From Candidatus Bathyarchaeota archaeon (lineage in GTDB: Archaea > Thermoproteota > Bathyarchaeia > Bathyarchaeales > Bathycorpusculaceae), in contig CAWEPZ010000009.1 of NCBI GenBank assembly GCA_963811105.1, positions 96,001-160,000 of the forward strand: a DNA stretch of 64,000 bases, given 5' to 3'. This document shows, in pieces, positions 1 to 64,000 of the stretch. Made by a program: the position numbers and the translations under genes. Numbering within the stretch: position 1 is the first letter of the stretch; the number at the start of each line of letters is the position of its first letter. The notes beneath the pieces are model-generated. The model saw nothing but the letters and a program-made list of their open reading frames with translations. It was not told the DNA's origin and ran no database searches.

Positions 1-378
1 GGAATGAAAGCTTCAATGAATGGAGTGATAAACCTTAGTATTCGCGACGGATGGTGGGACGAAGCATACAACGGCAAAAATGGGTGGGCAATAAACGATT
101 TTGACATGAGTCTTATGGACGAGGACAAAACAGATTCCGAATCGCTTTATAATCTTCTTGAAAACGAAATTGCACCTCTTTACTACGACCGCGACCGAAA
201 AGGAGTACCACATCAATGGATAAAAGTCGTCAAAGAGGCAATAAAAACTATTACTCCAGCCTTTAACGCTTGTCGAATGATGAAAGAATACACACTCCAA
301 ATGTACTTATCTGCCGTCGGACAGGCAGAAACAAAAAGTAATTCAATCGAGGGAAAAGAAATTGGAAACAGACAATAG
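1..378 (+). CDS. glgP: alpha-glucan (glycogen) phosphorylase, C-terminal part, truncated by window edge
   Basis: GMKASMNG-x-INLS-x-x-DGWWDE PLP-lysine region and FNA-x-RMMKEY C-terminal motif. Confidence 0.88.
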   Translation, partial: GMKASMNGVINLSIRDGWWDEAYNGKNGWAINDFDMSLMDEDKTDSESLYNLLENEIAPLYYDRDRKGVPHQWIKVVKEAIKTITPAFNACRMMKEYTLQMYLSAVGQAETKSNSIEGKEIGNRQ

Positions 379-1561
379 TTTTGCACAATTGTATTTCGAC
401 CGAGCAGAAGCTTTTATGATTACAATTAGTAGCGATGAGACCGTTATTGACATAAACAAAAAAGCATGCGAAATTCTTGGTTATTCAAGTGATAAAATTA
501 AGGGCAAAAATTGGTTTGATACCTTTGTACCAACCGCCAAAAGAATAGAAGCTAAACGTTTATTTCACGACGCCTTGAAAGGAAGTCTTAGTCACCTGCA
601 TTTTGAATATCCACTCATTACTAAACAAGGGGAAGAACGGACTTTTAACTTCCATAATTTACTTGTTGATGACGAAAAAGGCAATGTTATTGGCGTGATA
701 AGCTCAGGGGATGACGTTACAGAGAGAAGAATAAAAGAAAAATCATTAAAGGAGGTTGAAAACCGCCTCCAGGTCTCATTAGATTACATGATTGAAGCCT
801 GCCAAATTATCGATTATGACTGGCGTTATGTATATGTAAATGAGGCTGCAGCTAAACAAGGACGCAAAACTAAACAAGAATTATTAGGGTACACAATGAT
901 GCAAGCTTATCCAGGCATAGAAAAAACAGAAATGTTCAATCATCTACGAAACTGCATGGTAAATCGTATACAGCATCAATTGGATAATGAATTTACATTT
1001 CCAGATGGATCCAAAGGTTGGTTTGAACTTCACATAGACCCCGTACCAGAAGGAATACTGATTTTGTCCATTGACATTACCAAGAACAAAGCAGTAGAAG
1101 CTGAGCTAAACAAATATCGTTATCGCCTTGAGCATGTAGTGGCAGAGCGCACAGCTGAATGCGCGAAAGCAAAAGAAAACCTAACGCGTTCGCAGCAAGA
1201 ACACCAAAGGACTTTACAGGGGCTTAAACTAAGAGCAACGATCCTAGATAACGTTGGGGAAGCCATATTTCTGCTAAACGACAAAGGAGCTTTTGAATAT
1301 GCCAACGAAGCAGCGTCAAAAGCATATGGCTACAGTCTCGATGAACTCCTGAATATGAATATTCGCTCGCTTTTGCCTCGGGCCGATGCACTCTCAGTGG
1401 ATTCATTTCTTAGACATGTTGTTGAAAAAGGTGAAACGAGCCTAGAAATGATTCATTTGCGGAAAAATAATTCTTCAATGCATGTGAAACTATACTCCAA
1501 TAAGGTTAAGACGTTACATGGGCAATTCATTGTTGTTGTTATCCGTGAAAGTTACGCATGA
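362..1561 (+). CDS. multi-PAS sensory protein (3 PAS domains plus coiled coil), no output domain
   Basis: three N-x-x-A...GY PAS S-box signatures and an LEHVVAERTAE linker; no HisKA or HATPase motifs. Confidence 0.85.
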   Translation: METDNSFAQLYFDRAEAFMITISSDETVIDINKKACEILGYSSDKIKGKNWFDTFVPTAKRIEAKRLFHDALKGSLSHLHFEYPLITKQGEERTFNFHNLLVDDEKGNVIGVISSGDDVTERRIKEKSLKEVENRLQVSLDYMIEACQIIDYDWRYVYVNEAAAKQGRKTKQELLGYTMMQAYPGIEKTEMFNHLRNCMVNRIQHQLDNEFTFPDGSKGWFELHIDPVPEGILILSIDITKNKAVEAELNKYRYRLEHVVAERTAECAKAKENLTRSQQEHQRTLQGLKLRATILDNVGEAIFLLNDKGAFEYANEAASKAYGYSLDELLNMNIRSLLPRADALSVDSFLRHVVEKGETSLEMIHLRKNNSSMHVKLYSNKVKTLHGQFIVVVIRESYA

Positions 1562-1697
1562 CATCAATAACATAAATACCGCCTCGACATTGTATGCGCG
1601 GATTCTCTGCTTATCAAGGTTAGTTGGACTCAAGAAATAGAATTAATTAGCAATTGAAAAAGTGGGTTCTTCAAACGAAATTTGTTTTTGTGAAGAA

Positions 1698-1829
1698 TTA
1701 CTTTTTGCCTTTGCCGGAGTGTTTTGCTGGAAGTGAAACCTGCTTTTTCTGTTTTCGTTTCTGGTCTTTTTCTCGCTGTAATTGCTTGTGCTTTTCCAGG
1801 CCTTCAGCTTTCTTTACTTTTTTAGACAA
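1698..1829 (-). CDS. 43-aa Lys-rich small protein (MSKKVKKAEGLEKHKQLQREKDQKRKQKKQVSLPAKHSGKGKK)
   Basis: manual translation; TTG start after GGTTGA SD-like motif; below ORF-track cutoff. Confidence 0.55.
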   Translation of the reverse strand: MSKKVKKAEGLEKHKQLQREKDQKRKQKKQVSLPAKHSGKGKK

Positions 1830-1948
1830 ATATATCAACCTTGGCAGGCATTAGAAAACAACCGAACTCAAAAACCTTCTGCTTTAAACAGTCGCCAGCT
1901 AAATTTTAATACATAGAAGTCTAAGCTAAAATCAGAGAGGTAAGCAAT

Positions 1949-2104
1949 TTGTCAATTGTTAAAAAAAACTGTCCCAAATGTGGCTCGCAAAATGTACAGA
2001 AAAATAAAAATCAAGAGTACCGTTGTATCGAATGCGGAGAAACGTTCTATTTTGTTACCCCAGAATGCGGTTCTCAAACCAATCTTGAACGATACAAACT
2101 TTAA
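1949..2104 (+). CDS. 51-aa zinc-ribbon protein (CPKC...CIEC)
   Basis: manual translation MSIVKKNCPKCGSQNVQKNKNQEYRCIECGETFYF...; GAGGT SD before TTG. Confidence 0.7.
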   Translation: MSIVKKNCPKCGSQNVQKNKNQEYRCIECGETFYFVTPECGSQTNLERYKL

Positions 2105-2408
2105 CAACATAAATTAGCGTCTATTACCTTCAACCAAAAACAAATAATTTAGAACTGATTTTCTGATAGAGCGGAGTCATTCTTGATTTGAGCATTTTTG
2201 TTTTTGTTTGTTTTAATTTGGGAAATCGCCTAAATACTTTTCAATATTATTGTGAAATACAGAAAAAAATATGTCAACATATCTGAAGAAATCTCGATTC
2301 ACAATTCCACAAAACTGCAAGATAGGCTAGCGAGGACGCTTATTGGAAAAAATCATGCATAGTTCGTTACCAGAAAATGAAATGACCAAAAAAAATGGTG
2401 GAAATAAA

Positions 2409-2906
2409 ATGTTCAGAGATAGAGAAGAAATGCGGCGTAGGGTACAGGAAATAGTTGAGAAGTTTCGCCAAAAAGGTGCAACAACCCCGGAAAAAGCCAT
2501 GAGCCTTCGTGAGTTGGATCTGCCTCCGCGTTTTGAACAAGCCATGAATCGAAGACTTGGCCAATTAGGCATTTTTGTCGAATTAAACGGCAGATACTAT
2601 CTTAATGAAGAACGTCTTAAACAAATGGAAGACCAACGAGCCAATATGCAGTCTGGACGAGGGCGAAGTGGTGGCTTGAATAGTTCGTCCCCGCCGACGT
2701 GGTATCGAATTGTTGGAATTGTCCTTATGTTACCCTTCGGCATTATCATAACACTGGTATTGTTTTACTTTGTCGGCTTCGAGGGAGGATACTTCCCAGG
2801 AGAATTTCTCATAATTTTATTAATTATCTTCCTAGTATTGTTTGCGGTACGATTGTTGTTCCGAAGCTCAAGAAGGAGATATTATCGTGAACAGAATAAC
2901 ATCTGA
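2409..2906 (+). CDS. hypothetical membrane protein (soluble helical N-terminus, two C-terminal TM helices)
   Basis: ORF track; two hydrophobic segments and a basic tail. Confidence 0.75.
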   Translation: MFRDREEMRRRVQEIVEKFRQKGATTPEKAMSLRELDLPPRFEQAMNRRLGQLGIFVELNGRYYLNEERLKQMEDQRANMQSGRGRSGGLNSSSPPTWYRIVGIVLMLPFGIIITLVLFYFVGFEGGYFPGEFLIILLIIFLVLFAVRLLFRSSRRRYYREQNNI

Positions 2907-2936
2907 TTGCCTAATTCGACAATTTAAATTGGTTGA

Positions 2937-3174
2937 GGTAGGCCGGATCGGGCTTACCCCCTAAACAGACTGTGAGAACTCAAATCGGGTTCAAAAACTT
3001 ACATTAAGTGCATAATGAATCGTTATTTAGGCCAACATTATTTGCCTGAAACCAGCAATTTTCTGAAATCAAAATTAGTTTTCATACGGTCTCTAAAGAT
3101 CTAGGTACGTTTGCTCAACCAACTGGTTAAGGCTGTTTTTGTAAATTTCGACCAAGGTTTGAAGCTGGCCGTCC
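2937..3174 (-). repeat. degenerate reverse copy of the tRNA-Phe module end sequence, interrupted by a MITE
   Basis: reverse complement reads GACGGCCAGCTTCAAACCTTGGTCGAAA...[MITE]TTTAGGGGGTAAGCCCGATCCGGCCTACC, matching 55271-55378. Confidence 0.75.
2966..3093. mobile_element. 128-bp MITE related to the IS1182 element at 48483-50294
   Basis: ends CAGACTGTGAGAACT and AGTTTTCATACGGTCTC resemble the IS TIR CAGACTGTGT(A/G)AAAACT; TAAA duplicated at 2962-2965 and 3094-3097. Confidence 0.8.
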
Positions 3175-3214
3175 GTAGTCCAAAACGGGTGGGTGTTCAA
3201 GCCGCAAGCTCTCT

Positions 3215-3241
3215 TGGTGCCGTGGAACGGATTCGATCCCC
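3215..3241 (-). pseudogene. tRNA 3'-end fragment (possible att scar)
   Basis: reverse complement GGATCGAATCCGTTCCACGGCACCA: T-loop-like GAATCC plus ACCA; 18/25 identical in register to the 3' end of tRNA-Val(GAC). Confidence 0.5.
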
Positions 3242-3587
3242 AATTCTTTAGCAGACATAGTTTAACGTTAATTTATTGTCATAACGTAAATCTTATATCT
3301 TACTATTGATTATATAAGTGTAAAAAGCAATGTTCAATTGTGTTGCCATACCACAGGATGAACGATAAAATGAATAATCAATCTCGGTGTTGTAAGGAAA
3401 AGCTGGATAATAGTACCATTAAGATAGTTGTATCGCTAAACGATGTCTCACTTGAAGTAAGAAAAAAAGCAGCCAGCGAACCAATTTACATTACTCATTT
3501 GTAAGCAACTACGCACATGATAGTAAGCGAGCTCGCTAAGCTAGCCAAAAGCTGAAATTGGAGAGAAAAGTTTGGATAACGTGCTAA

Positions 3588-3960
3588 ATGAGAATTTGAG
3601 CAAATTTTTCTCAAAGAAAAACCGAATTTTCAGTCTGGGCACCTTACAAAAGTAAACTCTCAGTTGTTCTTCCAAAAAAGTGAGACCCAGAGAATAGGCA
3701 AAGTTGATAACGGGTATTGTCTCTTAGAAATTGAAGGAATAAAACCTGATACCCGATATCAATTTCGTTTGAATGATAAAATAGATAGATCGGATCCCGC
3801 CTCACATTTTCAACCTGAAGGCGTCTTTGGTTTATCATCAGTTATTGATCATTCGTCTTTCCTTTGGACAGACAATGACTGGGTTGGAATAAAGCTGAAA
3901 AATATGGGTAATGTACGAATTACATGTCGGCTCTTTCAGCGGACAGTGTACTTTTGCTGG
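3588..3960 (+). pseudogene. treZ: malto-oligosyltrehalose trehalohydrolase N-terminal remnant
   Basis: FSVWAP, DPASHFQPEGVFG-x-S, F-x-WTD-x-x-W and YELHVG motifs spread over different frames, with stops. Confidence 0.8.
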
Positions 3961-4314
3961 CGTAAAGAGTCTGAACAAGAAATGATAAATGTCAAACAGA
4001 CTTGGTCTTAGACAAGAAGTCTGTTCTTGGTTGCTGCCTCTTTTGATTTCGTTTTTTAAACAAGCTCCAAAATCTGGGTTCTGCTATCTTGATTGTCAAT
4101 CCATTAATGAATTTTGTAAGCTGCCTCATAACATGGTCGTAGATTGGTGTGCAGCCAATTCATTTTCAATTCAGTAATAAGTAGCCTGTTCAACGAAAAA
4201 ACAGCCTTGCTGAGATACTATTTAAACTTAAAGTTGTTAAAAAACAACAATCCTTAATTCTTTGATTGATCCTTCAAGTGAAGGTTTATTGTTTAGAGAG
4301 AGGCGAAAAATGAA

Positions 4315-4437
4315 ATGTTATCACGTGATTGTGATGGTTGTTCTACGTTGTTTGAGTGTAAACAACGTTTTGAAAAAGTGACTGTAGGCGAAAAAGTCTT
4401 TTGCCCCGATGGCACAGCTCATCTAGTCGACGGCTAA
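4315..4437 (+). CDS. 40-aa Cys/His microprotein (MLSRDCDGCSTLFECKQRFEKVTVGEKVFCPDGTAHLVDG)
   Basis: manual translation; GAGG SD; CxxC...C...CPDG-x-x-H pattern. Confidence 0.6.
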   Translation: MLSRDCDGCSTLFECKQRFEKVTVGEKVFCPDGTAHLVDG

Positions 4438-4570
4438 ATCCTCAAACTAAGTATTAGGTTCAATATTTCTCCAAAATTCATCACCCTTCTTTCTTCCCTG
4501 ATATATTCCAAGCTTGAAACATCTCTTAAATAACGCACTCAACACCAAGTGTTGAGGAGCAGTGGTTGGA

Positions 4571-4708
4571 ATGACCTGTAAGAGCTTTAAATCCTGTGCT
4601 AACTTTCACATCGGAGACTACGATTGTGATCACTGTCCAGAGTCTGGGAAATGTAATAAGTTCGTTGAAAAATATACGCCTCAAACCTGCCTATCTTCCT
4701 TTACATAA
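4571..4708 (+). CDS. 45-aa Cys-rich microprotein (MTCKSFKSCANFHIGDYDCDHCPESGKCNKF...)
   Basis: manual translation; GAGGAG SD-like motif upstream; 6 Cys. Confidence 0.5.
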   Translation: MTCKSFKSCANFHIGDYDCDHCPESGKCNKFVEKYTPQTCLSSFT

Positions 4709-5142
4709 CGCTCAGAGATTCTGATCTGCAAGTCCATAAGTAAAGCCCAGTCTTTAGCTTGTTCTGAGTTTCTTTGATTTTTTTTGTTTTCATTCTCTGC
4801 ATATCCTGTTGTGAACACATTTAGTTCAAAGTCTATGAGGTAAACCCACCGGTTGAAAGAATAGATCCGGCTATTGTAGGATACCCCATAATTGGGAAAG
4901 ACAATGGAAACGAAGTAGTCAAAGATGAAGTGCGGATTCGTCCTAGGAATCTGGGGCAAAGACATAGAACAAATTAGCACTGTCTTTTCAAAACCGGCGC
5001 CAAAAGTGAAAAGTAATTAAAAAAGCACTCTTGAATCAACCGAACCCACAAAACCCAACGAGAACCCAGAAAAGATTCCAGGGTAGTCTTCAGAGAGATT
5101 TCGGAGAAAGAGTTTTATCTGTTAACAGGTAAAAAATAAGCG

Positions 5143-5661
5143 GTGTCTCAAATGCCTTTTTGGAGCAAGAACAAAGTAACCTCTAGCGATGGCAAAACAT
5201 CTCCTGTTAAGCCCATAATTAATGACTCATTAGTAGCTAAGCTAGTTTCAGATATTAGCGCCGATTTAACTTGCGGTCTACAGCAGGCTGTTGATATCGC
5301 TGAAAGGGGTGATTATGAAGGCATTGAGGCGATGCGGGAAGCTATAAAGTTAAGAAGCGGGAAAAAAGAAGTTAATTTTTATGAAGCTGGGCTTCGTATA
5401 GGTAACGGTGAAGATTTTTACAAGCGAAAAGAAGACGCGCCTAAGAAGATTCTCGAGCTTGCAAAAAAACATGCTTTACTTAAGGACCTCTACTACTCTG
5501 GAGATTTGATTACAGCTGTTATGTCTTTTTTTGAAGCAGATTCTTTGCGAAATTTGTTAATGGAAATTTTTAAAGTGGGTGGAACACGTGAAGCATTTAA
5601 TTTTCAACTAGTTTATAATGAAATACGATGCACTTCCAAAATTAATAAGCTGAAGTCTTAG
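5143..5661 (+). CDS. hypothetical protein
   Basis: 172-aa ORF with normal composition. Confidence 0.7.
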   Translation: MSQMPFWSKNKVTSSDGKTSPVKPIINDSLVAKLVSDISADLTCGLQQAVDIAERGDYEGIEAMREAIKLRSGKKEVNFYEAGLRIGNGEDFYKRKEDAPKKILELAKKHALLKDLYYSGDLITAVMSFFEADSLRNLLMEIFKVGGTREAFNFQLVYNEIRCTSKINKLKS

Positions 5662-5767
5662 GTAAAACACTGAGATAGTGAGGAAATTTTTATAGTCAAA
5701 CCTTGCTACACATATTTAATATTCCGAAGTCCTGCAAAAGAAAAATCAAGGAAGTTTAGTGCTCGAA

Positions 5768-6253
5768 TTATTTGACAATTAGCACGGTGCATTTTGCTTG
5801 GTGGACGATTCTTTCGCTTGTACTACCAAGAAGGAATTCTTTGATTTCGCTTTCCCCCATATGACCTACTACTATTAAATCAAACCCGCCATTTGCAGCA
5901 GTTCTAATTATCTGGGACGGCGTGTTTCCTTCTTTGAGTTCAGTGGTGATTTTAAGCATGGGTTTAAGTTTAATCGCCCTTTCAGCGGCATTTGACAAAA
6001 CTGCTTCATGCACTTTTTGAAGGTCTTTGATAAAGGCAGACATATTCGACTGGTCACCGATTGTATCTTGAGGATATCCGGACGCTGGAAACTGCGAAGA
6101 CATGTTTGCCCGGTATCCCGATTCTGGAGGTGGCTGAAAAACGTTGAGAATTAGAATTGATGCAGAAAACTTATCAGCGATTTCAAGAGCATAATCCAAA
6201 GCCTTTTCAGAGTCTTTAGAGCCGTCTACACCCACAAGAATTTTTGTTATCAA
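5768..6253 (-). CDS. universal stress protein (UspA family)
   Basis: KILVGVDGS-x-x-S-x-KAL, DLIVVG and LLGSTSERIVH-x-A-x-C-x-VLIVK motifs. Confidence 0.95.
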   Translation of the reverse strand: MITKILVGVDGSKDSEKALDYALEIADKFSASILILNVFQPPPESGYRANMSSQFPASGYPQDTIGDQSNMSAFIKDLQKVHEAVLSNAAERAIKLKPMLKITTELKEGNTPSQIIRTAANGGFDLIVVGHMGESEIKEFLLGSTSERIVHQAKCTVLIVK

Positions 6254-6644
6254 ACGGTAGTTCCTCTAAGTTTAATTTGTAATGGAAGTTCATAGCTTTT
6301 TCGAATCTGAGCGATCGCTCTGTGATTATGTAATACGGACATTAGTTTAGAAATTAGAAATTTAGAAAATTCATGTATTCTTCAAAAATCGAAAATAAAT
6401 TATTGAAATGAGTGTCTCATCACAAGACCAGATTTATAACAGAAAGTTCCCTCTGGACCCGCACGGGTGCAAATGGGGAACAAAAGCAATGTTGTTTGTA
6501 CTGAGACAAAGAATAAGTCGATAAATCCAGAGTTGGGCTTCAACCTCAGCAATAACATTCGAAAATCAATTGAAACAGCTAATCTCACAGTTTTCGAACA
6601 CCCAATCTACACATAATGGTTTACCATCTAAAAATGAAGCTTTG

Positions 6645-6722
6645 TGGTGGGCCGGACCGGATTCGGACCGGCGACCTTCTGCACGTCAAGCAGATGTCCT
6701 AACCAGGCTAGACGACCGGCCC
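6645..6722 (-). tRNA. tRNA-Val(GAC), CCA encoded
   Basis: cloverleaf GGGCCGG...CCGGCCC ACCA; anticodon arm TCTGC-TT-GAC-GT-GCAGA; T loop reads TCCGAAT. Confidence 0.93.
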
Positions 6723-6914
6723 ACAATGATATTTTTTATTCTGTTTTTTCTATATAGACTCTTCGTCTTTTTTTGACGCGATGCATATTGAAAATTCCCC
6801 GCTTCTATTAATCTATTTCCCAATTTCTCGATGCACTCGGAGCATTTCCTATGATAAAATGACAGCAGTTTTAAGCTACTTAATCATATATAACAACAAA
6901 CTGGGGTAAGGGCT

Positions 6915-8165
6915 ATGGCAACCGATGAAGTGCTAACTTTGCTTCTTGATTTCATAAACAAAAACTCAAACGCTGCTGACGTCCAATGGGATCGACGCAT
7001 GAGTCCACGGTTGCTGTTTAACCCGTACTCAGAGAAGTATGAGGAACGCAAGATTATTGCTCATTACTTTCTGTTGGCTGCCTCTATACTTGATGATACT
7101 GTCATCGGTTACCCTGAAAATGCCCGAATGTTGTTGTCATATCTGCATGAAGCCTTCGGAAACAGTTTTTTCGAAATAAAAAAAGGGCATATTTTTGAAG
7201 AAGAAATAGTAAAATGCGATTTTTACAACGATTTAGGGCCAAACAAAAAAGCAGCATCCGAAATTATTGCGGCCGTTAACCTATTTGTAAAGGAAAAAGC
7301 AGAAAGGAACCTACTGAAATATGCTCAAAGATTCAATAAACCTAAGGCTTTTATCGATGACATTTCTCAAAACCTCAAAGCACTCAGTGGGCCACATATG
7401 GATAAGGCATGGATTTACATGAGGTGGATGGTGCGGCCCTTACCGGACTTGCAGATTTATGATCATTTTTTGCCAGAAGACCTCTACGTTCCATTAACCA
7501 TAGAAAATGCTAACGTAGCTGCAAGCTTAGGTTTAATATGTTCAGCTTCACCCTCGTTGTGGCGAGATGAACGCTCAGCCGCAGAAGCACGGCAGAAAAT
7601 AACTAACTTTGCAAAACGTCTTTTTCCTCAAGACCCTGCAAAAGTTGATTACCCCTTTTCCCTCCTAGGCAGATGGCTAAAACAAAAAACCTTAAACCGT
7701 TACACCTTGAAAACTGCACTTGACTTCCTTGAACGCATGCAAACAATAACTGGGCAATCCCAAGCTTACTACCAAAAAATGAGTCGATACAAAAGCGGAT
7801 GGGAGAAAAAAACAGCTCTTACTCTTCTAAAAATGCATATTTCTTTTGGGTACGAAACCATAAGTTTTCCATTGCCCAACAATGAAGTTTATACTCCTGA
7901 TTTTATTTTAGAAAAGAAACTTCATGGAAGAAAAATAATTCTTGAACCTCACTTTGAAATGACCAAAAGGCAAGCTCAGAAATATGCCTTATTCAAAAGG
8001 ACTTATGGTCATGAGTTCTTACTGATTCTTCTGCTTAAAAATGATTTAATCCCCATGTATCATCAACGCAAAATATTAACCGATGATGTCTGCGATGACG
8101 TATGGCCGATTGAATTCATCCATTTGTTGGCTGAAAAAATTAGAAGAGGCACCTACGGCGAGTAA
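6915..8165 (+). CDS. DUF2400-like (HhH-GPD-related) domain fused to a T7 endonuclease I-like PD-(D/E)xK nuclease
   Basis: YMRWMVR, VPL, A-x-LGL and P-x-DPAKVDY motifs, then YKSGWE...YE...YTPDFIL...ILEPH. Confidence 0.7.
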   Translation: MATDEVLTLLLDFINKNSNAADVQWDRRMSPRLLFNPYSEKYEERKIIAHYFLLAASILDDTVIGYPENARMLLSYLHEAFGNSFFEIKKGHIFEEEIVKCDFYNDLGPNKKAASEIIAAVNLFVKEKAERNLLKYAQRFNKPKAFIDDISQNLKALSGPHMDKAWIYMRWMVRPLPDLQIYDHFLPEDLYVPLTIENANVAASLGLICSASPSLWRDERSAAEARQKITNFAKRLFPQDPAKVDYPFSLLGRWLKQKTLNRYTLKTALDFLERMQTITGQSQAYYQKMSRYKSGWEKKTALTLLKMHISFGYETISFPLPNNEVYTPDFILEKKLHGRKIILEPHFEMTKRQAQKYALFKRTYGHEFLLILLLKNDLIPMYHQRKILTDDVCDDVWPIEFIHLLAEKIRRGTYGE

Positions 8166-8235
8166 ACCTCTGAAATCACAATGTAAAAAGCTTGGTTAAT
8201 TAACCTGCATTACTCTCTATTGCGAAGATGGATCA

Positions 8236-8619
8236 ATGGAGCAAAACAATTTCAAATCTTATGTCGTATGGCTTATAATCAACGGAAAACCTGAAGAAGC
8301 CCTCGAATTGCTCGCAAAAAACTATAGGGTTAATGTTCCCGACCTTAAAGTCGGCTTGCCGAAAAAACACAAAATTAAAGCATACGGCTGCTACACAAAC
8401 AAAAACCAAACAATCGCAGTCCAAAACAGCGACATTCTCGTAAACCCCTTCGTTATCATTCACGAGTTTTACCATCACCTACGCAGTAAGGGTGCTGATC
8501 GAATGCACAAGGGGACAGAGGGCAATGCTGACAAATTCGCTCTTGATTTCTTACAAGAATATCAGAGGTTTATAATTACTCAAAATCTTTCTCAGAATCG
8601 TAACCAATCGGACCAGTAA
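8236..8619 (+). CDS. small zincin-like protein (HExxH)
   Basis: IIHEFYHHL motif followed by E-x-NADKFA. Confidence 0.7.
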   Translation: MEQNNFKSYVVWLIINGKPEEALELLAKNYRVNVPDLKVGLPKKHKIKAYGCYTNKNQTIAVQNSDILVNPFVIIHEFYHHLRSKGADRMHKGTEGNADKFALDFLQEYQRFIITQNLSQNRNQSDQ

Positions 8620-9001
8620 TCTCAATTGGTAATTTTTCAGCGTTAGAATCGTAAGCGACTACGCAGCTTTCTCCTTCAAAAGGGTAGCCAACAATCATAA
8701 GGATTCTTCCAAAGAAATAGTTCATGTCCACGTGACTAGGTGAAATGTTACCTGAGGGATGCGAGTGCACCGTACCTACTAGCGAGAAATCCCCCGAAAA
8801 CATATAAGGATTAAAATGTGCAAAGCCGCGTCCATGAACAGAGAAAGGAGCCAAAACAAGGTCTGTTATTTTGATCGTGTCTTTGCTTTTTTTGCCCCTT
8901 AAAAGCAGAAAGCTTTCTCGAGGGTAAAGTTGTTTAGCACCCGTGTAAATCGTGTCTAGAATGTCTTTTGGCACCTGAACAACTGTTGTTTTTGCTACCA
9001 T
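8576..9001 (-). CDS. JAB/MPN (Mov34) metalloprotease domain protein
   Basis: N-terminal Glu plus HSHPSG-x-x-x-PS-x-x-D JAMM motif. Confidence 0.92.
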   Translation of the reverse strand: MVAKTTVVQVPKDILDTIYTGAKQLYPRESFLLLRGKKSKDTIKITDLVLAPFSVHGRGFAHFNPYMFSGDFSLVGTVHSHPSGNISPSHVDMNYFFGRILMIVGYPFEGESCVVAYDSNAEKLPIEITGPIGYDSEKDFE

Positions 9002-9146
9002 GAAAAAAAAGTGTCAGTATTGGTTAATTACTCTTACTAAACATACTCTTGTTGGCATTAAATCATAAGTCAAAAAAACCTTAATTTCAGGAACTATTCG
9101 GTAAACATTTTAAGAGCGAGCGAAATAGAAGTGTTAATTTGTAAGT

Positions 9147-9231
9147 GCCGAGGTGGCAGAGTGGTTAACGCGCGGGCCTTGAGAGCCCGTGGAACATCCG
9201 TTCCGCATGGGTTCGAATCCCATCCTCGGCG
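9147..9231 (+). tRNA. tRNA-Ser(TGA)
   Basis: GCCGAGG...CCTCGGC G; anticodon arm CGGGC-CT-TGA-GA-GCCCG; long variable arm GGAAC-ATCC-GTTCC; GTTCGAATCC. Confidence 0.96.
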
Positions 9232-9232
9232 C

Positions 9233-9252
9233 CTCTTATAGTGATATAAGAG
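9233..9252 (+). other. perfect hairpin immediately after tRNA-Ser
   Basis: CTCTTATA-GTGA-TATAAGAG. Confidence 0.5.
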
Positions 9253-9261
9253 AGCCTCCAA

Positions 9262-9886
9262 AAAATTAAAGTCTTAGTAGGCATCGCAGGCCTTAATCAT
9301 AAAGACCGTTACCATGGCTATTTACCGTCAACTCTGGCATACGTTGATGCTGCGCTAGACGGTGTAGACCATGAGGTTTTTGTTACTCTGCCTACAAGTA
9401 AACTTCCTTGGGCTGGCCTTGTGGAATGCCAAAATCTTGTTGTAGAAAAATTTCTCTCTGGAGATTTTAGTCATTTGTGGCTTGTGGAGTTGGATGTGTA
9501 GGTTTTGCGCCTGGTTCTTTCCAGAAGCTGCTTGGCTTAAATGTTGATTTGCTTGTGGGTTTGTGCGTCGACATAACGGCCAAGGCTTAATTCTTGGTTT
9601 CTTAGATGAAAACATGATCGTTTGGTATTTACCGCTAACTGCTGTTGAGGGCAAGATACTGAGCGGATGGGTAATGGCCGGAACCAGTCGCGTCTTAATC
9701 AAGCGATGCGTATTTGCGGGGGGTTACCGTTTCAAGTTTGACCCGTGCGTTACACCTGATATCCTGTTTATGTTTGCGGTGAAGAATATGAGTTTTGTAG
9801 CTAAGGTCCATGGCGACGTTTTATGTGGCCATTTGCCTATCGCTCCTGGAGGTTGCCCACATGGCTACTATGGGCAGTTGGAATAG
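9262..9886 (+). pseudogene. GT-A fold (GT2-like) glycosyltransferase remnant
   Basis: KIKVLVGI...QNLVVEKFLSGDFSHLWLVELDV then TAG at 9499 and frameshifts, continuing GTS-x-VLIKR-x-VF...PDILF...VHGDVLCGHLP. Confidence 0.65.
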
Positions 9887-10407
9887 TGAAGTTTTCGCAA
9901 CCATCTCAGGCCTAGTCGGAATTCATAATCGGGCTATTTGTGGGGAAAAAACATTGATTCTTACCAGGTGGAACCAAGCTTAATGGCGAAGGGCAAACCT
10001 TGGAGTAGTTGAAGATGAAAAGGCAACTTCGGCAACTGTTAACAGAAAAAAGTCTATGCATTCTATTGCAAAGGTTCTGGGCAAAAGCCTTACCTCTGTA
10101 CAAATGAAAAGCATCTCGACTTAGGCTTAGAAGTTGTTGATGGGAGTGAAAAAAACACGCTATCAACAACTACCTTTGATAAGTTAATTTGCCAGTTGAA
10201 TTGCCTGGGGGTGTAGGTTGGGAGTTGGATTTTGACTTTTCCGGTTTAGAACTGTGCGGTTAGGGTTTTGTCTTTTATTTGGGCGCTTTCGAAGTATTTT
10301 AGGGAGTGGTCTTTGCGTTTTCCTTCTTTCAACTTGTCTGGTTCATTATTGCTCCAAATTCTTGTTAGTATCGTTGCTGGTTAAGATGAGGGCTTAGTTG
10401 TAAAGTG

Positions 10408-10689
10408 TTATCCGAATTTCGCTAGCACTTGCCTTCCGAAGTCGGTTATTTCGACGGTGTTAAAATCGTAGGGACCATGTCTTTTTGCCGCGTCAGGTAT
10501 GTCGATGAGCTTGGATTTGGACAGGTGCCGCACTGCGTCGTTTAGGGCTTCAGGCATCAAACCTGTTTTTTTATGTAAGAGGTCTACCGTCACCAAGAAC
10601 CCTTTCTCAAATTGGGAAAGAGCTACAAGAACTCTTTTGGCTGACGGGTCAATCATGTCGAAATCGTCTTGTTCAAAATCTTCAACCAT
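10408..10689 (-). CDS. small winged-helix protein
   Basis: LH-x-x-TGL...LNDAVRHL-x-x-x-KLI...EITDFGR wHTH pattern. Confidence 0.7.
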   Translation of the reverse strand: MVEDFEQDDFDMIDPSAKRVLVALSQFEKGFLVTVDLLHKKTGLMPEALNDAVRHLSKSKLIDIPDAAKRHGPYDFNTVEITDFGRQVLAKFG

Positions 10690-10857
10690 TACAAAACACC
10701 ACTCGTAACAAGTACAGTCTCACATAAAAACCATTTGAAAAAACCCAATGGAAAATAGATGAGGACATGAGACTTTTTAACACTTGCTCCATGAACATTT
10801 TTCAGTAATCAGAATCAATAAGATTTTTATGTTCAGGCTAAAATATCTTTTATTGCC

Positions 10858-10935
10858 ATGAAGAACCAAAAGAAAAACCGCAAAGAGCGACGCAAAGAAA
10901 TCCTGGCTAAAATTCTAAATCCACAAAGTCTTTAG
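10858..10935 (+). CDS. possible 25-aa basic peptide (MKNQKKNRKERRKEILAKILNPQSL)
   Basis: manual translation; TTTTTAT about 30 nt upstream is compatible with a leaderless transcript. Confidence 0.3.
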   Translation: MKNQKKNRKERRKEILAKILNPQSL

Positions 10936-11203
10936 CGGCTAGTGAAACATTAAATCCTTCAGAGAAGAGGATGCCTTGAGGTTCTGGCAAAGGCTGCAAC
11001 TAGTCGACGTGCTAAATCTTGTTACTTAATGCGGCAAATTTGCTCACTAATGAAAATGTTCAACAAAAGCATAAATACAAAACCAGTAGGACAAGCTAAC
11101 GTAGGAAAAGGTCTATTTTGTGTCCTAAAAAAATTTTGTTTTTTTAACGATTTATTTTACCATACCGTGTCAAATGTGTTGAAATGATTTGTAGCGGAGT
11201 TCG

Positions 11204-11665
11204 CTAGTATTTGATGCTTAAATATAGCAATACAGTTAATGCAACGAATTCAAATAAGCCTGGTACAAACTCGAATGGTCCGAGTCCATAGGCTCTGTAT
11301 CCTAATAACGAAATTAGAAGAGGATTTGATGTCAGGTCTTTGACGAGAAAGGCTGAGCCGAAAATTAGAAGTCCAATTGTAAATTGAGACCGAGTTTTTC
11401 GGTAGATATCCGTGTAGATTGAAATTAAGAGCACTAAAAGCGCTATGTTGAGTGTAGAGACTATTGTATATGCAGCATAAAAATACTCTAAGTCGCCCGG
11501 AATGAAACCTGGCGGCGGCAATCGTCTTACTTGAAAACCAGAAAACTGTTGTTGACTTATCACAATAAACCAAAAAGCCGCAAAAACAGCGACAAGGGCT
11601 AACATTGCCACTAATAATATGGTAAGTACTACTCTGCTTTTGCTTTTGTTCATTTGTTTCTCCAT
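11204..11665 (-). CDS. membrane protein (about 4 TM), co-transcribed with the ArsR-like regulator
   Basis: hydrophobic segments; directly downstream of 11986-11684. Confidence 0.85.
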   Translation of the reverse strand: MEKQMNKSKSRVVLTILLVAMLALVAVFAAFWFIVISQQQFSGFQVRRLPPPGFIPGDLEYFYAAYTIVSTLNIALLVLLISIYTDIYRKTRSQFTIGLLIFGSAFLVKDLTSNPLLISLLGYRAYGLGPFEFVPGLFEFVALTVLLYLSIKY

Positions 11666-11683
11666 CTTGTGTTTCTCCTTTTT

Positions 11684-11986
11684 CTACTTTTTCCCGATTT
11701 TCTTCACAATCTCCTCAAACATGGCATAATTGTCCTCCATTGTTTGCGAAAGAAAGTAGGTTGCGCCATATCTGTCTCCGACTGAAGTGATTATTTTGTT
11801 TTTTTCCAGAACTTCAAGGTGGTGACGCATCGTCTTATAATCCATTTTAAGCAAAGTTGCAAGTTGATTTGCATTCTGCGGGCTTTCTTTTAACGCCTCA
11901 ATCATTTTTGCCCGTGTAGGTCCGCCTCTGGTTCCGGCGATTAACCATCCGAGCAAATATTTTAATGAACGAGCGTTTGAAGACAT
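11684..11986 (-). CDS. ArsR-like winged-HTH transcriptional regulator
   Basis: GTRGGPTR...NANQLA-x-x-L-x-MDYKTMRHHL-x-VL...YGATYFL, archaeal ArsR-type pattern. Confidence 0.92.
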   Translation of the reverse strand: MSSNARSLKYLLGWLIAGTRGGPTRAKMIEALKESPQNANQLATLLKMDYKTMRHHLEVLEKNKIITSVGDRYGATYFLSQTMEDNYAMFEEIVKKIGKK

Positions 11987-12087
11987 TTATTCTGCACCGA
12001 GCATGAGGCAATTCTTTGTCACACTAAATCTGACTTAAGTAATAAATGTGTTCTTCTCTCGCAACAACATGCAAAGTTATTGGCATA

Positions 12088-12131
12088 ATTAGGAGTAAAT
12101 TTGGGTGTAATATTGAAAAATCGTTTAATAA
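12088..12131 (+). promoter_or_regulatory. promoter/operator copy 1 (phased TT(A/T)GG repeats plus BRE-TATA)
   Basis: 35/44 identical to 12801-12844; ends GAAAAATCGTTTAATAA about 30 nt before the start codon. Confidence 0.75.
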
Positions 12132-12161
12132 TTAACTCAGAATCATTTTTTCAGCTAAGAG

Positions 12162-12719
12162 GTGAAAAAATTAATAATGGATAGAAAAATCAAAGTCTTA
12201 TCGTTACTTTCCATTGTAATTGTTGCTACAGTTGCGGGTTCATTGCTTGCTATGCAATCAACTGTAAAGGCCAATACAAATAGCACGATTGCATCAGATG
12301 TTCAATCCCCAGCCGTTTCATCCGTAAACGCAACAGACAACAACGGATATGTTTTCACTGGTGACATAAGCTTCGGTGGTCCTAGAGGAATGGGCCGAGG
12401 TTTCGGAGGACCTGCAGGATGCAGGGGCCCGGGTGGATTTGGTTCCATACAAATAAGCTCTGACTTTACGGCGAACGTAACTGCTATCGTAAAAGCTGAC
12501 TCAGACGTGCAAAATCTGCTTAATCAAGGTTACAACATTACGTCAATTAGACCAATCATCACAACGACTATTGACGGAAACGGTAACCTAACAACCAAAG
12601 CTACAACCGCAAACTTAACTTTGCAGGGCACAAGTGGCAGATCATTTGTTACTATTGACCTCACTCAAGCAAAGGTAACAAAGATTGTAACGATAACTAG
12701 AACAGAAATTGATAAGTAA
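12162..12719 (+). CDS. secreted or membrane-anchored Gly/Thr-rich protein
   Basis: N-terminal signal/TM segment and Gly-rich linker. Confidence 0.85.
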   Translation: MKKLIMDRKIKVLSLLSIVIVATVAGSLLAMQSTVKANTNSTIASDVQSPAVSSVNATDNNGYVFTGDISFGGPRGMGRGFGGPAGCRGPGGFGSIQISSDFTANVTAIVKADSDVQNLLNQGYNITSIRPIITTTIDGNGNLTTKATTANLTLQGTSGRSFVTIDLTQAKVTKIVTITRTEIDK

Positions 12720-12800
12720 AATCCCCAATTTTTTCTTTTTTTTATTTTTCTTTTTTATTAAATGTTTTTTCTATCGTTGAATGTTTTGATTGATTTTAGA

Positions 12801-12844
12801 ATTAGGGTCAGATTTGGGTGAGATTATGAAAAATTGTTTAATAA
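12801..12844 (+). promoter_or_regulatory. promoter/operator copy 2, upstream of the ABC-HtrA operon
   Basis: ATTAGGGTCAGATTTGGGTGAGATTATGAAAAATTGTTTAATAA, near-duplicate of 12088-12131. Confidence 0.75.
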
Positions 12845-12863
12845 CTCTTCAACAGTATGCAAA

Positions 12864-12965
12864 GAAAAGGGCAATCAAGAAGAGATAGAATCAAAAAAAA
12901 AGGCCATAAGCCCAAAAACTGCCCAAATAAAAACCCCTTCGAATCTCTTTTGGTTGCCCTTTTTC
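12864..12965 (+). repeat. 23-bp inverted repeat enclosing a ~56-nt loop in the operon leader
   Basis: GAAAAGGGCAATCAAGAAGAGAT pairs with ATCTCTTTTGGTTGCCCTTTTTC. Confidence 0.75.
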
Positions 12966-12990
12966 AAATAACTCAATGTAAGGTAAGATC

Positions 12991-14472
12991 ATGGGAATCA
13001 TTAATCGAGCTATAAGAAATATTTCAAGAAGGAAAATTCGAGCGCTGTTAGTAATTATTGCTTTAGGCTTTTCCATGGCAATTATGGTTTCAATTCCTGC
13101 AGGTGTTTTAGCTAATCAGCAGACAGCGAGCACAGTGGCATCAAACTTAAGCAACGTTATTACCCAAACTGGCGCATCAATTAACCAAACATCAACTCAA
13201 ATAGATTGTAGTCTTGCACCTAGTTTTTCTGGTTTCGGATTCCGTGATTTCGGTGGTAGCACGTCTGGCGGCAGTGGTTTTACGCCGGGTCAATTTGGTG
13301 GAGGTACATCGGGTGGAAGCGGCTTTACTCCAGGTCAATTTGGCGGCGGCACTGTAGGTGGCCAGTTTGGCGGCGGCGCATTTAATGGCGGACGATCAAA
13401 TCCAATGAACGAGAGTCTATACGCAGATATCAACAGTAATATCTCTGGAGTTGCAGCTGTTGAACCAGTCCTACAAGCCTCCGAAGGACAAAACGTAACG
13501 CAAACCCTCTCATTTAACGGGTACACACGAGACATCACGCGTCTTGAGGTAGAATACACAATTGAAGGAATCCCGCTAACTTCTGATCTGGTAGACAACT
13601 ATCCAGTGCTGCCAACAAATATCACCGCTGGAAGCAACCTACACGCTGGTGCGAGCGGTGAGGTTCTCCTTAGCGAAAACAACTCAGCATACTTCAATGC
13701 AGGAGTAGGCGACGCAATTACCATTTTAGGTCAAACCTTTACTGTTGTAGGTATCTATAGTCCATCTTCAGTTGCTCAAACGCAAACATTGTTCATTAAC
13801 CTGTCCGACGCTCAAACGATAACTAACAATACTGGATACATAACTTCTCTAACAGTTTTCGCTCAAAACACAGATTCTGTCTCAGGGGTAGCTACATCCA
13901 TAAGTTCATTGCATCCAGAGCTTACAGTTACTACTGATCAAACTCGCTTAACTCAACTTCAAACCTTGCAAACAACCTACAATGCTGAATTGGCAAGTGC
14001 ACAATCAGCTAATAGTCAAACATACTCAACTGCAATTGAAGAAATAGTCGTAGTGGTTGTAGCAACGAGCTTGATAGTTTTATTTGTCATGCTTTATACT
14101 GTCAAAGAACGAACTAAAGAAATCGGCACGCTTAAAGCGATTGGTTTTAGCAACTCCGCTGTAATGGGTCAATTTATGCTTGAAGGCATTTTGTTAAGTA
14201 TAATTGCCGGTGTAGTTGGTATCGTAATAGGCAGCGTAGCAGCACCCACCCTTTCATCAATATTACTTCCGAGCGTTGGAATAGGAAGTGGAACAGCATC
14301 TGGGTTCCTTTCGGGCACTACAAGAATTAGCGGCTTATCAGTAGCAACGTTGAATCCCGAACTTATTCTGATATTATTTGGTGCGGCCGTTCTTCTTGGA
14401 ACTTTGGGTAGTCTATATCCTGCTTGGAGAGCAGCAAAAATTAGACCCGCGGAGGCGATGAGATATGAGTAA
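12991..14472 (+). CDS. ABC transporter permease, MacB/FtsX family, with Gly-rich repeat insert
   Basis: RRKIRALL, ERTKEIGTLKAIG and YPAWRAAKIRPAEAMRYE motifs. Confidence 0.95.
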   Translation: MGIINRAIRNISRRKIRALLVIIALGFSMAIMVSIPAGVLANQQTASTVASNLSNVITQTGASINQTSTQIDCSLAPSFSGFGFRDFGGSTSGGSGFTPGQFGGGTSGGSGFTPGQFGGGTVGGQFGGGAFNGGRSNPMNESLYADINSNISGVAAVEPVLQASEGQNVTQTLSFNGYTRDITRLEVEYTIEGIPLTSDLVDNYPVLPTNITAGSNLHAGASGEVLLSENNSAYFNAGVGDAITILGQTFTVVGIYSPSSVAQTQTLFINLSDAQTITNNTGYITSLTVFAQNTDSVSGVATSISSLHPELTVTTDQTRLTQLQTLQTTYNAELASAQSANSQTYSTAIEEIVVVVVATSLIVLFVMLYTVKERTKEIGTLKAIGFSNSAVMGQFMLEGILLSIIAGVVGIVIGSVAAPTLSSILLPSVGIGSGTASGFLSGTTRISGLSVATLNPELILILFGAAVLLGTLGSLYPAWRAAKIRPAEAMRYE

Positions 14473-15271
14473 AACAGTCCTACAATTAGAAAACCTAAGC
14501 AAAACGTATACACTTGGCAAACGCGAAGTTCCAGCTTTAGTAAATCTGAATCTTACAATTAATGCTGGCGAGTTTGTGGCAATTATGGGTCCTTCAGGCT
14601 CTGGCAAAACTACACTGCTAAATGTTATTGGCTGCATTGATAAGCCAACCAAGGGAAAAGTACTGCTAGATGGCATCGACGCTACAGAGCTCCCAGAAAA
14701 TCAGCTCTATAAGATTCGAAGGGACAAGATGGGTTTCGTATTTCAAACCTTCAATCTGTTGCCATATCTTAACGCTAGAGAAAACGTTGAGTTGCCTATG
14801 GAAGGCCGAGTTAAATCCAAAAGTGAACGAAAGAAGCGGGCAAGTGAACTCTTAGCAACTGTTGGCTTAGCTGGTAGAGAAAACCACAGACCACAACGCC
14901 TCAGCGCTGGAGAACAACAACGCGTAGCAATAGCGCGGGCATTAGCAAATAATCCTGCCATAATTTTAGCAGATGAACCAACTGGAAATCTGGATAGTCA
15001 GAATAAGCAGGAGATAATCAAGTTGCTTGCGAAGCTGAACATTACTCAAGGCACTACCATAATTATGGTAACACATGACGGCGAAGCTGCTCATCATACG
15101 GAGCGAATGATTTTTCTAAAGGATGGTAAAATCGTTAAAGAAAAGCAAGGCATGCATCTAATGAAAAAACAGCATTTATGCCCCCATTGCGGTAGCTCCA
15201 TCAATGCAATCGAGGACAATTGCCCAAACTGCAAAAAATCCATTTATGCCATCGAAGAAGCATTCTCATAA
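14465..15271 (+). CDS. ABC ATP-binding protein (LolD/MacB type) with C-terminal zinc ribbon
   Basis: [27 protein letters not shown]; CPHC...CPNC tail. Confidence 0.95.
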   Translation: MSKTVLQLENLSKTYTLGKREVPALVNLNLTINAGEFVAIMGPSGSGKTTLLNVIGCIDKPTKGKVLLDGIDATELPENQLYKIRRDKMGFVFQTFNLLPYLNARENVELPMEGRVKSKSERKKRASELLATVGLAGRENHRPQRLSAGEQQRVAIARALANNPAIILADEPTGNLDSQNKQEIIKLLAKLNITQGTTIIMVTHDGEAAHHTERMIFLKDGKIVKEKQGMHLMKKQHLCPHCGSSINAIEDNCPNCKKSIYAIEEAFS

Positions 15272-15286
15272 TAAGGCTGAACATCA

Positions 15287-16513
15287 ATGGAAATCCCGTC
15301 TATTCCACAAATTCCCGTTCCATCCCAACAATCTCAAAAAACAAAGAATTTTACAAGAACGATCTTAGTTATCCTTCTCATTGGATTAATTGCGGGAGCA
15401 TCAATTGGTTTCGCCTTAAGCTACATGGTCTTGGATGGAAAAATCAATACTCTTCAAAATCAACTTAATGGGGGTACTCAGAACGGTACATACGTCTCAT
15501 ATCCAAACGCTACATACTTTGTCGGAGATAACGTTTCGCTTTCCGCCCTTTATCAGCAGGTTAAGCCGTCAGTAGTTGTCATTCAAGACTTAGTGCCGGC
15601 GTACAATTTTTTTGGGCGACTTGCAGGATACAGTTTGCAGCAAGGTTCAGGCTTCATAGTTTCAATAAATAATCAATTAGTTATTGTTACAAACAATCAT
15701 GTTGTTCAAAATGCGGTTAACGAAACTGTAACTCTCGCAAGTGGCGACAGTTACCCTGCAAAAGTTTTAGGCTCCGATTCTCAAGCTGACCTTGCCGTTC
15801 TATCGATAAATCCGATGCCAAGCGGTTTAACATCCTTGACTCTTGTAAGCTCCGATGTTTTGCAGGTTGGTCAACCCGTAGTTGCAGTGGGTTCACCTTA
15901 CGGTTTGTCAGGAACGTTAACTACTGGGGTAATCAGCGCTTTAGGAAGAACAATCATCGAATCATCAGACTCAAGCTCAAGTGGTCCAACAATTCCTGAC
16001 ATAATTCAAACCAGCACAGCTATAAACCCAGGTAATTCTGGCGGACCACTTCTTGACTATTCGGGTCACGTGGTCGGTATTACTACTGCTGCGGTTAGCA
16101 GTTCCCAAAGTCTAGGTTTTGCCATTCCTTCAGATACTATAACGCGGGAACTCAACTCAATCATTTCAGGCGGCTCATACACTAATCATCCATCCATAGG
16201 AACCACAGGAACGGATATGAACTATCAAATCGCTCAGGCAATGGGAACCAGCACCACCTACGGCTATTTGGTAGAAAGCGTTTCATCACAAAACGGGCTC
16301 AAAGGCGGATCAACACAAGCCTCAATCTTAGGCTCAAGCGTAACCCTCGGCGGAGACATAATAATAGCCATCAACGACGTAAGAATAACCAACACAGACG
16401 ACTTATTGTCCTACTTGGAACAGCACACGGCACCTGGGCAAACCGCGGAGTTCACAGTTGTGCGAGGCGGACAAACACAAACAATCTCTGTCACCATTGG
16501 AAGACTGTCCTAG
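15287..16513 (+). CDS. htrA: HtrA/DegP-family serine protease with PDZ domain
   Basis: TNNHVV, DLAVL and NPGNSGGPL triad motifs; N-terminal TM; GDIIIAIN PDZ. Confidence 0.95.
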   Translation: MEIPSIPQIPVPSQQSQKTKNFTRTILVILLIGLIAGASIGFALSYMVLDGKINTLQNQLNGGTQNGTYVSYPNATYFVGDNVSLSALYQQVKPSVVVIQDLVPAYNFFGRLAGYSLQQGSGFIVSINNQLVIVTNNHVVQNAVNETVTLASGDSYPAKVLGSDSQADLAVLSINPMPSGLTSLTLVSSDVLQVGQPVVAVGSPYGLSGTLTTGVISALGRTIIESSDSSSSGPTIPDIIQTSTAINPGNSGGPLLDYSGHVVGITTAAVSSSQSLGFAIPSDTITRELNSIISGGSYTNHPSIGTTGTDMNYQIAQAMGTSTTYGYLVESVSSQNGLKGGSTQASILGSSVTLGGDIIIAINDVRITNTDDLLSYLEQHTAPGQTAEFTVVRGGQTQTISVTIGRLS

Positions 16514-16661
16514 GTAAACCCTTTTTTTGGAAAACTGACAAATTACACAAACAAACTGTCTATTATTTCACAAGAAAGCGATGACAAACCAGGTTTACTC
16601 AAACAACTTAAGCGCGATAATTGTCGCTATTTTTATAAGTTAATCGCTCAAATTAGATGGC

Positions 16662-17453
16662 ATGCAAGCAGAAATTGGAGTTATCGGTGGAACGGGTCTA
16701 TATGATTCTAAACTGCTCAAGAACGTTCAAGAAATTACAGTTGAAACGCCTTATGGCAAGCCTTCTGATTCAATAACAGTTGGTGAGTTGGGAGGCAAAT
16801 GCGTGGCTTTCCTGCCGAGGCATGGGAAAAAACATACGATTAGGCCAACGGACATTAATGTTAGAGCTAACATTTTTGCACTCAAGAAGCTTGGTGTTAA
16901 GCGTATTTTGGCGCCTTCAACCGTTGGTTCTCTTCGTGAAGAATATCATCCAGGAGAAATTGTGTTTTGCGACCAGTTTATTGATCGAACCACACGGCGT
17001 GAACAATCATTTTACACTATTTCTGAAGGCAAAGTCTGCCACATTTCGGTTGCTGAACCGATGTGCCCTGAGTTAAGGCAGAACATAATTGGAGTTGCTA
17101 AGAGGTTGGGAATCAAAATGCATGAAACAGGAACTTATGTTTGCATAGAAGGACCTAGGTTTTCTAGCAAAGCTGAATCCAAAATGTATCGTCAATGGGG
17201 TGCAGATGTGGTTGGCATGACTTTGGTTCCTGAATGTGTCCTTGCGAGAGAAGCTGAAATTTGCTACACTTCCATTTCAACCGTGACGGATTACGATGTG
17301 TGGAAGGACCATGTGGTCTGTGTAGATGATATCATAGCGATTATGAAGACCAATCTTCAAAACGTCAAGAATATAATTGCAGAAACAATCGCTGAATTGC
17401 CCAGCGAGTGCAAATGCCTATGCAATCAAGCTCTAAAAGGAGCATTTGTCTGA
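16662..17453 (+). CDS. mtnP: S-methyl-5'-thioadenosine phosphorylase
   Basis: GVIGGTG, LPRHG, EGPRFS-x-x-AES, VGMT, VTDYD. Confidence 0.95.
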   Translation: MQAEIGVIGGTGLYDSKLLKNVQEITVETPYGKPSDSITVGELGGKCVAFLPRHGKKHTIRPTDINVRANIFALKKLGVKRILAPSTVGSLREEYHPGEIVFCDQFIDRTTRREQSFYTISEGKVCHISVAEPMCPELRQNIIGVAKRLGIKMHETGTYVCIEGPRFSSKAESKMYRQWGADVVGMTLVPECVLAREAEICYTSISTVTDYDVWKDHVVCVDDIIAIMKTNLQNVKNIIAETIAELPSECKCLCNQALKGAFV

Positions 17454-17467
17454 AGGAGAAAGAAGCG

Positions 17468-18013
17468 ATGAAAAAGACTGATAGAAAATTAAATCTTAAA
17501 TCGAGAATTCGAAGAATACCTGAGTTTAAAGGCGTAGTTTTCTGGGACATTACCCCTCTTTTGAAAGATAAGCATTGTTTTCATGAATGCATCAATCAGT
17601 TGGCAGATCACTACAGGAGCAAACCAATCGACGCTGTGGTTTCAAACGAAGCTCGAGGCTTCATTATTGGTGCAGCCTTGGCTTATGAATTAGGAGTCGG
17701 TTTTGTTCCCATACGCAAGAAAGGAAAATTACCTTACAAATGCGTAAACTTGACCTATAAAAAAGAGTATGAATGCGACTCAATCGAGATTCACGAAGAC
17801 GCAATCGAGAAAGGTCAGAACATACTTTTGATTGACGATTTACTGGCAACGGGCGGAACTGTTAAGGCTAACATTGAATTGATTGAGCAGTTGGGTGGCA
17901 ACATAGTGGGTTTAGGTTTCTTAATTGAGCTAGGCTATTTGGAAGGCAGAAAAGCAATCGGCGATAAGTATGATGTTTACTCCCTTATCCAAATAGAAAC
18001 CACAAACGGGTGA
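17468..18013 (+). CDS. apt: adenine phosphoribosyltransferase
   Basis: EARGFIIG, RKKGKLP, IDDLLATGGT PRPP loop. Confidence 0.95.
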   Translation: MKKTDRKLNLKSRIRRIPEFKGVVFWDITPLLKDKHCFHECINQLADHYRSKPIDAVVSNEARGFIIGAALAYELGVGFVPIRKKGKLPYKCVNLTYKKEYECDSIEIHEDAIEKGQNILLIDDLLATGGTVKANIELIEQLGGNIVGLGFLIELGYLEGRKAIGDKYDVYSLIQIETTNG

Positions 18014-18023
18014 AAACCAAAAT

Positions 18024-18587
18024 CTATACTGGCTCTTGACGCAATATTGAATTTGCAGTTTCTTTGTAGATTCGAAAGTTAGCTTCCGAGAACAAAACGA
18101 AAACAACCTTATCAATTTTATCTTCTTTTTTCAAAAAATCTTTGACTGCTCCAATAGCTATTCTGCTGGCTTCTTCCATTGGGTAACCATAGGTTCCAGT
18201 GCTAATAGATGGAAATGCAATTGTTTTAAGCCCTTTAGCTACGGCAAGTTTCAATGAGTTTCTGTACGCTTGTTTTAAAAGTTCACCTTCAACGTGGAAT
18301 CCGCCAAGCCAAACGGGGCCAACTGTGTGAATGATATATCTAGCTTTTAAGTTGCCGCCTGAAGTAATAACTGCTTTTCCAGTTGGAAGTCCATCAGGCC
18401 ATTCTGTTGCTCTTATGCGTTTGGTTTCTTCAAGAATTTTAGGTCCACCCTTTCGATGGATTGCTCCATCTACGCCTCCGCCGCCCAGAAGCGATGAATT
18501 TGCCGCATTCACAATTGCGTCTGTCTCAATGTCTGTAATGTCGCCTTCAATTAGTTGAAGGGTTGCTGTTCCAACTTTAAACTCCAT
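18024..18587 (-). CDS. macrodomain O-acetyl-ADP-ribose deacetylase (YmdB-like)
   Basis: GDIT, NAANSSLLGGGGVDGAIH, FPSISTG-x-YG. Confidence 0.95.
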   Translation of the reverse strand: MEFKVGTATLQLIEGDITDIETDAIVNAANSSLLGGGGVDGAIHRKGGPKILEETKRIRATEWPDGLPTGKAVITSGGNLKARYIIHTVGPVWLGGFHVEGELLKQAYRNSLKLAVAKGLKTIAFPSISTGTYGYPMEEASRIAIGAVKDFLKKEDKIDKVVFVLFSEANFRIYKETANSILRQEPV

Positions 18588-18609
18588 GGATATATCTCAC
18601 TTAACTTCA

Positions 18610-19281
18610 CTATATAACCGTACTAATCAATGACCATGTGGCTGAACCCATAAAAAATGCCCCGAAACCGATGAAAACCGCGACACAAAAAAGTGTAATT
18701 CCCATTCTCCCACGCTCGGTGAAGAAGTGTTGAGATTTAAAAATCACCAATGCTGCCATCGTGTACCATAAGAAATCGCAAAGCCAATGGACTCCCGCAA
18801 AAAGGGAAAAGCCAAGGAGCCCGAAGAGCTGAGCATTAAGTATCAACGTAGTGCCAATAGTTAACCACCAAAGGATAAATCCTGCGTTTGCAGCTGTGGT
18901 GTAAATGCCCGCTACCACTGAATCCCTTTTCAAACTAACACGAGTTTCCTCTATTTTATGGCGTTTTCTAAACGTCTGGATTCCCATAAGAATCATCAGG
19001 AAACCACCCACCAATCCGACCGCAATCTGAACGGAATTTGGGATAATAAATTGGTTTAAAAGAAAGAAAATAAGAATCATGAGAGGAAACTCGACAATTC
19101 CATGACCAACAGCAATTAATGCCCCTGAACTTTTGCTTTTCCCAGCTTTCTTAATTGTTATTGCAAATAATGGTCCAGGCATTAGGACACCTGACAGTGA
19201 AATAAGCATAACTGAAGCTAAGAAAAGATAAAAATCAGTTATGTACGCCAAGATCCTATCCTCTCGCGTTCGTTGTTTCAA
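18610..19281 (-). CDS. LysE-family translocator
   Basis: SGVLMPGP motif and multiple TM helices. Confidence 0.9.
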   Translation of the reverse strand: MKQRTREDRILAYITDFYLFLASVMLISLSGVLMPGPLFAITIKKAGKSKSSGALIAVGHGIVEFPLMILIFFLLNQFIIPNSVQIAVGLVGGFLMILMGIQTFRKRHKIEETRVSLKRDSVVAGIYTTAANAGFILWWLTIGTTLILNAQLFGLLGFSLFAGVHWLCDFLWYTMAALVIFKSQHFFTERGRMGITLFCVAVFIGFGAFFMGSATWSLISTVI

Positions 19282-19348
19282 TCAGTTTTGTCATGGAATG
19301 CTATAAGCCTTTCATGCGCCAGTTGACAAAAACATCAACCAAACAAGT

Positions 19349-19903
19349 TTAATCGCATTTTTTGATTTTTAGCAGCTTAGTCTGCATGTCAACTATTTCA
19401 GCGCTGTTCTTTGCCTGAATATAATTTTCAAGCAACATGGCGTTCAACTCAAAAAAAGTATGTCCCCACGTAAAAATTGACAAAAGCAGTTCGGATTCTT
19501 TCTTGAAGCCCGCAATGTACAAGGCGGCAGCTATGGCTTCAGCGGTAGTTAGTTTTGTCAGTTTACCGTAATTAACGGGGTTTCCCGCGATAAGGATGGG
19601 CAAACACCGGCTGGTCCCCCTAACAAGTCCACTCATAACCTTTTGTGCATGCTCCCAGCTGCAATCTAGCGCAGCTAAACCAAATTGTTCAATTCGTTCT
19701 CTGTCTGCAGGTGAAAAAGCTATTTCACCAAAAGGATTTAGCACTATGGCCCGTTTCGGTAGAAATTTTGTGCTATTAACTATCCTGGCTAGTCCTCGAC
19801 GTTTTAGCCTTAGTGCTGTGTTTTTCTTGGGATCATCTTGGGCAGCGTGATAGATAGAAACGTGTACAGGTATGGTAAGTAATGCTGCTCGGTTATTTTC
19901 CAC
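19349..19903 (-). CDS. tsr3: 16S rRNA aminocarboxypropyltransferase Tsr3 (DUF367)
   Basis: DDPKKNT, LDCSW, R-x-LP-x-LIAGNPVNYGK, EAIAAAL, F-x-WG-x-x-F-x-x-LN. Confidence 0.95.
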   Translation of the reverse strand: MENNRAALLTIPVHVSIYHAAQDDPKKNTALRLKRRGLARIVNSTKFLPKRAIVLNPFGEIAFSPADRERIEQFGLAALDCSWEHAQKVMSGLVRGTSRCLPILIAGNPVNYGKLTKLTTAEAIAAALYIAGFKKESELLLSIFTWGHTFFELNAMLLENYIQAKNSAEIVDMQTKLLKIKKCD

Positions 19904-21434
19904 TTGGTTTACGCACCTTCAAGTGGCTCATGGGGTCATCTAATACTCTTGGAATCCAATCAATAATGTCAGTTGCTACCATATGAAAACCAATTTCGTT
20001 TGCAACAAAGTCGCCTGCAGCACCATTAACAAACGCTCCTGCCACTGCAGCCTCAAATGGATCAACCTTCTGCGCCATTAAACCGCTCACGATCCCGCTT
20101 AGAACATCACCTGTTCCGCCAACAGTCATGCCTGGGTTGCCCGTGAAATTTAGCTTAACCCTTTCTGAATCGCAGACGATGTCAACTTTGCTTTTTACAA
20201 GGATGACTGCGTTAAGTTTGTTTGCGGTTTTCTGCACTGCGCTTATGCGTTCGTTTAGTTTTTCGGGTAATGTTTCGTCCGTGAGTATGGTATATTCACC
20301 TGCGTGAGGTGTCAAAACAAGTGGCGTTTTTAGGGGTCTTTTGAATTTGGCGAAGGCTTTAAGTCCATCAGCATCCAAAAGCAAAGGTTTCCCAGCCTTC
20401 TCAACTTCGTCAACGCAGATCCTTACGAAATCTGCAGTTTCAGGGTTTAATCCCAAGCCTGGACCTATCGCCACGGCATCAACCATGTTCAAATAAGGTT
20501 TCAGCGTTTCCATATTTCTCGGTTTTAGATTGTCACTTTCAAGCTTTATGGTAATTAAGTCAGGAGACATCGAAGAAATAGCATAAGCCACCTTGGTTGG
20601 AGCTGCCAGATAAACAAGATCCACCCCTGTTCGCAGGGCGCCCAACGAAACTAGTGTAGGAGCGCCTGAATAAACCTCACTTCCGCCAATCACAAGCAAT
20701 CGCCCAAAGTCACCCTTATGAGCTGTCGGATTGCGCAGCACTTCTACGAGGTAAACGTCGCCTGGACCAGCGAACTGTTCTATTTCCTGGGGCACCCCTA
20801 TGCCTTTTACAATTAGCTCGCCAACATACTTTTTCGCCTTGGTAAGTCCCGTTTTTTCTTTATGAAAAGTAATTGTTAAATTAACTTTTGCCGCCGTGCC
20901 ATAGACTTCACCAGTTTCTGAATCTACTCCCGTTGGCACATCAATCGCAATTTTATAAGCCGTTAAGGCATTGATATAATTGGCCATTTGAAAGATTGGC
21001 GGTTTAAGTTTTCCTTTGGTTCCAATGCCTAATAAAGCATCAATTACTACGTCTGCTTCGATTTTAGGTAGGATTGAACTGTCGGTTACTTCAAACAGAG
21101 TAATTTTATCTTGCAGCGATTCGAGAATAGCCCAATTTTTCATTGCCATATCATGACTTATATCTCGAGCTTTGCCAGCCAGAACAACCGTGACCGTGTA
21201 GCCTGCTGCTAAGAGATGTCTAGCCGCCACAAATCCGTCCCCGCCATTTCCGCCTAACCCGCAGAAAATGACTATTTTCTTTTCCTTTGGAAATCTCGAA
21301 ATAATTTCTTGAGCTATGTCGCGTCCTGCATTCTCCATTAACACAAGCAGACTTATACCATAGTATTCAGCGTTGGCTTCCAAGGCCCGCATTTCTCTGC
21401 ATTTGATAATCGGGTTTCTTACTTTTGCTTGCAT
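19893..21434 (-). CDS. nnr: bifunctional NAD(P)H-hydrate epimerase/dehydratase
   Basis: LMENAG, G-x-GGNGGDG, HKGDFG, LTPHAGE, GGTGDVLSG. Confidence 0.95.
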   Translation of the reverse strand: MQAKVRNPIIKCREMRALEANAEYYGISLLVLMENAGRDIAQEIISRFPKEKKIVIFCGLGGNGGDGFVAARHLLAAGYTVTVVLAGKARDISHDMAMKNWAILESLQDKITLFEVTDSSILPKIEADVVIDALLGIGTKGKLKPPIFQMANYINALTAYKIAIDVPTGVDSETGEVYGTAAKVNLTITFHKEKTGLTKAKKYVGELIVKGIGVPQEIEQFAGPGDVYLVEVLRNPTAHKGDFGRLLVIGGSEVYSGAPTLVSLGALRTGVDLVYLAAPTKVAYAISSMSPDLITIKLESDNLKPRNMETLKPYLNMVDAVAIGPGLGLNPETADFVRICVDEVEKAGKPLLLDADGLKAFAKFKRPLKTPLVLTPHAGEYTILTDETLPEKLNERISAVQKTANKLNAVILVKSKVDIVCDSERVKLNFTGNPGMTVGGTGDVLSGIVSGLMAQKVDPFEAAVAGAFVNGAAGDFVANEIGFHMVATDIIDWIPRVLDDPMSHLKVRKPSGK

Positions 21435-21489
21435 ATTTAATGCCCTTGCTAATTTATGCTGCAGGTTAAAAGATAAGCCTATCTTTATT

Positions 21490-21517
21490 GTATACGAAAG
21501 CATCACCAAAACACACT
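21490..21517 (+). repeat. GTATAC-motif copy A
   Basis: GTATACGAAAGCATCACCAAAACACACT. Confidence 0.8.
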
Positions 21518-21572
21518 TTTAACTGGCTCTAAAGTGGAATTTAGGCGAAGAAATTTATTTCCAAGTGAGGTT

Positions 21573-21833
21573 TTATTTGTTTTTCATTTTAGAATTTTTC
21601 CATTTGTATTTTTTCGAAATTATCATGGTTGAAGTAACAAGTGCAATAGGCATGGTTCTTGCTTTATCTGAAACGAAACTCTACAGCTTGTCCAAATCCT
21701 TCGTCACCATACTTGCTATCACATGATATTCGCAGAAGACTATGTCTGTCGACATTACCTCGCCAAATTTAATGATTTTTTGAGCCACTTCTCTTTCTGT
21801 TCTATATGCAACTTTGAAAAGAACAGAAGCTTA
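21573..21833 (-). pseudogene. Lrp/AsnC ligand-binding (RAM) domain remnant
   Basis: ASVLFKVAYRTEREVAQKI...EYHVIA...DLDKL then TAG at 21681-21683, continuing SFVSDKAR...VTSTMII; no start codon. Confidence 0.7.
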
Positions 21834-21997
21834 AAACTTTCATGACTTCACTATTTGCTAATCTCTTAAAACCTTAACATAATTTCCATACAGATAAGTT
21901 GCAAATCAAAAAAGTTTATCCAATAGCTTTACCTATTTATTTTAGGTTCATATGTTTCTTAGAGAAATAAATGATTGATTTTAAGTAGGTGTGTTGT

Positions 21998-22726
21998 TTG
22001 GAAAAGAAATATTTAATAACAAATTCAGATGCCCTGTTGATAACTGATATCCAAAGAGATTTCTTGCCCGGAGGCGCATTGCCCGTTGCTGACGGTGACG
22101 AAATAATACCTGTTCTTAACGAGTATGCGAGGCGTTTTGAAGACGCAAAAGCACATGTTTTTGCTTCTAGAGATTGGCATCCTCCCAATCATATGTCATT
22201 TAAAACGCAAGGAGGTCCTTGGCCGCCTCACTGTATACAAGATACTTTAGGTGCAAAGTTTAGTCCTGACCTTAAACTTCCTGAAGGCATTGTTGTAATT
22301 TCTAAGGCCACTAACCCTGAACATGAAAGCTACTCGGTTTTTGATGGAACCAGCTTCGCTCATGAACTGGAAATGTGCGAGGTAAAGCGACTTTTCATTG
22401 GAGGTTTAGCCACAGATTATTGTGTAGTAAACACGGTTCTTGATGCTCGTAAGCTTGGCTACGAAACAATAGTGCTTATGGACGCAACCTTAGGTATTAA
22501 CGTGGAGCCAGACGATGCTAAAAAGGCAGTTGAGGCGATGCAGAACGCTGGAGCTAAACAAATAACAATGGCTGATTTTCCAGACGAAATTGATGCCTTG
22601 CCAATGGATGAAGCTGAAGAAGACGTAATGGAGGAGAAGCCTTCCGAAAGGGCAGCAGTAAAGAAAAAAGCTCGAATGCGCCCTAAAGGTACTTCAAAGA
22701 GGGTTCGCACAGAGAGAAAAAGCTAA
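21998..22726 (+). CDS. pncA: nicotinamidase/pyrazinamidase
   Basis: DIQRDFLPGGAL, DWHP, WPPHC, GLATDYCV. Confidence 0.95.
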   Translation: MEKKYLITNSDALLITDIQRDFLPGGALPVADGDEIIPVLNEYARRFEDAKAHVFASRDWHPPNHMSFKTQGGPWPPHCIQDTLGAKFSPDLKLPEGIVVISKATNPEHESYSVFDGTSFAHELEMCEVKRLFIGGLATDYCVVNTVLDARKLGYETIVLMDATLGINVEPDDAKKAVEAMQNAGAKQITMADFPDEIDALPMDEAEEDVMEEKPSERAAVKKKARMRPKGTSKRVRTERKS

Positions 22727-22782
22727 TCTTCTTCGAAATACTGCGAAGCTTATATAATCATAGGCTTTCTCACCTAAAAACC

Positions 22783-22867
22783 GCGAGCAACAAGGGGACT
22801 ATTGCTCGCTGAACCTTAAAGGATTGCCATTGCAGACCACCCGCTTGCATTTTCATTTCAAAATGAA
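22783..22867 (+). ncRNA. candidate small structured RNA behind an orphan TATA box
   Basis: GAAGCTTATATAA at about 22745-22757, then hairpin GCGAGCAA...TTGCTCGC and further short stems; no convincing ORF. Confidence 0.3.
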
Positions 22868-23284
22868 CAAAAGTACCACCTAACTTCAACGTAAAGATTC
22901 TAAAAACGCTAAGAAACAGGTTCAATCCAAATCGCTCCAAGGCTATTACGTGTGGTTAACCGAACTAATTTGCCTTTATCTCTGTTTAATAAATCGTTAC
23001 GAATTTTGGTTTCTATCCTGTCCATAGATTTATGTTTGTGGCGAGATGATTTTGTGGCTCCCCCAATCTGAGTTTATGAGTTTTCTGTTTACTAAATTTT
23101 TTTTAGAGCGAAATTTATTCGAATGGGCACTTTTTACAATAAATAGTTAAAACACCGCGTTTTGGCGTAGGGAATTACTACTAAACAATTAAAAAACACG
23201 TTAATTGGGTTGTTTTCTACCATTCGAGAAACGAAAAATTGATAACTTTATGAAAAAGATGCTATCGTTCGATTCTTTGGTTTC

Positions 23285-23701
23285 TTATTGCTCGCCCATG
23301 ATTTGGATTATTACGGTTCTTTTTCTAGGGTAGACATCAGTTTCTACAAACATTAAAGATTGCCAGGTTCCAAACGTCACGTTACCGTCAACTATTGGCA
23401 AGGTTTTGTCTGGCGGAAGCAGTATGGATCGTAGATGAGAATGAGCGTTAGAAGGATGCTGGTACGCTTTATGTTTAGGCGCAAGCTCTTCAAGCAACGC
23501 CTTAATATCATCAATAAGGGCATCATCGTTTTCTGTTAAAATTATGATGCCTGTTGCGTGAGGAGCAAAAACGTGGACTAAACCATTTCGGATGCCCGAG
23601 CGCAAGACCTCTTCCTGGATTTTGTTAGATAGGTCTACGAAGTCAATTTCGCCTTTAGTGTTAAAGCTGTGACTTCTGTTTACAACCTTAAAGTTCGACA
23701 T
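23285..23701 (-). CDS. yjbQ: YjbQ/UPF0047 family protein
   Basis: PHATG-x-x-x-x-EN, NAHSHLRS, GTWQ. Confidence 0.93.
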   Translation of the reverse strand: MSNFKVVNRSHSFNTKGEIDFVDLSNKIQEEVLRSGIRNGLVHVFAPHATGIIILTENDDALIDDIKALLEELAPKHKAYQHPSNAHSHLRSILLPPDKTLPIVDGNVTFGTWQSLMFVETDVYPRKRTVIIQIMGEQ

Positions 23702-24247
23702 TGCAAGCTTTTCTCCAACTGGTGTACAGGTAAAAATGGTTGAAAAACTTTTCTAAGGTCTTGAGCTTTCGAGTGCACCACCAGTCAAGTCGTCTACTAA
23801 TTTCATGTCTCTTGTGATTTGCTTCGGCAACCGAAGACTAAAAAACAGGCAAGGATATAAATAATTTTAAAGTAATATGTAGTTTCTAATAAACACTTTC
23901 CTGCTATTTTAATTATAAATGTATAATGTAAACATTGTGAAACGTTTTCGCTTCACAAAAAGATCTTATACTAATTATTTTTTCCAAGTCAAATGTCAAA
24001 AAATGGAATATTCATTTTTTAGACCAAAAAATGCATTTATTAACGCCAAAATAAGCATAGTTTAGATAATTTTGCCTTTCTTTAAGTTTTTTTCAACCCA
24101 GTTTAATCTAAAAAAAGCATTTACATGCCGTTTAATACTATATTTTTGAATTTTCCCTTTCCTGGCGTAATGTATATTTAATCTTCGACGATGTTCGAAG
24201 TTTTCAGTGCCTTCGGAGTAGAAGTTAAGTCAGGTAAAAGAGTTTTA

Positions 24248-24275
24248 GCCGTTTTCTATTGATGCTTTCGTGTAC
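24248..24275 (-). repeat. GTATAC-motif copy B, with subterminal block at 24169-24200 shared with copy G
   Basis: reverse complement GTACACGAAAGCATCAATAGAAAAC; AATGTATATTTAATCTTCGACGATGTTCGAAG resembles 31667-31699. Confidence 0.8.
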
Positions 24276-24331
24276 TAAACCAAAATAAATAATGAATCCT
24301 TAATTAACGATTTAGGAATTAGTAACACTCT

Positions 24332-25222
24332 ATGAACCTGCTCTTGCATTAAAATTATTGGTATTATAGTTGGTGGGCTAGTTTCTGAGGTAGGTATATT
24401 TTTGTTACTGCTCAAAGCGGCCCAAATGAAATTAGCACATAAATTCATATGCCACACAAGATCAAAGCAAACAGTCTTCTACAGCTTACAAGTCACTTTT
24501 GCCTGTAAACCAAGGTGTTACACTAACAATTGGAGCCCGGAACGAGTGTTAACCTTAACACTTGCTACTCACAAGTAAAGGTACCTAATTTTGACAGAGG
24601 CACAGAAGCTGACCCGATAAACATCAGGATGACTCAATCGTTTCACCGCTGTAATTAATGTCTTGAATAAACGGATAGGCTAAGGCGCGTAATTGAAAAT
24701 GCAATTATGAATCAAACTTCAGCTCATGCTCAGTACTTTGTAAAGAAAAACAAAAAGGCAGTTAAAAGTGGAGTATGGAGACATAGCTTTAGCATAGCTG
24801 CAAATAGCGATTTGATGGCTGGTTACCTTTGGCGTTTTCGACTCTACGGTTCTTTCAAACAAATTGATAACTAATCCTGGAGCCCTTTCAAGCCTTCTTT
24901 TCGCATGGGTTAGAGGTTCTCTGTGACGTAAATGTAGGCCGATATTTGGGGGGGTGGAACAACCTCCCAGTAGGAAATCATCCTTACCCTCCATGAGTGC
25001 AAGAATGATTTTGATTTAGGCAAGGTAAAGCTTTGCCCGGTTTGACAACTCCGAACTCTCAAACTGCCAGCCTAAAACACCGCAACATCAACACCTAACC
25101 CATTAATCCCTCCATCGCTGTTCGTTCCAGAATATCTAACAGTTGTTGCTTTCATAGCAATATTGGTAATCATAAGAGATATTAGCCCGTAAGAAAACCG
25201 TCAACTTAACCCAAGCTGAATG
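24332..25222 (+). pseudogene. decayed surface protein with a PEF-CTERM-like sorting signal
   Basis: hydrophobic N-terminus; many stops; Pro/Thr-rich stretch, VPEY (25124-25135), TM and basic tail. Confidence 0.5.
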
Positions 25223-25246
25223 AGTTTGGGCGATGCTTTTGTATAC
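25219..25246 (-). repeat. GTATAC-motif copy C
   Basis: reverse complement GTATACAAAAGCATCGCCCAAACTCATT. Confidence 0.8.
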
Positions 25247-26481
25247 AGAAATGATTTGCCGATTATCTATGAAGGCACCTTAAGCTTCAAATAATGGTGA
25301 ATAAACTGGGCATGCTTTTTTCTTTATTTAGAAATCATACACGCCTAAAATCTTATTTTGACAACTGCTTCTAAGGGTTTGAAAAATTTTGCGTCAAGGT
25401 TTTTCCTTAATTGTCCTATTGATGTGGCGCGTTCTTCTTGTCGGTTGCAGCTGTGATGGTCAATAATTAGTATTACTCATAGCACTAAGGTCACACAACA
25501 CATTTTTTAGATCAAGCAATGCCCTTAAGTTTAGCAAAGTTTAGGTTGGATTGAGACTTGCAATAGTGTGCTTGGATAAAAATAAAGGCAAAAAAGTTTC
25601 CCAAAGAACAACGAATTGTTCGCTTTGTTGCATTAATAAGGGCTCAGTTAATCAAAAAGAAATTGTCATTAAACTGTATTTACCTGCCGCTTCACCAGCA
25701 TTAATAAACTCTCAAGCTTTTGAGTTCTCCTTACTATAGTATTTGATTATTTCATTTTTCCTGCGCTCTGATATTGGAATAGAGTGTTTTATGAATGGTG
25801 AGATATGTTTTAAGAAATTAGAGTGACTAACTTTCGAGATATTTGGAGATTTTATAAAATTTCAAAGGTAGCCCGTCCTTGTCGTCAGGAATGCTTATTT
25901 TCTTTTTAAAAAAGGATTTTGCACTTTGGCTAATATAATTTTGACTAGTTACCTATCCGAGTTTATAGTCATCTGAGTTTTTTGCCGAGTAACAAAGTTC
26001 GTTGTTTTTTGTTCTATCAACACTCATGCAGTTCTGTTAAAGAAAGGAGTGTTAGCACGCAATTCCGACTCTTCAGGCAATTCCAAACAAGGAGAAAAGT
26101 GTGCGGCAAATTTCTTCTTCTTTACAAGCTTTTGGAAAAAGGAGGACACGGTGCTGCCGCCGATTGTTCATCATCTTTCAGAGAAGAACAACACCCAACG
26201 CTACCACAAATCGTTGTTCGTCTAATCTTCAAGATTTTTTGTGTTATTTCCTTGCTTAAGATTAACGGTCCATCGTTAACCCCATTTTAATAAAAAAGTA
26301 TTAAATAAAGCTTATTTTGCCATAAACATAGTAGTAAAAGCTTGTTTTTTAGCGAAATATGAAAACCAAAAAAGAACGTCATTATTTTCTATGGAAACGA
26401 TAATTTAAAACCTCAGATTAAGGCTAAAATCATTAAATATCCTCATTTTAGCCTTTTAGCTAGGTGGCTTAGGAGAGTCGC

Positions 26482-26857
26482 ATGGGGAATATCGGGGCCT
26501 CATATAAGTACCCTCGAAAATCTCCATGCGAAGCGGAAACCAGTTTTTTCGGCTTTACTTCGAACTTTTTGGGAAGTTTTTGTTGGATTTGAGAAACTCC
26601 GCCGATTTCTACGAAAAAATCTTACTAACAAAATTTCGGTGCGGTTAAGGAACTAGCAATGATTTTGGTGTCCGGTAGCTTTGGCCGTTCATCATGGCTT
26701 TGGAACGACGTCATTTGCATCAAAATTATTATGCAAGAAGTAAGGCTCTCAGTCAGGGCTATTCGGGAGGTTGGTAATCTTCTTTTGAATTCCACTGGGC
26801 TAATTGGCAGGTAATGAATCTAACGCCAAAAACGCGTGCGTCATTATGAGACGTTAG
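26482..26857 (+). pseudogene. decayed ORF of unknown family
   Basis: AGGAG SD plus ATG, protein-like start MGNIGASYKYPRKS, then stops and frameshifts. Confidence 0.35.
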
Positions 26858-26911
26858 TTTTGTGATTTGTATCCAAGCCGGCTTTGCGTAAAGCAGTGGT
26901 TGCCGGATAGG

Positions 26912-26939
26912 GGTGTGTTTGGTTGATGCTTCTGTATAC
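26912..26939 (-). repeat. GTATAC-motif copy D
   Basis: reverse complement GTATACAGAAGCATCAACCAAACACACC. Confidence 0.8.
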
Positions 26940-27181
26940 CATTCGATTATTTTTGTATTTTCACCGAGCTAACTTTGGATAAATCTTAGCCCTTAGTGGT
27001 TTTGTTTCGGGTTCTTTTTTGGTTCAGCGTTAGCTTTGTAGGTGTTTAAGGTAGTCTAAACTGTCAATAATTTGGGTGCTTGAATGTTGGCTTTTATCTT
27101 ATCGGTTGCTTCAGTTGCTGAAGTATTACTTATTTTTTGTCCATCACCAGTTACCTCCAGTGCACACCAAGTTAATTCAGC

Positions 27182-27209
27182 GTATATAAAAGCATAACCT
27201 AAACCCACT
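27182..27209 (+). repeat. GTATAC-motif copy E (degenerate)
   Basis: GTATATAAAAGCATAACCTAAACCCACT. Confidence 0.55.
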
Positions 27210-27266
27210 TTTTCGGATCATCATAGCAATATTTTTTATTCCTAAAACCCGTTATATAGCGAATAC

Positions 27267-27716
27267 TTGAGGGGTAAACTGTTGAGCAAAGAGATTGACC
27301 GAATCAGACTTCGTCGTTGGCGTAAACGAGGATTCTACAGCGAAACCGTGTTGGTCAAGCTCCTGCAGAAAAAAGGTTACTACGCGGTACGGGTCCCCGT
27401 TAGCAACCCCAGCCTCAATCCACTGCCAGATATAATGGCGCGAAAAGGGCTCCACAATTATGCTTTTGAAGTAAAAAATGCTAGCTACTACGCTTATTTT
27501 CCCAAAGAACAAATCGACAAACTCTTCCGGTTTCTAGACCAGTTTATTCCCTCCGATCATGCTCACAAACATGCCGTGGTTGCAGCGCACCTGGGCAAGC
27601 GGTGGCTTTTCAAAGAAATCAGCTGGACGGATTGGGAGAAAAATAAGCTTCCAGGCAAAGTAAGAATCCTTAAGCGGGACAGGGGAAACCTAAACATGGA
27701 CACAACATACAGTTGA
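27267..27716 (+). CDS. Hjc-like Holliday junction resolvase / PD-(D/E)xK nuclease
   Basis: RG-x-x-SE-x-x-LV-x-LL-x-x-KGY-x-AVRVP-x-S, PDIMA, FEVK. Confidence 0.8.
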   Translation: MRGKLLSKEIDRIRLRRWRKRGFYSETVLVKLLQKKGYYAVRVPVSNPSLNPLPDIMARKGLHNYAFEVKNASYYAYFPKEQIDKLFRFLDQFIPSDHAHKHAVVAAHLGKRWLFKEISWTDWEKNKLPGKVRILKRDRGNLNMDTTYS

Positions 27717-27789
27717 CCTTGTAAAGCAATTTACCTCAAGTTATATAATTGCTAAGATAATACTTCATTAAATGTGCAAGGGCGCTGAA

Positions 27790-28479
27790 ATGTCAGAAGA
27801 AGACGCGATGGTTTGTACGCAAGTTTTAGGTCGAACTTATCAATTAGGGAATGCTAAAGTTGAAGTGCTAAAAGACATAACTTTGTCAATTCCAACTGGA
27901 ACATTTGTCGCGTTATGCGGTCCCTCAGGCTCGGGTAAAACCACTCTTCTCAATCTAATAAGTGGAATCGATAGGCCCACGAGCGGCAAAATTTTTGTGT
28001 CAGGTCAAGATTTGACTATTCAGGATGAAGATTTCTTGTCCGATTTTCGATGCAATAATGTGGGTTTTGTTTTTCAAGCGTACAATTTAGTTTCAACTTT
28101 AACGGTCGCTGAGAATGTTGCGTTTCCAATGGAATGGGCGCGGAAGCCTGAGGATGAAATAGAAAAAAGAGTAAATGAACTTCTTGAAATGGTGGGCTTA
28201 AAGCAGCGAATGAATCATTTTCCAGCTCAACTAAGCGGTGGTGAACAGCAGCGGGTTGCCTTTGCTAGAGCACTAGCTAATGATCCTCCCCTAGTTCTTG
28301 CAGATGAACCAACAGGTAATTTAGATGCGAAAAATGCTCAAAAAATCATTCAAGTCCTTCAGCTGTTGAAGCAAAATGGCAAAACAATCATTGTTTCCAC
28401 TCATGATACTGAAATTAGACAGTTGGCTGACCAAGTTGTATGCCTAGAGGATGGCAAATTGGCGAGCGTGGATGATTAA
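27790..28479 (+). CDS. ABC ATP-binding protein (LolD/MacB type)
   Basis: [26 protein letters not shown]. Confidence 0.95.
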
Positions 28480-30349
28480 AACCAATTTTCCCATAAACGA
28501 CTTGCTCCGCAGGAAGCTTCAAACGAGTATAACCATTACCACTTTAACGTTAAGTGTAGCTTCCACATTGTTTCTTTTGCTATTTACTAATCGCTTAGGT
28601 TTTGGAGCAACCGTAACAGTTGGTAGTTTAACTCAAGGATTAACAGCTATCTTTTCCCAATTTACGCTATTTATTGGCGTATTGATTTTTGTGATCGGAG
28701 CAGTGTTAGCTTCTTTTGTTGCTTTCTTAATGATGACTCAAAGAACTCGAGATTTTGGTTTAATCAAGGCAGCTGGATGCCCAAACAGTTTGGTTGGGGG
28801 ATACTTAATGGCTGAGCTGCTGACAACTACATTGATCGGCTGCATTTTGGGCGTTGGTCTTGGTTTTTTAATGGATTACAGCATTTCCTACACGGTTTTT
28901 TCTGGGTATCAGTTCCCTAATTTTTGGTTTTTACCTCTGGTTTTTGTGGCCTTTTTTGTTTTATCATTTTCTTTTGGTCTTCAACCAATTCTTAAAGCAG
29001 CTAGAATGTCTCCTATGCAGGCGCTTTCACCGGTTAACTATTATGGGTTAACTGCAACCACAGGCAAGCATAGGCCCTTGTCACATTCTGCGTTAACTTG
29101 GCGTATTGCCACAAGGAGCCTGTTTCGTAGGCAGTCGGCAAGTATCCGAATTATTGTTTTGTTGTCTACAGTGTTTCTTTTGCTTACGGTTTCTGTTGCA
29201 GGAGGCATAATTGCGCGTGATACTACCGTTTCCTGGGTTCAAAAAACAGTTGATAAAGACACAATTGCAATAGCGCATAACGCGATGGGCAACCAATATA
29301 GACAGCTTTTGTTTGAATTTTCTGGTGTCAGGAATACGGGTAATTTCGACTATTCAGACTCGCAGCTGGCTATTCCAGACAATATTATTGAACAACTAAA
29401 TTCTTTACATAGTGTGAGTTTGGTTGATGCACGATTAATTTTGAAGAAGCATATTAAAGAAGTTTCAAACTTTACCATTTTTCCTGATACTGAGCAAACC
29501 GTTAATGTCGGAGATGATAGACAAGGAGACAGCATAGTTGTAGGTGTTAATCCACAAAAACTGTCAGGGTCATGGTATACTCAAGGGCAATTTCTGACTG
29601 CTAAAGATAGTCTTGAAGCTGTTGTAGGTGATTCCATAGCTCATCAAATGTACTCATCTAACCCTGGCAAAGGAATTGTTTTATCTGATCCTCTGGTTGA
29701 AGGCTTAGAACTGCAAAATAGTACTTTTGACATCATTGGGGTAGCTGTTGACCCGCTAAATAATGGTTTGGTAATTTATGTGCCCATTGAAGTATTGATG
29801 AACATTACTGGTAACTCTAGCCCCAACTTGCTGTTAGTTAAGCTAAGCAATTCAACCGACCGCTCCGAAGTTCTCGCCCAAATCAAATCATTAATACAAC
29901 CTGTAGATCCTGATTTGAACGTGTTTATTTTGAATGATGTTGTTGCAAAAAATACGGATTTCTTAGCTTCATCCTGGCAAACGATCATGCTTCTACCGAT
30001 TTTTACTTTAGTTTCTGCAATGCTGTGCTTGGTGGGTTACTTGATGCTTGCTGTAGATGAACAGCACCAAGAATTCGCTGTTTTACGGGCTGTGGGAGCT
30101 AAACCAAAAGTAATAGTCACTATTTTGGCGATTCAAAGCGTATTTGTGCTTATTTCCAGTTTTGCAGCTGGAATACCTCTCGGCACAGTAATAACCTATA
30201 TTATTCTGATGCATCAACCGCTCGTCACAATCTTTACCGTTTTTCAAATAAGCGGGTGGCTTCTTGCAGCTTTGATTGGAATGTTTCTGTTTAGCCTTTA
30301 CCCTGCGTTGAAGCTAGCCAAAACTTCCATCTTAAAAATTATGACTTAA
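28472..30349 (+). CDS. ABC permease with two FtsX-type domains
   Basis: QRTRDFGLIKAAG and EFAVLRAVGA repeats; many TM helices. Confidence 0.9.
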   Translation: MIKTNFPINDLLRRKLQTSITITTLTLSVASTLFLLLFTNRLGFGATVTVGSLTQGLTAIFSQFTLFIGVLIFVIGAVLASFVAFLMMTQRTRDFGLIKAAGCPNSLVGGYLMAELLTTTLIGCILGVGLGFLMDYSISYTVFSGYQFPNFWFLPLVFVAFFVLSFSFGLQPILKAARMSPMQALSPVNYYGLTATTGKHRPLSHSALTWRIATRSLFRRQSASIRIIVLLSTVFLLLTVSVAGGIIARDTTVSWVQKTVDKDTIAIAHNAMGNQYRQLLFEFSGVRNTGNFDYSDSQLAIPDNIIEQLNSLHSVSLVDARLILKKHIKEVSNFTIFPDTEQTVNVGDDRQGDSIVVGVNPQKLSGSWYTQGQFLTAKDSLEAVVGDSIAHQMYSSNPGKGIVLSDPLVEGLELQNSTFDIIGVAVDPLNNGLVIYVPIEVLMNITGNSSPNLLLVKLSNSTDRSEVLAQIKSLIQPVDPDLNVFILNDVVAKNTDFLASSWQTIMLLPIFTLVSAMLCLVGYLMLAVDEQHQEFAVLRAVGAKPKVIVTILAIQSVFVLISSFAAGIPLGTVITYIILMHQPLVTIFTVFQISGWLLAALIGMFLFSLYPALKLAKTSILKIMT

Positions 30350-31039
30350 ACTACTGAAAGATTTAGTAAAATACTTTAGCGATTCAATGTGCAGTGGCAT
30401 TTGGTTTATGAAATCTTGCAGCTGCAATATAGGTACGATGGGAACGTTATCATAAAACTTGAATGAACTTGGAAGAAGCGATAATACAACTGGGATGAAT
30501 TTGGCGCTACTCCATTTTGTGCATTCAAGTGTTAATTTGATATTGGGTAAAATATCTACCAGAGCGTTTGTTCGCTCTACCTGTGAATCAACAATTCTTC
30601 TCAATGCTGAAGGTGCTATTGAGTGCTGCCAATGTTTACAATCCACACAAATAACTGTGGGTTTTTTGCAGCCGATGACGTCTATTTCGTACTTGCGTGT
30701 GGCATTTTTAAACCGAACGTTGTTTGTTACCGTGTATCCGAAGGTTTTTAGTGCAAAACCAGCTATTTCCTCAAACTCTTGCCAACAAAGCAAATGGCTC
30801 GTCTGCTCTGAATCAGCTCCTAAAGAAACCGCTTTAACAGCTAATTTCAACCGTGCGTTGCTTTCAGCTGTTACCTTGCCTGATTCCAAATTAACTAATC
30901 CTTCATTTTGCAGTTTATCAAGCAACTTCGTTGATGTAGCTGATAATATGCGCGCATCCTTGTTGACATTTTCAGTTAAAACAGCTCCTTTTTTGGTTAA
31001 TTTGAGAAGCGAAATTATCAGATTACGTTCAACACTCAC
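30332..31039 (-). CDS. winged-helix plus Mrr-like restriction endonuclease domain protein
   Basis: WQEFEE...GY-x-V...EIDVIG...VDCKHW. Confidence 0.82.
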   Translation of the reverse strand: MSVERNLIISLLKLTKKGAVLTENVNKDARILSATSTKLLDKLQNEGLVNLESGKVTAESNARLKLAVKAVSLGADSEQTSHLLCWQEFEEIAGFALKTFGYTVTNNVRFKNATRKYEIDVIGCKKPTVICVDCKHWQHSIAPSALRRIVDSQVERTNALVDILPNIKLTLECTKWSSAKFIPVVLSLLPSSFKFYDNVPIVPILQLQDFINQMPLHIESLKYFTKSFSSLSHNF

Positions 31040-31121
31040 TTCAAAACCTCAACCAAATTAATACTTAAGGAGCAAAAAAACTGCTAAAATAATAGAACAT
31101 AACCCTGCATATCGCTGAATC

Positions 31122-31764
31122 GTATACAAAAGCATCAACCAAACATACTTTAAAATAGTTTAAGACATATTATCCTCGAATAATTTCTACGATTCTTTTC
31201 AATAAGCCCCTCTTCGTCCTATTGCTAAAGTTTATGGTTATCTTAGAGAAATACCCTTCTGCTTTCCGCACCATACAAAACCAGCCGTTCTTCGCATCTC
31301 GTAGCTCCTTGGAGACAAGAGATTCAGGGTAATTTGACATATAAACTACATTTATAGACAGGGATATGAAGCTTTTTTAGCTTTTAAATGTAAAATAACT
31401 ACGTTCGATTGTTTTTCGCTAATCAAAATTTTAAGAAATGTGTCTAATTGTGAGGAAAATGTGAGCCCAGGCTAAAAAATTTGAGATGTAAGCTAGGAAA
31501 AATATGAAAATAGCTAATCACTATATGCACGCTTTTGCTTAACCTTAAAGAGGGTGATTACAGGCGCTATTTAGGTTAGTTTACAAGATTTTTTGTGACT
31601 TCATATCTGCCGGAAAAATGCTAAGCATTATGCAGGTTAGTTAAGTTCTCTTTTTGGTTTTAGTTTAATGTATATTTAACCTTCGAGGGGCTTCGAGGGA
31701 ATCCACGGTTCAGGGGCAGCTTGAATCGTAATTCTGAATGTGTTCTGTTGATGCTTTCGTATAC
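31122..31764. mobile_element. 643-bp element bounded by inverted GTATAC-motif copies F and G
   Basis: GTATACAAAAGCATCAACCAAACA vs reverse complement GTATACGAAAGCATCAACAGAACA (21/24 identical). Confidence 0.65.
31170..31340 (-). CDS. 56-aa basic protein inside the F-G element (MSNYPESLVSKELRDAKNGWFCMVRK...)
   Basis: manual translation, intact ATG to TAA. Confidence 0.45.
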   Translation of the reverse strand: MSNYPESLVSKELRDAKNGWFCMVRKAEGYFSKITINFSNRTKRGLLKRIVEIIRG

Positions 31765-31841
31765 CAAGCAGTCCTATCGCAATAAGGCTAAGAAAGTATT
31801 TTGTTTGAATAAAAAACTGAAAATTAAGTTTAAGAAAATAG

Positions 31842-32045
31842 TTATTTCTTTTCGCTTTCTTGGATTTCGCATTGAAGCTTCTTTATTATTTCATCAGCTC
31901 GCAATGGCTCAATTTTGAGCGTGTAGAGTCTACTGGGTGTACGAAGTTTCAATTTAACAATATCTTTAGATCTTTTGACTGAGCAATGCTTTGCTTTTGC
32001 GCTCATTGCTACGAATTTTTCTACATCAGTAATTTCAGATGGCAT
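31842..32045 (-). CDS. rpl38e: 50S ribosomal protein eL38
   Basis: MP-x-EI-x-D...F...VKLKLRT-x-x-RLYTL eL38 signature. Confidence 0.9.
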   Translation of the reverse strand: MPSEITDVEKFVAMSAKAKHCSVKRSKDIVKLKLRTPSRLYTLKIEPLRADEIIKKLQCEIQESEKK

Positions 32046-32200
32046 ACTATATTTCCTCTAACAATTAGCCTTCATGGATACAAAGTCAAGTTTTTATTTG
32101 TTTTGGTGACAAATGGTTTGAAGTATTAGAAATTCAGAATTAAGAAAAAAATGTTGCTGATTCAAACAAGAAGGGTGGAAGTCTGTGTGCCAAAGATTTT

Positions 32201-32401
32201 CTAGGCTTTTTTTGGCCGTATCCCCAGCTTAATGTTTACTTCAACGTTATATTCTTTGTCAGCTTTTCCAACGGAGAAGTTCCAATCCTTAACTTCAACT
32301 TCCATGTCTTTGAATTGACTAGCCATTGCATCTTTGTATTCTTGAGCTGTTTGGCCGATTTTCTGGAGTTTCTCAGTTATATTGATGGATGGTTCAGGCA
32401 T
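32201..32401 (-). CDS. small hypothetical protein
   Basis: 66-aa ORF with strong GGAGGTG SD. Confidence 0.8.
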   Translation of the reverse strand: MPEPSINITEKLQKIGQTAQEYKDAMASQFKDMEVEVKDWNFSVGKADKEYNVEVNIKLGIRPKKA

Positions 32402-32567
32402 GAATTACACCTCCTAAATTGCTAAGCGAAATACGAGTTTGTGACTGTTAATTGCTTTTAAGAATTTGTGACTGCGTAGCGACAACAGCAAGAGTATTTC
32501 TCGCCTTACAGGTTAAGTGGAAAAGAAATTTTCAGGTTGGATCTTATGAAATTTGTTTTGTTTGGAA

Positions 32568-32873
32568 CTAATTTGGGGCTGGGTAGTCTTCGGGGTGTGC
32601 ATGAGGATGGTTAATGCCGTAATACAGTGCTACTGCGAATAGCGGCAAGAAAACTGCTTCAATTATGGCTGCGAGGATGATGTTGTTCGTGTGGCTTTCG
32701 TTTGTTTGGTCGGTGATTGTGACGTTGTTTCCAGTTTGAAGTCCCTGGTTATCTTGAACAATTATTAGATTATCTAAGTCGTGGTCAGCTTGGAGAATGA
32801 AAACAATGGGAGGAACAACTAAGGCAATAGCCAAAAATACACCTGCTAAAGCAAAAACGGCTTTTCTGTGCAT
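32568..32873 (-). CDS. small two-TM membrane protein
   Basis: two hydrophobic helices around a polar loop. Confidence 0.7.
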   Translation of the reverse strand: MHRKAVFALAGVFLAIALVVPPIVFILQADHDLDNLIIVQDNQGLQTGNNVTITDQTNESHTNNIILAAIIEAVFLPLFAVALYYGINHPHAHPEDYPAPN

Positions 32874-33365
32874 AAATATCAAAAAGATATTGTTTTTCAA
32901 AGTAATAAGCATTAATGTTTGGTTGTTGGCATGCCAGCCGAGTTTGTCCTTGGTTAGTCTCAGGGGGTTTAGCAAACACGTCGAAGTTAATTTCTCGCAT
33001 TCTACGCTTTGTCAACCGTATTATTCTTTATATTATTGAATCCACGAGATCTAAAACAATTTTATTCAAACGATCATTTCATCGTTTATAGTAATTTCAA
33101 AATAATCTTATAAAACATCGAAAAACTCCTACTTTAACTCGAATTTTTAATAATATATTTGTTTCGGAAAGATGCTGATGAGGAATTTTTGCTTTCATTA
33201 AGAGTTCTTTCATGTTAGTATCGCGGTGGATAAATTACGTTTAAAAATCTAAGATTAAAATCCTGTCTAGATGCCCAGCGCTGAACCCTCAATAAAACGG
33301 TTTATAGACCAGCTTCCAATTAATCATTTTAGGCAAGTTAGATAGCAATTATCAGGCGATTTTTT

Positions 33366-35912
33366 CTGAATACTCAAGATAGCGAAAATCAACCTTCGTT
33401 TTGGAGCGTTCAACCTTCTGAAGTTCTTCAACAACTTCAGACGACACCGAAGGGTTTGACTGAAGATGAGGCAGAAAAAAGACTCACAAAATATGGCTCA
33501 AATCTTCTTAAGCCAAAGAAAAAATCCGACTCGCTAACGCTCCTGATAACTCAATTCAAGAGCCCACTAATCCTCATTCTTATCTTTGCAGGAGCCTTGT
33601 CATTATATCTTGACTTATCTGCGAGAACTTTGCCTACAAATGCAATAATTATCATAACGATAATTCTCATAAGCAGCCTTCTAGGGTTCTGGCAGGAAAG
33701 AGGAGCAGCAAACGCAGTAGAAAAGTTGTTGGCTATAGTTCAGACTAAAGCAACAGTGGTTCGCGATGGCAAATCACAGGAGATTCCAGTTGAAAAAATT
33801 GTGCCAGGCGATGTCATCGTTCTCAACGCTGGAGACTTAATACCTGGAGATGCCATAATTATTGAATCTAAGGATCTCTTCGTAAACGAAGCTCCCTTGA
33901 CGGGTGAAACTTTTCCAGCTGAGAAAACAGTGGGGATTCTACCGCCAGCTACAACACTTAGCAAGCGGACAAATAGTCTTTTTATGGGAACAAACGTTGT
34001 CAGCGGTAACGCAAACGCCGTCGTCGTTGGAACAGGGTTACAAACAGAGTTCGGCAAAGTCTCCGAACGCCTGAAACTTAGACCGCCTGAAACAGAGTTT
34101 GAGCACGGGGTCAAACATTTCGGGTATTTTCTAATGGAAATTACGTTGGTGCTTGTGGTCGCCACCTTAGCCATAAACGTGTATTTTGCTCGTTCAGTGC
34201 TGGATTCACTTCTCTTTTCCTTAGCGCTCGCCGTTGGATTAACCCCCCAACTGCTGCCCGCCATTATTAGCATTAACTTAGCTCATGGAGCCAAGATCAT
34301 GGCAACCCAGAAGGTGATTGTTAAACGGCTCGCATCCATCGAGAACTTCGGCAGTATGAACGTACTCTGTTCTGACAAAACAGGAACCCTAACCGAAGGC
34401 ATAATAAAAATACAGTCAGTCCTCGACTTTAATGGTAATCCGAGTCAAAAAGCACAGCTTTACGTTTACCTCAACGCTTCTTACCAGTCCGGTTTTACGA
34501 ATCCGATTGATGATGCCATCTGTGGCGCTCAAGTAGATACGTCAGGCTACACGAAGCTAGACGAGGTGCCTTACGATTTTATTCGAAAGCGACTAAGTAT
34601 CTTAGTGTCAAAAGATAACAAGAATTTGATGGTTACCAAAGGCGCCCTGCAAAACGTGCTTGACGTATGCACCTTGGTTGAAACTTCCGAAACAACAACC
34701 GTACCTATAAATGGGGTTCAAAACCAAATCCAAAAACGTTTTGAAGAACTAAGCACCAAAGGATTTCGCGTACTAGGGATAGCTTACAAAGACACGGGAT
34801 CTGACAAACTCGTCACCAAAGACAGCGAAATAGGTATGACCTTCATAGGATTCCTCGTTCTCTTTGATCCTGCAAAGCCTAAAATCGCAGAAACCATCAG
34901 CGATTTGAAGCGTCTTGGAATTTCCTTAAAGATCGTGACAGGAGATAACCGATTGGTTGCCGCAAGCATCAGTCAACAAGTTGGATTTCCAAATCCAAAA
35001 ATCCTTGCAGGTTCCGATCTTAGTATCTTAAGCGACGAAGCATTGCTCAGACAGGTAAATGAAGTAAATGTTTTCGCGGAGGTTGAACCAAACCAGAAGG
35101 AACGCATCATTCTCGCACTCAAAAAAGCTGGAAACGTAGTTGGCTACATGGGCGATGGAATCAACGATGCCTCCGCCCTTCACGCTGCCGATGTTGGTCT
35201 TTCGGTCGAAAGCGCAGTAGATGTTGCTAAAGAATCAGCCGACATTGTTTTGCTTGAAAAAGACTTAGGTGTACTAGCCAACGGAGTGAAAGAGGGCAGA
35301 AAAACCTTTGCCAACACACTAAAATACGTATTTATGGCTACAAGCGCAAATTTCGGAAACATGTTCAGCATGGCAGGCGCATCTCTGTTTTTGTCTTTTC
35401 TGCCTCTTTTGCCAGGGCAGATTTTGCTTACAAATCTGATGACTGATTTCCCAGAGACAACCATTGGGACAGATAACGTGGATAACGAAATGGTTGAACA
35501 ACCAAGACGTTGGAATGTAGCTTTCATCCGCAATTTCATGATAGTTTTCGGAATCTTAAGCTCAGTTTTTGATTATATTGCATTTGGCGTACTGATTTTT
35601 GTTCTGCACAGCCCTCAGGACCTTTTTAGGACTGGATGGTTCATAGAATCAGTTCTTTCTGCAAGTTTAATCGTGCTGGTTATTCGGAGCAGAAGACCGT
35701 TCTTTAAAAGTTTTCCAGGGAAGTATTTGCTTATAGCCACCTTAGTGATTGTTGGTGCCACGCTTATCTTCCCATTCACTCCACTTGGCAAACTATTTGG
35801 TTTCACCCAGCCGCAGCTGTTAGTTCTTGTTTTGATGACAATAATTGTTACATTCTACATAATCGCGGGCGAGGTAGTAAAAGGAATTTTCTACAAGCGG
35901 GCAAAATTCTGA
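33366..35912 (+). CDS. mgtA: Mg2+-translocating P-type ATPase, probable CTG start
   Basis: TGET, DKTGTLT, YDFIRKRLS, GDGINDA, SANFGNMFS; conserved FWS...GLT N-terminus lies upstream of the tracked start. Confidence 0.93.
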   Translation: MNTQDSENQPSFWSVQPSEVLQQLQTTPKGLTEDEAEKRLTKYGSNLLKPKKKSDSLTLLITQFKSPLILILIFAGALSLYLDLSARTLPTNAIIIITIILISSLLGFWQERGAANAVEKLLAIVQTKATVVRDGKSQEIPVEKIVPGDVIVLNAGDLIPGDAIIIESKDLFVNEAPLTGETFPAEKTVGILPPATTLSKRTNSLFMGTNVVSGNANAVVVGTGLQTEFGKVSERLKLRPPETEFEHGVKHFGYFLMEITLVLVVATLAINVYFARSVLDSLLFSLALAVGLTPQLLPAIISINLAHGAKIMATQKVIVKRLASIENFGSMNVLCSDKTGTLTEGIIKIQSVLDFNGNPSQKAQLYVYLNASYQSGFTNPIDDAICGAQVDTSGYTKLDEVPYDFIRKRLSILVSKDNKNLMVTKGALQNVLDVCTLVETSETTTVPINGVQNQIQKRFEELSTKGFRVLGIAYKDTGSDKLVTKDSEIGMTFIGFLVLFDPAKPKIAETISDLKRLGISLKIVTGDNRLVAASISQQVGFPNPKILAGSDLSILSDEALLRQVNEVNVFAEVEPNQKERIILALKKAGNVVGYMGDGINDASALHAADVGLSVESAVDVAKESADIVLLEKDLGVLANGVKEGRKTFANTLKYVFMATSANFGNMFSMAGASLFLSFLPLLPGQILLTNLMTDFPETTIGTDNVDNEMVEQPRRWNVAFIRNFMIVFGILSSVFDYIAFGVLIFVLHSPQDLFRTGWFIESVLSASLIVLVIRSRRPFFKSFPGKYLLIATLVIVGATLIFPFTPLGKLFGFTQPQLLVLVLMTIIVTFYIIAGEVVKGIFYKRAKF

Positions 35913-36043
35913 AGACTGCACAACCTGCGAATACACTTTCAGAGAGTCCATATAAATCGATATTTTCTCAATTAATTTTCTTGAATTCAGGCAATGTAAA
36001 AAACTTTATACATCAAAATCTCATTAATTAAATAGTGATTTTT

Positions 36044-36355
36044 ATGAGTAAAAATAAACTTGACAAAAGCAAGGTCATTGGGACAAATTGTTATAACTGC
36101 AAATTCATAGCCGAAAAAGAAATCGCGGTAGATCCAAAAGAGTTAAACGAGGAAGGCGGAATTGACCCAAGCAACAAGGAAGAAATGGAAAGAGCCAAAA
36201 AAGCCGACTTGATAACGCTACCAGGCGGATCTAAAGCAGACGCAACAAGTAAAAAACTATGTTACAACGAACAAGTAAAAATGAACGTTACTGTCCGCAT
36301 GTGCTGCGCATACTGGGATAATGTCGGCGTTAAAAGACCATGGAAAAAGACCTGA
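36044..36355 (+). CDS. hypothetical protein with CxxC...C...CC putative metal site
   Basis: NCYNCKF, LC, MCCAYWD. Confidence 0.75.
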   Translation: MSKNKLDKSKVIGTNCYNCKFIAEKEIAVDPKELNEEGGIDPSNKEEMERAKKADLITLPGGSKADATSKKLCYNEQVKMNVTVRMCCAYWDNVGVKRPWKKT

Positions 36356-36410
36356 GATAAGTCTGCCATAACATGGGTTCTTAAACTGCCTGCTTGATTT
36401 TTTTATAATC

Positions 36411-36974
36411 CTATTCTGTTTTGTTGTTTTCTGAAGGATAAGTGATTTTTGTTCCTTCAACTTTAATCCACGGTGTGAGTGTGTGCTTTAGACTTTTCTC
36501 ATTGTTCATTATATGTTCAACCTTGAGACCTCTGACCAAAAGAGCATCAGCTATAAGAGAACGATGGCATCGCCAAGGCAAACTTTCAGCACACATAACA
36601 GCAACCTGCTCTTTCTTCGCCGCTTCAATAAGCGTATTTAGGCTCTCCTTAAACTCTGGTGTTTGCATATAGTCAGCGTAACCCCTGAATGATGCGTTGC
36701 GCCAGCCTTTGTTGGGAGAATCAACTTTTGTATGCCTCAAACCACCCAGTCCATCAATATGCATATAGCCAATTCCAGCTGAGAGTAGACTTGTGGGAAG
36801 AGTTTCTTTGTTAAATTGAGGATTATGTCTCGACCGCGGGATTGTTCGCACGTCCACAATTTTTTCTATTTTAAATTTCTCGATAATTTTGATGAATTCT
36901 TCAAGTGTATGTGTAGAGTGCCCTATTGTAAATACAGTCAATAACGGTTTGGATTCATGTGCTACTTTTTTCAT
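36411..36974 (-). CDS. DUF488 family protein
   Basis: FTIGHST, VDVRTIPRSR, MCAE-x-x-x-WRCHR. Confidence 0.93.
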   Translation of the reverse strand: MKKVAHESKPLLTVFTIGHSTHTLEEFIKIIEKFKIEKIVDVRTIPRSRHNPQFNKETLPTSLLSAGIGYMHIDGLGGLRHTKVDSPNKGWRNASFRGYADYMQTPEFKESLNTLIEAAKKEQVAVMCAESLPWRCHRSLIADALLVRGLKVEHIMNNEKSLKHTLTPWIKVEGTKITYPSENNKTE

Positions 36975-37905
36975 GCAGGTAATCCTCTTCGGTTAGACGA
37001 TTCAGTAACAAATGAAAATATATGAGGCCCCCGTAAGGTTTCCACTGTGCTACTATCTTTAGGGTTTCTTCGTAGCTCAATTTTCTGGGTGGCTTAAGCC
37101 AACGTTGAAGGTTTCGATGTCCGCCGACATCGTCAGCGGGGAAAACGTTTAGCCGCCCTAGCCCTCGCAGAAGAATGTAATCAGCTGTCCAAGGTCCAAT
37201 TCCCCTCAGTCGAAACAACTGTTCCAATGCTTCATCGTCATTCAACACTTTTATTTGCTCAAGGTTGACTTGTCCAGCAACAATTGCCTGAGCTAGCTCA
37301 ATTATGGCTCGCCCTTTTTGGTGGCTAAAGCCTAACTTTCTAAAATCCTCAGCTTTCAACTTTGACAGATCTTCGGGTCTAGGGAAAGCGTAACTAACGG
37401 TGTCCTTCCATAGTATGGATTTTCCATATGTTGAAACTAAACGGTTAAGCAGAATTATGCCAAGATTCAAAGAGATTTCTTGGCATGCTACACCATTCAC
37501 GAATGCTTCAAAAACGGTTGGGAAGCGGGGAGGTTTAAGCCCACAGAAACGGTCTGCCAGAGAATTTAACTTTTCATCTTTGGAAGCAAATTGATAAAAC
37601 TTGGAGAGGTCAGCCTTAATGCTAAGGCACTTCTCAACAGCCTCTGCAGCATCATTTTCGATTTGGGAATCTAAGCGCAATCCAGCTAAGTCTACTTTTA
37701 GGAAAATATTGCCTTTATCAAACGTCTGGGTGACCGTAGTCTCTACAGGTATCCCTCTGATAACTAACACCCTTCTCCAACTTTCGTCAACCCATCGATC
37801 AACGATATTATTCAAGCGCCGTCGCAACGCCCAAGCTGTCAAATCTAGCCGAAAAGGCACAATCGGATTCAACTTGAAAGACAAATTCTCCATTGAATTC
37901 ATCAA
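36955..37905 (-). CDS. alkA: DNA-3-methyladenine glycosylase II (AlkA family)
   Basis: HhH LRGIGPWTADYILLRGLG, FPADD, W-x-PY. Confidence 0.92.
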   Translation of the reverse strand: MMNSMENLSFKLNPIVPFRLDLTAWALRRRLNNIVDRWVDESWRRVLVIRGIPVETTVTQTFDKGNIFLKVDLAGLRLDSQIENDAAEAVEKCLSIKADLSKFYQFASKDEKLNSLADRFCGLKPPRFPTVFEAFVNGVACQEISLNLGIILLNRLVSTYGKSILWKDTVSYAFPRPEDLSKLKAEDFRKLGFSHQKGRAIIELAQAIVAGQVNLEQIKVLNDDEALEQLFRLRGIGPWTADYILLRGLGRLNVFPADDVGGHRNLQRWLKPPRKLSYEETLKIVAQWKPYGGLIYFHLLLNRLTEEDYLHEKSST

Positions 37906-37999
37906 TCGTCCATTATATTGAAATAGGCTTCAATTTTCGAATTATCAGTCGTCTTTTTGTTTTGCAATCTCTCCAAGAAAAAAACAGAAGAAGAAAGGT

Positions 38000-38239
38000 C
38001 TACTTAGATAGAACTCCGACGAGTTTCATTCTATCCATGACATCTTCGCCGTGAGGGGCAATTTCCATCTGTTCTGTTAGATCCTCGCCTGCTGCATGAC
38101 CCAAGTGATCACCTTCCAACCATTGGGAAGAATCGGTTACATCATAGACTTTACCTTTGTGAGCAACATATGCTGGTCGACCTTCTTTGCCATCAAATTT
38201 ACCAAGTTCGTCAAGCGTAAATTTTCGAGTAGTTTCCAT
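38000..38239 (-). CDS. cytochrome b5-like heme/steroid-binding protein
   Basis: FTLDEL-x-x-FDG...GKVYDVT...H-x-AG-x-DLT...APHG. Confidence 0.92.
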   Translation of the reverse strand: METTRKFTLDELGKFDGKEGRPAYVAHKGKVYDVTDSSQWLEGDHLGHAAGEDLTEQMEIAPHGEDVMDRMKLVGVLSK

Positions 38240-38372
38240 TTCAAAAAACACCACAGTTGATAGTGTCAACTCCAATTCTTAAAGCCTACTTTATGGGAGT
38301 TCGTCGCGAGGACTTTATGGCTCGACAAGAGTTATTAACAATGGCAACTGAAGTTCTATTTTGTGGTTTAGT

Positions 38373-38858
38373 ATGGATTTTGAAATTCCTAAATCAATAA
38401 AGTTGGAGCATGATGAACTCCATGAAGACCTTGAAGAAGCAACAATGGAACCTGGTTCAGTTGGAGACGCAGCAAAAGCTGTGCAAGAGGTTCTGCAGCC
38501 ACATTTTTTAAAGGAGGAAGAATTCGCATTGACGCCACTTGGATTGATATCTAAACTTTCGAACGGCCAAATAACACTAGAAATGAAAGATGCAATAGCT
38601 ATGTCAGAGAGACTACGGGCAGAACTTAACCAGATGCTCAAAGAACACAGAGAAATAGTTGCTCGCCTCAAAATATTGACAGAAGCGTCTCTGAAAGAAA
38701 ACAAGTTTGATTATGTCCAATTTGCAGAAAAATTATCATTGCATGCGCAAACCGAAGAAGAGGTGCTCTATCCAGCAGCCATTTTAGTTGGTAAGTATTT
38801 GAAACTGCAATTAAAAAATAAATTTTCATTGAAATATCATCATGACATGTTGAGTTAA
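38373..38858 (+). CDS. hemerythrin HHE domain protein
   Basis: EH-x-ELH, HF-x-KEEE, EH, HA-x-x-EEEVLYP. Confidence 0.9.
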   Translation: MDFEIPKSIKLEHDELHEDLEEATMEPGSVGDAAKAVQEVLQPHFLKEEEFALTPLGLISKLSNGQITLEMKDAIAMSERLRAELNQMLKEHREIVARLKILTEASLKENKFDYVQFAEKLSLHAQTEEEVLYPAAILVGKYLKLQLKNKFSLKYHHDMLS

Positions 38859-38963
38859 ACAAGATCGTGGAGCGCTAAGAGATGCCTCTGCAAAATCCCT
38901 TCTAATCCTTCCAATGATTACGGTGCGAACTTTTTCTCAAGAAAAATATTTCAGTTTTGTATT

Positions 38964-39284
38964 CTATATTTGGTCGATTTTTGATGCGAGAATGAAGTCA
39001 AGTTTGGATAATGCTCCAGTGCAAAACGTTGTTATCGTTAGTTTCACGTTATTGATGTTCCATAACACAATGTCAGGATGGTGATTTTCAGCTGAGGCAA
39101 TGTAGGCAACTTTGATAATGAAATTGATAGCTTGTTCAAAGTTGTTGAATTTGAAAGTTTTTTCTATAGTTGTGCCTTCCAACTGCCAGCCTCGAAGTAT
39201 TTTGATTGCCTCTGTTATTTCTTTTTTTGTCAAACTAACTTCTGCTTCTTTCCAGTCGATTTTTTCTGATTTCTTGATTGACAT
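38964..39284 (-). CDS. pterin-4-alpha-carbinolamine dehydratase family protein
   Basis: F-x-F-x-NF-x-x-A, ENHHPDI, LS-x-LDF-x-LA-x-KID. Confidence 0.9.
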   Translation of the reverse strand: MSIKKSEKIDWKEAEVSLTKKEITEAIKILRGWQLEGTTIEKTFKFNNFEQAINFIIKVAYIASAENHHPDIVLWNINNVKLTITTFCTGALSKLDFILASKIDQI

Positions 39285-39420
39285 TTTTATTCTCTTCGAA
39301 TTATTTTTTTTAGTTTGGTCTCAATGTATTCTTTTTAGGCATTAGCGTGTTTAATTTTTCTTCTTTTGAGCCAAATACAAAGATAACTAGAAGTCTTGAC
39401 GTAGGCTCTCACTTGCCTTT

Positions 39421-39639
39421 CTATTTTTTGCTTATCTTTTTGAGGGCTGAGCCTTTGTGCATGGCTAAATGTTCGGTTTTGTTGCTCTTAATCAAATATT
39501 GCGGTTCCTCCTTCGAGGCGTGAACCGTGTACCCTTTGAATTCGATTTCGGAGGTAATTTTTTTCTTTATAGTTCCCTGAACTCTGCCTGCTTCTGAATT
39601 CCACTCAACATCATCGCCTACTTTGAAATCGTTATCCAT
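39421..39639 (-). CDS. DUF2945 / Hva1 TUDOR-like protein
   Basis: FKVGD-x-V-x-WNSEAG...AS-x-x-EPQY-x-IKS-x-KT-x-H-x-AMHK. Confidence 0.88.
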   Translation of the reverse strand: MDNDFKVGDDVEWNSEAGRVQGTIKKKITSEIEFKGYTVHASKEEPQYLIKSNKTEHLAMHKGSALKKISKK

Positions 39640-39648
39640 AAGCCAACT

Positions 39649-39969
39649 TCAATCCTCTTTTGCGAGTTTCTCTGCTAATTCAGCTCCCTTCTCTGTGAGT
39701 TCGTATTGTCGGTAGGTGTTGTGATTAGTGTTTTTGGTGTTGCCTTTGATTAAGCTGGCTTTTTCGAGCATGCATAAATCTGCTTGCTCTTTCTTTGAAT
39801 CGGCTTGTTTAGTTCCTTCAAAGGAAATTAAAACGTCGATTCCCTTAAAACCGGCAATTTTTAAGAGGAGAGATTTGTAGCGCTGAAATGCTTGCTCAAC
39901 TGCGTTTTCTTCTCGTTTATAGTTTTCTTCAGCTACTTTATTCAAAATTGTTCTTAATTCCAAAGACAT
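39649..39969 (-). CDS. hypothetical protein with winged-helix-like C-terminus
   Basis: LEKASLI...YELTEKG. Confidence 0.7.
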   Translation of the reverse strand: MSLELRTILNKVAEENYKREENAVEQAFQRYKSLLLKIAGFKGIDVLISFEGTKQADSKKEQADLCMLEKASLIKGNTKNTNHNTYRQYELTEKGAELAEKLAKED

Positions 39970-40307
39970 ACTAAACACCTAACCAAAATTTAACGATTCT
40001 TTTTTCCATTCTAACCAGAACTCTTCAAGTTATACTATGGAAACCGTTCGATTTGAACCTGCATACCTGAGGAGACATCACCCCCCTTTTTTGTCATTTC
40101 AGAACTATATTTTCTTGTTTAGTAATGTTCCAATAAATCATCATTGCATTGGTATGGACGGTGAAGGGATGAATAACTCGCGGCTTAGGACCCGTATTAA
40201 CTAAAGCTGTTTGATAAACACAAATAGAGTAATTAGTCAATTAGTTCACAATTATTAAACGCACAAATGGGAATTTTCCTCAAAATTGTGGCAAAATAAT
40301 ATAAAAA

Positions 40308-40381
40308 TGGGCCGTACCGGATTTGAACCGGTGATCTTCGCCGCGTGAGGGCGACGTCCTAGCCAGCTAGACTAACGGCCC
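40308..40381 (-). tRNA. tRNA-Val(CAC)
   Basis: GGGCCGT...ACGGCCC A; anticodon arm TCGCC-CT-CAC-GC-GGCGA; GGTTCAAATCC. Confidence 0.96.
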
Positions 40382-40464
40382 AATGGTTCTGTGGATTGAA
40401 ACTACGTATTTTCCTTTCATAAAGCCTTTCCCCTTCTATGACAACTATCACAGTAGTGAATGAC

Positions 40465-40593
40465 ATGGGGCTGCGAAAAAAACTAAATGTTGAACTATCA
40501 CCTGATCAAGAAGGATTCCTACTGCTATTATGCTTCGCAGGTAGCGGCTTAATCGGATACATATTAACTCATTTGACGGGGTTCCTGCACTAA
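40465..40593 (+). CDS. 42-aa single-TM microprotein (MGLRKKLNVELSPDQEGFLLLLCFAGSGLIGYILTHLTGFLH)
   Basis: manual translation; GTGA SD-like motif. Confidence 0.5.
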   Translation: MGLRKKLNVELSPDQEGFLLLLCFAGSGLIGYILTHLTGFLH

Positions 40594-40929
40594 ATTATGG
40601 CTAAAGCTCTGGAATTTTAATTGAAGATTTTTGTTCAGAATTTGAGTTTTTGAACTTGATTATTTCTTCCAAAAAAAGCGGATTAGGTGAAAACTCTTCT
40701 TTGTGCACAAACAAGAGCAACCTTATTGGTGTACTTAGAGCAGATTTTGAATTCGACTGGGAAAAAATCTGAAGGCAACAAAGATTTTGTCTCTAATAGT
40801 TTTTTTAAAGAAACCTAATTCGTTGTTATAGTTGTGGGTGTGGGTTCACATCCACATGTGTTTAATTGCTAGAATGCCAATCAATAGGATAGCTCAAGTC
40901 ATAAGAGTACATAGGAGGGATAGAATAGT

Positions 40930-41220
40930 ATGAGAACTAGAGAATTTATAAATAGAAGTGTTTTTGCGTTGGACGAGAAAATCGGCGTAGTAAAAAGTAT
41001 AGAAGTAGATCCGGACGAATGGAAAATAACTCATCTTGAAATCGAATTGAAAAAGGAGATAGCTGAATCAGTGCTTGGCGTTAAGAAAAATGGGGTACGA
41101 AATATGTTGGCCGTTTCATCCCTGGAGAAAGGGGTTGCACGCTGGACAGACAATGGATTGCACTTAAAAGTTTCAAAAGATCAGCTTCACATGTACCTAA
41201 GGCCAGTGGTTAAGACTTAG
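40930..41220 (+). CDS. PRC-barrel domain protein
   Basis: EFI-x-x-x-V...KIG-x-V-x-x-IEVD-x-x-x-WKIT; GGAGG SD. Confidence 0.85.
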   Translation: MRTREFINRSVFALDEKIGVVKSIEVDPDEWKITHLEIELKKEIAESVLGVKKNGVRNMLAVSSLEKGVARWTDNGLHLKVSKDQLHMYLRPVVKT

Positions 41221-41233
41221 TTAGGCGTTTGCT

Positions 41234-41391
41234 ATGAATACGTAGTTGACGATTGCTATTATTGTTGTGGTACTTTGGGCGATTGGTTCTTTGCTTTGCC
41301 AGGCGTAGGCTCACTAATACACATCTTATTAGTTATTGCCGTAGTCTTAATGGTAGTTTGGCTGTCGATCGGCAAGAAACTTTGGAAATAA
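41234..41391 (+). pseudogene. lmo0937/DUF5670-like small membrane protein remnant
   Basis: MNT-stop-LTIAIIVVVLWAIG, frameshift, GSLIHILLVIAVV. Confidence 0.65.
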
Positions 41392-41487
41392 TCAACACCT
41401 TTTTTTTGTTAAACGAAATCCAAACTAGAAAATTATGATAAGTAAAGCAGCTTGCTAACTTAGAAGTTTATTTAGAAGGGAGAACCT

Positions 41488-41745
41488 TTGATTAAAATGA
41501 ATTACGTAAAATGCTCCCCAGACGTTATAATTGCCGCGTTAAACGAGGAGAAAGTGTCAGCCCTACGTTGACGGAGATTTCGCGGGAAATTAGTCCTAAC
41601 AAAGTTTTTTAGTTGATGGTCACAGTCACAACTGGACGGTAGAAATTGCCAAAGATTGGGGCGCACATTCTATTTCAAGAAGGCAAAGGGAAAGGCGATA
41701 CTATAACGAAAGCATTTGGATACATGGTTCCGATGTAGATTACAA
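41488..41745 (+). pseudogene. GT2 glycosyltransferase N-terminal remnant
   Basis: VIIAALNEE, VDGHS, TVEIAK, QEGKGKGD across frameshifts; truncated. Confidence 0.75.
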
Positions 41746-41835
41746 CTTAATATTCCTACGAAAACGTAAATAAACATCTGCAACATTGACTGTATAGCCT
41801 CTCCTTAAAAAATGGCCGAAAACATCCAAATAAGT

Positions 41836-41912
41836 GCCGAGGTAGCTCAGCCTGGGAGAGCGCTCGGCTGAAGACCGAGTCGTCGCATGTTCAAACCCTG
41901 CCCTCGGCACCA
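41836..41912 (+). tRNA. tRNA-Phe(GAA), CCA encoded
   Basis: GCCGAGG...CCTCGGC ACCA; anticodon arm CTCGG-CT-GAA-GA-CCGAG; one T-stem mismatch. Confidence 0.93.
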
Positions 41913-42176
41913 CCATTAACATAAAACAATCAACTTGATATGAAGTACATTAGCGTAAAGCGGGCTAAATTTAATTAATTTTGTCTATAAACAATTTTTC
42001 GAGCCTAGGCATTCCCGAAGAGCGTTTAAATCTTACAGCAAGATTCGAAAAAGTCATAAAATTATTAAAAAGACACTGTCTGAGAGAAAAACTGTTATTT
42101 CACTGAAGAAAAGCTTAAAGACGAAAGGGACGTAGTCTAACTTGAAGCAACCGCCGATCATCAAGGTGAACATGAA

Positions 42177-43058
42177 CTGCCTATTTTAGACCTAAACAAC
42201 GTTAGTTCGGGTTATAATAAGCAAACGATCTTACATGATATTAACTTCAAACTACAAGAACCCTCAATTTACGTTGTTTTGGGGCCAAACGGCGCGGGCA
42301 AGACAACTTTGTTTAGAACAATCGCCGTCATTCTGGAGCCATTTAGCGGCAATATTCTTCTTGATGGCCAAAACATAACTTACTCACGTGAAGCTAGAAA
42401 GAAACTGAGTTTCTTCTCGCAGAATGCCATGCCTGAAGAAATGACAGTATATCAGGCACTCAAGTTCTATTCCAATATGGAGGGCGGAGATCCAGACAAG
42501 GCAATTGAACTGCTCGATCTTAGTCAACTAAAAGACAAAAAGTACTCCGATCTTTCTCAAGGGCAGAAAAAAAGAGCGGCCCTCGCAAAAGTGTTTCTGT
42601 GTGAAAGAGACCTCTACCTATTAGATGAACCTACAGCAAATTTGGACCCAGTAGTTTCAAAAGAAATTCGCGATATTATATTAAAGCTGAGCAAGGACAA
42701 AATGATTCTGTACTCTTCCCATAATCTTTATGAAGCAACCGACATCGGCACTTATTTGATCCTAATCAAGAATGGTTCAGTTTCAACGTTTGATAGAATC
42801 TCAAACATCAAGCCCAAGAATTACCGCGTCGGCATCAAAACACAAACGGACATAACAAAAATTGTCGATGCCAAACGTGAGGGCGATTACTACGTCTTGA
42901 GTGTGTCCACCCCCGAGGAGGCTGGCCTTGCTCTCAAAAAAATCGTTGAAACAGGCATCTTAGTTACTGAAATGCGCCAACTAGACAATCCTTTACAAGA
43001 GCTCTTTGAGACATCCGGCGCCGAAAAAGCTACCGAAGGGTCAAAAAATGAAAAGTAA
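42177..43058 (+). CDS. ABC ATP-binding protein (drug-export type), probable CTG start
   Basis: GPNGAGKT, LSQGQKKR, LLDEPT; frame open upstream to CTG 7 nt after AGGTGA. Confidence 0.88.
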   Translation: MPILDLNNVSSGYNKQTILHDINFKLQEPSIYVVLGPNGAGKTTLFRTIAVILEPFSGNILLDGQNITYSREARKKLSFFSQNAMPEEMTVYQALKFYSNMEGGDPDKAIELLDLSQLKDKKYSDLSQGQKKRAALAKVFLCERDLYLLDEPTANLDPVVSKEIRDIILKLSKDKMILYSSHNLYEATDIGTYLILIKNGSVSTFDRISNIKPKNYRVGIKTQTDITKIVDAKREGDYYVLSVSTPEEAGLALKKIVETGILVTEMRQLDNPLQELFETSGAEKATEGSKNEK

Positions 43059-43731
43059 GTTTTTGGTTTTTGCTAAGCGTAGCCTCAACCTAAGTAAAAT
43101 ATATGCGGGAATGGGGCTGGTTCTTGCATCCTTTGGAATTTTTGTGATATACGCCCTATCTCTTCTTGCAGGAAGTTCACGTGCGGCTGTCTTTTTCCTA
43201 CCCGTGTCGTTTATGTCTCTTGGGCTTCTAATTTTTACTATTCCAGTCACATTACTCTATGTATATGACAAAAACAACGGTGTCTTGGAGTATTTGCTTT
43301 CGCTTGGTTGGAACCAAAGCGATATCTTCAAGCAATACCTGAAAGCCGCTCTCTTCCTTGCACTGATCCTCTTAACAGGGGAAGGTGCCGCAATTTTGAT
43401 CGCAGGAGCTATTTCGGGGTCAATTAGTGTTTTTCTCTTGGATTTGTTGATGCTGTTTCTTACTGCGTTTTTGGGTTTATCTGTGGTTTCTTTGGTTACT
43501 GTGGGTATGATGGCTTTTAGTTCGTTACAGAAGCAACGGGTAGGTGCTAACACTCCGCTTGGCTTTGGGCTTGGCGTTGTGTTTATCATTCCAACCTTTT
43601 ATCTTTCTTTTATTGGATTTATTCCAGAGCTCATAGTTGTCCTTTCCCTTTGTATCTTGGCAGGCGGCCTGTCAGCCGGGTTGCTCTTGCTATCGGGCAG
43701 GCTAATTAGAAGGGAAAAAATGTTGCCGTAA
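43048..43731 (+). CDS. ABC-2-type permease
   Basis: about 6 TM; DKNNGVLEYLLS; overlaps ATPase stop. Confidence 0.85.
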   Translation: MKSKFLVFAKRSLNLSKIYAGMGLVLASFGIFVIYALSLLAGSSRAAVFFLPVSFMSLGLLIFTIPVTLLYVYDKNNGVLEYLLSLGWNQSDIFKQYLKAALFLALILLTGEGAAILIAGAISGSISVFLLDLLMLFLTAFLGLSVVSLVTVGMMAFSSLQKQRVGANTPLGFGLGVVFIIPTFYLSFIGFIPELIVVLSLCILAGGLSAGLLLLSGRLIRREKMLP

Positions 43732-44010
43732 ACGATACGGCTCTGAACCTATACAAGTCTGAGGCCCAGTGGATACACATTGGGCATGAAATTTAAGAAG
43801 AAGGACTTAAGCTACCACAAGTTATAAGGTCCCATACTTATCTGCGGCTAAGTCCATAGAGACCTATACCATTTTTGGTTAGAATCCAATTAATTTTGAG
43901 CCAAAACAACTTCGCTTATTTGAGGTTTAAGCGTTGTAATTCTGGAAAGGGATGAGACGAGAAAAGTTATTAGGAGAATTCTGCAAATATTCTTTTGGTG
44001 TTTTTGGTCC

Positions 44011-44391
44011 ATGAAAAAGAATTTTGAGTCAATTGATGAATACATCGCTTCTTTTCCCAAGAAAGTTCAAACTATTTTAGAGCAAATAAGGAAAGCCGTC
44101 AAGGACGCGGCTCCCAAAGCCGAAGAAGCAATTAGTTATAACATGCCAGCGTTCAAACTGAACGGCAATTTGGTCTGGTTTGGAGCATTCAAGAATCACG
44201 TAGGTTTCTATCCACGTGAGTCGGCCATCGAGGAATTCAAGGAAAAACTGTCCAGCTATGAAGTAAGCAAAGTCCAGGGCACTGTCAAATTTCCTTTGGA
44301 TAAGCCAATGCCATTAGATTTGATAAAGGAAATAGTAAAGTTCAGAGTAAAAGAAAACCTGAAAGAAACAAGCGGTTTCAGATACTCATGA
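44011..44391 (+). CDS. YdhG/DUF1801 family protein
   Basis: IDEYIA, AP-x-AEEAISYNMPAF, HVGFYP. Confidence 0.92.
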   Translation: MKKNFESIDEYIASFPKKVQTILEQIRKAVKDAAPKAEEAISYNMPAFKLNGNLVWFGAFKNHVGFYPRESAIEEFKEKLSSYEVSKVQGTVKFPLDKPMPLDLIKEIVKFRVKENLKETSGFRYS

Positions 44392-44401
44392 GTTGCTCAT
44401 G

Positions 44402-44575
44402 CTAAGCCTTCTTCTCGAAGTTGACTTTCACCTCTCCCAAAACCACGTTTTTGGTTATGTCGACGCCGTCTATGTAAACGTGCAAATCAGCCACTTTGCA
44501 GTTCAACCATAAGCCAAGCGCTTTGACTTGAGCCGAAGTTCGGTGGGTTGACGTTAAGATTATTTCTTCTGCCAT
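44402..44575 (-). CDS. 57-aa hypothetical protein (MAEEIILTSTHRTSAQVKALG...)
   Basis: manual translation, intact, below ORF-track cutoff. Confidence 0.5.
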   Translation of the reverse strand: MAEEIILTSTHRTSAQVKALGLWLNCKVADLHVYIDGVDITKNVVLGEVKVNFEKKA

Positions 44576-44679
44576 AAGCGGTCACGTGAATTATTTTGAA
44601 GGCACACCATGCCAAACGATTTATAGAAATTCAGCCAGCTCCTCTATAAGCACTCAATCAAATGAATGAAGAGACCCTC

Positions 44680-45072
44680 ATGTCAACAAATTCTAAAAAT
44701 CTAAGCACAAACATGAACGCAGCTATTGCTTTACTCTACGTATTTACTGCCGCAATTATCGCAGCGTTCATAACAACCATAATTAGCGTTCCAGCAAATG
44801 TTCAGATTCTTGCAGTTGGCTTCATCACGCCACTTGTCGTTCTTAGCTTAGTTTTTATTTTCTATTGCAGGAAAGGGAAAGCTTGGAGTTTTGCTGGAGC
44901 TACTATCCTTGGAGCGATTGGTGTTCTCCTTCGAGTAATTATTAGTACTCAACCCGATATTGAGGTAGGCGGCGGACTTCCAGTTGGTGTAACTGCCCTC
45001 TACATAGTTCTTGGAGCTCTTGTCTCACTCAAAAGCTATGAATCATGGCTAGAACTAAAAGCAGGCATTTAG
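44680..45072 (+). CDS. four-TM membrane protein
   Basis: hydrophobicity pattern. Confidence 0.8.
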   Translation: MSTNSKNLSTNMNAAIALLYVFTAAIIAAFITTIISVPANVQILAVGFITPLVVLSLVFIFYCRKGKAWSFAGATILGAIGVLLRVIISTQPDIEVGGGLPVGVTALYIVLGALVSLKSYESWLELKAGI

Positions 45073-45157
45073 CGCGCCGAGCTAAAATCACCATAACTTA
45101 TTGTGATTACGGCAAATGAACTAACTATTTAATTGGAACATGCCACTTGGAGTAAAT

Positions 45158-45853
45158 ATGCCAACTGACGAACAAGGGAAAAGGAAAGCCTACAAGGGCG
45201 TAGCAATGGAGGGTGTTATAGCCAAGCAGTATAACAGGATTCAAAAGCACATGATTGAAGAATACAAATTATGGGCTAAACTTGTAAGCGACAAAACATC
45301 TATTGGCGGAAACGTGCTTGAAGTTGCTCCCGGTCCAGGATACTTGTCAGTTGAACTCGCAAAGCTTGGCAACCATAACATAACTGGATTAGACATAAGC
45401 AAAACCTTTGTGGAAATCGCACAAAACAAGGCTACGGAAGCAGGAGTAAAGGTTGATTTTCGTCAGGGTGATGCTGCTGAAATGCCTTTTCTGGATGGAA
45501 CATTTGATTTTGTGGTCTGTACTTCTGCTTTCAAAAACTTTCCAGACCCGATTAAGGTCTTAGACGAAATATTTAGGATTTTAAAGGCAAACGGTAAGGC
45601 GCTGATTATCGATATGAATAAGGATGTTCCCAAAAACAAACTCAACGACTTTGTTGATCGCATGAAATTGAACTTGTTTGACTCTTATTTTACCAAGCAA
45701 ACTTTCAAAGGGTTAGCGAAATCGGCTTACACTCGAACCGAAATCCAAGACATCGTCAACAAATCACGATTTACGCAATGTCAGATTACAGATGAAGACA
45801 TCGGCTTTGAGGTATGGCTGGAAAAGGCAAAGGAAACAGAAAGATTAAGCTAA
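45158..45853 (+). CDS. class I SAM-dependent methyltransferase
   Basis: VLEVAPGPG, GLDIS, GDAAEMPF, FDFVV. Confidence 0.93.
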   Translation: MPTDEQGKRKAYKGVAMEGVIAKQYNRIQKHMIEEYKLWAKLVSDKTSIGGNVLEVAPGPGYLSVELAKLGNHNITGLDISKTFVEIAQNKATEAGVKVDFRQGDAAEMPFLDGTFDFVVCTSAFKNFPDPIKVLDEIFRILKANGKALIIDMNKDVPKNKLNDFVDRMKLNLFDSYFTKQTFKGLAKSAYTRTEIQDIVNKSRFTQCQITDEDIGFEVWLEKAKETERLS

Positions 45854-46007
45854 TTTCCTCGAGCAGGATTCGCTTAATAGTTTAATTGCATTATTTCAGT
45901 TAATGATTACAGGCCAAAAATTTCTTGAAGTAACTTGTTTTGCCAATTCCCAATTCGACGAGCCGCTATTTTCTTTAAACGAGCAGACATATAGTTTATT
46001 GATTGAC

Positions 46008-47081
46008 ATGAACCTGGAAGATGTCGCCAAGCTTCGGTTGATTAATCATCAGATTGCTTATTCAGCTACCAAAGAACCCGGCGAAGTTGTCGCTTCGCTT
46101 GGCGCCATGCAGGCTCAAGATTATCAATCGGCACTCTGGGCTATTGGTCTTCGCGCCAAACAAGTAACTCTACCAGAGGTGGAATCAGCGATAAGTAACA
46201 GGGCAATTGTCCGGATTTGGCTGTTAAGAGGCACTTTGCATTTCGTAACAGCCCCTGATGTTCATTGGATGCTAAAGCTGTTAGGACCGCAAATTATTGC
46301 AGCCAGTGCTGGACGCCACCGTCAGCTGAAATTAGATGAGGCAACTTTTATGCGGGCTGAGGAACTATTTGTTGAAGCCCTCCAAAATGGTCAGTTGACT
46401 CGAGATGAAATGTTTAAGGTATTGGAAAAAGGAGGTATTTCTCATGAAGGTCAACGGGGCTACCATATTCTTTGGCGAGCAGCTCTGAAAGGGTTGATTT
46501 GTTTTGGTCCACAAAAGGGCAAAGAGCAGACTTTTGCTTTACTCAAACAATATGTACCAAAAGGCAAGAGTGTGAAACAGGCCGAAGCGTTGAGTGAACT
46601 CGCGCATCGTTACTTTTCAAGCCGAGGTCCAGCGTTGCTTGAGGATTTCGCTTGGTGGTCAGGGTTGAAGCTATCTGATGCGAAGATAGCTTTGGAAACA
46701 GCATCTTCTCGGCTCAGGTCAGAAACAATCGAAGGCAAAAGATATTGGATGCCCCACAGTACGCCCGAAAATGCAAAAGAGTTGGCAACAGCGTTTCTTT
46801 TGCCAGCTTTCGATGAGTATATCCTTGGTTACAGCGACCGAACCGCTACACTTGAACAACCTTATTTTAAGAAGGCAGTATCCAACAACGGCATCTTCTA
46901 CCCCACAATTAGCATTAATGGAAAAGTAGTGGGAACATGGAAGCGTACGTTCAAGAAAAGCAACATAGTCATTATGCTCAGCCCGTTTAAGACACTGACC
47001 CCAACACAAAGAAGTTCAATTGCTTTAGCAGCAAAACATTACAGCAGATTTATGGAAATGTCCGTATCAATCACAAAATAA
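46008..47081 (+). CDS. AlkZ/YcaQ-like (HTH_42) winged-helix DNA glycosylase
   Basis: MQAQD, RGTLH, GPA-x-x-x-DFAWWSGL, LLPAFDEY-x-LGY-x-DR. Confidence 0.9.
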   Translation: MNLEDVAKLRLINHQIAYSATKEPGEVVASLGAMQAQDYQSALWAIGLRAKQVTLPEVESAISNRAIVRIWLLRGTLHFVTAPDVHWMLKLLGPQIIAASAGRHRQLKLDEATFMRAEELFVEALQNGQLTRDEMFKVLEKGGISHEGQRGYHILWRAALKGLICFGPQKGKEQTFALLKQYVPKGKSVKQAEALSELAHRYFSSRGPALLEDFAWWSGLKLSDAKIALETASSRLRSETIEGKRYWMPHSTPENAKELATAFLLPAFDEYILGYSDRTATLEQPYFKKAVSNNGIFYPTISINGKVVGTWKRTFKKSNIVIMLSPFKTLTPTQRSSIALAAKHYSRFMEMSVSITK

Positions 47082-47142
47082 GGTCACTCGGCACTTTTTA
47101 GTTCTATCAAGCAGCGGATCGTTGAGGCCTGCGCTGGTTGAT

Positions 47143-47730
47143 TTAGTTTATTCTAGCATAGCTCAATTCAACAGCACCCGAATTGAACGTCTTTGTCTCG
47201 ATTAGGTTTAGTCTCTGCCTAAAATCAAGATCTTTTAGCAAAAGTTTTCCTTTGCCTAAAATCACAGGATGAACAACAATCTGGTACTCGTCAATCAATC
47301 CCAGTTTCGCAAACGTCTGTGCTATCGTTGCACCACCCACAACGATCATGTTTTTCCCTGGTTGCTGCTTTAGTCTTTTTATTTCTTCAGCTATGTTACT
47401 ATTAATCAGCATGGAATTTTTCCATTCCACGTTGTTTAGAGTACTTGAGATTACAATTTTTTTGGTTTCATCCGCATATCGTGAAAACTTTTTGTCGTTT
47501 TCGGTGCTCTGAGGATTTTTTGCCGCTGCGGGCCAGTATTTCTCCCATATTTGATAAGTTCTTCGTCCAAGGATAGCAGTGTCCGCAAGTTTGAGGTTTT
47601 TCCACATTTCCTCATGGAGGTCTTTCCACATGGTTTCGTCATTGAAGGGCGGAAGATAATCCATTTCATCGTTTGGTCCAGTTGAAAAGCCGTCAAGTGT
47701 CATTTGCATTGACAAGATTATTTTTCTCAA
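47143..47730 (-). CDS. dihydrofolate reductase / RibD C-terminal family protein
   Basis: TLDGF, LGRRTY, GGA-x-IA, LIDEY-x-x-x-VHPVILG-x-G. Confidence 0.92.
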   Translation of the reverse strand: MRKIILSMQMTLDGFSTGPNDEMDYLPPFNDETMWKDLHEEMWKNLKLADTAILGRRTYQIWEKYWPAAAKNPQSTENDKKFSRYADETKKIVISSTLNNVEWKNSMLINSNIAEEIKRLKQQPGKNMIVVGGATIAQTFAKLGLIDEYQIVVHPVILGKGKLLLKDLDFRQRLNLIETKTFNSGAVELSYARIN

Positions 47731-47872
47731 AAAATCACCAAATTAAACCAATCCAATAGCCTATAAAAATGTTTTTAGTTTGCCGTGGAAGCTTAAAAAA
47801 GGCATCCGCTAAACGCTTTCCGTTCTTCCTAAAAGATGAATAGATACTAATACGATTGTTAGCAATGCGGGC

Positions 47873-48115
47873 TCAATTAGTTTTTGACTTTTCTTTTTTT
47901 GCATCTGCCAATATCTTCATCTTGGCAAGCTCAGGTTTTTGTATGTATAAAATTATCGCGTTTGCGTGACCGCGTCCCAAGCCAAAGTCAGTCTTGAGCC
48001 AAGCAAGTAACTCACCATATTTTGTTAGCCCCTTCTCTTTTGCCAATGCTTGGAAATATTCAGGATCCTTGCCAGTCTTAGCCTTGATGTTGTCAATGTA
48101 TGCTTTATATGTCAT
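47873..48115 (-). CDS. DUF4287 family protein
   Basis: YIDNI-x-x-KTGK, WLK-x-x-x-GLGRGHANAI. Confidence 0.88.
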   Translation of the reverse strand: MTYKAYIDNIKAKTGKDPEYFQALAKEKGLTKYGELLAWLKTDFGLGRGHANAIILYIQKPELAKMKILADAKKEKSKTN

Positions 48116-48571
48116 AGTTTCTCAACTTGCTAATACCATTTTTCCTTTCCTAAAAGAGTTTGTCATTTAACGTGTAATTATGATATAGGCGAGCAAAGCA
48201 CTAAATAGTTTTTGGTGTGTATACATTGTAGTCCGGATCTTTCATTTATTTGGTTTCGCTTCCTTTCAGGTTCAAATTTTTAAAAGGTCCGTCCTCTGAT
48301 AATTTTTATTGGTAAATTTGGGGTTAGGATACCCAGCGCCCTAGAGAAAAAAAATCAGAAATCAAGTGTTAAGAAAAATTTTGAAAACTTTTGGGTATGG
48401 GGACTTGTACCTTCAAACTTGGCCAAAATTTGCAAAGATTAGTCCTATTCAATGAGGTTGAGTTAGGGACTCACACCGTGTTCAGACTGTGTAAAAACTT
48501 AGGATTAGAAAGAATTATACTTGACCTTCAAACTCGTCTGTAATTGATAGTTGCTTTCGTCTTGCCTTTTT

Positions 48572-50035
48572 TCATGCTTTTACTAAAGCCATTAACACGC
48601 CAACCCCAAGAATGTTGATAGCCCTTCGCATGTTGTAAGCCAACATCGTAAACCCAACCTCTCCTTTAACCTTCCTAAGCCCCTTCAAGAGCAAATAACC
48701 CTGATTGAAAGCCCGCTTCATGGATCCAAAAGGATGCTCCACTATCTCCCTTCTACGGTGCAACTTCTCTTTTCCCTCAGAAGTTCCCAACCGTGATCTG
48801 AGCCGTTCAACAGCGTCCTCGAATTCCCCCCTAAAAATAATCCTGCCACGCTTATTCCTAGTGCACTTGCTCCTAAAACCACACACCTCGCAACAAAGCG
48901 TCTTGTAAACTCTGCCTCGCTCCGGTTTACCCTTATGAAGGCACTTCCAAAACCCCAGATCCTCACCAGCAGGACAAACATAAACGTCCCTAACCGAGTC
49001 ATACACGAACCTGTCAGTATAGAATCCAGGCTCCGGCACCCCAAAACGCTTATGCGGATTCACAACTGCAGGAATGGGCATAAACACAGTTATGCCTTCA
49101 GCCTCACAATCTTTCAAATCCTTCATAACATAGAACCCTTTGTCGGTCGTTACCTCCAATCTTTCAACTCCAAGAGTCTGCTTTGCTGCTTTAGCATCGT
49201 TGACTAATTGATGGTGATCAGTTGAATTGTTTATCACGTCATAATCCACAATGAGATGCTTCTTGGCATCCACAGACGTTTGGACATTATAGCAAACATC
49301 CAGCCTTTGGCTGTCGACTCGCATCAAACGGCTATCTGGATCCACAAGCGAAACCTCCTTCTGCCCTGTCGCCTTCATCTGGTTCTGAGCATGCTCGTAC
49401 TGCTGCTTTTTCTCTTCAAGCCGGCCTATCCTTTCTTTAAGGTCATTGACTTTGAGGCTATCATTTTTGCCTGAGTCGGCTTTGTCATTCTCATCCATCA
49501 GCCTGAGGTATTCTGCTATCTTCTCCTCGGTCCGTTTAAGTCTCAACGCAACTGTGTTCTCGTTGAAATTGTTGCTCTTCGAGTTTACAGCCTTGAATTT
49601 GCTGCCATCTATGGCAATGAGCTGAGCACCATAGAGGTCGAGTGATCGGCATAGGTAGACGAATTCTTTGAATACAGGCTTTATACAGTCGACGTTGTCT
49701 TTTCTGAAGTCGGCAATGGTTTTGTGGTCTGGAGCGAGCTTCTTCATTAACCACATTACCTCGACGTTGCGGTAGCATTCTCTTTCAAATTTTCTGCTGG
49801 ACCGGATCTGGTTCAGATAGCCATATGTGTAGAGTTTTAGAAGGTCTGAAGGATTGTAAGATGGTCTTCCTGTGTCAGCAAGAATTGAGTGTTTGAAGCC
49901 GAGCTTCTCTAGATTGAGGCTGTCTATGAAGGCGTCAATGAACCTGACTGGGTTTTCTGCATCAACGTATTTGTCGAGGGTGTCTGGGAAGAGTATGGTT
50001 TGGTCTCGGTGTGTTCCGTCAACGTGTTCGCTCAT
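48572..50035 (-). CDS. IS1182-family DDE transposase
   Basis: GRPSY-x-P, SSR, PDHKTIADFR, IDGSK, DPDSR, DKGF, VEHPFG. Confidence 0.96.
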   Translation of the reverse strand: MSEHVDGTHRDQTILFPDTLDKYVDAENPVRFIDAFIDSLNLEKLGFKHSILADTGRPSYNPSDLLKLYTYGYLNQIRSSRKFERECYRNVEVMWLMKKLAPDHKTIADFRKDNVDCIKPVFKEFVYLCRSLDLYGAQLIAIDGSKFKAVNSKSNNFNENTVALRLKRTEEKIAEYLRLMDENDKADSGKNDSLKVNDLKERIGRLEEKKQQYEHAQNQMKATGQKEVSLVDPDSRLMRVDSQRLDVCYNVQTSVDAKKHLIVDYDVINNSTDHHQLVNDAKAAKQTLGVERLEVTTDKGFYVMKDLKDCEAEGITVFMPIPAVVNPHKRFGVPEPGFYTDRFVYDSVRDVYVCPAGEDLGFWKCLHKGKPERGRVYKTLCCEVCGFRSKCTRNKRGRIIFRGEFEDAVERLRSRLGTSEGKEKLHRRREIVEHPFGSMKRAFNQGYLLLKGLRKVKGEVGFTMLAYNMRRAINILGVGVLMALVKA

Positions 50036-50217
50036 TGCTGTTCGTCTCCTTCGGCAGGTTCATCTACTATGACTATGTAGACTGTTTTGCCGAGGTATTC
50101 TTTTGGGCAGGTGACTTTGGCGCCTGTTCCGTAGGCTGTTACTTTTCTTTTTAGGAAGCCTATTATTCCGGTGACTTTGATTTCTGTTGCTGGCTCAAAA
50201 ACTATTTTCTTAGGCAT
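50032..50217 (-). CDS. DUF2080-like transposon-associated small protein
   Basis: RKVT-x-YG-x-GAKV-x-CPKEYLGK-x-VYIVI; overlaps the transposase start. Confidence 0.85.
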   Translation of the reverse strand: MPKKIVFEPATEIKVTGIIGFLKRKVTAYGTGAKVTCPKEYLGKTVYIVIVDEPAEGDEQQ

Positions 50218-50535
50218 ATATAGCTAATATCACTCAATTATACATATAAAACTATCATTCTATCGAAAACCTAACATAGTTTTCACACAGTCTGTGTTGG
50301 GGTTAAGTCCGGTCCGACCTAACCTTTTTTTGGATTTTGTTGTAACGAGGGTTTAAACGACGGTGTCAAGCTAGCCCTCGGCACCAAATAACCTTAATTT
50401 GAGGTTATTTTGCAATATTGGGGATAAATTATAACTTTATGGCTGTTCTCCAAGGAGGGGTAACAAACAAACGGCAGATGGGAATCCACGCGTGCGAAGA
50501 TCCAAAAAAAGATTTGAGCGCGCAGTTGTTTACGC

Positions 50536-50970
50536 TCAATTTTTCTTACGGTAATTGACTGCTACTACTGCGCTGACGGCAATTACAGTTGCGAGCAAGG
50601 CGATTCCTAAGATAGTTAATGTATTGTCCGGTTGGGGTGCAGGAGCGATAAGTGGCGCGTTTTCATCGTTTAGGCTATCTTGAGTAGTGTAGAGTGTGGC
50701 GTTGTCATCGGGTGAAGCTGTACTATTGTCTTGGGCTCTATCTAAGGTTGAATTGTCGTCTGTTGCTGCGGTACTGTCGTCTTGAGCAGTATACAGGGTT
50801 GGATTTTCACTAATTAATCCACCGCCATTGTCGGTTGACGTTGAATCGGGAATTCGAGTTGGATCGATTTGAGCACTTGCACTCGAAATTGCAGTTGCAG
50901 ATAACAAGAACAATGTTAATACCGCAACGGTTAAGAATTTATTTTTCTTGATTTGTGATTTATTTTCCAT
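50536..50970 (-). CDS. surface protein with Asp/Thr-rich repeats, signal peptide and C-terminal TM anchor
   Basis: repeats TLYTAQDDST / TLDRAQDNST / TLYTTQDS. Confidence 0.8.
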   Translation of the reverse strand: MENKSQIKKNKFLTVAVLTLFLLSATAISSASAQIDPTRIPDSTSTDNGGGLISENPTLYTAQDDSTAATDDNSTLDRAQDNSTASPDDNATLYTTQDSLNDENAPLIAPAPQPDNTLTILGIALLATVIAVSAVVAVNYRKKN

Positions 50971-51189
50971 TTTTAACCGCCTATTCATCTAAGTGGAAGA
51001 ATGTTGAATTTAGCACCATGCATTAGAACACAACATCATAATTTTTGGAACGGGGTGTTCTAAACAATAGAACGGAGAATTGCTCATTCATCGTATCTTT
51101 TGACTTCCGAAAATGGACATTCGTCAACAAAAGTGAAAAATATTAAATACTCAATCAAAACATAAAAAAAGTCAAAGAGAAAAGTCAAA

Positions 51190-51885
51190 ATGGATTATTA
51201 CAGAAAGCTCGCAATAATTGCGGGAGTATTATTTATCATTTATACAAGTGGAGATATCCTAAGCTTCTTATTTACGGGACCTGTGTCGGCTCCGGATTAT
51301 CTTGTTAGTGTTTCTGCAAATAGAGGTCTAGTAGGAACAGGAGCCCTTCTTTTGTTCAACGGTGGTCTTTGCGCTTCTGGTATTGCAATTGCGCTATATC
51401 CAGTGCTAAAAAAATTCAATGCAGGGTTAGCTCTTGGAGCTGTTGGTTTCAGGATTTCTGAGGGAGTATTACGTTTTGTTACTGTGTCTGCCCTACTATT
51501 ACTAATAATATTAAGCCAGCAATTTGTACAAGCTGGAGCTCCTGATTCATCGTTTTTCCAAACCTTAGGCGTATTGCTAGTAGCAGGTTTTGAAAGCGGT
51601 TTTGGGTCGATACTGGCTTTTTCCATAGGTGCTCTGCTATATTATATCATATTTTATCGAACAAAACTAGTTCCTCGATGGATATCGGTCTGGGGTCTTG
51701 CTGCTGCCATATTGACCATATTATCATTCGTGTTAGCTACGGTCGGCCTCATCGCTCCTGGCAGTACGGAAGAAACCGTTTTGGCTCTTCCAATGCTCCC
51801 GCAAGAAATGGTTCTTGCGGTATGGCTGATAGCTAAAGGATTCAATCCATCTGTAATTGCTTCCAAGTCTCCTCAAGTGGAATAG
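51190..51885 (+). CDS. DUF4386 family membrane protein
   Basis: AIIAGVLFI, LYPVLK, LVPRWISVWG, EMVLAVWLIAKGFN. Confidence 0.88.
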   Translation: MDYYRKLAIIAGVLFIIYTSGDILSFLFTGPVSAPDYLVSVSANRGLVGTGALLLFNGGLCASGIAIALYPVLKKFNAGLALGAVGFRISEGVLRFVTVSALLLLIILSQQFVQAGAPDSSFFQTLGVLLVAGFESGFGSILAFSIGALLYYIIFYRTKLVPRWISVWGLAAAILTILSFVLATVGLIAPGSTEETVLALPMLPQEMVLAVWLIAKGFNPSVIASKSPQVE

Positions 51886-51997
51886 TTGAATAACCATGGA
51901 AACCCCAGCGTACCAGGAGTCATCTTGTTTTTATGATGAGGGGCGCACGCGCTCGGCGACAAGTGTTAAATAAAGGAAAAAGACATAAAGGCAAGTC

Positions 51998-52411
51998 ATG
52001 GGCGCCAAAACTTCAAAGCCAAATTATGCTAGCTTAATTACCAAAATTCTGATAGTTCTGGTCATACTCAACATTGCTGGGGACGTTTTAGCTGCGGCGT
52101 TTTTTCTGTGGGACCCTTCCTTAGGAGAGTTGTCAGTATACGGCGGTTTGATTGCAAGTTTTGCGGGAAAAAATGGTGCCGTTATGATAACAAGCGCCAT
52201 TCTTTTAGGCTACGCGGTGGTTTACGCTGTTTCTGTCTTTGGGTTGTTAAGTAAATTAAAGTGGGCACCGCCTCTGGTTATTGCCGTTTCGGTAGTGAAT
52301 CGCGCGCTTGCTCTGGGGGTTATTTTTGAGCCAAACGTTGCTTGGCTAATCTGGTCAGCGTGGAAACTCGTCATAATAGCTTTAGCTGGGTATCTTTGGC
52401 GCAAAATGTAA
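51998..52411 (+). CDS. four-TM membrane protein
   Basis: hydrophobicity pattern. Confidence 0.8.
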   Translation: MGAKTSKPNYASLITKILIVLVILNIAGDVLAAAFFLWDPSLGELSVYGGLIASFAGKNGAVMITSAILLGYAVVYAVSVFGLLSKLKWAPPLVIAVSVVNRALALGVIFEPNVAWLIWSAWKLVIIALAGYLWRKM

Positions 52412-52489
52412 TTTAACTTTTGGAGGCGCTCCCTGTTTGGGGAGAGTATCTAAACCGCATCTTAGTTGACCATTTCACCAATCATTCGA

Positions 52490-53428
52490 CTAAGCGGGCA
52501 AGCTATGCTGCAAAGTTATGACGACGTTTCCTTTTTTGTGCCCCGTTTCTACATAGCGGTGGGCTTCGACAATCTGCTCCAAAGGATACGTCCTATCGAT
52601 GACTGCTTTTAGTTTGCCTGCTTCAATTAGACCGCTAAGTGTTGACAAATCATTTGGCTCCATGCCCCCGTTCCCCCAAGTGGAGAGAAAAACGCCGTAT
52701 TCTGTCAGCGATCCCTTCGCCTTTGAACGCGAAATTTTGCCTACTGCGTCAAAAACCAAGTCATACCTCTGACCATTTTTGGCGAAATCTTCTTTGGCGT
52801 AATCAATCACAACATCCGCCCCTAAAGATTTGACTAACTCCAAATTAGCGGCGCTGCATACGCCGGTAACTTGTGCCCCGTAATTTTTAGCAAGCTGAAC
52901 GGCGTAAGTGCCAACGCTTCCCGACGCGCCATAAACAAGAATTTTCTGCCCGTTCTTGACGTTTGCTTTCCTAAGAAAAGCCAGCGCAGTCATACCGCCA
53001 ATGGGAACAGCAGCAGCTTCCTCAAAAGTCAAATTTGCCGGTTTCTTTGCGACCTCGATAACTACTCTTCCCACCACGTCTGTATCTGGAAGACAAATAT
53101 ATTCGGCATATCCCCCACCAAAACCGGTTGCAGCAAAGACTTCATCACCAACCCTAAATTTTTCTACACCTTTGCCAATTGTCTCGACTACCCCAGACAC
53201 TTCCATCCCAAGGACTTTATTTTTTGGCCCTGTTAAACCTAAAGCAAACCGGGCAGGGAGCCAAAAATGGGCTGGCACTTTGAAGCCTCGCATTCTTATG
53301 TCTCCTGCAGTCACGGTTGTGGCATTTATTTTCACCAGTACTTCATTGTCTTTTGGAACTGGTTTTTCTATTTCCTTGAGGTGAAGAACCTCTGGGGAGC
53401 CATATTTTTCGTATATTGCTGCTTTCAT
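52490..53428 (-). CDS. NAD(P)-dependent MDR/quinone-oxidoreductase-like dehydrogenase
   Basis: YGSPEVL, GASGSVG-x-YAVQLAK, GHKKGNVV. Confidence 0.93.
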
Positions 53429-53483
53429 TTCGATTACCCTTTATTGAAAGTTGATTTTTAACTTTAAAAGAAGAAGGAGAAGG

Positions 53484-53885
53484 CTAACCTTCCTGTTTAG
53501 GCCACTTCCATGCATACCAAACAATTAGTGCAATAAACACAACTTCTAAAATCTCATAAAATACATAATAAGCCCAAGTCTCTCCTGGTGCAAGCAGTGC
53601 AGGGACCAAAACACCAGCATAGACTATACCCGCAATGATGTTTACCCGGCGATTCACTTTAGCCGGCAATGCTAGAGACAAGAAAATCATAAAAATCGGA
53701 ATAGCCATTAATATTGCAGCTCCAACCAAAAATACTTGATTAAGCGCTTTTTCTCCTGATAGTACTTTCTCTACCATATCTTGCCTATAGGATCCGAAAA
53801 CATCGTTATATAAATAAAGAAACATTAAAGCTACCCATAATGTTGAAAGCTTTATCTTCACATTTATCTTCACATCTTCTAACAT
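53484..53885 (-). CDS. DUF6326-like membrane protein
   Basis: KLS-x-LW-x-x-x-MFLY-x-Y-x-D, NR-x-x-NI, IVWYAWKWP. Confidence 0.82.
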   Translation of the reverse strand: MLEDVKINVKIKLSTLWVALMFLYLYNDVFGSYRQDMVEKVLSGEKALNQVFLVGAAILMAIPIFMIFLSLALPAKVNRRVNIIAGIVYAGVLVPALLAPGETWAYYVFYEILEVVFIALIVWYAWKWPKQEG

Positions 53886-54093
53886 TGACTTATCTCTCTC
53901 CCCACATTGACAGTTAGGGGGGTATCTGTCGATTTGGATTTAAGACTTGTGTTTGAATACACTAAGAAAGGAAAGAAACTCTTCCCAGAAAATGTCAAGT
54001 AACTGCTTTTACTTACGCGTGTGAAAAAATTTCTGATTTACTTTTGAGGCAAAATACTATTATCCTTTAAAGTAATTATTCCTACATATCAAA

Positions 54094-55074
54094 ATGAAAG
54101 CGATTGTCCACACAAAATACGGTTCTTCTGATGTTCTTCGAACCAAAGAGGTAGAGAGACCTACTCCCAAGGATAATGAAGTACTGATTAAGGTTCAGGC
54201 GGTATCCGTTAATAGATCTGACTGGGAGGGATTGACAGGCTCACCTTTGTATGCCCGCTTTGGGGGTCTTCTTAAACCACGGTACCAGATACTCGGATCG
54301 GATATAGCCGGGCGAGTTGAGATGGTTGGCAGAAACGTCTCGCGATTTCAAACAGGGGATGAGGTCTTCGGAGATACCTCGTTTCGTATGGGTGGTTTTG
54401 CAGAGTATGCCTGCGCTCTTGAAGAAACCTTAGCGCTGAAACCAACCAGTATGACATTCGAGGAGGCAGCGACAATCCCACAAGGAGCTGTGATCGCTTT
54501 ACAGGGGATTCGAGATAAAGGACAAATCCAGCCAGGTCAAAAGGTTTTAATTAATGGCGCTGGCGGCGGCGCAGGTATGTTTGCAGTGCAGCTTGCTAAG
54601 TTATACGGGGCTGAGGTGACTGGAGTGGATAACACCGACAAGCTGGATTTTATGCATTCGCTTGGTGCTGACCATGTCATTGATTACATTAAAGAAGACT
54701 TTACCAAAAATGGACAGCAGTATGATCTGATACTTGATGTAGTAGCTAATCGTTCGGTCTTCGCCTATAAGCGGGCGCTAAGGCTCAATGGAAGCTATTT
54801 TGCTGTCGGAGGTTCTGCAGCTAGACTTTTCCAGATTTTGCTCCTGGGACCATGGATTAGAAGAACATCAGGCAAGAAAATACGGATCCTGGCGGTTCAA
54901 CCAAATCTAAAAGATTTGGTTTATATAACGGAGCTTTGTGAAGCCGGCAAAATCATCCCATTTATTGATAAACGGTATTCGTTAAATGAGGTTCCTGAAG
55001 CGCTTCAGTATCTTGGTGAAGGACGTGTCAAAGGAAAAGTTGTCATAATTGTTAAGCTTAACCTTGATCCGTAG
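54094..55074 (+). CDS. NAD(P)-dependent MDR/quinone-oxidoreductase-like dehydrogenase (paralog)
   Basis: GSDIAG, NGAGGGAG-x-FAVQLAK, GRVKGKVV. Confidence 0.93.
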   Translation: MKAIVHTKYGSSDVLRTKEVERPTPKDNEVLIKVQAVSVNRSDWEGLTGSPLYARFGGLLKPRYQILGSDIAGRVEMVGRNVSRFQTGDEVFGDTSFRMGGFAEYACALEETLALKPTSMTFEEAATIPQGAVIALQGIRDKGQIQPGQKVLINGAGGGAGMFAVQLAKLYGAEVTGVDNTDKLDFMHSLGADHVIDYIKEDFTKNGQQYDLILDVVANRSVFAYKRALRLNGSYFAVGGSAARLFQILLLGPWIRRTSGKKIRILAVQPNLKDLVYITELCEAGKIIPFIDKRYSLNEVPEALQYLGEGRVKGKVVIIVKLNLDP

Positions 55075-55270
55075 CTTTGTTGCCTTAGTCTTTATCGAAG
55101 TCCTTTCAACTTTTGGCAATCCAAGCAACTCCTATGTCTACCTTCTGATCGACACAGTAATGAACATTCCAAGGATCCTTAGCTCCTGGAATAGTTATTG
55201 GCTAACTATACACAAGGGCGTACGGACAAACCTAATTTTGGTCTGCGTTTTGAACCAGTTCGGGCATGGT

Positions 55271-55517
55271 GACGGGCAGCTTCAAACCTTGGTCAAAACT
55301 TAGGAAAATAGCCCTATTCAATGAGTCTCACCCCTGGGACTCATACCGTGTAGGGGGTAAGCCGGTACGACCTGCCCATGTTTTTTAGATAATGTAGTAA
55401 CGACGGCTTAAACGACGGTGTCAATCTAGCCCTCGGCACCAAATACCCTTAATTTGAGGTTATTTTGCAATATTGGGCATAAATTACAACATTATGTGCG
55501 CTCTGCAAGGAGGGTAA
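55271..55517 (+). repeat. module junction repeat 2 (right end, tRNA-like core 55429-55441, left end)
   Basis: GGGACTCATACCGTGTAGGGGGTAAGCC; AACGACGG twice at 55399 and 55411; core; then AATACCCTTAATTTGAGGTTATTTTGCAATATTGGG as at 50387 onward. Confidence 0.9.
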
Positions 55518-55659
55518 TGAGATATGAAAGAAGGAACGTTTCTGCTCATAGATTTTGTCGGAAAAGCAAAATAATGGTTGAAGCAAACAATATTGTTTGA
55601 CGATTGGAGGTAGCAGGTTGATTTCGGGGACAAGGGGCCTCCAAATATTTTTCTAAATG

Positions 55660-55929
55660 TTAGAGCATTTTTGAAAAGTCATCGTACACTTTGCTTCTAT
55701 GGCCGACAAAAAGAATGACTACTTGGTTTTTGTTTTGGTCTATTTCATAGATGACGCGGTAGTCGCCTACTCGTAGACTCCAGAAATCTGATTGTTTTAG
55801 GGGTTTTCCTATTTTGTCGGGGTTTTCACGTAGTTGTTTTGCGCTATCGATTATTCTGGTTCGGATGTGTTCTTCAGTTTTTTGGAGTTCTTTTGCTGCT
55901 TTAGGATGCAGAAGTACTTTGAAAGTCAC
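55660..55929 (-). CDS. RelE/ParE-family type II toxin
   Basis: A-x-KEL, L-x-ENP, SLRVGDYRVIY, VGHR-x-x-VY. Confidence 0.93.
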   Translation of the reverse strand: MTFKVLLHPKAAKELQKTEEHIRTRIIDSAKQLRENPDKIGKPLKQSDFWSLRVGDYRVIYEIDQNKNQVVILFVGHRSKVYDDFSKML

Positions 55930-56147
55930 TCTAGTTCCTCTATAGGAATGAGGGATTCTGGGTGTTGTTTTGCTTCTTCGCTTCGTTCCATGAGTGTGTT
56001 AAAGAAGTTGCATGTTTTTTCGCGTTCTTGGTAGTACGTGATGATTGATTTTATGGCGTCGCTTCGGTTTTTGAAGCGGCCTTCTGCTACCCATCCATCT
56101 ATTTCCTCGAGGGTTTTTTGTGGAAGACGTAGTTGTACTTGAGCCAA
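55926..56147 (-). CDS. ribbon-helix-helix antitoxin
   Basis: VQLRLP...ID-x-x-V-x-x-G-x-F-x-NRSDAI; 4-nt overlap with toxin. Confidence 0.9.
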   Translation of the reverse strand: MAQVQLRLPQKTLEEIDGWVAEGRFKNRSDAIKSIITYYQEREKTCNFFNTLMERSEEAKQHPESLIPIEELE

Positions 56148-56430
56148 ATATGTCGCCGTAAACAGTACTGTTTACAACTCACTTAAACGTTTCCTAAACA
56201 ACCATCCGAATCAGTCTTCTTAGCCCTTGAGATGCCTTCAACTGAGGTTCCATAGGAACTTTCAAGGATAACACAGAAACAAGAAATGGAGACATGGAGT
56301 TTTCTAACTATATTAGTCTTAGCTATAGTTTTGTCAGTGATTGCTATTGCGACAGTTGTAGTTATCTATAAAAAATTGAAACTCATGGAAGAGACCACTT
56401 TTTGCCTAATAATTAAGAAAACTATGATCT

Positions 56431-56576
56431 AAAATTAGGAAATAGCCTTATTCGGTAAGTCTTAGCATAGGGACTCATACCGTGTAGAGGATAAGCCCAG
56501 TATGACCTGCCCCTGTTTTTTAGATAATGTTGTAACGACGGCTTAAACGACGGTTTCAAGCTAGCCCTCGGCGCCA
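56431..56576 (+). repeat. module junction repeat 3 (right end plus core; distal island boundary)
   Basis: GGGACTCATACCGTGTAGAGGATAAGCC...AACGACGG twice...GCCCTCGGCGCCA; no left-end sequence follows. Confidence 0.88.
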
Positions 56577-56647
56577 TAACTTCTTCTGTTTCTGAGACGT
56601 TCACATTTATTTCTTCAATTTCACAAATCTGATAGAGAGGAATATGA

Positions 56648-57201
56648 ATGGAACTTAATTAGTGCATTAAAGGTGGAAGAAGCATTAGAGCTTATACGGC
56701 TGAACCAGTTTCGAAAGAACAAATTAACGCTACCTTGGAAGCAGGCATATGGGTGCCCAAAGCGATGAATAGACAGCCGTGGAAGTTCATAATCATAGAA
56801 GACAAGAAACTACTCAAGCTCATATCTGAGAAACTAAGATTTTAGTCAAGCAAATGATGCCTCGGTTAGCTAAAAATTTTTGCACTGAAGCGGATATTGT
56901 CTGTTACAACGCACCCGTGATCATATTAGTTTGCACAGAGAAGGATGAACAATGGATAACTTAGACGTCATCGACAGTGTTCTTGCTGCACAAAACATGT
57001 TCTTAAAGGTTTATGAGTTGGGGCTTGGAACATGCTAAATGGGCTTAGTTAACTTCCTAAAACCCAAACCTGACATTCTCAAAAAAAATTGGCGTTCCGG
57101 AGAATTATCAAATGATGGTACCTTTCATTTTAGGTCACCCAAAAACCAAACAAGGCACGGGAAAAAGGAAGAAACCAGAAATCAAAGAATGGCTGACGTA
57201 A
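56648..57201 (+). pseudogene. nitroreductase family remnant
   Basis: MELN-stop-CIKGGRSIRAY...NRQPWKF...NAPVII...LAAQNMFL...LGLGTC with stops and frameshifts. Confidence 0.85.
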
Positions 57202-57266
57202 AATCACCGCAAAAAATAGAGTCAGACAACGAAAGACTCGCATAAAATTCAATAATCGGAAGCCGT

Positions 57267-57842
57267 TCACTTTTTCTTTTCACCTTTCGGCATTACAATT
57301 CCATTACAAGGATCACCGTAAACAACTGCTTCGCCCTCCAAAAACAGTCTTCCAACATACGCACATGTAACTGCGTCAAGTTCATGATCGCTCATCGGGC
57401 TGTTTACCCCCTTAATTCCCAGGTTTTCTAAGCCTGCCCTAAGATTCTCAAGTCCTTTTTGTTTTCTCGGAATCCCTAAAACATCCTGTGCGCCTCCAGG
57501 ATAAACCTTCAGTGCAATCAAGTTTAGCTCTTCTAGAATATGCCGTAAATGCATTCCTCTTTTGGTTAGCTGTCTCATTGGACCCAAGGTGATCGGAAAG
57601 AACTTTATGCCTCTCTTGAGAAGCTCCCTATCGCATTCTCTTAGGTGGATACTTGTTCTTTCTTCTAGAGATTTTCTTCCAGGTGGCAGGCTTAAAGGGG
57701 CATCGATAGCAATTACTCTAGGTTTGATTTCTTTAATTTTTGAGAATATTTCCTTGTCTTCGTAGACCAAGCAAACTTCAGCTTTCATGTCTGTCAATTT
57801 ACAGAAACCTGTAGGTCTATTTTCGACACCGGCCAAATCCAC
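57267..57842 (-). CDS. DUF429 family predicted nuclease (true start probably slightly upstream)
   Basis: GVDLAG, IAIDAPL, R-x-CDREL, HELDA. Confidence 0.85.
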   Translation of the reverse strand: MDLAGVENRPTGFCKLTDMKAEVCLVYEDKEIFSKIKEIKPRVIAIDAPLSLPPGRKSLEERTSIHLRECDRELLKRGIKFFPITLGPMRQLTKRGMHLRHILEELNLIALKVYPGGAQDVLGIPRKQKGLENLRAGLENLGIKGVNSPMSDHELDAVTCAYVGRLFLEGEAVVYGDPCNGIVMPKGEKKK

Positions 57843-58180
57843 ACCAACAATTGAAACTACAAAAACCTCTTTTAAATTAATGAAAGCGGTCCAATAGCTG
57901 AATATTAAACAGTTTTCGTTTAGATTATTTAATATATCATCCTTTTATTTGGCTCTGCCATTTTGGCTTGGACAAAGTTGTTATTAATGTTTAAAAACTA
58001 ACGCATTTAATCAATGTTGGCTCACCGCAATTTGGCATCTTTGAGCTTCATTAGAGGCTGAAAATAATGGTTTTCATCATATGTTGCGTTAAAAAAGCGC
58101 TTTTCTATTCCTTTTAGAAGCAAGCTATAGAAAACGTTTTATGTTGATACATACGATAACATTCATTCAAAGGGATAATT

Positions 58181-58345
58181 ATGGCAAAATGCCCCACTTG
58201 TGGAAAAGAAGTTAAAACAGCAAAGAAAACTTGGAAAATGGCAGGTAAACCTGACAAAAAAGGAAAACGGACCCAGCTTACCATAGCACTCTACGATTGC
58301 TGCGGTAAAACTTTCCGTGAAGTCCTAGATAAGAAAAAGATCTAA
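58181..58345 (+). CDS. Cren7-like chromatin protein with zinc-ribbon cysteines (54 aa)
   Basis: MAKCPTCGKEVKTAKKTWKMAGKPDKKGKRTQLTIALYDCCGKTFREVLDKKKI; K-x-W-x-M...I-x-LY...GK-x-FR as in Cren7. Confidence 0.78.
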   Translation: MAKCPTCGKEVKTAKKTWKMAGKPDKKGKRTQLTIALYDCCGKTFREVLDKKKI

Positions 58346-58434
58346 GCACAACAAGCATACTTTCCGATTTTCTTTTTCTATTTTTTCTCCTATTAACCAA
58401 AGTCTTTTGGATGGCAATGAAACGTTATTGTTTG

Positions 58435-59103
58435 TTAAGTTATTAATGTGCAAACGGTTTCTTGCTTGTTTAAAATAGCCTCGACCCTTTCGGGATACAA
58501 ACCGTTAACCACAAAACATTCAATTTGAAACTGCAAAAGCAGTCTAGCCAAAACCTTGTCGACACTTGTTCGTTTTTCCATAGTTAACAATTCCTTGGCG
58601 AATATTCTTTTAAACAATTTAGCATCCGAACATTTTTTAGGGTCACAGGTAAAGATTCCATCAACATCAGTTACTAGAACAACTTTTCTCACGCTCAATT
58701 GGCGTGCAATGCAAATAGTAATAGAGTCAGAAGTAACATCCCACGAGTTTGCCAAAGGGTCTGAATTAAGCATAAAATCAGAGGGTAAAAAGACGGGCAA
58801 TTTACTCAATTCTAAAAGCTTCTGAACTTTTTCAAGCTTGTTTACAAGACAAGAATTTGAAATTAAGTCTGATACCACAAGACCATATTGATCCATGCCT
58901 AAAATTGCCATTCTATGGGAAGCTTTGCACGATAAGTTAAAACGTTTATCATAGTCCCTTGCTAAGTCAGCGAATTCTCCGCCTCCCGGTACCACAATCA
59001 GCTTATGCGTCTTACTTAATTCACTTAACTTTGTACATAATTCTCTTAGCTTTTCAGGGTATAACGCTAAGCTACCACCTATTTTTACTGCAATGGCGTC
59101 CAT
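58435..59103 (-). CDS. mfnE: [5-(aminomethyl)furan-3-yl]methyl phosphate kinase (amino-acid kinase fold)
   Basis: KIGGSL, PGGGEFAD, H-x-MAILGMDQYG, SWDVTSDSI; operon context. Confidence 0.88.
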   Translation of the reverse strand: MDAIAVKIGGSLALYPEKLRELCTKLSELSKTHKLIVVPGGGEFADLARDYDKRFNLSCKASHRMAILGMDQYGLVVSDLISNSCLVNKLEKVQKLLELSKLPVFLPSDFMLNSDPLANSWDVTSDSITICIARQLSVRKVVLVTDVDGIFTCDPKKCSDAKLFKRIFAKELLTMEKRTSVDKVLARLLLQFQIECFVVNGLYPERVEAILNKQETVCTLIT

Positions 59104-60161
59104 TTGATGATTTCTCCTTCGAGTTTGCTAGCAACCATCAAGGCAACAGCAAACGCAGGAGTCGCTAAGGTAGCATCGTTTTGAATTAATGTTCCCAAAT
59201 CAACTATGGTTTTAATATTAATTTGCTGGGCAGCTCTCCTTGCGATAAAATCTTTGCCAAGACCTGTAACAACCACAGGTACTTTAGTTGAGGTCAGCTT
59301 TTCGGTGTAAGCGATAACTTTGGTTAAGCCTTCTGCAACCTGCATGATTTGTTGGGATTGAATGTATTTTGCAATGCTGATAATTTCTCGTTGAGTCAAC
59401 ATTTCTCTATCCGCGCAAACTACCCTTGCTATCCTAGCTAAAGCTTCAGGTAAAGTTTTTCCTCTTCCATCAGCAGTCTCGCAGCAATACTGTTTCTCCA
59501 GTATGTTGCCTAATACTAAATGAACGTCAGCAGACAACGCAAAAAGTTCAGAAGCAACACCCGCAATGCCCATTTTGACTGGCACAGAATGCACAATGGC
59601 CGCAACATTAGTCCTTAAACTTCCCGTGTAAACTAGTTCTCCGCAGATAAGCTTCTCCAAATCTGTCATGCCCTTCGCCACAACTTGCCCATTTACGATG
59701 GGAATTATGCTAGCGCTTGTGCTTCCAACATCCATCACCACACAGTCCTTAACAACCTCTGAAACCAACCAACCTGTTGCAGCCCAATTAGCTGCCGCAA
59801 CCGTAAGCGGCTGCTCTTCAGCCAATCTAAGAGGCACAATTTCGGAGTTTGTGGTTAAAACGTATACCGTCTCATTTGGAAAAGCTTCTTTAATACAGTT
59901 TAGAATTTTGTGTACGCCTTCTCGTTTCGTAGCGAACGCGTCAGATAATTCAGCTGTCATGGTTACGCCCAAGGCATCAAGTCTGTTGGTGCCCAAGCTT
60001 TTCTTTAGTGCTAAGAGGATATTGACGAGTTTTTCTGGCTCTTTCCAAATTGGAAAGTACTCAATTGCCTCCTTAATGTCCTCTATTTTGCCGTCTTTTG
60101 TGGTTATTACGGCAGCTTTGGTATTAGCGCCCCCAACATCGTAACCTAACACGCATACCAA
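59085..60161 (-). CDS. mfnF: hydantoinase-like methanofuran biosynthesis protein
   Basis: DVGGANTK, TMTAELSD-x-F, AANW, GELVYTG-x-LRT. Confidence 0.88.
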   Translation of the reverse strand: MVCVLGYDVGGANTKAAVITTKDGKIEDIKEAIEYFPIWKEPEKLVNILLALKKSLGTNRLDALGVTMTAELSDAFATKREGVHKILNCIKEAFPNETVYVLTTNSEIVPLRLAEEQPLTVAAANWAATGWLVSEVVKDCVVMDVGSTSASIIPIVNGQVVAKGMTDLEKLICGELVYTGSLRTNVAAIVHSVPVKMGIAGVASELFALSADVHLVLGNILEKQYCCETADGRGKTLPEALARIARVVCADREMLTQREIISIAKYIQSQQIMQVAEGLTKVIAYTEKLTSTKVPVVVTGLGKDFIARRAAQQINIKTIVDLGTLIQNDATLATPAFAVALMVASKLEGEIIKWTPLQ

Positions 60162-60162
60162 G

Positions 60163-61395
60163 CTATTTTCCTCTGCTAACAATATTCAGTAAACGGTTTT
60201 TGGCTTCTTCTAATCGCAAGCTTGCTTTCTCTAAAGAGTTGCCTTCGCCAGTAACCAAAGAGATGGCTTTTTTCCTGTTGTCTAAAGTAAATGGAGGGGA
60301 AACAACTTCTTTCATTTCTGCCGATTCATGGAAAGCGCTGGTTGTCGGTTTGATTGTTTCTACTTTCGAAAAAAATGCAAAACCGCTGATCTGATTTTGG
60401 ACTGGAAGATCATGTTTCAAAACTGCGTCAATTATTGCTTGAGCAATGTTGAAATTGACTGTTTTGTTTACTCCTATGTAGGAGGTTGTTAACCGTGGAT
60501 TTACATCCACTACAAAGGGTTGTTTCTCTGCCAAAATAAAGTCAACCCCGACATATCCTCTTAAGCCTGGAAAACATCCAACAACTTTTTCTGCTATCTG
60601 GAATGCTTCTTTCTTTTGCGGGTTTTCAAAGGGAACAACGCCGCCCTCATAACTTGAAAACTGATTTGGTGGGGCAAGTCTGATGCTTTGTTTGTTCAAG
60701 CTAATGGGCAAGATTTTACCTTCTGCCACAAGTAAGCTGACGCTTACCGCTTCGCCCTCAATAAATTCTTGAACAATAAAACTTTTACATGTAGATTGAT
60801 CTATGATCTTTGCGAGGGCTTTCTCGATTTGCGTGTCATTTCTAACGATGCTTAAGCCGCCGCAACATACTCCATCTATAGGCTTGAAAACTATTGGATA
60901 AACAAATTTTCTTCTGATGGCTCGCTTAATTACAGCTATGTCATCTGTAACATTAAGTACGAGACTTTTAGGTATGAGTAAACGATCTTTTCTCAAAGTT
61001 TCATATAGAACAGCTTTGTCTGCAACCTTCTGAATAGAGTTGGATGAACAGTTAAGCGAAATTTTACCTGTCTTCTCGATGAGAGCTACCAGCGATTGCA
61101 GGGTTCCCCCTGTTTCAGGTGCAATGATGTAGGCAGCATCATTAATTTGAGCGATGTCTCGGAGAAATGTTTTTGACTCTTCGGGATAAAAGACAGGAAC
61201 TGTGCAGTCAACATTCATGGGTGGATTAAGTTTTGAAAGTCGGGCATCAAGCAAAACCGTTACTTCGTGACCTGCTTCTTTGAAATCAGCCGCTACCGTA
61301 CGAAGCATTGCAAAGCCTTCAGCTAAAACGCTTGGTGGAATTGGTTGCCCTGCATATCCACCGCCTGAAACGTGCTCGTAAACGATAATCCTCAA
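60163..61395 (-). CDS. mfnD: ATP-grasp tyramine--L-glutamate ligase
   Basis: EG-x-AML, IIAPE, QEFIEG, GYVGVD, VNPRLTTSY. Confidence 0.88.
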   Translation of the reverse strand: MRIIVYEHVSGGGYAGQPIPPSVLAEGFAMLRTVAADFKEAGHEVTVLLDARLSKLNPPMNVDCTVPVFYPEESKTFLRDIAQINDAAYIIAPETGGTLQSLVALIEKTGKISLNCSSNSIQKVADKAVLYETLRKDRLLIPKSLVLNVTDDIAVIKRAIRRKFVYPIVFKPIDGVCCGGLSIVRNDTQIEKALAKIIDQSTCKSFIVQEFIEGEAVSVSLLVAEGKILPISLNKQSIRLAPPNQFSSYEGGVVPFENPQKKEAFQIAEKVVGCFPGLRGYVGVDFILAEKQPFVVDVNPRLTTSYIGVNKTVNFNIAQAIIDAVLKHDLPVQNQISGFAFFSKVETIKPTTSAFHESAEMKEVVSPPFTLDNRKKAISLVTGEGNSLEKASLRLEEAKNRLLNIVSRGK

Positions 61396-61435
61396 ACTTT
61401 CCCTTCAAGAATCGAGGAAAAGCAGCAAGACGTGT

Positions 61436-62572
61436 TTAAAGCTTTTGGGTTTCGTTGACCTCTTTCAGAAAAGCCAAAACATGCCGCCTCTTCACGTGAG
61501 GCATCAAGACAAGTCGGATGCAATCATAACGTGGCACGTAAGAGACAAACCAGCCTTTCTGCCATAGGTTTTCAGCTAAACGTTTTGTATTTTGAGTTCG
61601 GAAAGCTACGATATTCAAAGGTGGCTCTGTGACAAGTTGAAAACCAGAATTTACGAGTCCATCAGCTAAGAGCTTGGAGTTTATCATGCATTTGCCAACG
61701 ATTTTTTTAAAACCCACAACGCCAAGGTGATTAAGGACTGCCCATGCCGAAGCTGCTGAACCTCCTGATCTTGTTCCTGCAATCGTGTATTGAAATCGGT
61801 CAGTTAGGTATGTTGTTTCAGTTTTTATTGAATCTAAAGTTTTGTTATTTCTGAAAATGATTCCTCCAGCGGGGATTGCTGCCATGCCCATCTTGTGTGG
61901 ATCAACGGTTATAGATTGAACTGTGGGCAAATTGAAATCAAAATCTATTTTGACATTTGCTAAGAAAGGAATTACTAAGCCGCCGAAGGCAGCATCAACA
62001 TGAAAATACAAGTTATGCTCTTTTGCGATGCGGGACAACTTCTCCATTGGGTCAACTACGCCTAACTCAGCTGTTCCAGCTGTGCCAACAATGGCGACTG
62101 TGTTCTTGCTAATGCATTTTTTAACTGATGAGGGGTCAACCCTGAAAGAGCCATCTAAACTAGCGTAAACAGGCTTAGTATTTAGCATCTTGCAAATTTT
62201 CGTGAAGGAAAAATGAGCTGACTCTGGCAAAACCACTTCAGGCTGATCAACACGCGCCATGTTTCTTGCAGCCAAAAGCGCCATCAAATTTGCTTCTGTT
62301 CCGCCTGAAACAATGAAGCCACTGCATTTTTTGCCATGAAGAAGTGTTGCCAGTTGATTTATGACTTCTTTTTCAAGCTTTACGCTTCCCGGAAATAATC
62401 CTGGGTCGCCAAGGTTGGAGTTGAGGAACATTTCGTATGCTTTTTGGGCTATAGGATGAGGTTTTGTGCACATGGAGCATAGTATTCTGCCGTTGTCATA
62501 CATTTGGTCTTGCTTTCGGATTTGTTTTAGCTTATCCGATACGGATTTTTTGCTTGCCCCCTCAATATTCAA
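61436..62572 (-). CDS. mfnA: tyrosine/aspartate decarboxylase (PLP group II)
   Basis: SMCT-x-PH, NLGDPGLF, SGGTEAN, HVDAAFGG, DPHK. Confidence 0.95.
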   Translation of the reverse strand: MNIEGASKKSVSDKLKQIRKQDQMYDNGRILCSMCTKPHPIAQKAYEMFLNSNLGDPGLFPGSVKLEKEVINQLATLLHGKKCSGFIVSGGTEANLMALLAARNMARVDQPEVVLPESAHFSFTKICKMLNTKPVYASLDGSFRVDPSSVKKCISKNTVAIVGTAGTAELGVVDPMEKLSRIAKEHNLYFHVDAAFGGLVIPFLANVKIDFDFNLPTVQSITVDPHKMGMAAIPAGGIIFRNNKTLDSIKTETTYLTDRFQYTIAGTRSGGSAASAWAVLNHLGVVGFKKIVGKCMINSKLLADGLVNSGFQLVTEPPLNIVAFRTQNTKRLAENLWQKGWFVSYVPRYDCIRLVLMPHVKRRHVLAFLKEVNETQKL

Positions 62573-62575
62573 AGC

Positions 62576-63304
62576 CTAAGTCCTCTTCTTTTCTGCTTGC
62601 TTAAGAATATCCACTAATTCACGGACTAAGTCCTTTTTCAGTTGGCCAGTTACTCGATTACTATTTGTACATGCGGCTCCACGTAGACCCGCAACATCAG
62701 CACCTAAACCATAAACTACTGACAAATCTTGCTTACGCAACGAACCAGCCAACGCAGCCTCCAAGCCAAAATCATGTGCAGAATCTACAAATTTTGCAAG
62801 TTGCTTCTCAGTTAAGAAACTGAAAAGGGTTTTGTCATCTTTAATTGCTGTATCAATCATAGCTACGTCCACATGAGCATTGAATGCTATTTCAGGAATT
62901 AACATTGGGTTTAGGGCATCGATTCGTTCTGCGTCAGCGTAACCTGCGGCTACAATTTTGATTTTAGGGTAATATTCTTTGACTGCTTGGCTAACGTTTT
63001 GTAACAGATAAATTGCTTGTTGAGAAGTTTTTAATCCAAATAGTCCCACTTTAACATAATCGACACCTAAAGATGCAGCTCCTAGTGCAGCCAAAGATAT
63101 GGAACCTGGCAAGTTGGGAATCTCACCCAGCGTGCAACTGACCTCGATGTTTTTCGGAGTTATCTCTTTTATTTTTTTGATGACCCATGGAAAATTGGCG
63201 CCTAACGCTCCTTCCTGCGGGTTTTTTACGTCAATTATGTCTGCGCCTCCAGCGATGGCTTCAGAGGCTTCTTGCTCGTTAATGGGACTTATCAATAGTT
63301 TCAA
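62576..63304 (-). CDS. mfnB: (5-formylfuran-3-yl)methyl phosphate synthase
   Basis: LLISP, GGADIIDVKNP-x-EG-x-LGANFPW, DTA-x-KD, ALAGSL, RGAAC. Confidence 0.95.
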   Translation of the reverse strand: MKLLISPINEQEASEAIAGGADIIDVKNPQEGALGANFPWVIKKIKEITPKNIEVSCTLGEIPNLPGSISLAALGAASLGVDYVKVGLFGLKTSQQAIYLLQNVSQAVKEYYPKIKIVAAGYADAERIDALNPMLIPEIAFNAHVDVAMIDTAIKDDKTLFSFLTEKQLAKFVDSAHDFGLEAALAGSLRKQDLSVVYGLGADVAGLRGAACTNSNRVTGQLKKDLVRELVDILKQAEKKRT

Positions 63305-63409
63305 CTTAGCATCCTATTCATGCGAATTCACAGTTGCTTTAAAAGTTTTGCTGTAATGATGACTATCTTTTTCTATTTGTTAGGAATCAATTCAGTGATA
63401 GTGAACATC

Positions 63410-64000
63410 GTGAAGGTCATACCCGTAATAGATATTTTAAATGGCGTAGTGGTTCATGCGGTTAAAGGCAAAAGGCAAGAGTACAAACCGATTCAAAGCG
63501 TTCTAACTCAGTCGGTTGATCCTTTGGCAATTGCATGGATATTCAAAAAGAGTGGTTTCACTGATTTGTATATCGCTGATTTAGATGCGATAATTGATTG
63601 TTCAACAGATTTCCATGCAATCAAGCGAATTGTCGATGAAACTGGGCTTAAGTTGATCGTTGATGCAGGAGTAACCGACCTTGAAAGGGCACAGAAGCTT
63701 CTTGACAGCGGAATTTCAAAACTTGTAATTGGCACCGAAACGTTAACAACCAAAACTTTCGTCGCTGATGCGATAGAACGTTTTGGGCGCGACCGGATTA
63801 TTGTTAGTCTAGATCTAAAAGGTAATGAAATCTTTGCCAAACTGGCGTTTGATGGCTGCCTGAACCCATTGTGTCTATTAAATGACTTTAAGACGATGAG
63901 TCTTTCAAGTGTGATTGTTTTGGATTTGACTCGTGTTGGTAGCGGTGAAGGAGTAAATATTGATTTCCTAAGAAAAGTGCTTGAGATAGGCGGCATGGAT
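63410..64000 (+). CDS. HisA/HisF-like TIM-barrel protein of C1-cofactor gene clusters, truncated by window edge
   Basis: manual translation MKVIPVIDILNGVVVHAVKGKRQEYKPI...YIADLDAI...DAG...GTET...LDLTRVGSGEG; absent from ORF track because no stop. Confidence 0.88.
   Translation, partial: MKVIPVIDILNGVVVHAVKGKRQEYKPIQSVLTQSVDPLAIAWIFKKSGFTDLYIADLDAIIDCSTDFHAIKRIVDETGLKLIVDAGVTDLERAQKLLDSGISKLVIGTETLTTKTFVADAIERFGRDRIIVSLDLKGNEIFAKLAFDGCLNPLCLLNDFKTMSLSSVIVLDLTRVGSGEGVNIDFLRKVLEIGGMD

Follow-up and report, generated by a model that had tools for sequence, protein, structure and literature searches.

The window, i.e. the whole stretch of 64,000 nucleotides that was analyzed, carries the sole tRNA-Phe gene of this genome (G000), and immediately 3' of it three modules are arranged head-to-tail in front of the native flank. 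The family of modules with the conserved arms seen here is referred to as class B. The features are listed with window coordinates and strand.

2900-3200, - strand: degenerate right arm with an end remnant of the same IS at the same position (outside 41836-56576)
41836-41912, + strand: tRNA-Phe(gaa)
41900-41912, + strand: core copy 1, the last 13 nt of tRNA-Phe; attL side of the array
41913-42072, + strand: left arm of module 1, type L2, 160 bp; 85-92% identity to post-core sequence in relatives
42279-47730, both strands: module 1 cargo
42279-43058: ABC ATPase; next a membrane protein and a DUF1801 protein
45140-45853: SAM methyltransferase
45903-47081: AlkZ-like glycosylase
47143-47730, - strand: RibD_C reductase
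48411-48482, + strand: distal right arm of module 1 (CTTCAAACTTGG ... GGGACTCACACCGTGTT)
48483-50293, - strand: 1811-bp IS inside the right arm of module 1, TGTT duplication at both sides
48572-50035, - strand: DDE transposase, 487 aa (Pfam DDE_Tnp_1_6, DUF772, DDE_Tnp_1)
50294-50386, + strand: proximal right arm of module 1 with core copy 2; ACGAGGG/ACGACGG boxes, GTCAAGCTA
50374-50386, + strand: core copy 2, exact match
50387-50470, + strand: left arm of module 2, type L1, beginning with the inverted repeat AATAACCT/AGGTTATT
50536-55074, both strands: module 2 cargo (secreted or membrane protein, DUF4386, membrane protein, two zinc-type dehydrogenases, DUF6326)
52490-53428, - strand, and 54094-55074, + strand: the zinc-type dehydrogenases
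55271-55441, + strand: intact right arm of module 2 (55271-55428) with core copy 3
55429-55441, + strand: core copy 3, exact match
55442-55520, + strand: left arm of module 3, type L1
55660-56147, - strand: module 3 cargo
55660-55929, - strand: ParE-family toxin
55926-56147, - strand: RHH antitoxin
56400-56576, + strand: right arm of module 3 with core copy 4
56564-56576, + strand: core copy 4, GCCCTCGGCGCCA, one mismatch; attR end of the whole array
56647-57186, + strand: nitroreductase-like gene of the native flank, with no long open frame in the window

Every module consists of a left arm (L2 or L1), cargo and a right arm, and is followed by a copy of the core. The sizes are 8.46 kb (including the IS of 1.81 kb), 5.04 kb, and 1.12 kb, in agreement with the ~8.5, ~5.0, and ~1.1 kb of the initial annotation, which had also described the recurrence of the tRNA-Phe 3' end at 50374, 55429, and 56564. 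It is clear that this recurrence is real: the 13-nt core GCCCTCGGCACCA is present exactly at 41900, 50374, and 55429 and with one mismatch at 56564, always on the + strand, and against these four matches 0.48 were expected from shuffles, with four reached in 0 of 100. An Rfam scan of 40000-58000 returned two tRNAs and nothing else. Upstream from cores 2-4 lies a right-end family of 80 nt at identities of 68-91%, and a stretch of 134 nt spanning cores 2 and 3 is 88% identical. The paired octamers 12 bp apart noticed earlier are found in all three right arms as two ACGACGG-type boxes in direct orientation, 9-10 bp from the core. A conserved non-coding end had been claimed to precede each repeated core, and arms do precede cores 2-4, but that of module 1 is split by the 1811-bp IS into a distal part (48411-48482), which contains GGGACTCACACCGTGT, and a proximal part spanning 50294-50373 without the core. 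The common start of ~75 bp reported after the first two repeats corresponds to the L1 left end, whose copies behind cores 2 and 3 have 88-90% identity along 73-86 nt. It is absent from module 1, which has a conserved left arm of its own, L2, that the earlier description omitted; matches to L2 follow a right arm and core in G001, G002, and G116 and in the metagenome contigs L140, L143, and L145. In L1 there are also a hairpin with a T run after it, a TATA-like sequence, and the motif GGAGG. Because a core copy follows each module, the internal junctions (right arm-core-left arm) have attP form. A fifth such junction of this genome is located on contig C11 (566173-566342, - strand), and this junction and one C3 junction of G001 are away from tRNA-Phe.

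The IS in the right arm of module 1 has a DDE transposase, terminal inverted repeats (CAGACTGTGT.AAAAC), short target duplications, and multiple identical copies, i.e. all the hallmarks of an insertion sequence. The genome contains three copies, 100% identical, with the target duplications TGTT, ATTA, and TTGG, and both copies in right arms carry matching 4-bp duplications on either side. Reading the family name off the Pfam domains, we assign it as IS1182/IS5-type, and it would have arrived in module 1 after the module was formed. Consequently the earlier statement that the array holds no recombinase gene stands for integrases, with no PF00589 match in the island, but not for the 487-aa DDE transposase of the IS.

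Relatives show what the site looks like when it is empty. In G097 and G099 the nitroreductase flank is found 66-68 nt after tRNA-Phe, the distance from the tRNA end to the intact nitroreductase gene of G097 being 68 nt, while in the window 70 nt separate the last core from the nitroreductase homologue. Because tRNA-Phe and this flank nearly adjoin in the empty sites, 41913-56576 is a precise 14.7-kb insertion, and, as had been proposed, the 3' end of tRNA-Phe anchors the array; like a tRNA-targeted integrative element it is inserted at a tRNA 3' end and has a direct repeat at the far boundary. Of 29 loci, 17 had this flank, at 0.07 to 19.3 kb from the tRNA. In a blind sample of 14 loci, picked on contig size alone, class-B arms were present at tRNA-Phe in four (G067, G078, G115, and G116), and five loci were empty or nearly so. 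G116 has the order tRNA-L1 module-R-core-L2, as compared to tRNA-L2 module-R-core-L1 in the window. Between species the number, order, and cargo of class-B modules vary, and the relatives thus show the presence/absence variation that an identical, invariant block would have contradicted. Comparison between genomes shows the class-B modules to be mosaics, not units conserved in full, which counts against the reading of them as mobile modules.

The cargo of module 2 is 92-99% identical to genes in L1 modules of G010, G012, and G067, and at the nucleotide level 93-94% identical to these three and G001, where the adjacent flank is only 72-74% identical (flank proteins 50-72% in amino acids); for class-B modules overall, the range is 93-99% for cargo against about 72% for chromosomal flanks. 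The toxin-antitoxin pair of module 3 has 94% nucleotide identity over 688 bp to the pair next to the element with a broken integrase in G022. Judged from these sequence comparisons, class-B modules have evidently been exchanged among related species, and we consider their horizontal spread demonstrated. The L1 arm (88-96% identity) stands at the front of modules with unrelated cargo in no fewer than seven genomes and nine metagenome contigs, and a right arm with core was found in 15 of 36 genomes of the same genus, in 36 metagenome contigs, and in 0 of 24 genomes from the order's other genera. The same types of junctions and arrays occur in the independent assemblies G115, G116, and L144 (three in a row). 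In public sequencing runs, none of which contains this array (the best share of the words of the stretch was 0.31, the contigs there being short and from relatives), no excision product, circle, or polymorphism within a population was seen. The right-arm architecture is also found in this genome with the cores of tRNA-Leu(gag), tRNA-Ser(gct), and tRNA-Gly(ccc), each downstream of its matching tRNA on the same strand, and other tRNAs carry 3'-end repeat arrays. Class B is a genus-wide family with its own conserved arms and the cores of at least four tRNAs.

The lack of an intact integrase also holds for every class-B copy examined. Neither a PF00589 search nor tblastn with the integrase of the site found one in the island (C9:137913-152576), and an integrase beside the att site, as expected of a tRNA-integrative element, is present neither in the array nor in the other complete class-B modules. 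Of the 32 ORFs of at least 90 aa listed for the complete L1-R modules in G115 (16.6 kb), in G116 (11.1 kb), and in G078 (4.05 kb), 22 were scanned with Pfam, with no recombinase among them; no integrase remnant was found inside any complete L1-R module. In the 396,246 nt of class-B loci searched (36 metagenome contigs and 14 genome loci) there was no intact integrase, with an HMM of 10 integrases giving two marginal matches of ~15 bits, and the genome yielded no serine recombinase.

The search for an integrase-bearing member, suggested by the initial annotation, had a divided outcome: such elements do exist at tRNA-Phe in nine relatives, but their arms are not those of the modules. Proteins at least 55% identical to the integrase of G029 are encoded directly beside tRNA-Phe in nine genomes, the integrases there belonging to small elements that also encode Rep and have arms of their own. 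The element of G029 (5.4 kb, with a 391-aa integrase and a rolling-circle Rep) is an ordinary archaeal element with an intact tyrosine integrase (pNOB8-type or class II). In the elements of G029, G066, and G062, where both ends were seen, the identity block is longer, and since both the left and the right arms differ from those of class B they are not obviously helpers. In G022 and G078 an integrase of this kind adjoins a class-B module, in broken form or as a remnant. The sole combination of an integrase with a class-B right arm is that of G022, which has the broken integrase and may be a deletion hybrid.

The explanation that we favor, at a probability of about 0.65, is that the 14.7-kb island was built by serial site-specific integration of non-autonomous modules at the single tRNA-Phe 3' end. 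We infer that the modules are non-autonomous and mobilized by an integrase supplied in trans or in cis. Strand exchange would occur at the 13-nt tRNA end and leave a core copy after each module, and the two direct boxes next to the core would be putative protein-binding arm sites. A tyrosine integrase encoded elsewhere would integrate and excise modules in trans; alternatively, an integrase-bearing element landing beside the modules would act in cis, in the manner of the bacterial cis-mobilizable elements. In this genome the array is probably quiescent, because G000 has no close orthologue of the tRNA-Phe-associated integrase, the best homologue being 38-40% identical. Counting against this explanation are the missing orthologue, the different arms of the integrase-bearing elements, the two junctions away from tRNA-Phe, and the fact that no excision product or circle was seen. 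Homologous recombination, with the identical tRNA and the conserved arms as substrates, could also account for spread between species, with no site-specific step.

A less probable explanation, though one to be taken seriously, is that the modules are decayed autonomous integrative plasmids or viruses that lost the integrase after integration. The array would now be fixed, and the differences between species, in a part of this explanation that we find just as hard to favor, would reflect vertical descent, deletion, and homologous recombination at the repeated junctions or the conserved tRNA. Passages of PMC8371274 provide archaeal precedent for both integrase loss after integration and tandem integration. 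Many integrase fragments lie beside tRNAs in this genome, which lacks a cognate integrase, the IS and the broken flank gene are signs of decay, and the arrays at other tRNAs, together with the ParE pair and right arm that module 3 has in common with the G022 element, fit as well. However, the same L1 arm stands in front of unrelated cargo and is therefore not what independent integrase losses would leave behind, the integrase-bearing elements seen have arms other than those of class B at either end, complete L1-R modules are free of integrase remnants, and the cargo is much closer between species than the flanks are. An artefact of assembly, with repeats collapsed or mis-joined in a metagenome-assembled genome of 15 contigs and 4.3% estimated contamination that has 1.8-kb IS copies 100% identical, receives next to no weight from us, given the matching duplications around both right-arm IS copies and the recurrence of the junctions in independent assemblies.

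It is also very improbable that the ~250-bp junction has a function of its own as a non-coding unit (a small RNA, tRNA-like element, or regulatory region) spread by duplication, its match to the tRNA end reflecting shared function rather than recombination. The hairpin and motifs of L1 and the junctions of G000 and G001 away from tRNA-Phe would suit such a unit, but Rfam recognized just the two tRNAs, the tRNA end and the native flank delimit the array exactly, right arms with cores of other tRNAs lie downstream of those tRNAs, and the junctions fold no better than shuffles (z = -0.25 and -1.38, both strands). The folding result bears equally on the integron-style cassette array of the initial annotation. 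Integron cassettes are mobile units without a recombinase of their own, each ending in a recombination site, and the array resembles them as a row of recombinase-less units with terminal recombination sites. Repeated junctions with variable cargo, and an integrase gene directly beside tRNA-Phe in some relatives, could point to a platform where a tRNA-side integrase captures and reshuffles promoterless cassettes at one fixed attachment site behind a common promoter. This we consider very improbable: the tRNA in the window has no adjoining integrase, the tRNA-Phe-side integrases sit in small Rep elements with their own arms, the modules hold up to seven genes on both strands, and the recombination site is a tRNA end. 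The integron analogy is not supported, as there is neither an intI/attI/Pc platform nor attC-type folding.

Returning to serial integration of non-autonomous modules, a more far-reaching version, which we regard as possible but doubtful, is that class B is a dedicated archaeal cassette system, whose integrase-less multi-gene cassettes are moved among species by integrases encoded elsewhere. Cassettes with a standard right arm (two direct boxes and AAGCTA) and interchangeable short cores (Phe, Leu, Ser, Gly) would be captured, stacked, and reordered at tRNA 3' ends, and the IS, inserting at one fixed position of the right arm, would be a dedicated parasite. If true, class B would take the functional role of integrons or satellite elements among Bathyarchaeia-type archaea of soils and wetlands.

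Integrative elements of archaea, as treated in passages of PMC8371274 and PMC6563490, integrate at tRNA 3' ends with a direct repeat, form arrays by re-use of the site, and may lose the integrase gene after integration, and the cryptic integrated elements described there are defined by their integrase; the modules of the window, in contrast, lack one and have separate conserved arms. In Dehalococcoides, according to parts of PMC3146451, multiple tandem islands lie downstream of single-copy ssrA with 20-bp 3'-end repeats, a conserved motif just 5' of each repeat, and variable cargo, all of which have parallels here; 15 islands without an integration module are proposed to be cis-mobilizable, and 16 with a conserved serine recombinase module beside attL are the evident helper, whereas class B has no recombinase module and an archaeal tRNA as target. 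The CIMEs of Streptococcus, as reviewed in PMC5704250, have no integration/transfer genes, keep attL and attR, stand in tandem with other elements where the target gene (a tRNA or another gene) ends on its 3' side, and are presumed to travel along with, or by means of, an integrase-bearing neighbor. The modules here likewise lack integration and transfer genes, are bounded by att sites, and stand in tandem at the 3' end of a gene. By the definition in the same source, however, CIMEs are derived by decay from a known ICE or IME, whose att arms they share, and such descent is not seen for class B, where the arms differ from those of the same-site integrase elements (G029, G066, and G062) and the family is genus-wide, with several tRNA specificities and an archaeal host. 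The closest known concept is the tandem accretion of bacterial cis-mobilizable elements, of which these att-bounded modules are the archaeal counterpart.

G000, the genome to which the window belongs, has a single tRNA-Phe gene, yet five copies of the 13-nt core that forms the 3′ end of this tRNA. In the window the core closes each of three modules, built as left arm, cargo and right arm, and the features needed to describe the first of them are as follows.

41836-41912, forward strand: tRNA-Phe(gaa), called by ARAGORN
41913-42072: left arm of module 1, type L2, 160 bp
48411-48482: distal part of the right arm of module 1
48483-50293: insertion sequence (IS) of 1811 bp, encoding a DDE transposase of 487 aa, with inverted ends and the duplication TGTT
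50294-50373: proximal part of the right arm of module 1

As stated in the initial annotation, further copies of the last 13 nt of tRNA-Phe lie at 50374 and 55429 (exact) and at 56564 (one mismatch), all on the tRNA strand; they are called cores 2 to 4 here. The expectation from shuffled sequences was 0.48 matches, and a count of four was reached in 0 of 100 shuffles. The conserved end described in front of each core proved to be an 80-nt right-arm family with 68-91% identity at cores 2-4, but the module 1 copy is split by the IS; copies 3 and 4 are similar across approximately 150 nt. Among modules 1-3 the arms diverge at 10-20% of their positions. The common start reported after the first two repeat copies was recovered as the left arm L1, which follows cores 2 and 3 and is 88-90% identical over 73-86 nt. 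Module 1 begins with L2 and not with L1, and L2 also follows a right arm and core in the related genomes G001, G002 and G116 and in three metagenome contigs, with 85-92% identity. With L2 at the start of module 1, conserved arms are therefore present at both ends of all three modules. The array is real and more extensive than first described, the IS-split arm, the L2 arm and a fifth junction on contig C11 of G000 having been missed.

The island (41913-56576) is a precise insertion at tRNA-Phe with exact boundaries. The comparison sampled 101 genomes of the genus. Twenty-nine tRNA-Phe loci of the genus, G000 included, were oriented; 8 had been chosen for junction matches or as controls, 6 for an integrase beside the tRNA and 14 for contig size only (the blind loci). 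The conserved right flank consists of a nitroreductase gene (Pfam), followed by DUF429, amino-acid kinase, hydantoinase-like and ATP-grasp genes. Empty sites exist in relatives: the nitroreductase ORF starts 68 nt after the tRNA in G097 and about 66 nt after it in G099. In the window a nitroreductase homologue, with no long open frame left, begins 70 nt past the last core. In the 17 loci in which this flank was located, it lies 0.07-19.3 kb from the tRNA, the value for the window being 14.7 kb, and 5 of the 14 blind loci are empty or nearly empty. In metagenome contig L133 (approximately 270-320), L1 behind the right arm and core comprises its first 42 nt only, and the nitroreductase flank adjoins it without a gap; this represents an “empty” module or, alternatively, the scar of a deletion. 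We also observed that tRNA-Phe matches cover positions 32-77 only in G003, G019, G026, G030, G076, G085, G086, G098, G107 and G117, and that the tRNA-Phe halves in locus L146 are separated by approximately 27 nt; this suggests an intron or a diverged tRNA-Phe 5′ half in part of the genus.

Integrase-less modules with this right arm and L1 or L2 are called class B here, as opposed to integrase-type elements. Of the 29 loci, 9 have class-B arms (right arm and/or L1/L2) at tRNA-Phe; among the 14 blind loci the number is 4. L1 directly follows the tRNA in G010, G012, G067, G078, G115 and G116, and modules complete from L1 to right arm were found in G115 (16.6 kb), G116 (11.1 kb) and G078 (4.05 kb). 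Since the next arm is L2 in G116 and another L1 in G115, the order of arm types differs from that of the window. Copies at tRNA 3′ ends around variable cargo, which the initial annotation had asked for, thus exist, and both content and order vary among relatives. The right arm-core unit occurs in 15 of 36 genomes of the genus, in 0 of 24 genomes from other genera of the order, and in 36 metagenome contigs, one of which has three in a row; what comes after it in the metagenomes is L1 or an L1-like hairpin, L2, an integrase-type left end or other sequence. Read data gave no evidence of excision: 4 runs showed only that in other populations the tRNA-Phe end is joined directly to L1, and right arm and core to other sequences. 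The listed joints each rest on one contig of low depth and with short sides and were given no weight; all data are Logan contigs of relatives, the best of the 24 runs listed containing 0.31 of the sampled words, and stretches that lack coverage are uninformative.

The cargo of class B includes ABC transporters, dehydrogenases, regulators, a TIR-domain protein, a beta-lactamase-fold protein, an amidase, CDC48- and Vps4-like ATPases, TBP, and CheB/CheR with a histidine kinase. One ABC ATPase frame in the window (42279-43058) begins at the Walker A region (profile position 17), and may be a truncated gene or use an upstream start. The genes of module 2 are 92-99% identical to genes in L1 modules of G010, G012 and G067 and in the G001 island, while in the same genomes the nitroreductase flank has 72-74% nucleotide identity and the flank proteins 50-72% amino acid identity. 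Likewise, the ParE/RHH pair of module 3 is 94% identical in nucleotides over 688 bp to that of G022, where flank proteins are 54-66% identical. The modules are mosaic and not identical end to end, and class-B genes have been transferred between species.

No recombinase was found among the class-B cargo. A profile of 10 integrases gave only two marginal matches (approximately 15 bits) in 396,246 nt of class-B loci, comprising 36 metagenome contigs and 14 genome loci and excluding G022, where a broken integrase was already known. The claim that the modules lack an integrase therefore stands, but the wording “no recombinase gene” does not, the IS of module 1 encoding a DDE transposase. An integrase-bearing member had also been called for. 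In G029 tRNA-Phe is directly followed by the gene of a tyrosine recombinase (391 aa; PF00589, DUF7838) whose N-terminal domain resembles a zinc ribbon; the same element also encodes a rolling-circle Rep, and its second core lies at a distance of 5.4 kb. Proteins at least 55% identical to this recombinase adjoin tRNA-Phe in 9 genomes, two of them broken. Integrases of the G029 type are thus present at the site in relatives, but their arms are unlike those of class B: the left end is CATTA.TTGGAATAAACCTGCGACAC-like, the right end is ATATCGCCA...GTCTTAACT, and the identity block reaches into the T arm (CAAACCCT + core). This integrase clade has the core in common with class B and not the arms. 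A broken integrase is joined to a class-B right arm in G022, and an integrase remnant lies behind a class-B module in G078. Database records with relatives of the site integrase are labelled Candidatus Bathyarchaeia. Full-length homologues of this integrase in G000 are only 30-40% identical (two on contig C14, one each on C8 and C6), and many integrase fragments lie beside tRNAs. Both C14 integrases belong to the same family, and one ends 93 bp before tRNA-Asp; this 37 kb contig could represent an island or extrachromosomal DNA.

Other explanations for the junctions and their mobility were weighed. A serine recombinase as helper finds no candidate, as PF00239 had no match in G000 (assembly 96.65% complete). 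A split SSV-type integrase over the junction was rejected since neither strand has an ORF spanning right arm, core and left arm, and a conserved small ORF behind L1 since the frames vary among copies, that of C11 ending after two codons. Rfam (E up to 1) over 40000-58000 returned two tRNAs only and no RNA family at the junction, which on either strand folds no better than shuffles (z -0.25 and -1.38). For a viral source, the exact IUPAC pattern for right arm and core matched 0 viral contigs, as did the L1 hairpin pattern; a loose two-box pattern matched 8, none with AAGCTA or a tRNA core, and these are chance matches. An unrelated non-coding function of the arms is made less likely by other tRNAs of G000, where the right-arm design, with two direct boxes 12 bp apart, A(A/T)(G/T)CT(A/T) and a short core, recurs with the core of the tRNA in question, tying the arms to tRNA-directed recombination. 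No recombinase gene was found at the Leu, Ser and Gly sites listed here together with the C11 junction.

2.4 kb downstream of tRNA-Leu(gag), strand of that tRNA: core matching its 3′ end
1.0 kb downstream of tRNA-Ser(gct), strand of that tRNA: core matching its 3′ end
About 8.5 and 10 kb downstream of tRNA-Gly(ccc), strand of that tRNA: cores matching its 3′ end
G000:C11:566173-568218 (locus L016), reverse strand: fifth Phe core in a complete right arm-core-L1 junction, far from tRNA-Phe

The module at the C11 junction encodes a methyltransferase 85% identical in amino acids to that of module 1, and ends approximately 300 bp upstream of tRNA-Ser(gct), adjoining an apparent integrase-type right end with an unidentified-tRNA core. 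The junction likely arose by rearrangement between att sites. A 40 kb stretch of the same contig (C11:520000-560000) is a mosaic of stacked islands, with tRNA-Ser(gct), tRNA-Ser(gga), tRNA-Gly(ccc), several class-B right arms with Ser- or Gly-type cores, a third IS copy and a degraded integrase. At other tRNAs of G000 there are integrase-type arrays, whose identity blocks are long. Further tandem arrays of this type, also with long identity blocks, are seen at tRNA-Ser(cga) (C11:1292051-1302000; three direct repeats of the 3′ part at 4.2, 6.4 and 9.7 kb) and tRNA-Pro(ggg) (C11:655614-661000; two direct repeats at 1.5 and 5.3 kb).

Within right arms of class B the DDE-transposase IS occupies one fixed position, with GGGACTCAYACC(G) on one side and GGGGTTAAGYCC on the other and a short inverted repeat just upstream, in at least seven instances:

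Window 48483-50293
Window 2900-3200, reverse strand
G000:C11:566346-568156
Loci L072 (G116) and L025 (G020)
Loci L121 and L152

Because the 4-bp duplications differ (TGTT, ATTA, TTTA, TTTC, TGTA), the insertions are independent, and the IS appears to target the class-B right arm, in a manner comparable to certain IS elements that insert at integron attC sites.

Since the modules carry only recombination sites, the mobility function would have to come from something else. We propose that a tyrosine integrase encoded elsewhere, on which the modules would depend, crosses over inside the 13 nt and integrates the module, with the boxes as putative protein-binding sites, and that modules would accrete serially at tRNA-Phe. 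A mismatch is present only in the most distal core. Under accretion this core would derive from the original tRNA end by displacement, and the mismatch is consistent with greater age, but no proof of it.

Candidatus Bathyarchaeia are an abundant, uncultured group, and literature searches on their integrated elements yielded mainly surveys of viruses and proviruses. The locus shows movement of accessory genes between species within one genus, among them transporters, oxidoreductases, toxin-antitoxin pairs, a TIR-domain protein and chemotaxis-type enzymes. If the helper integrase is found, the conserved arms would offer a ready-made, testable recombination system for archaea without genetic tools and would mark the borders of recently transferred DNA in metagenome-assembled genomes, and the site-specific IS would be a second, independent handle on right-arm recognition.

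The array belongs to an already known kind. Tandem integration and the loss of integrases have been documented in archaea (PMC6563490, PMC8371274); an archaeal integrase-less family with its own arms was not reported in the literature searched, which is not proof of absence. In bacteria the modules have a parallel in CIMEs and their accretion (PMC5704250), and in the ssrA islands of Dehalococcoides, for which PMC3146451 gives 15 integrase-less members with a conserved motif adjoining each repeat.
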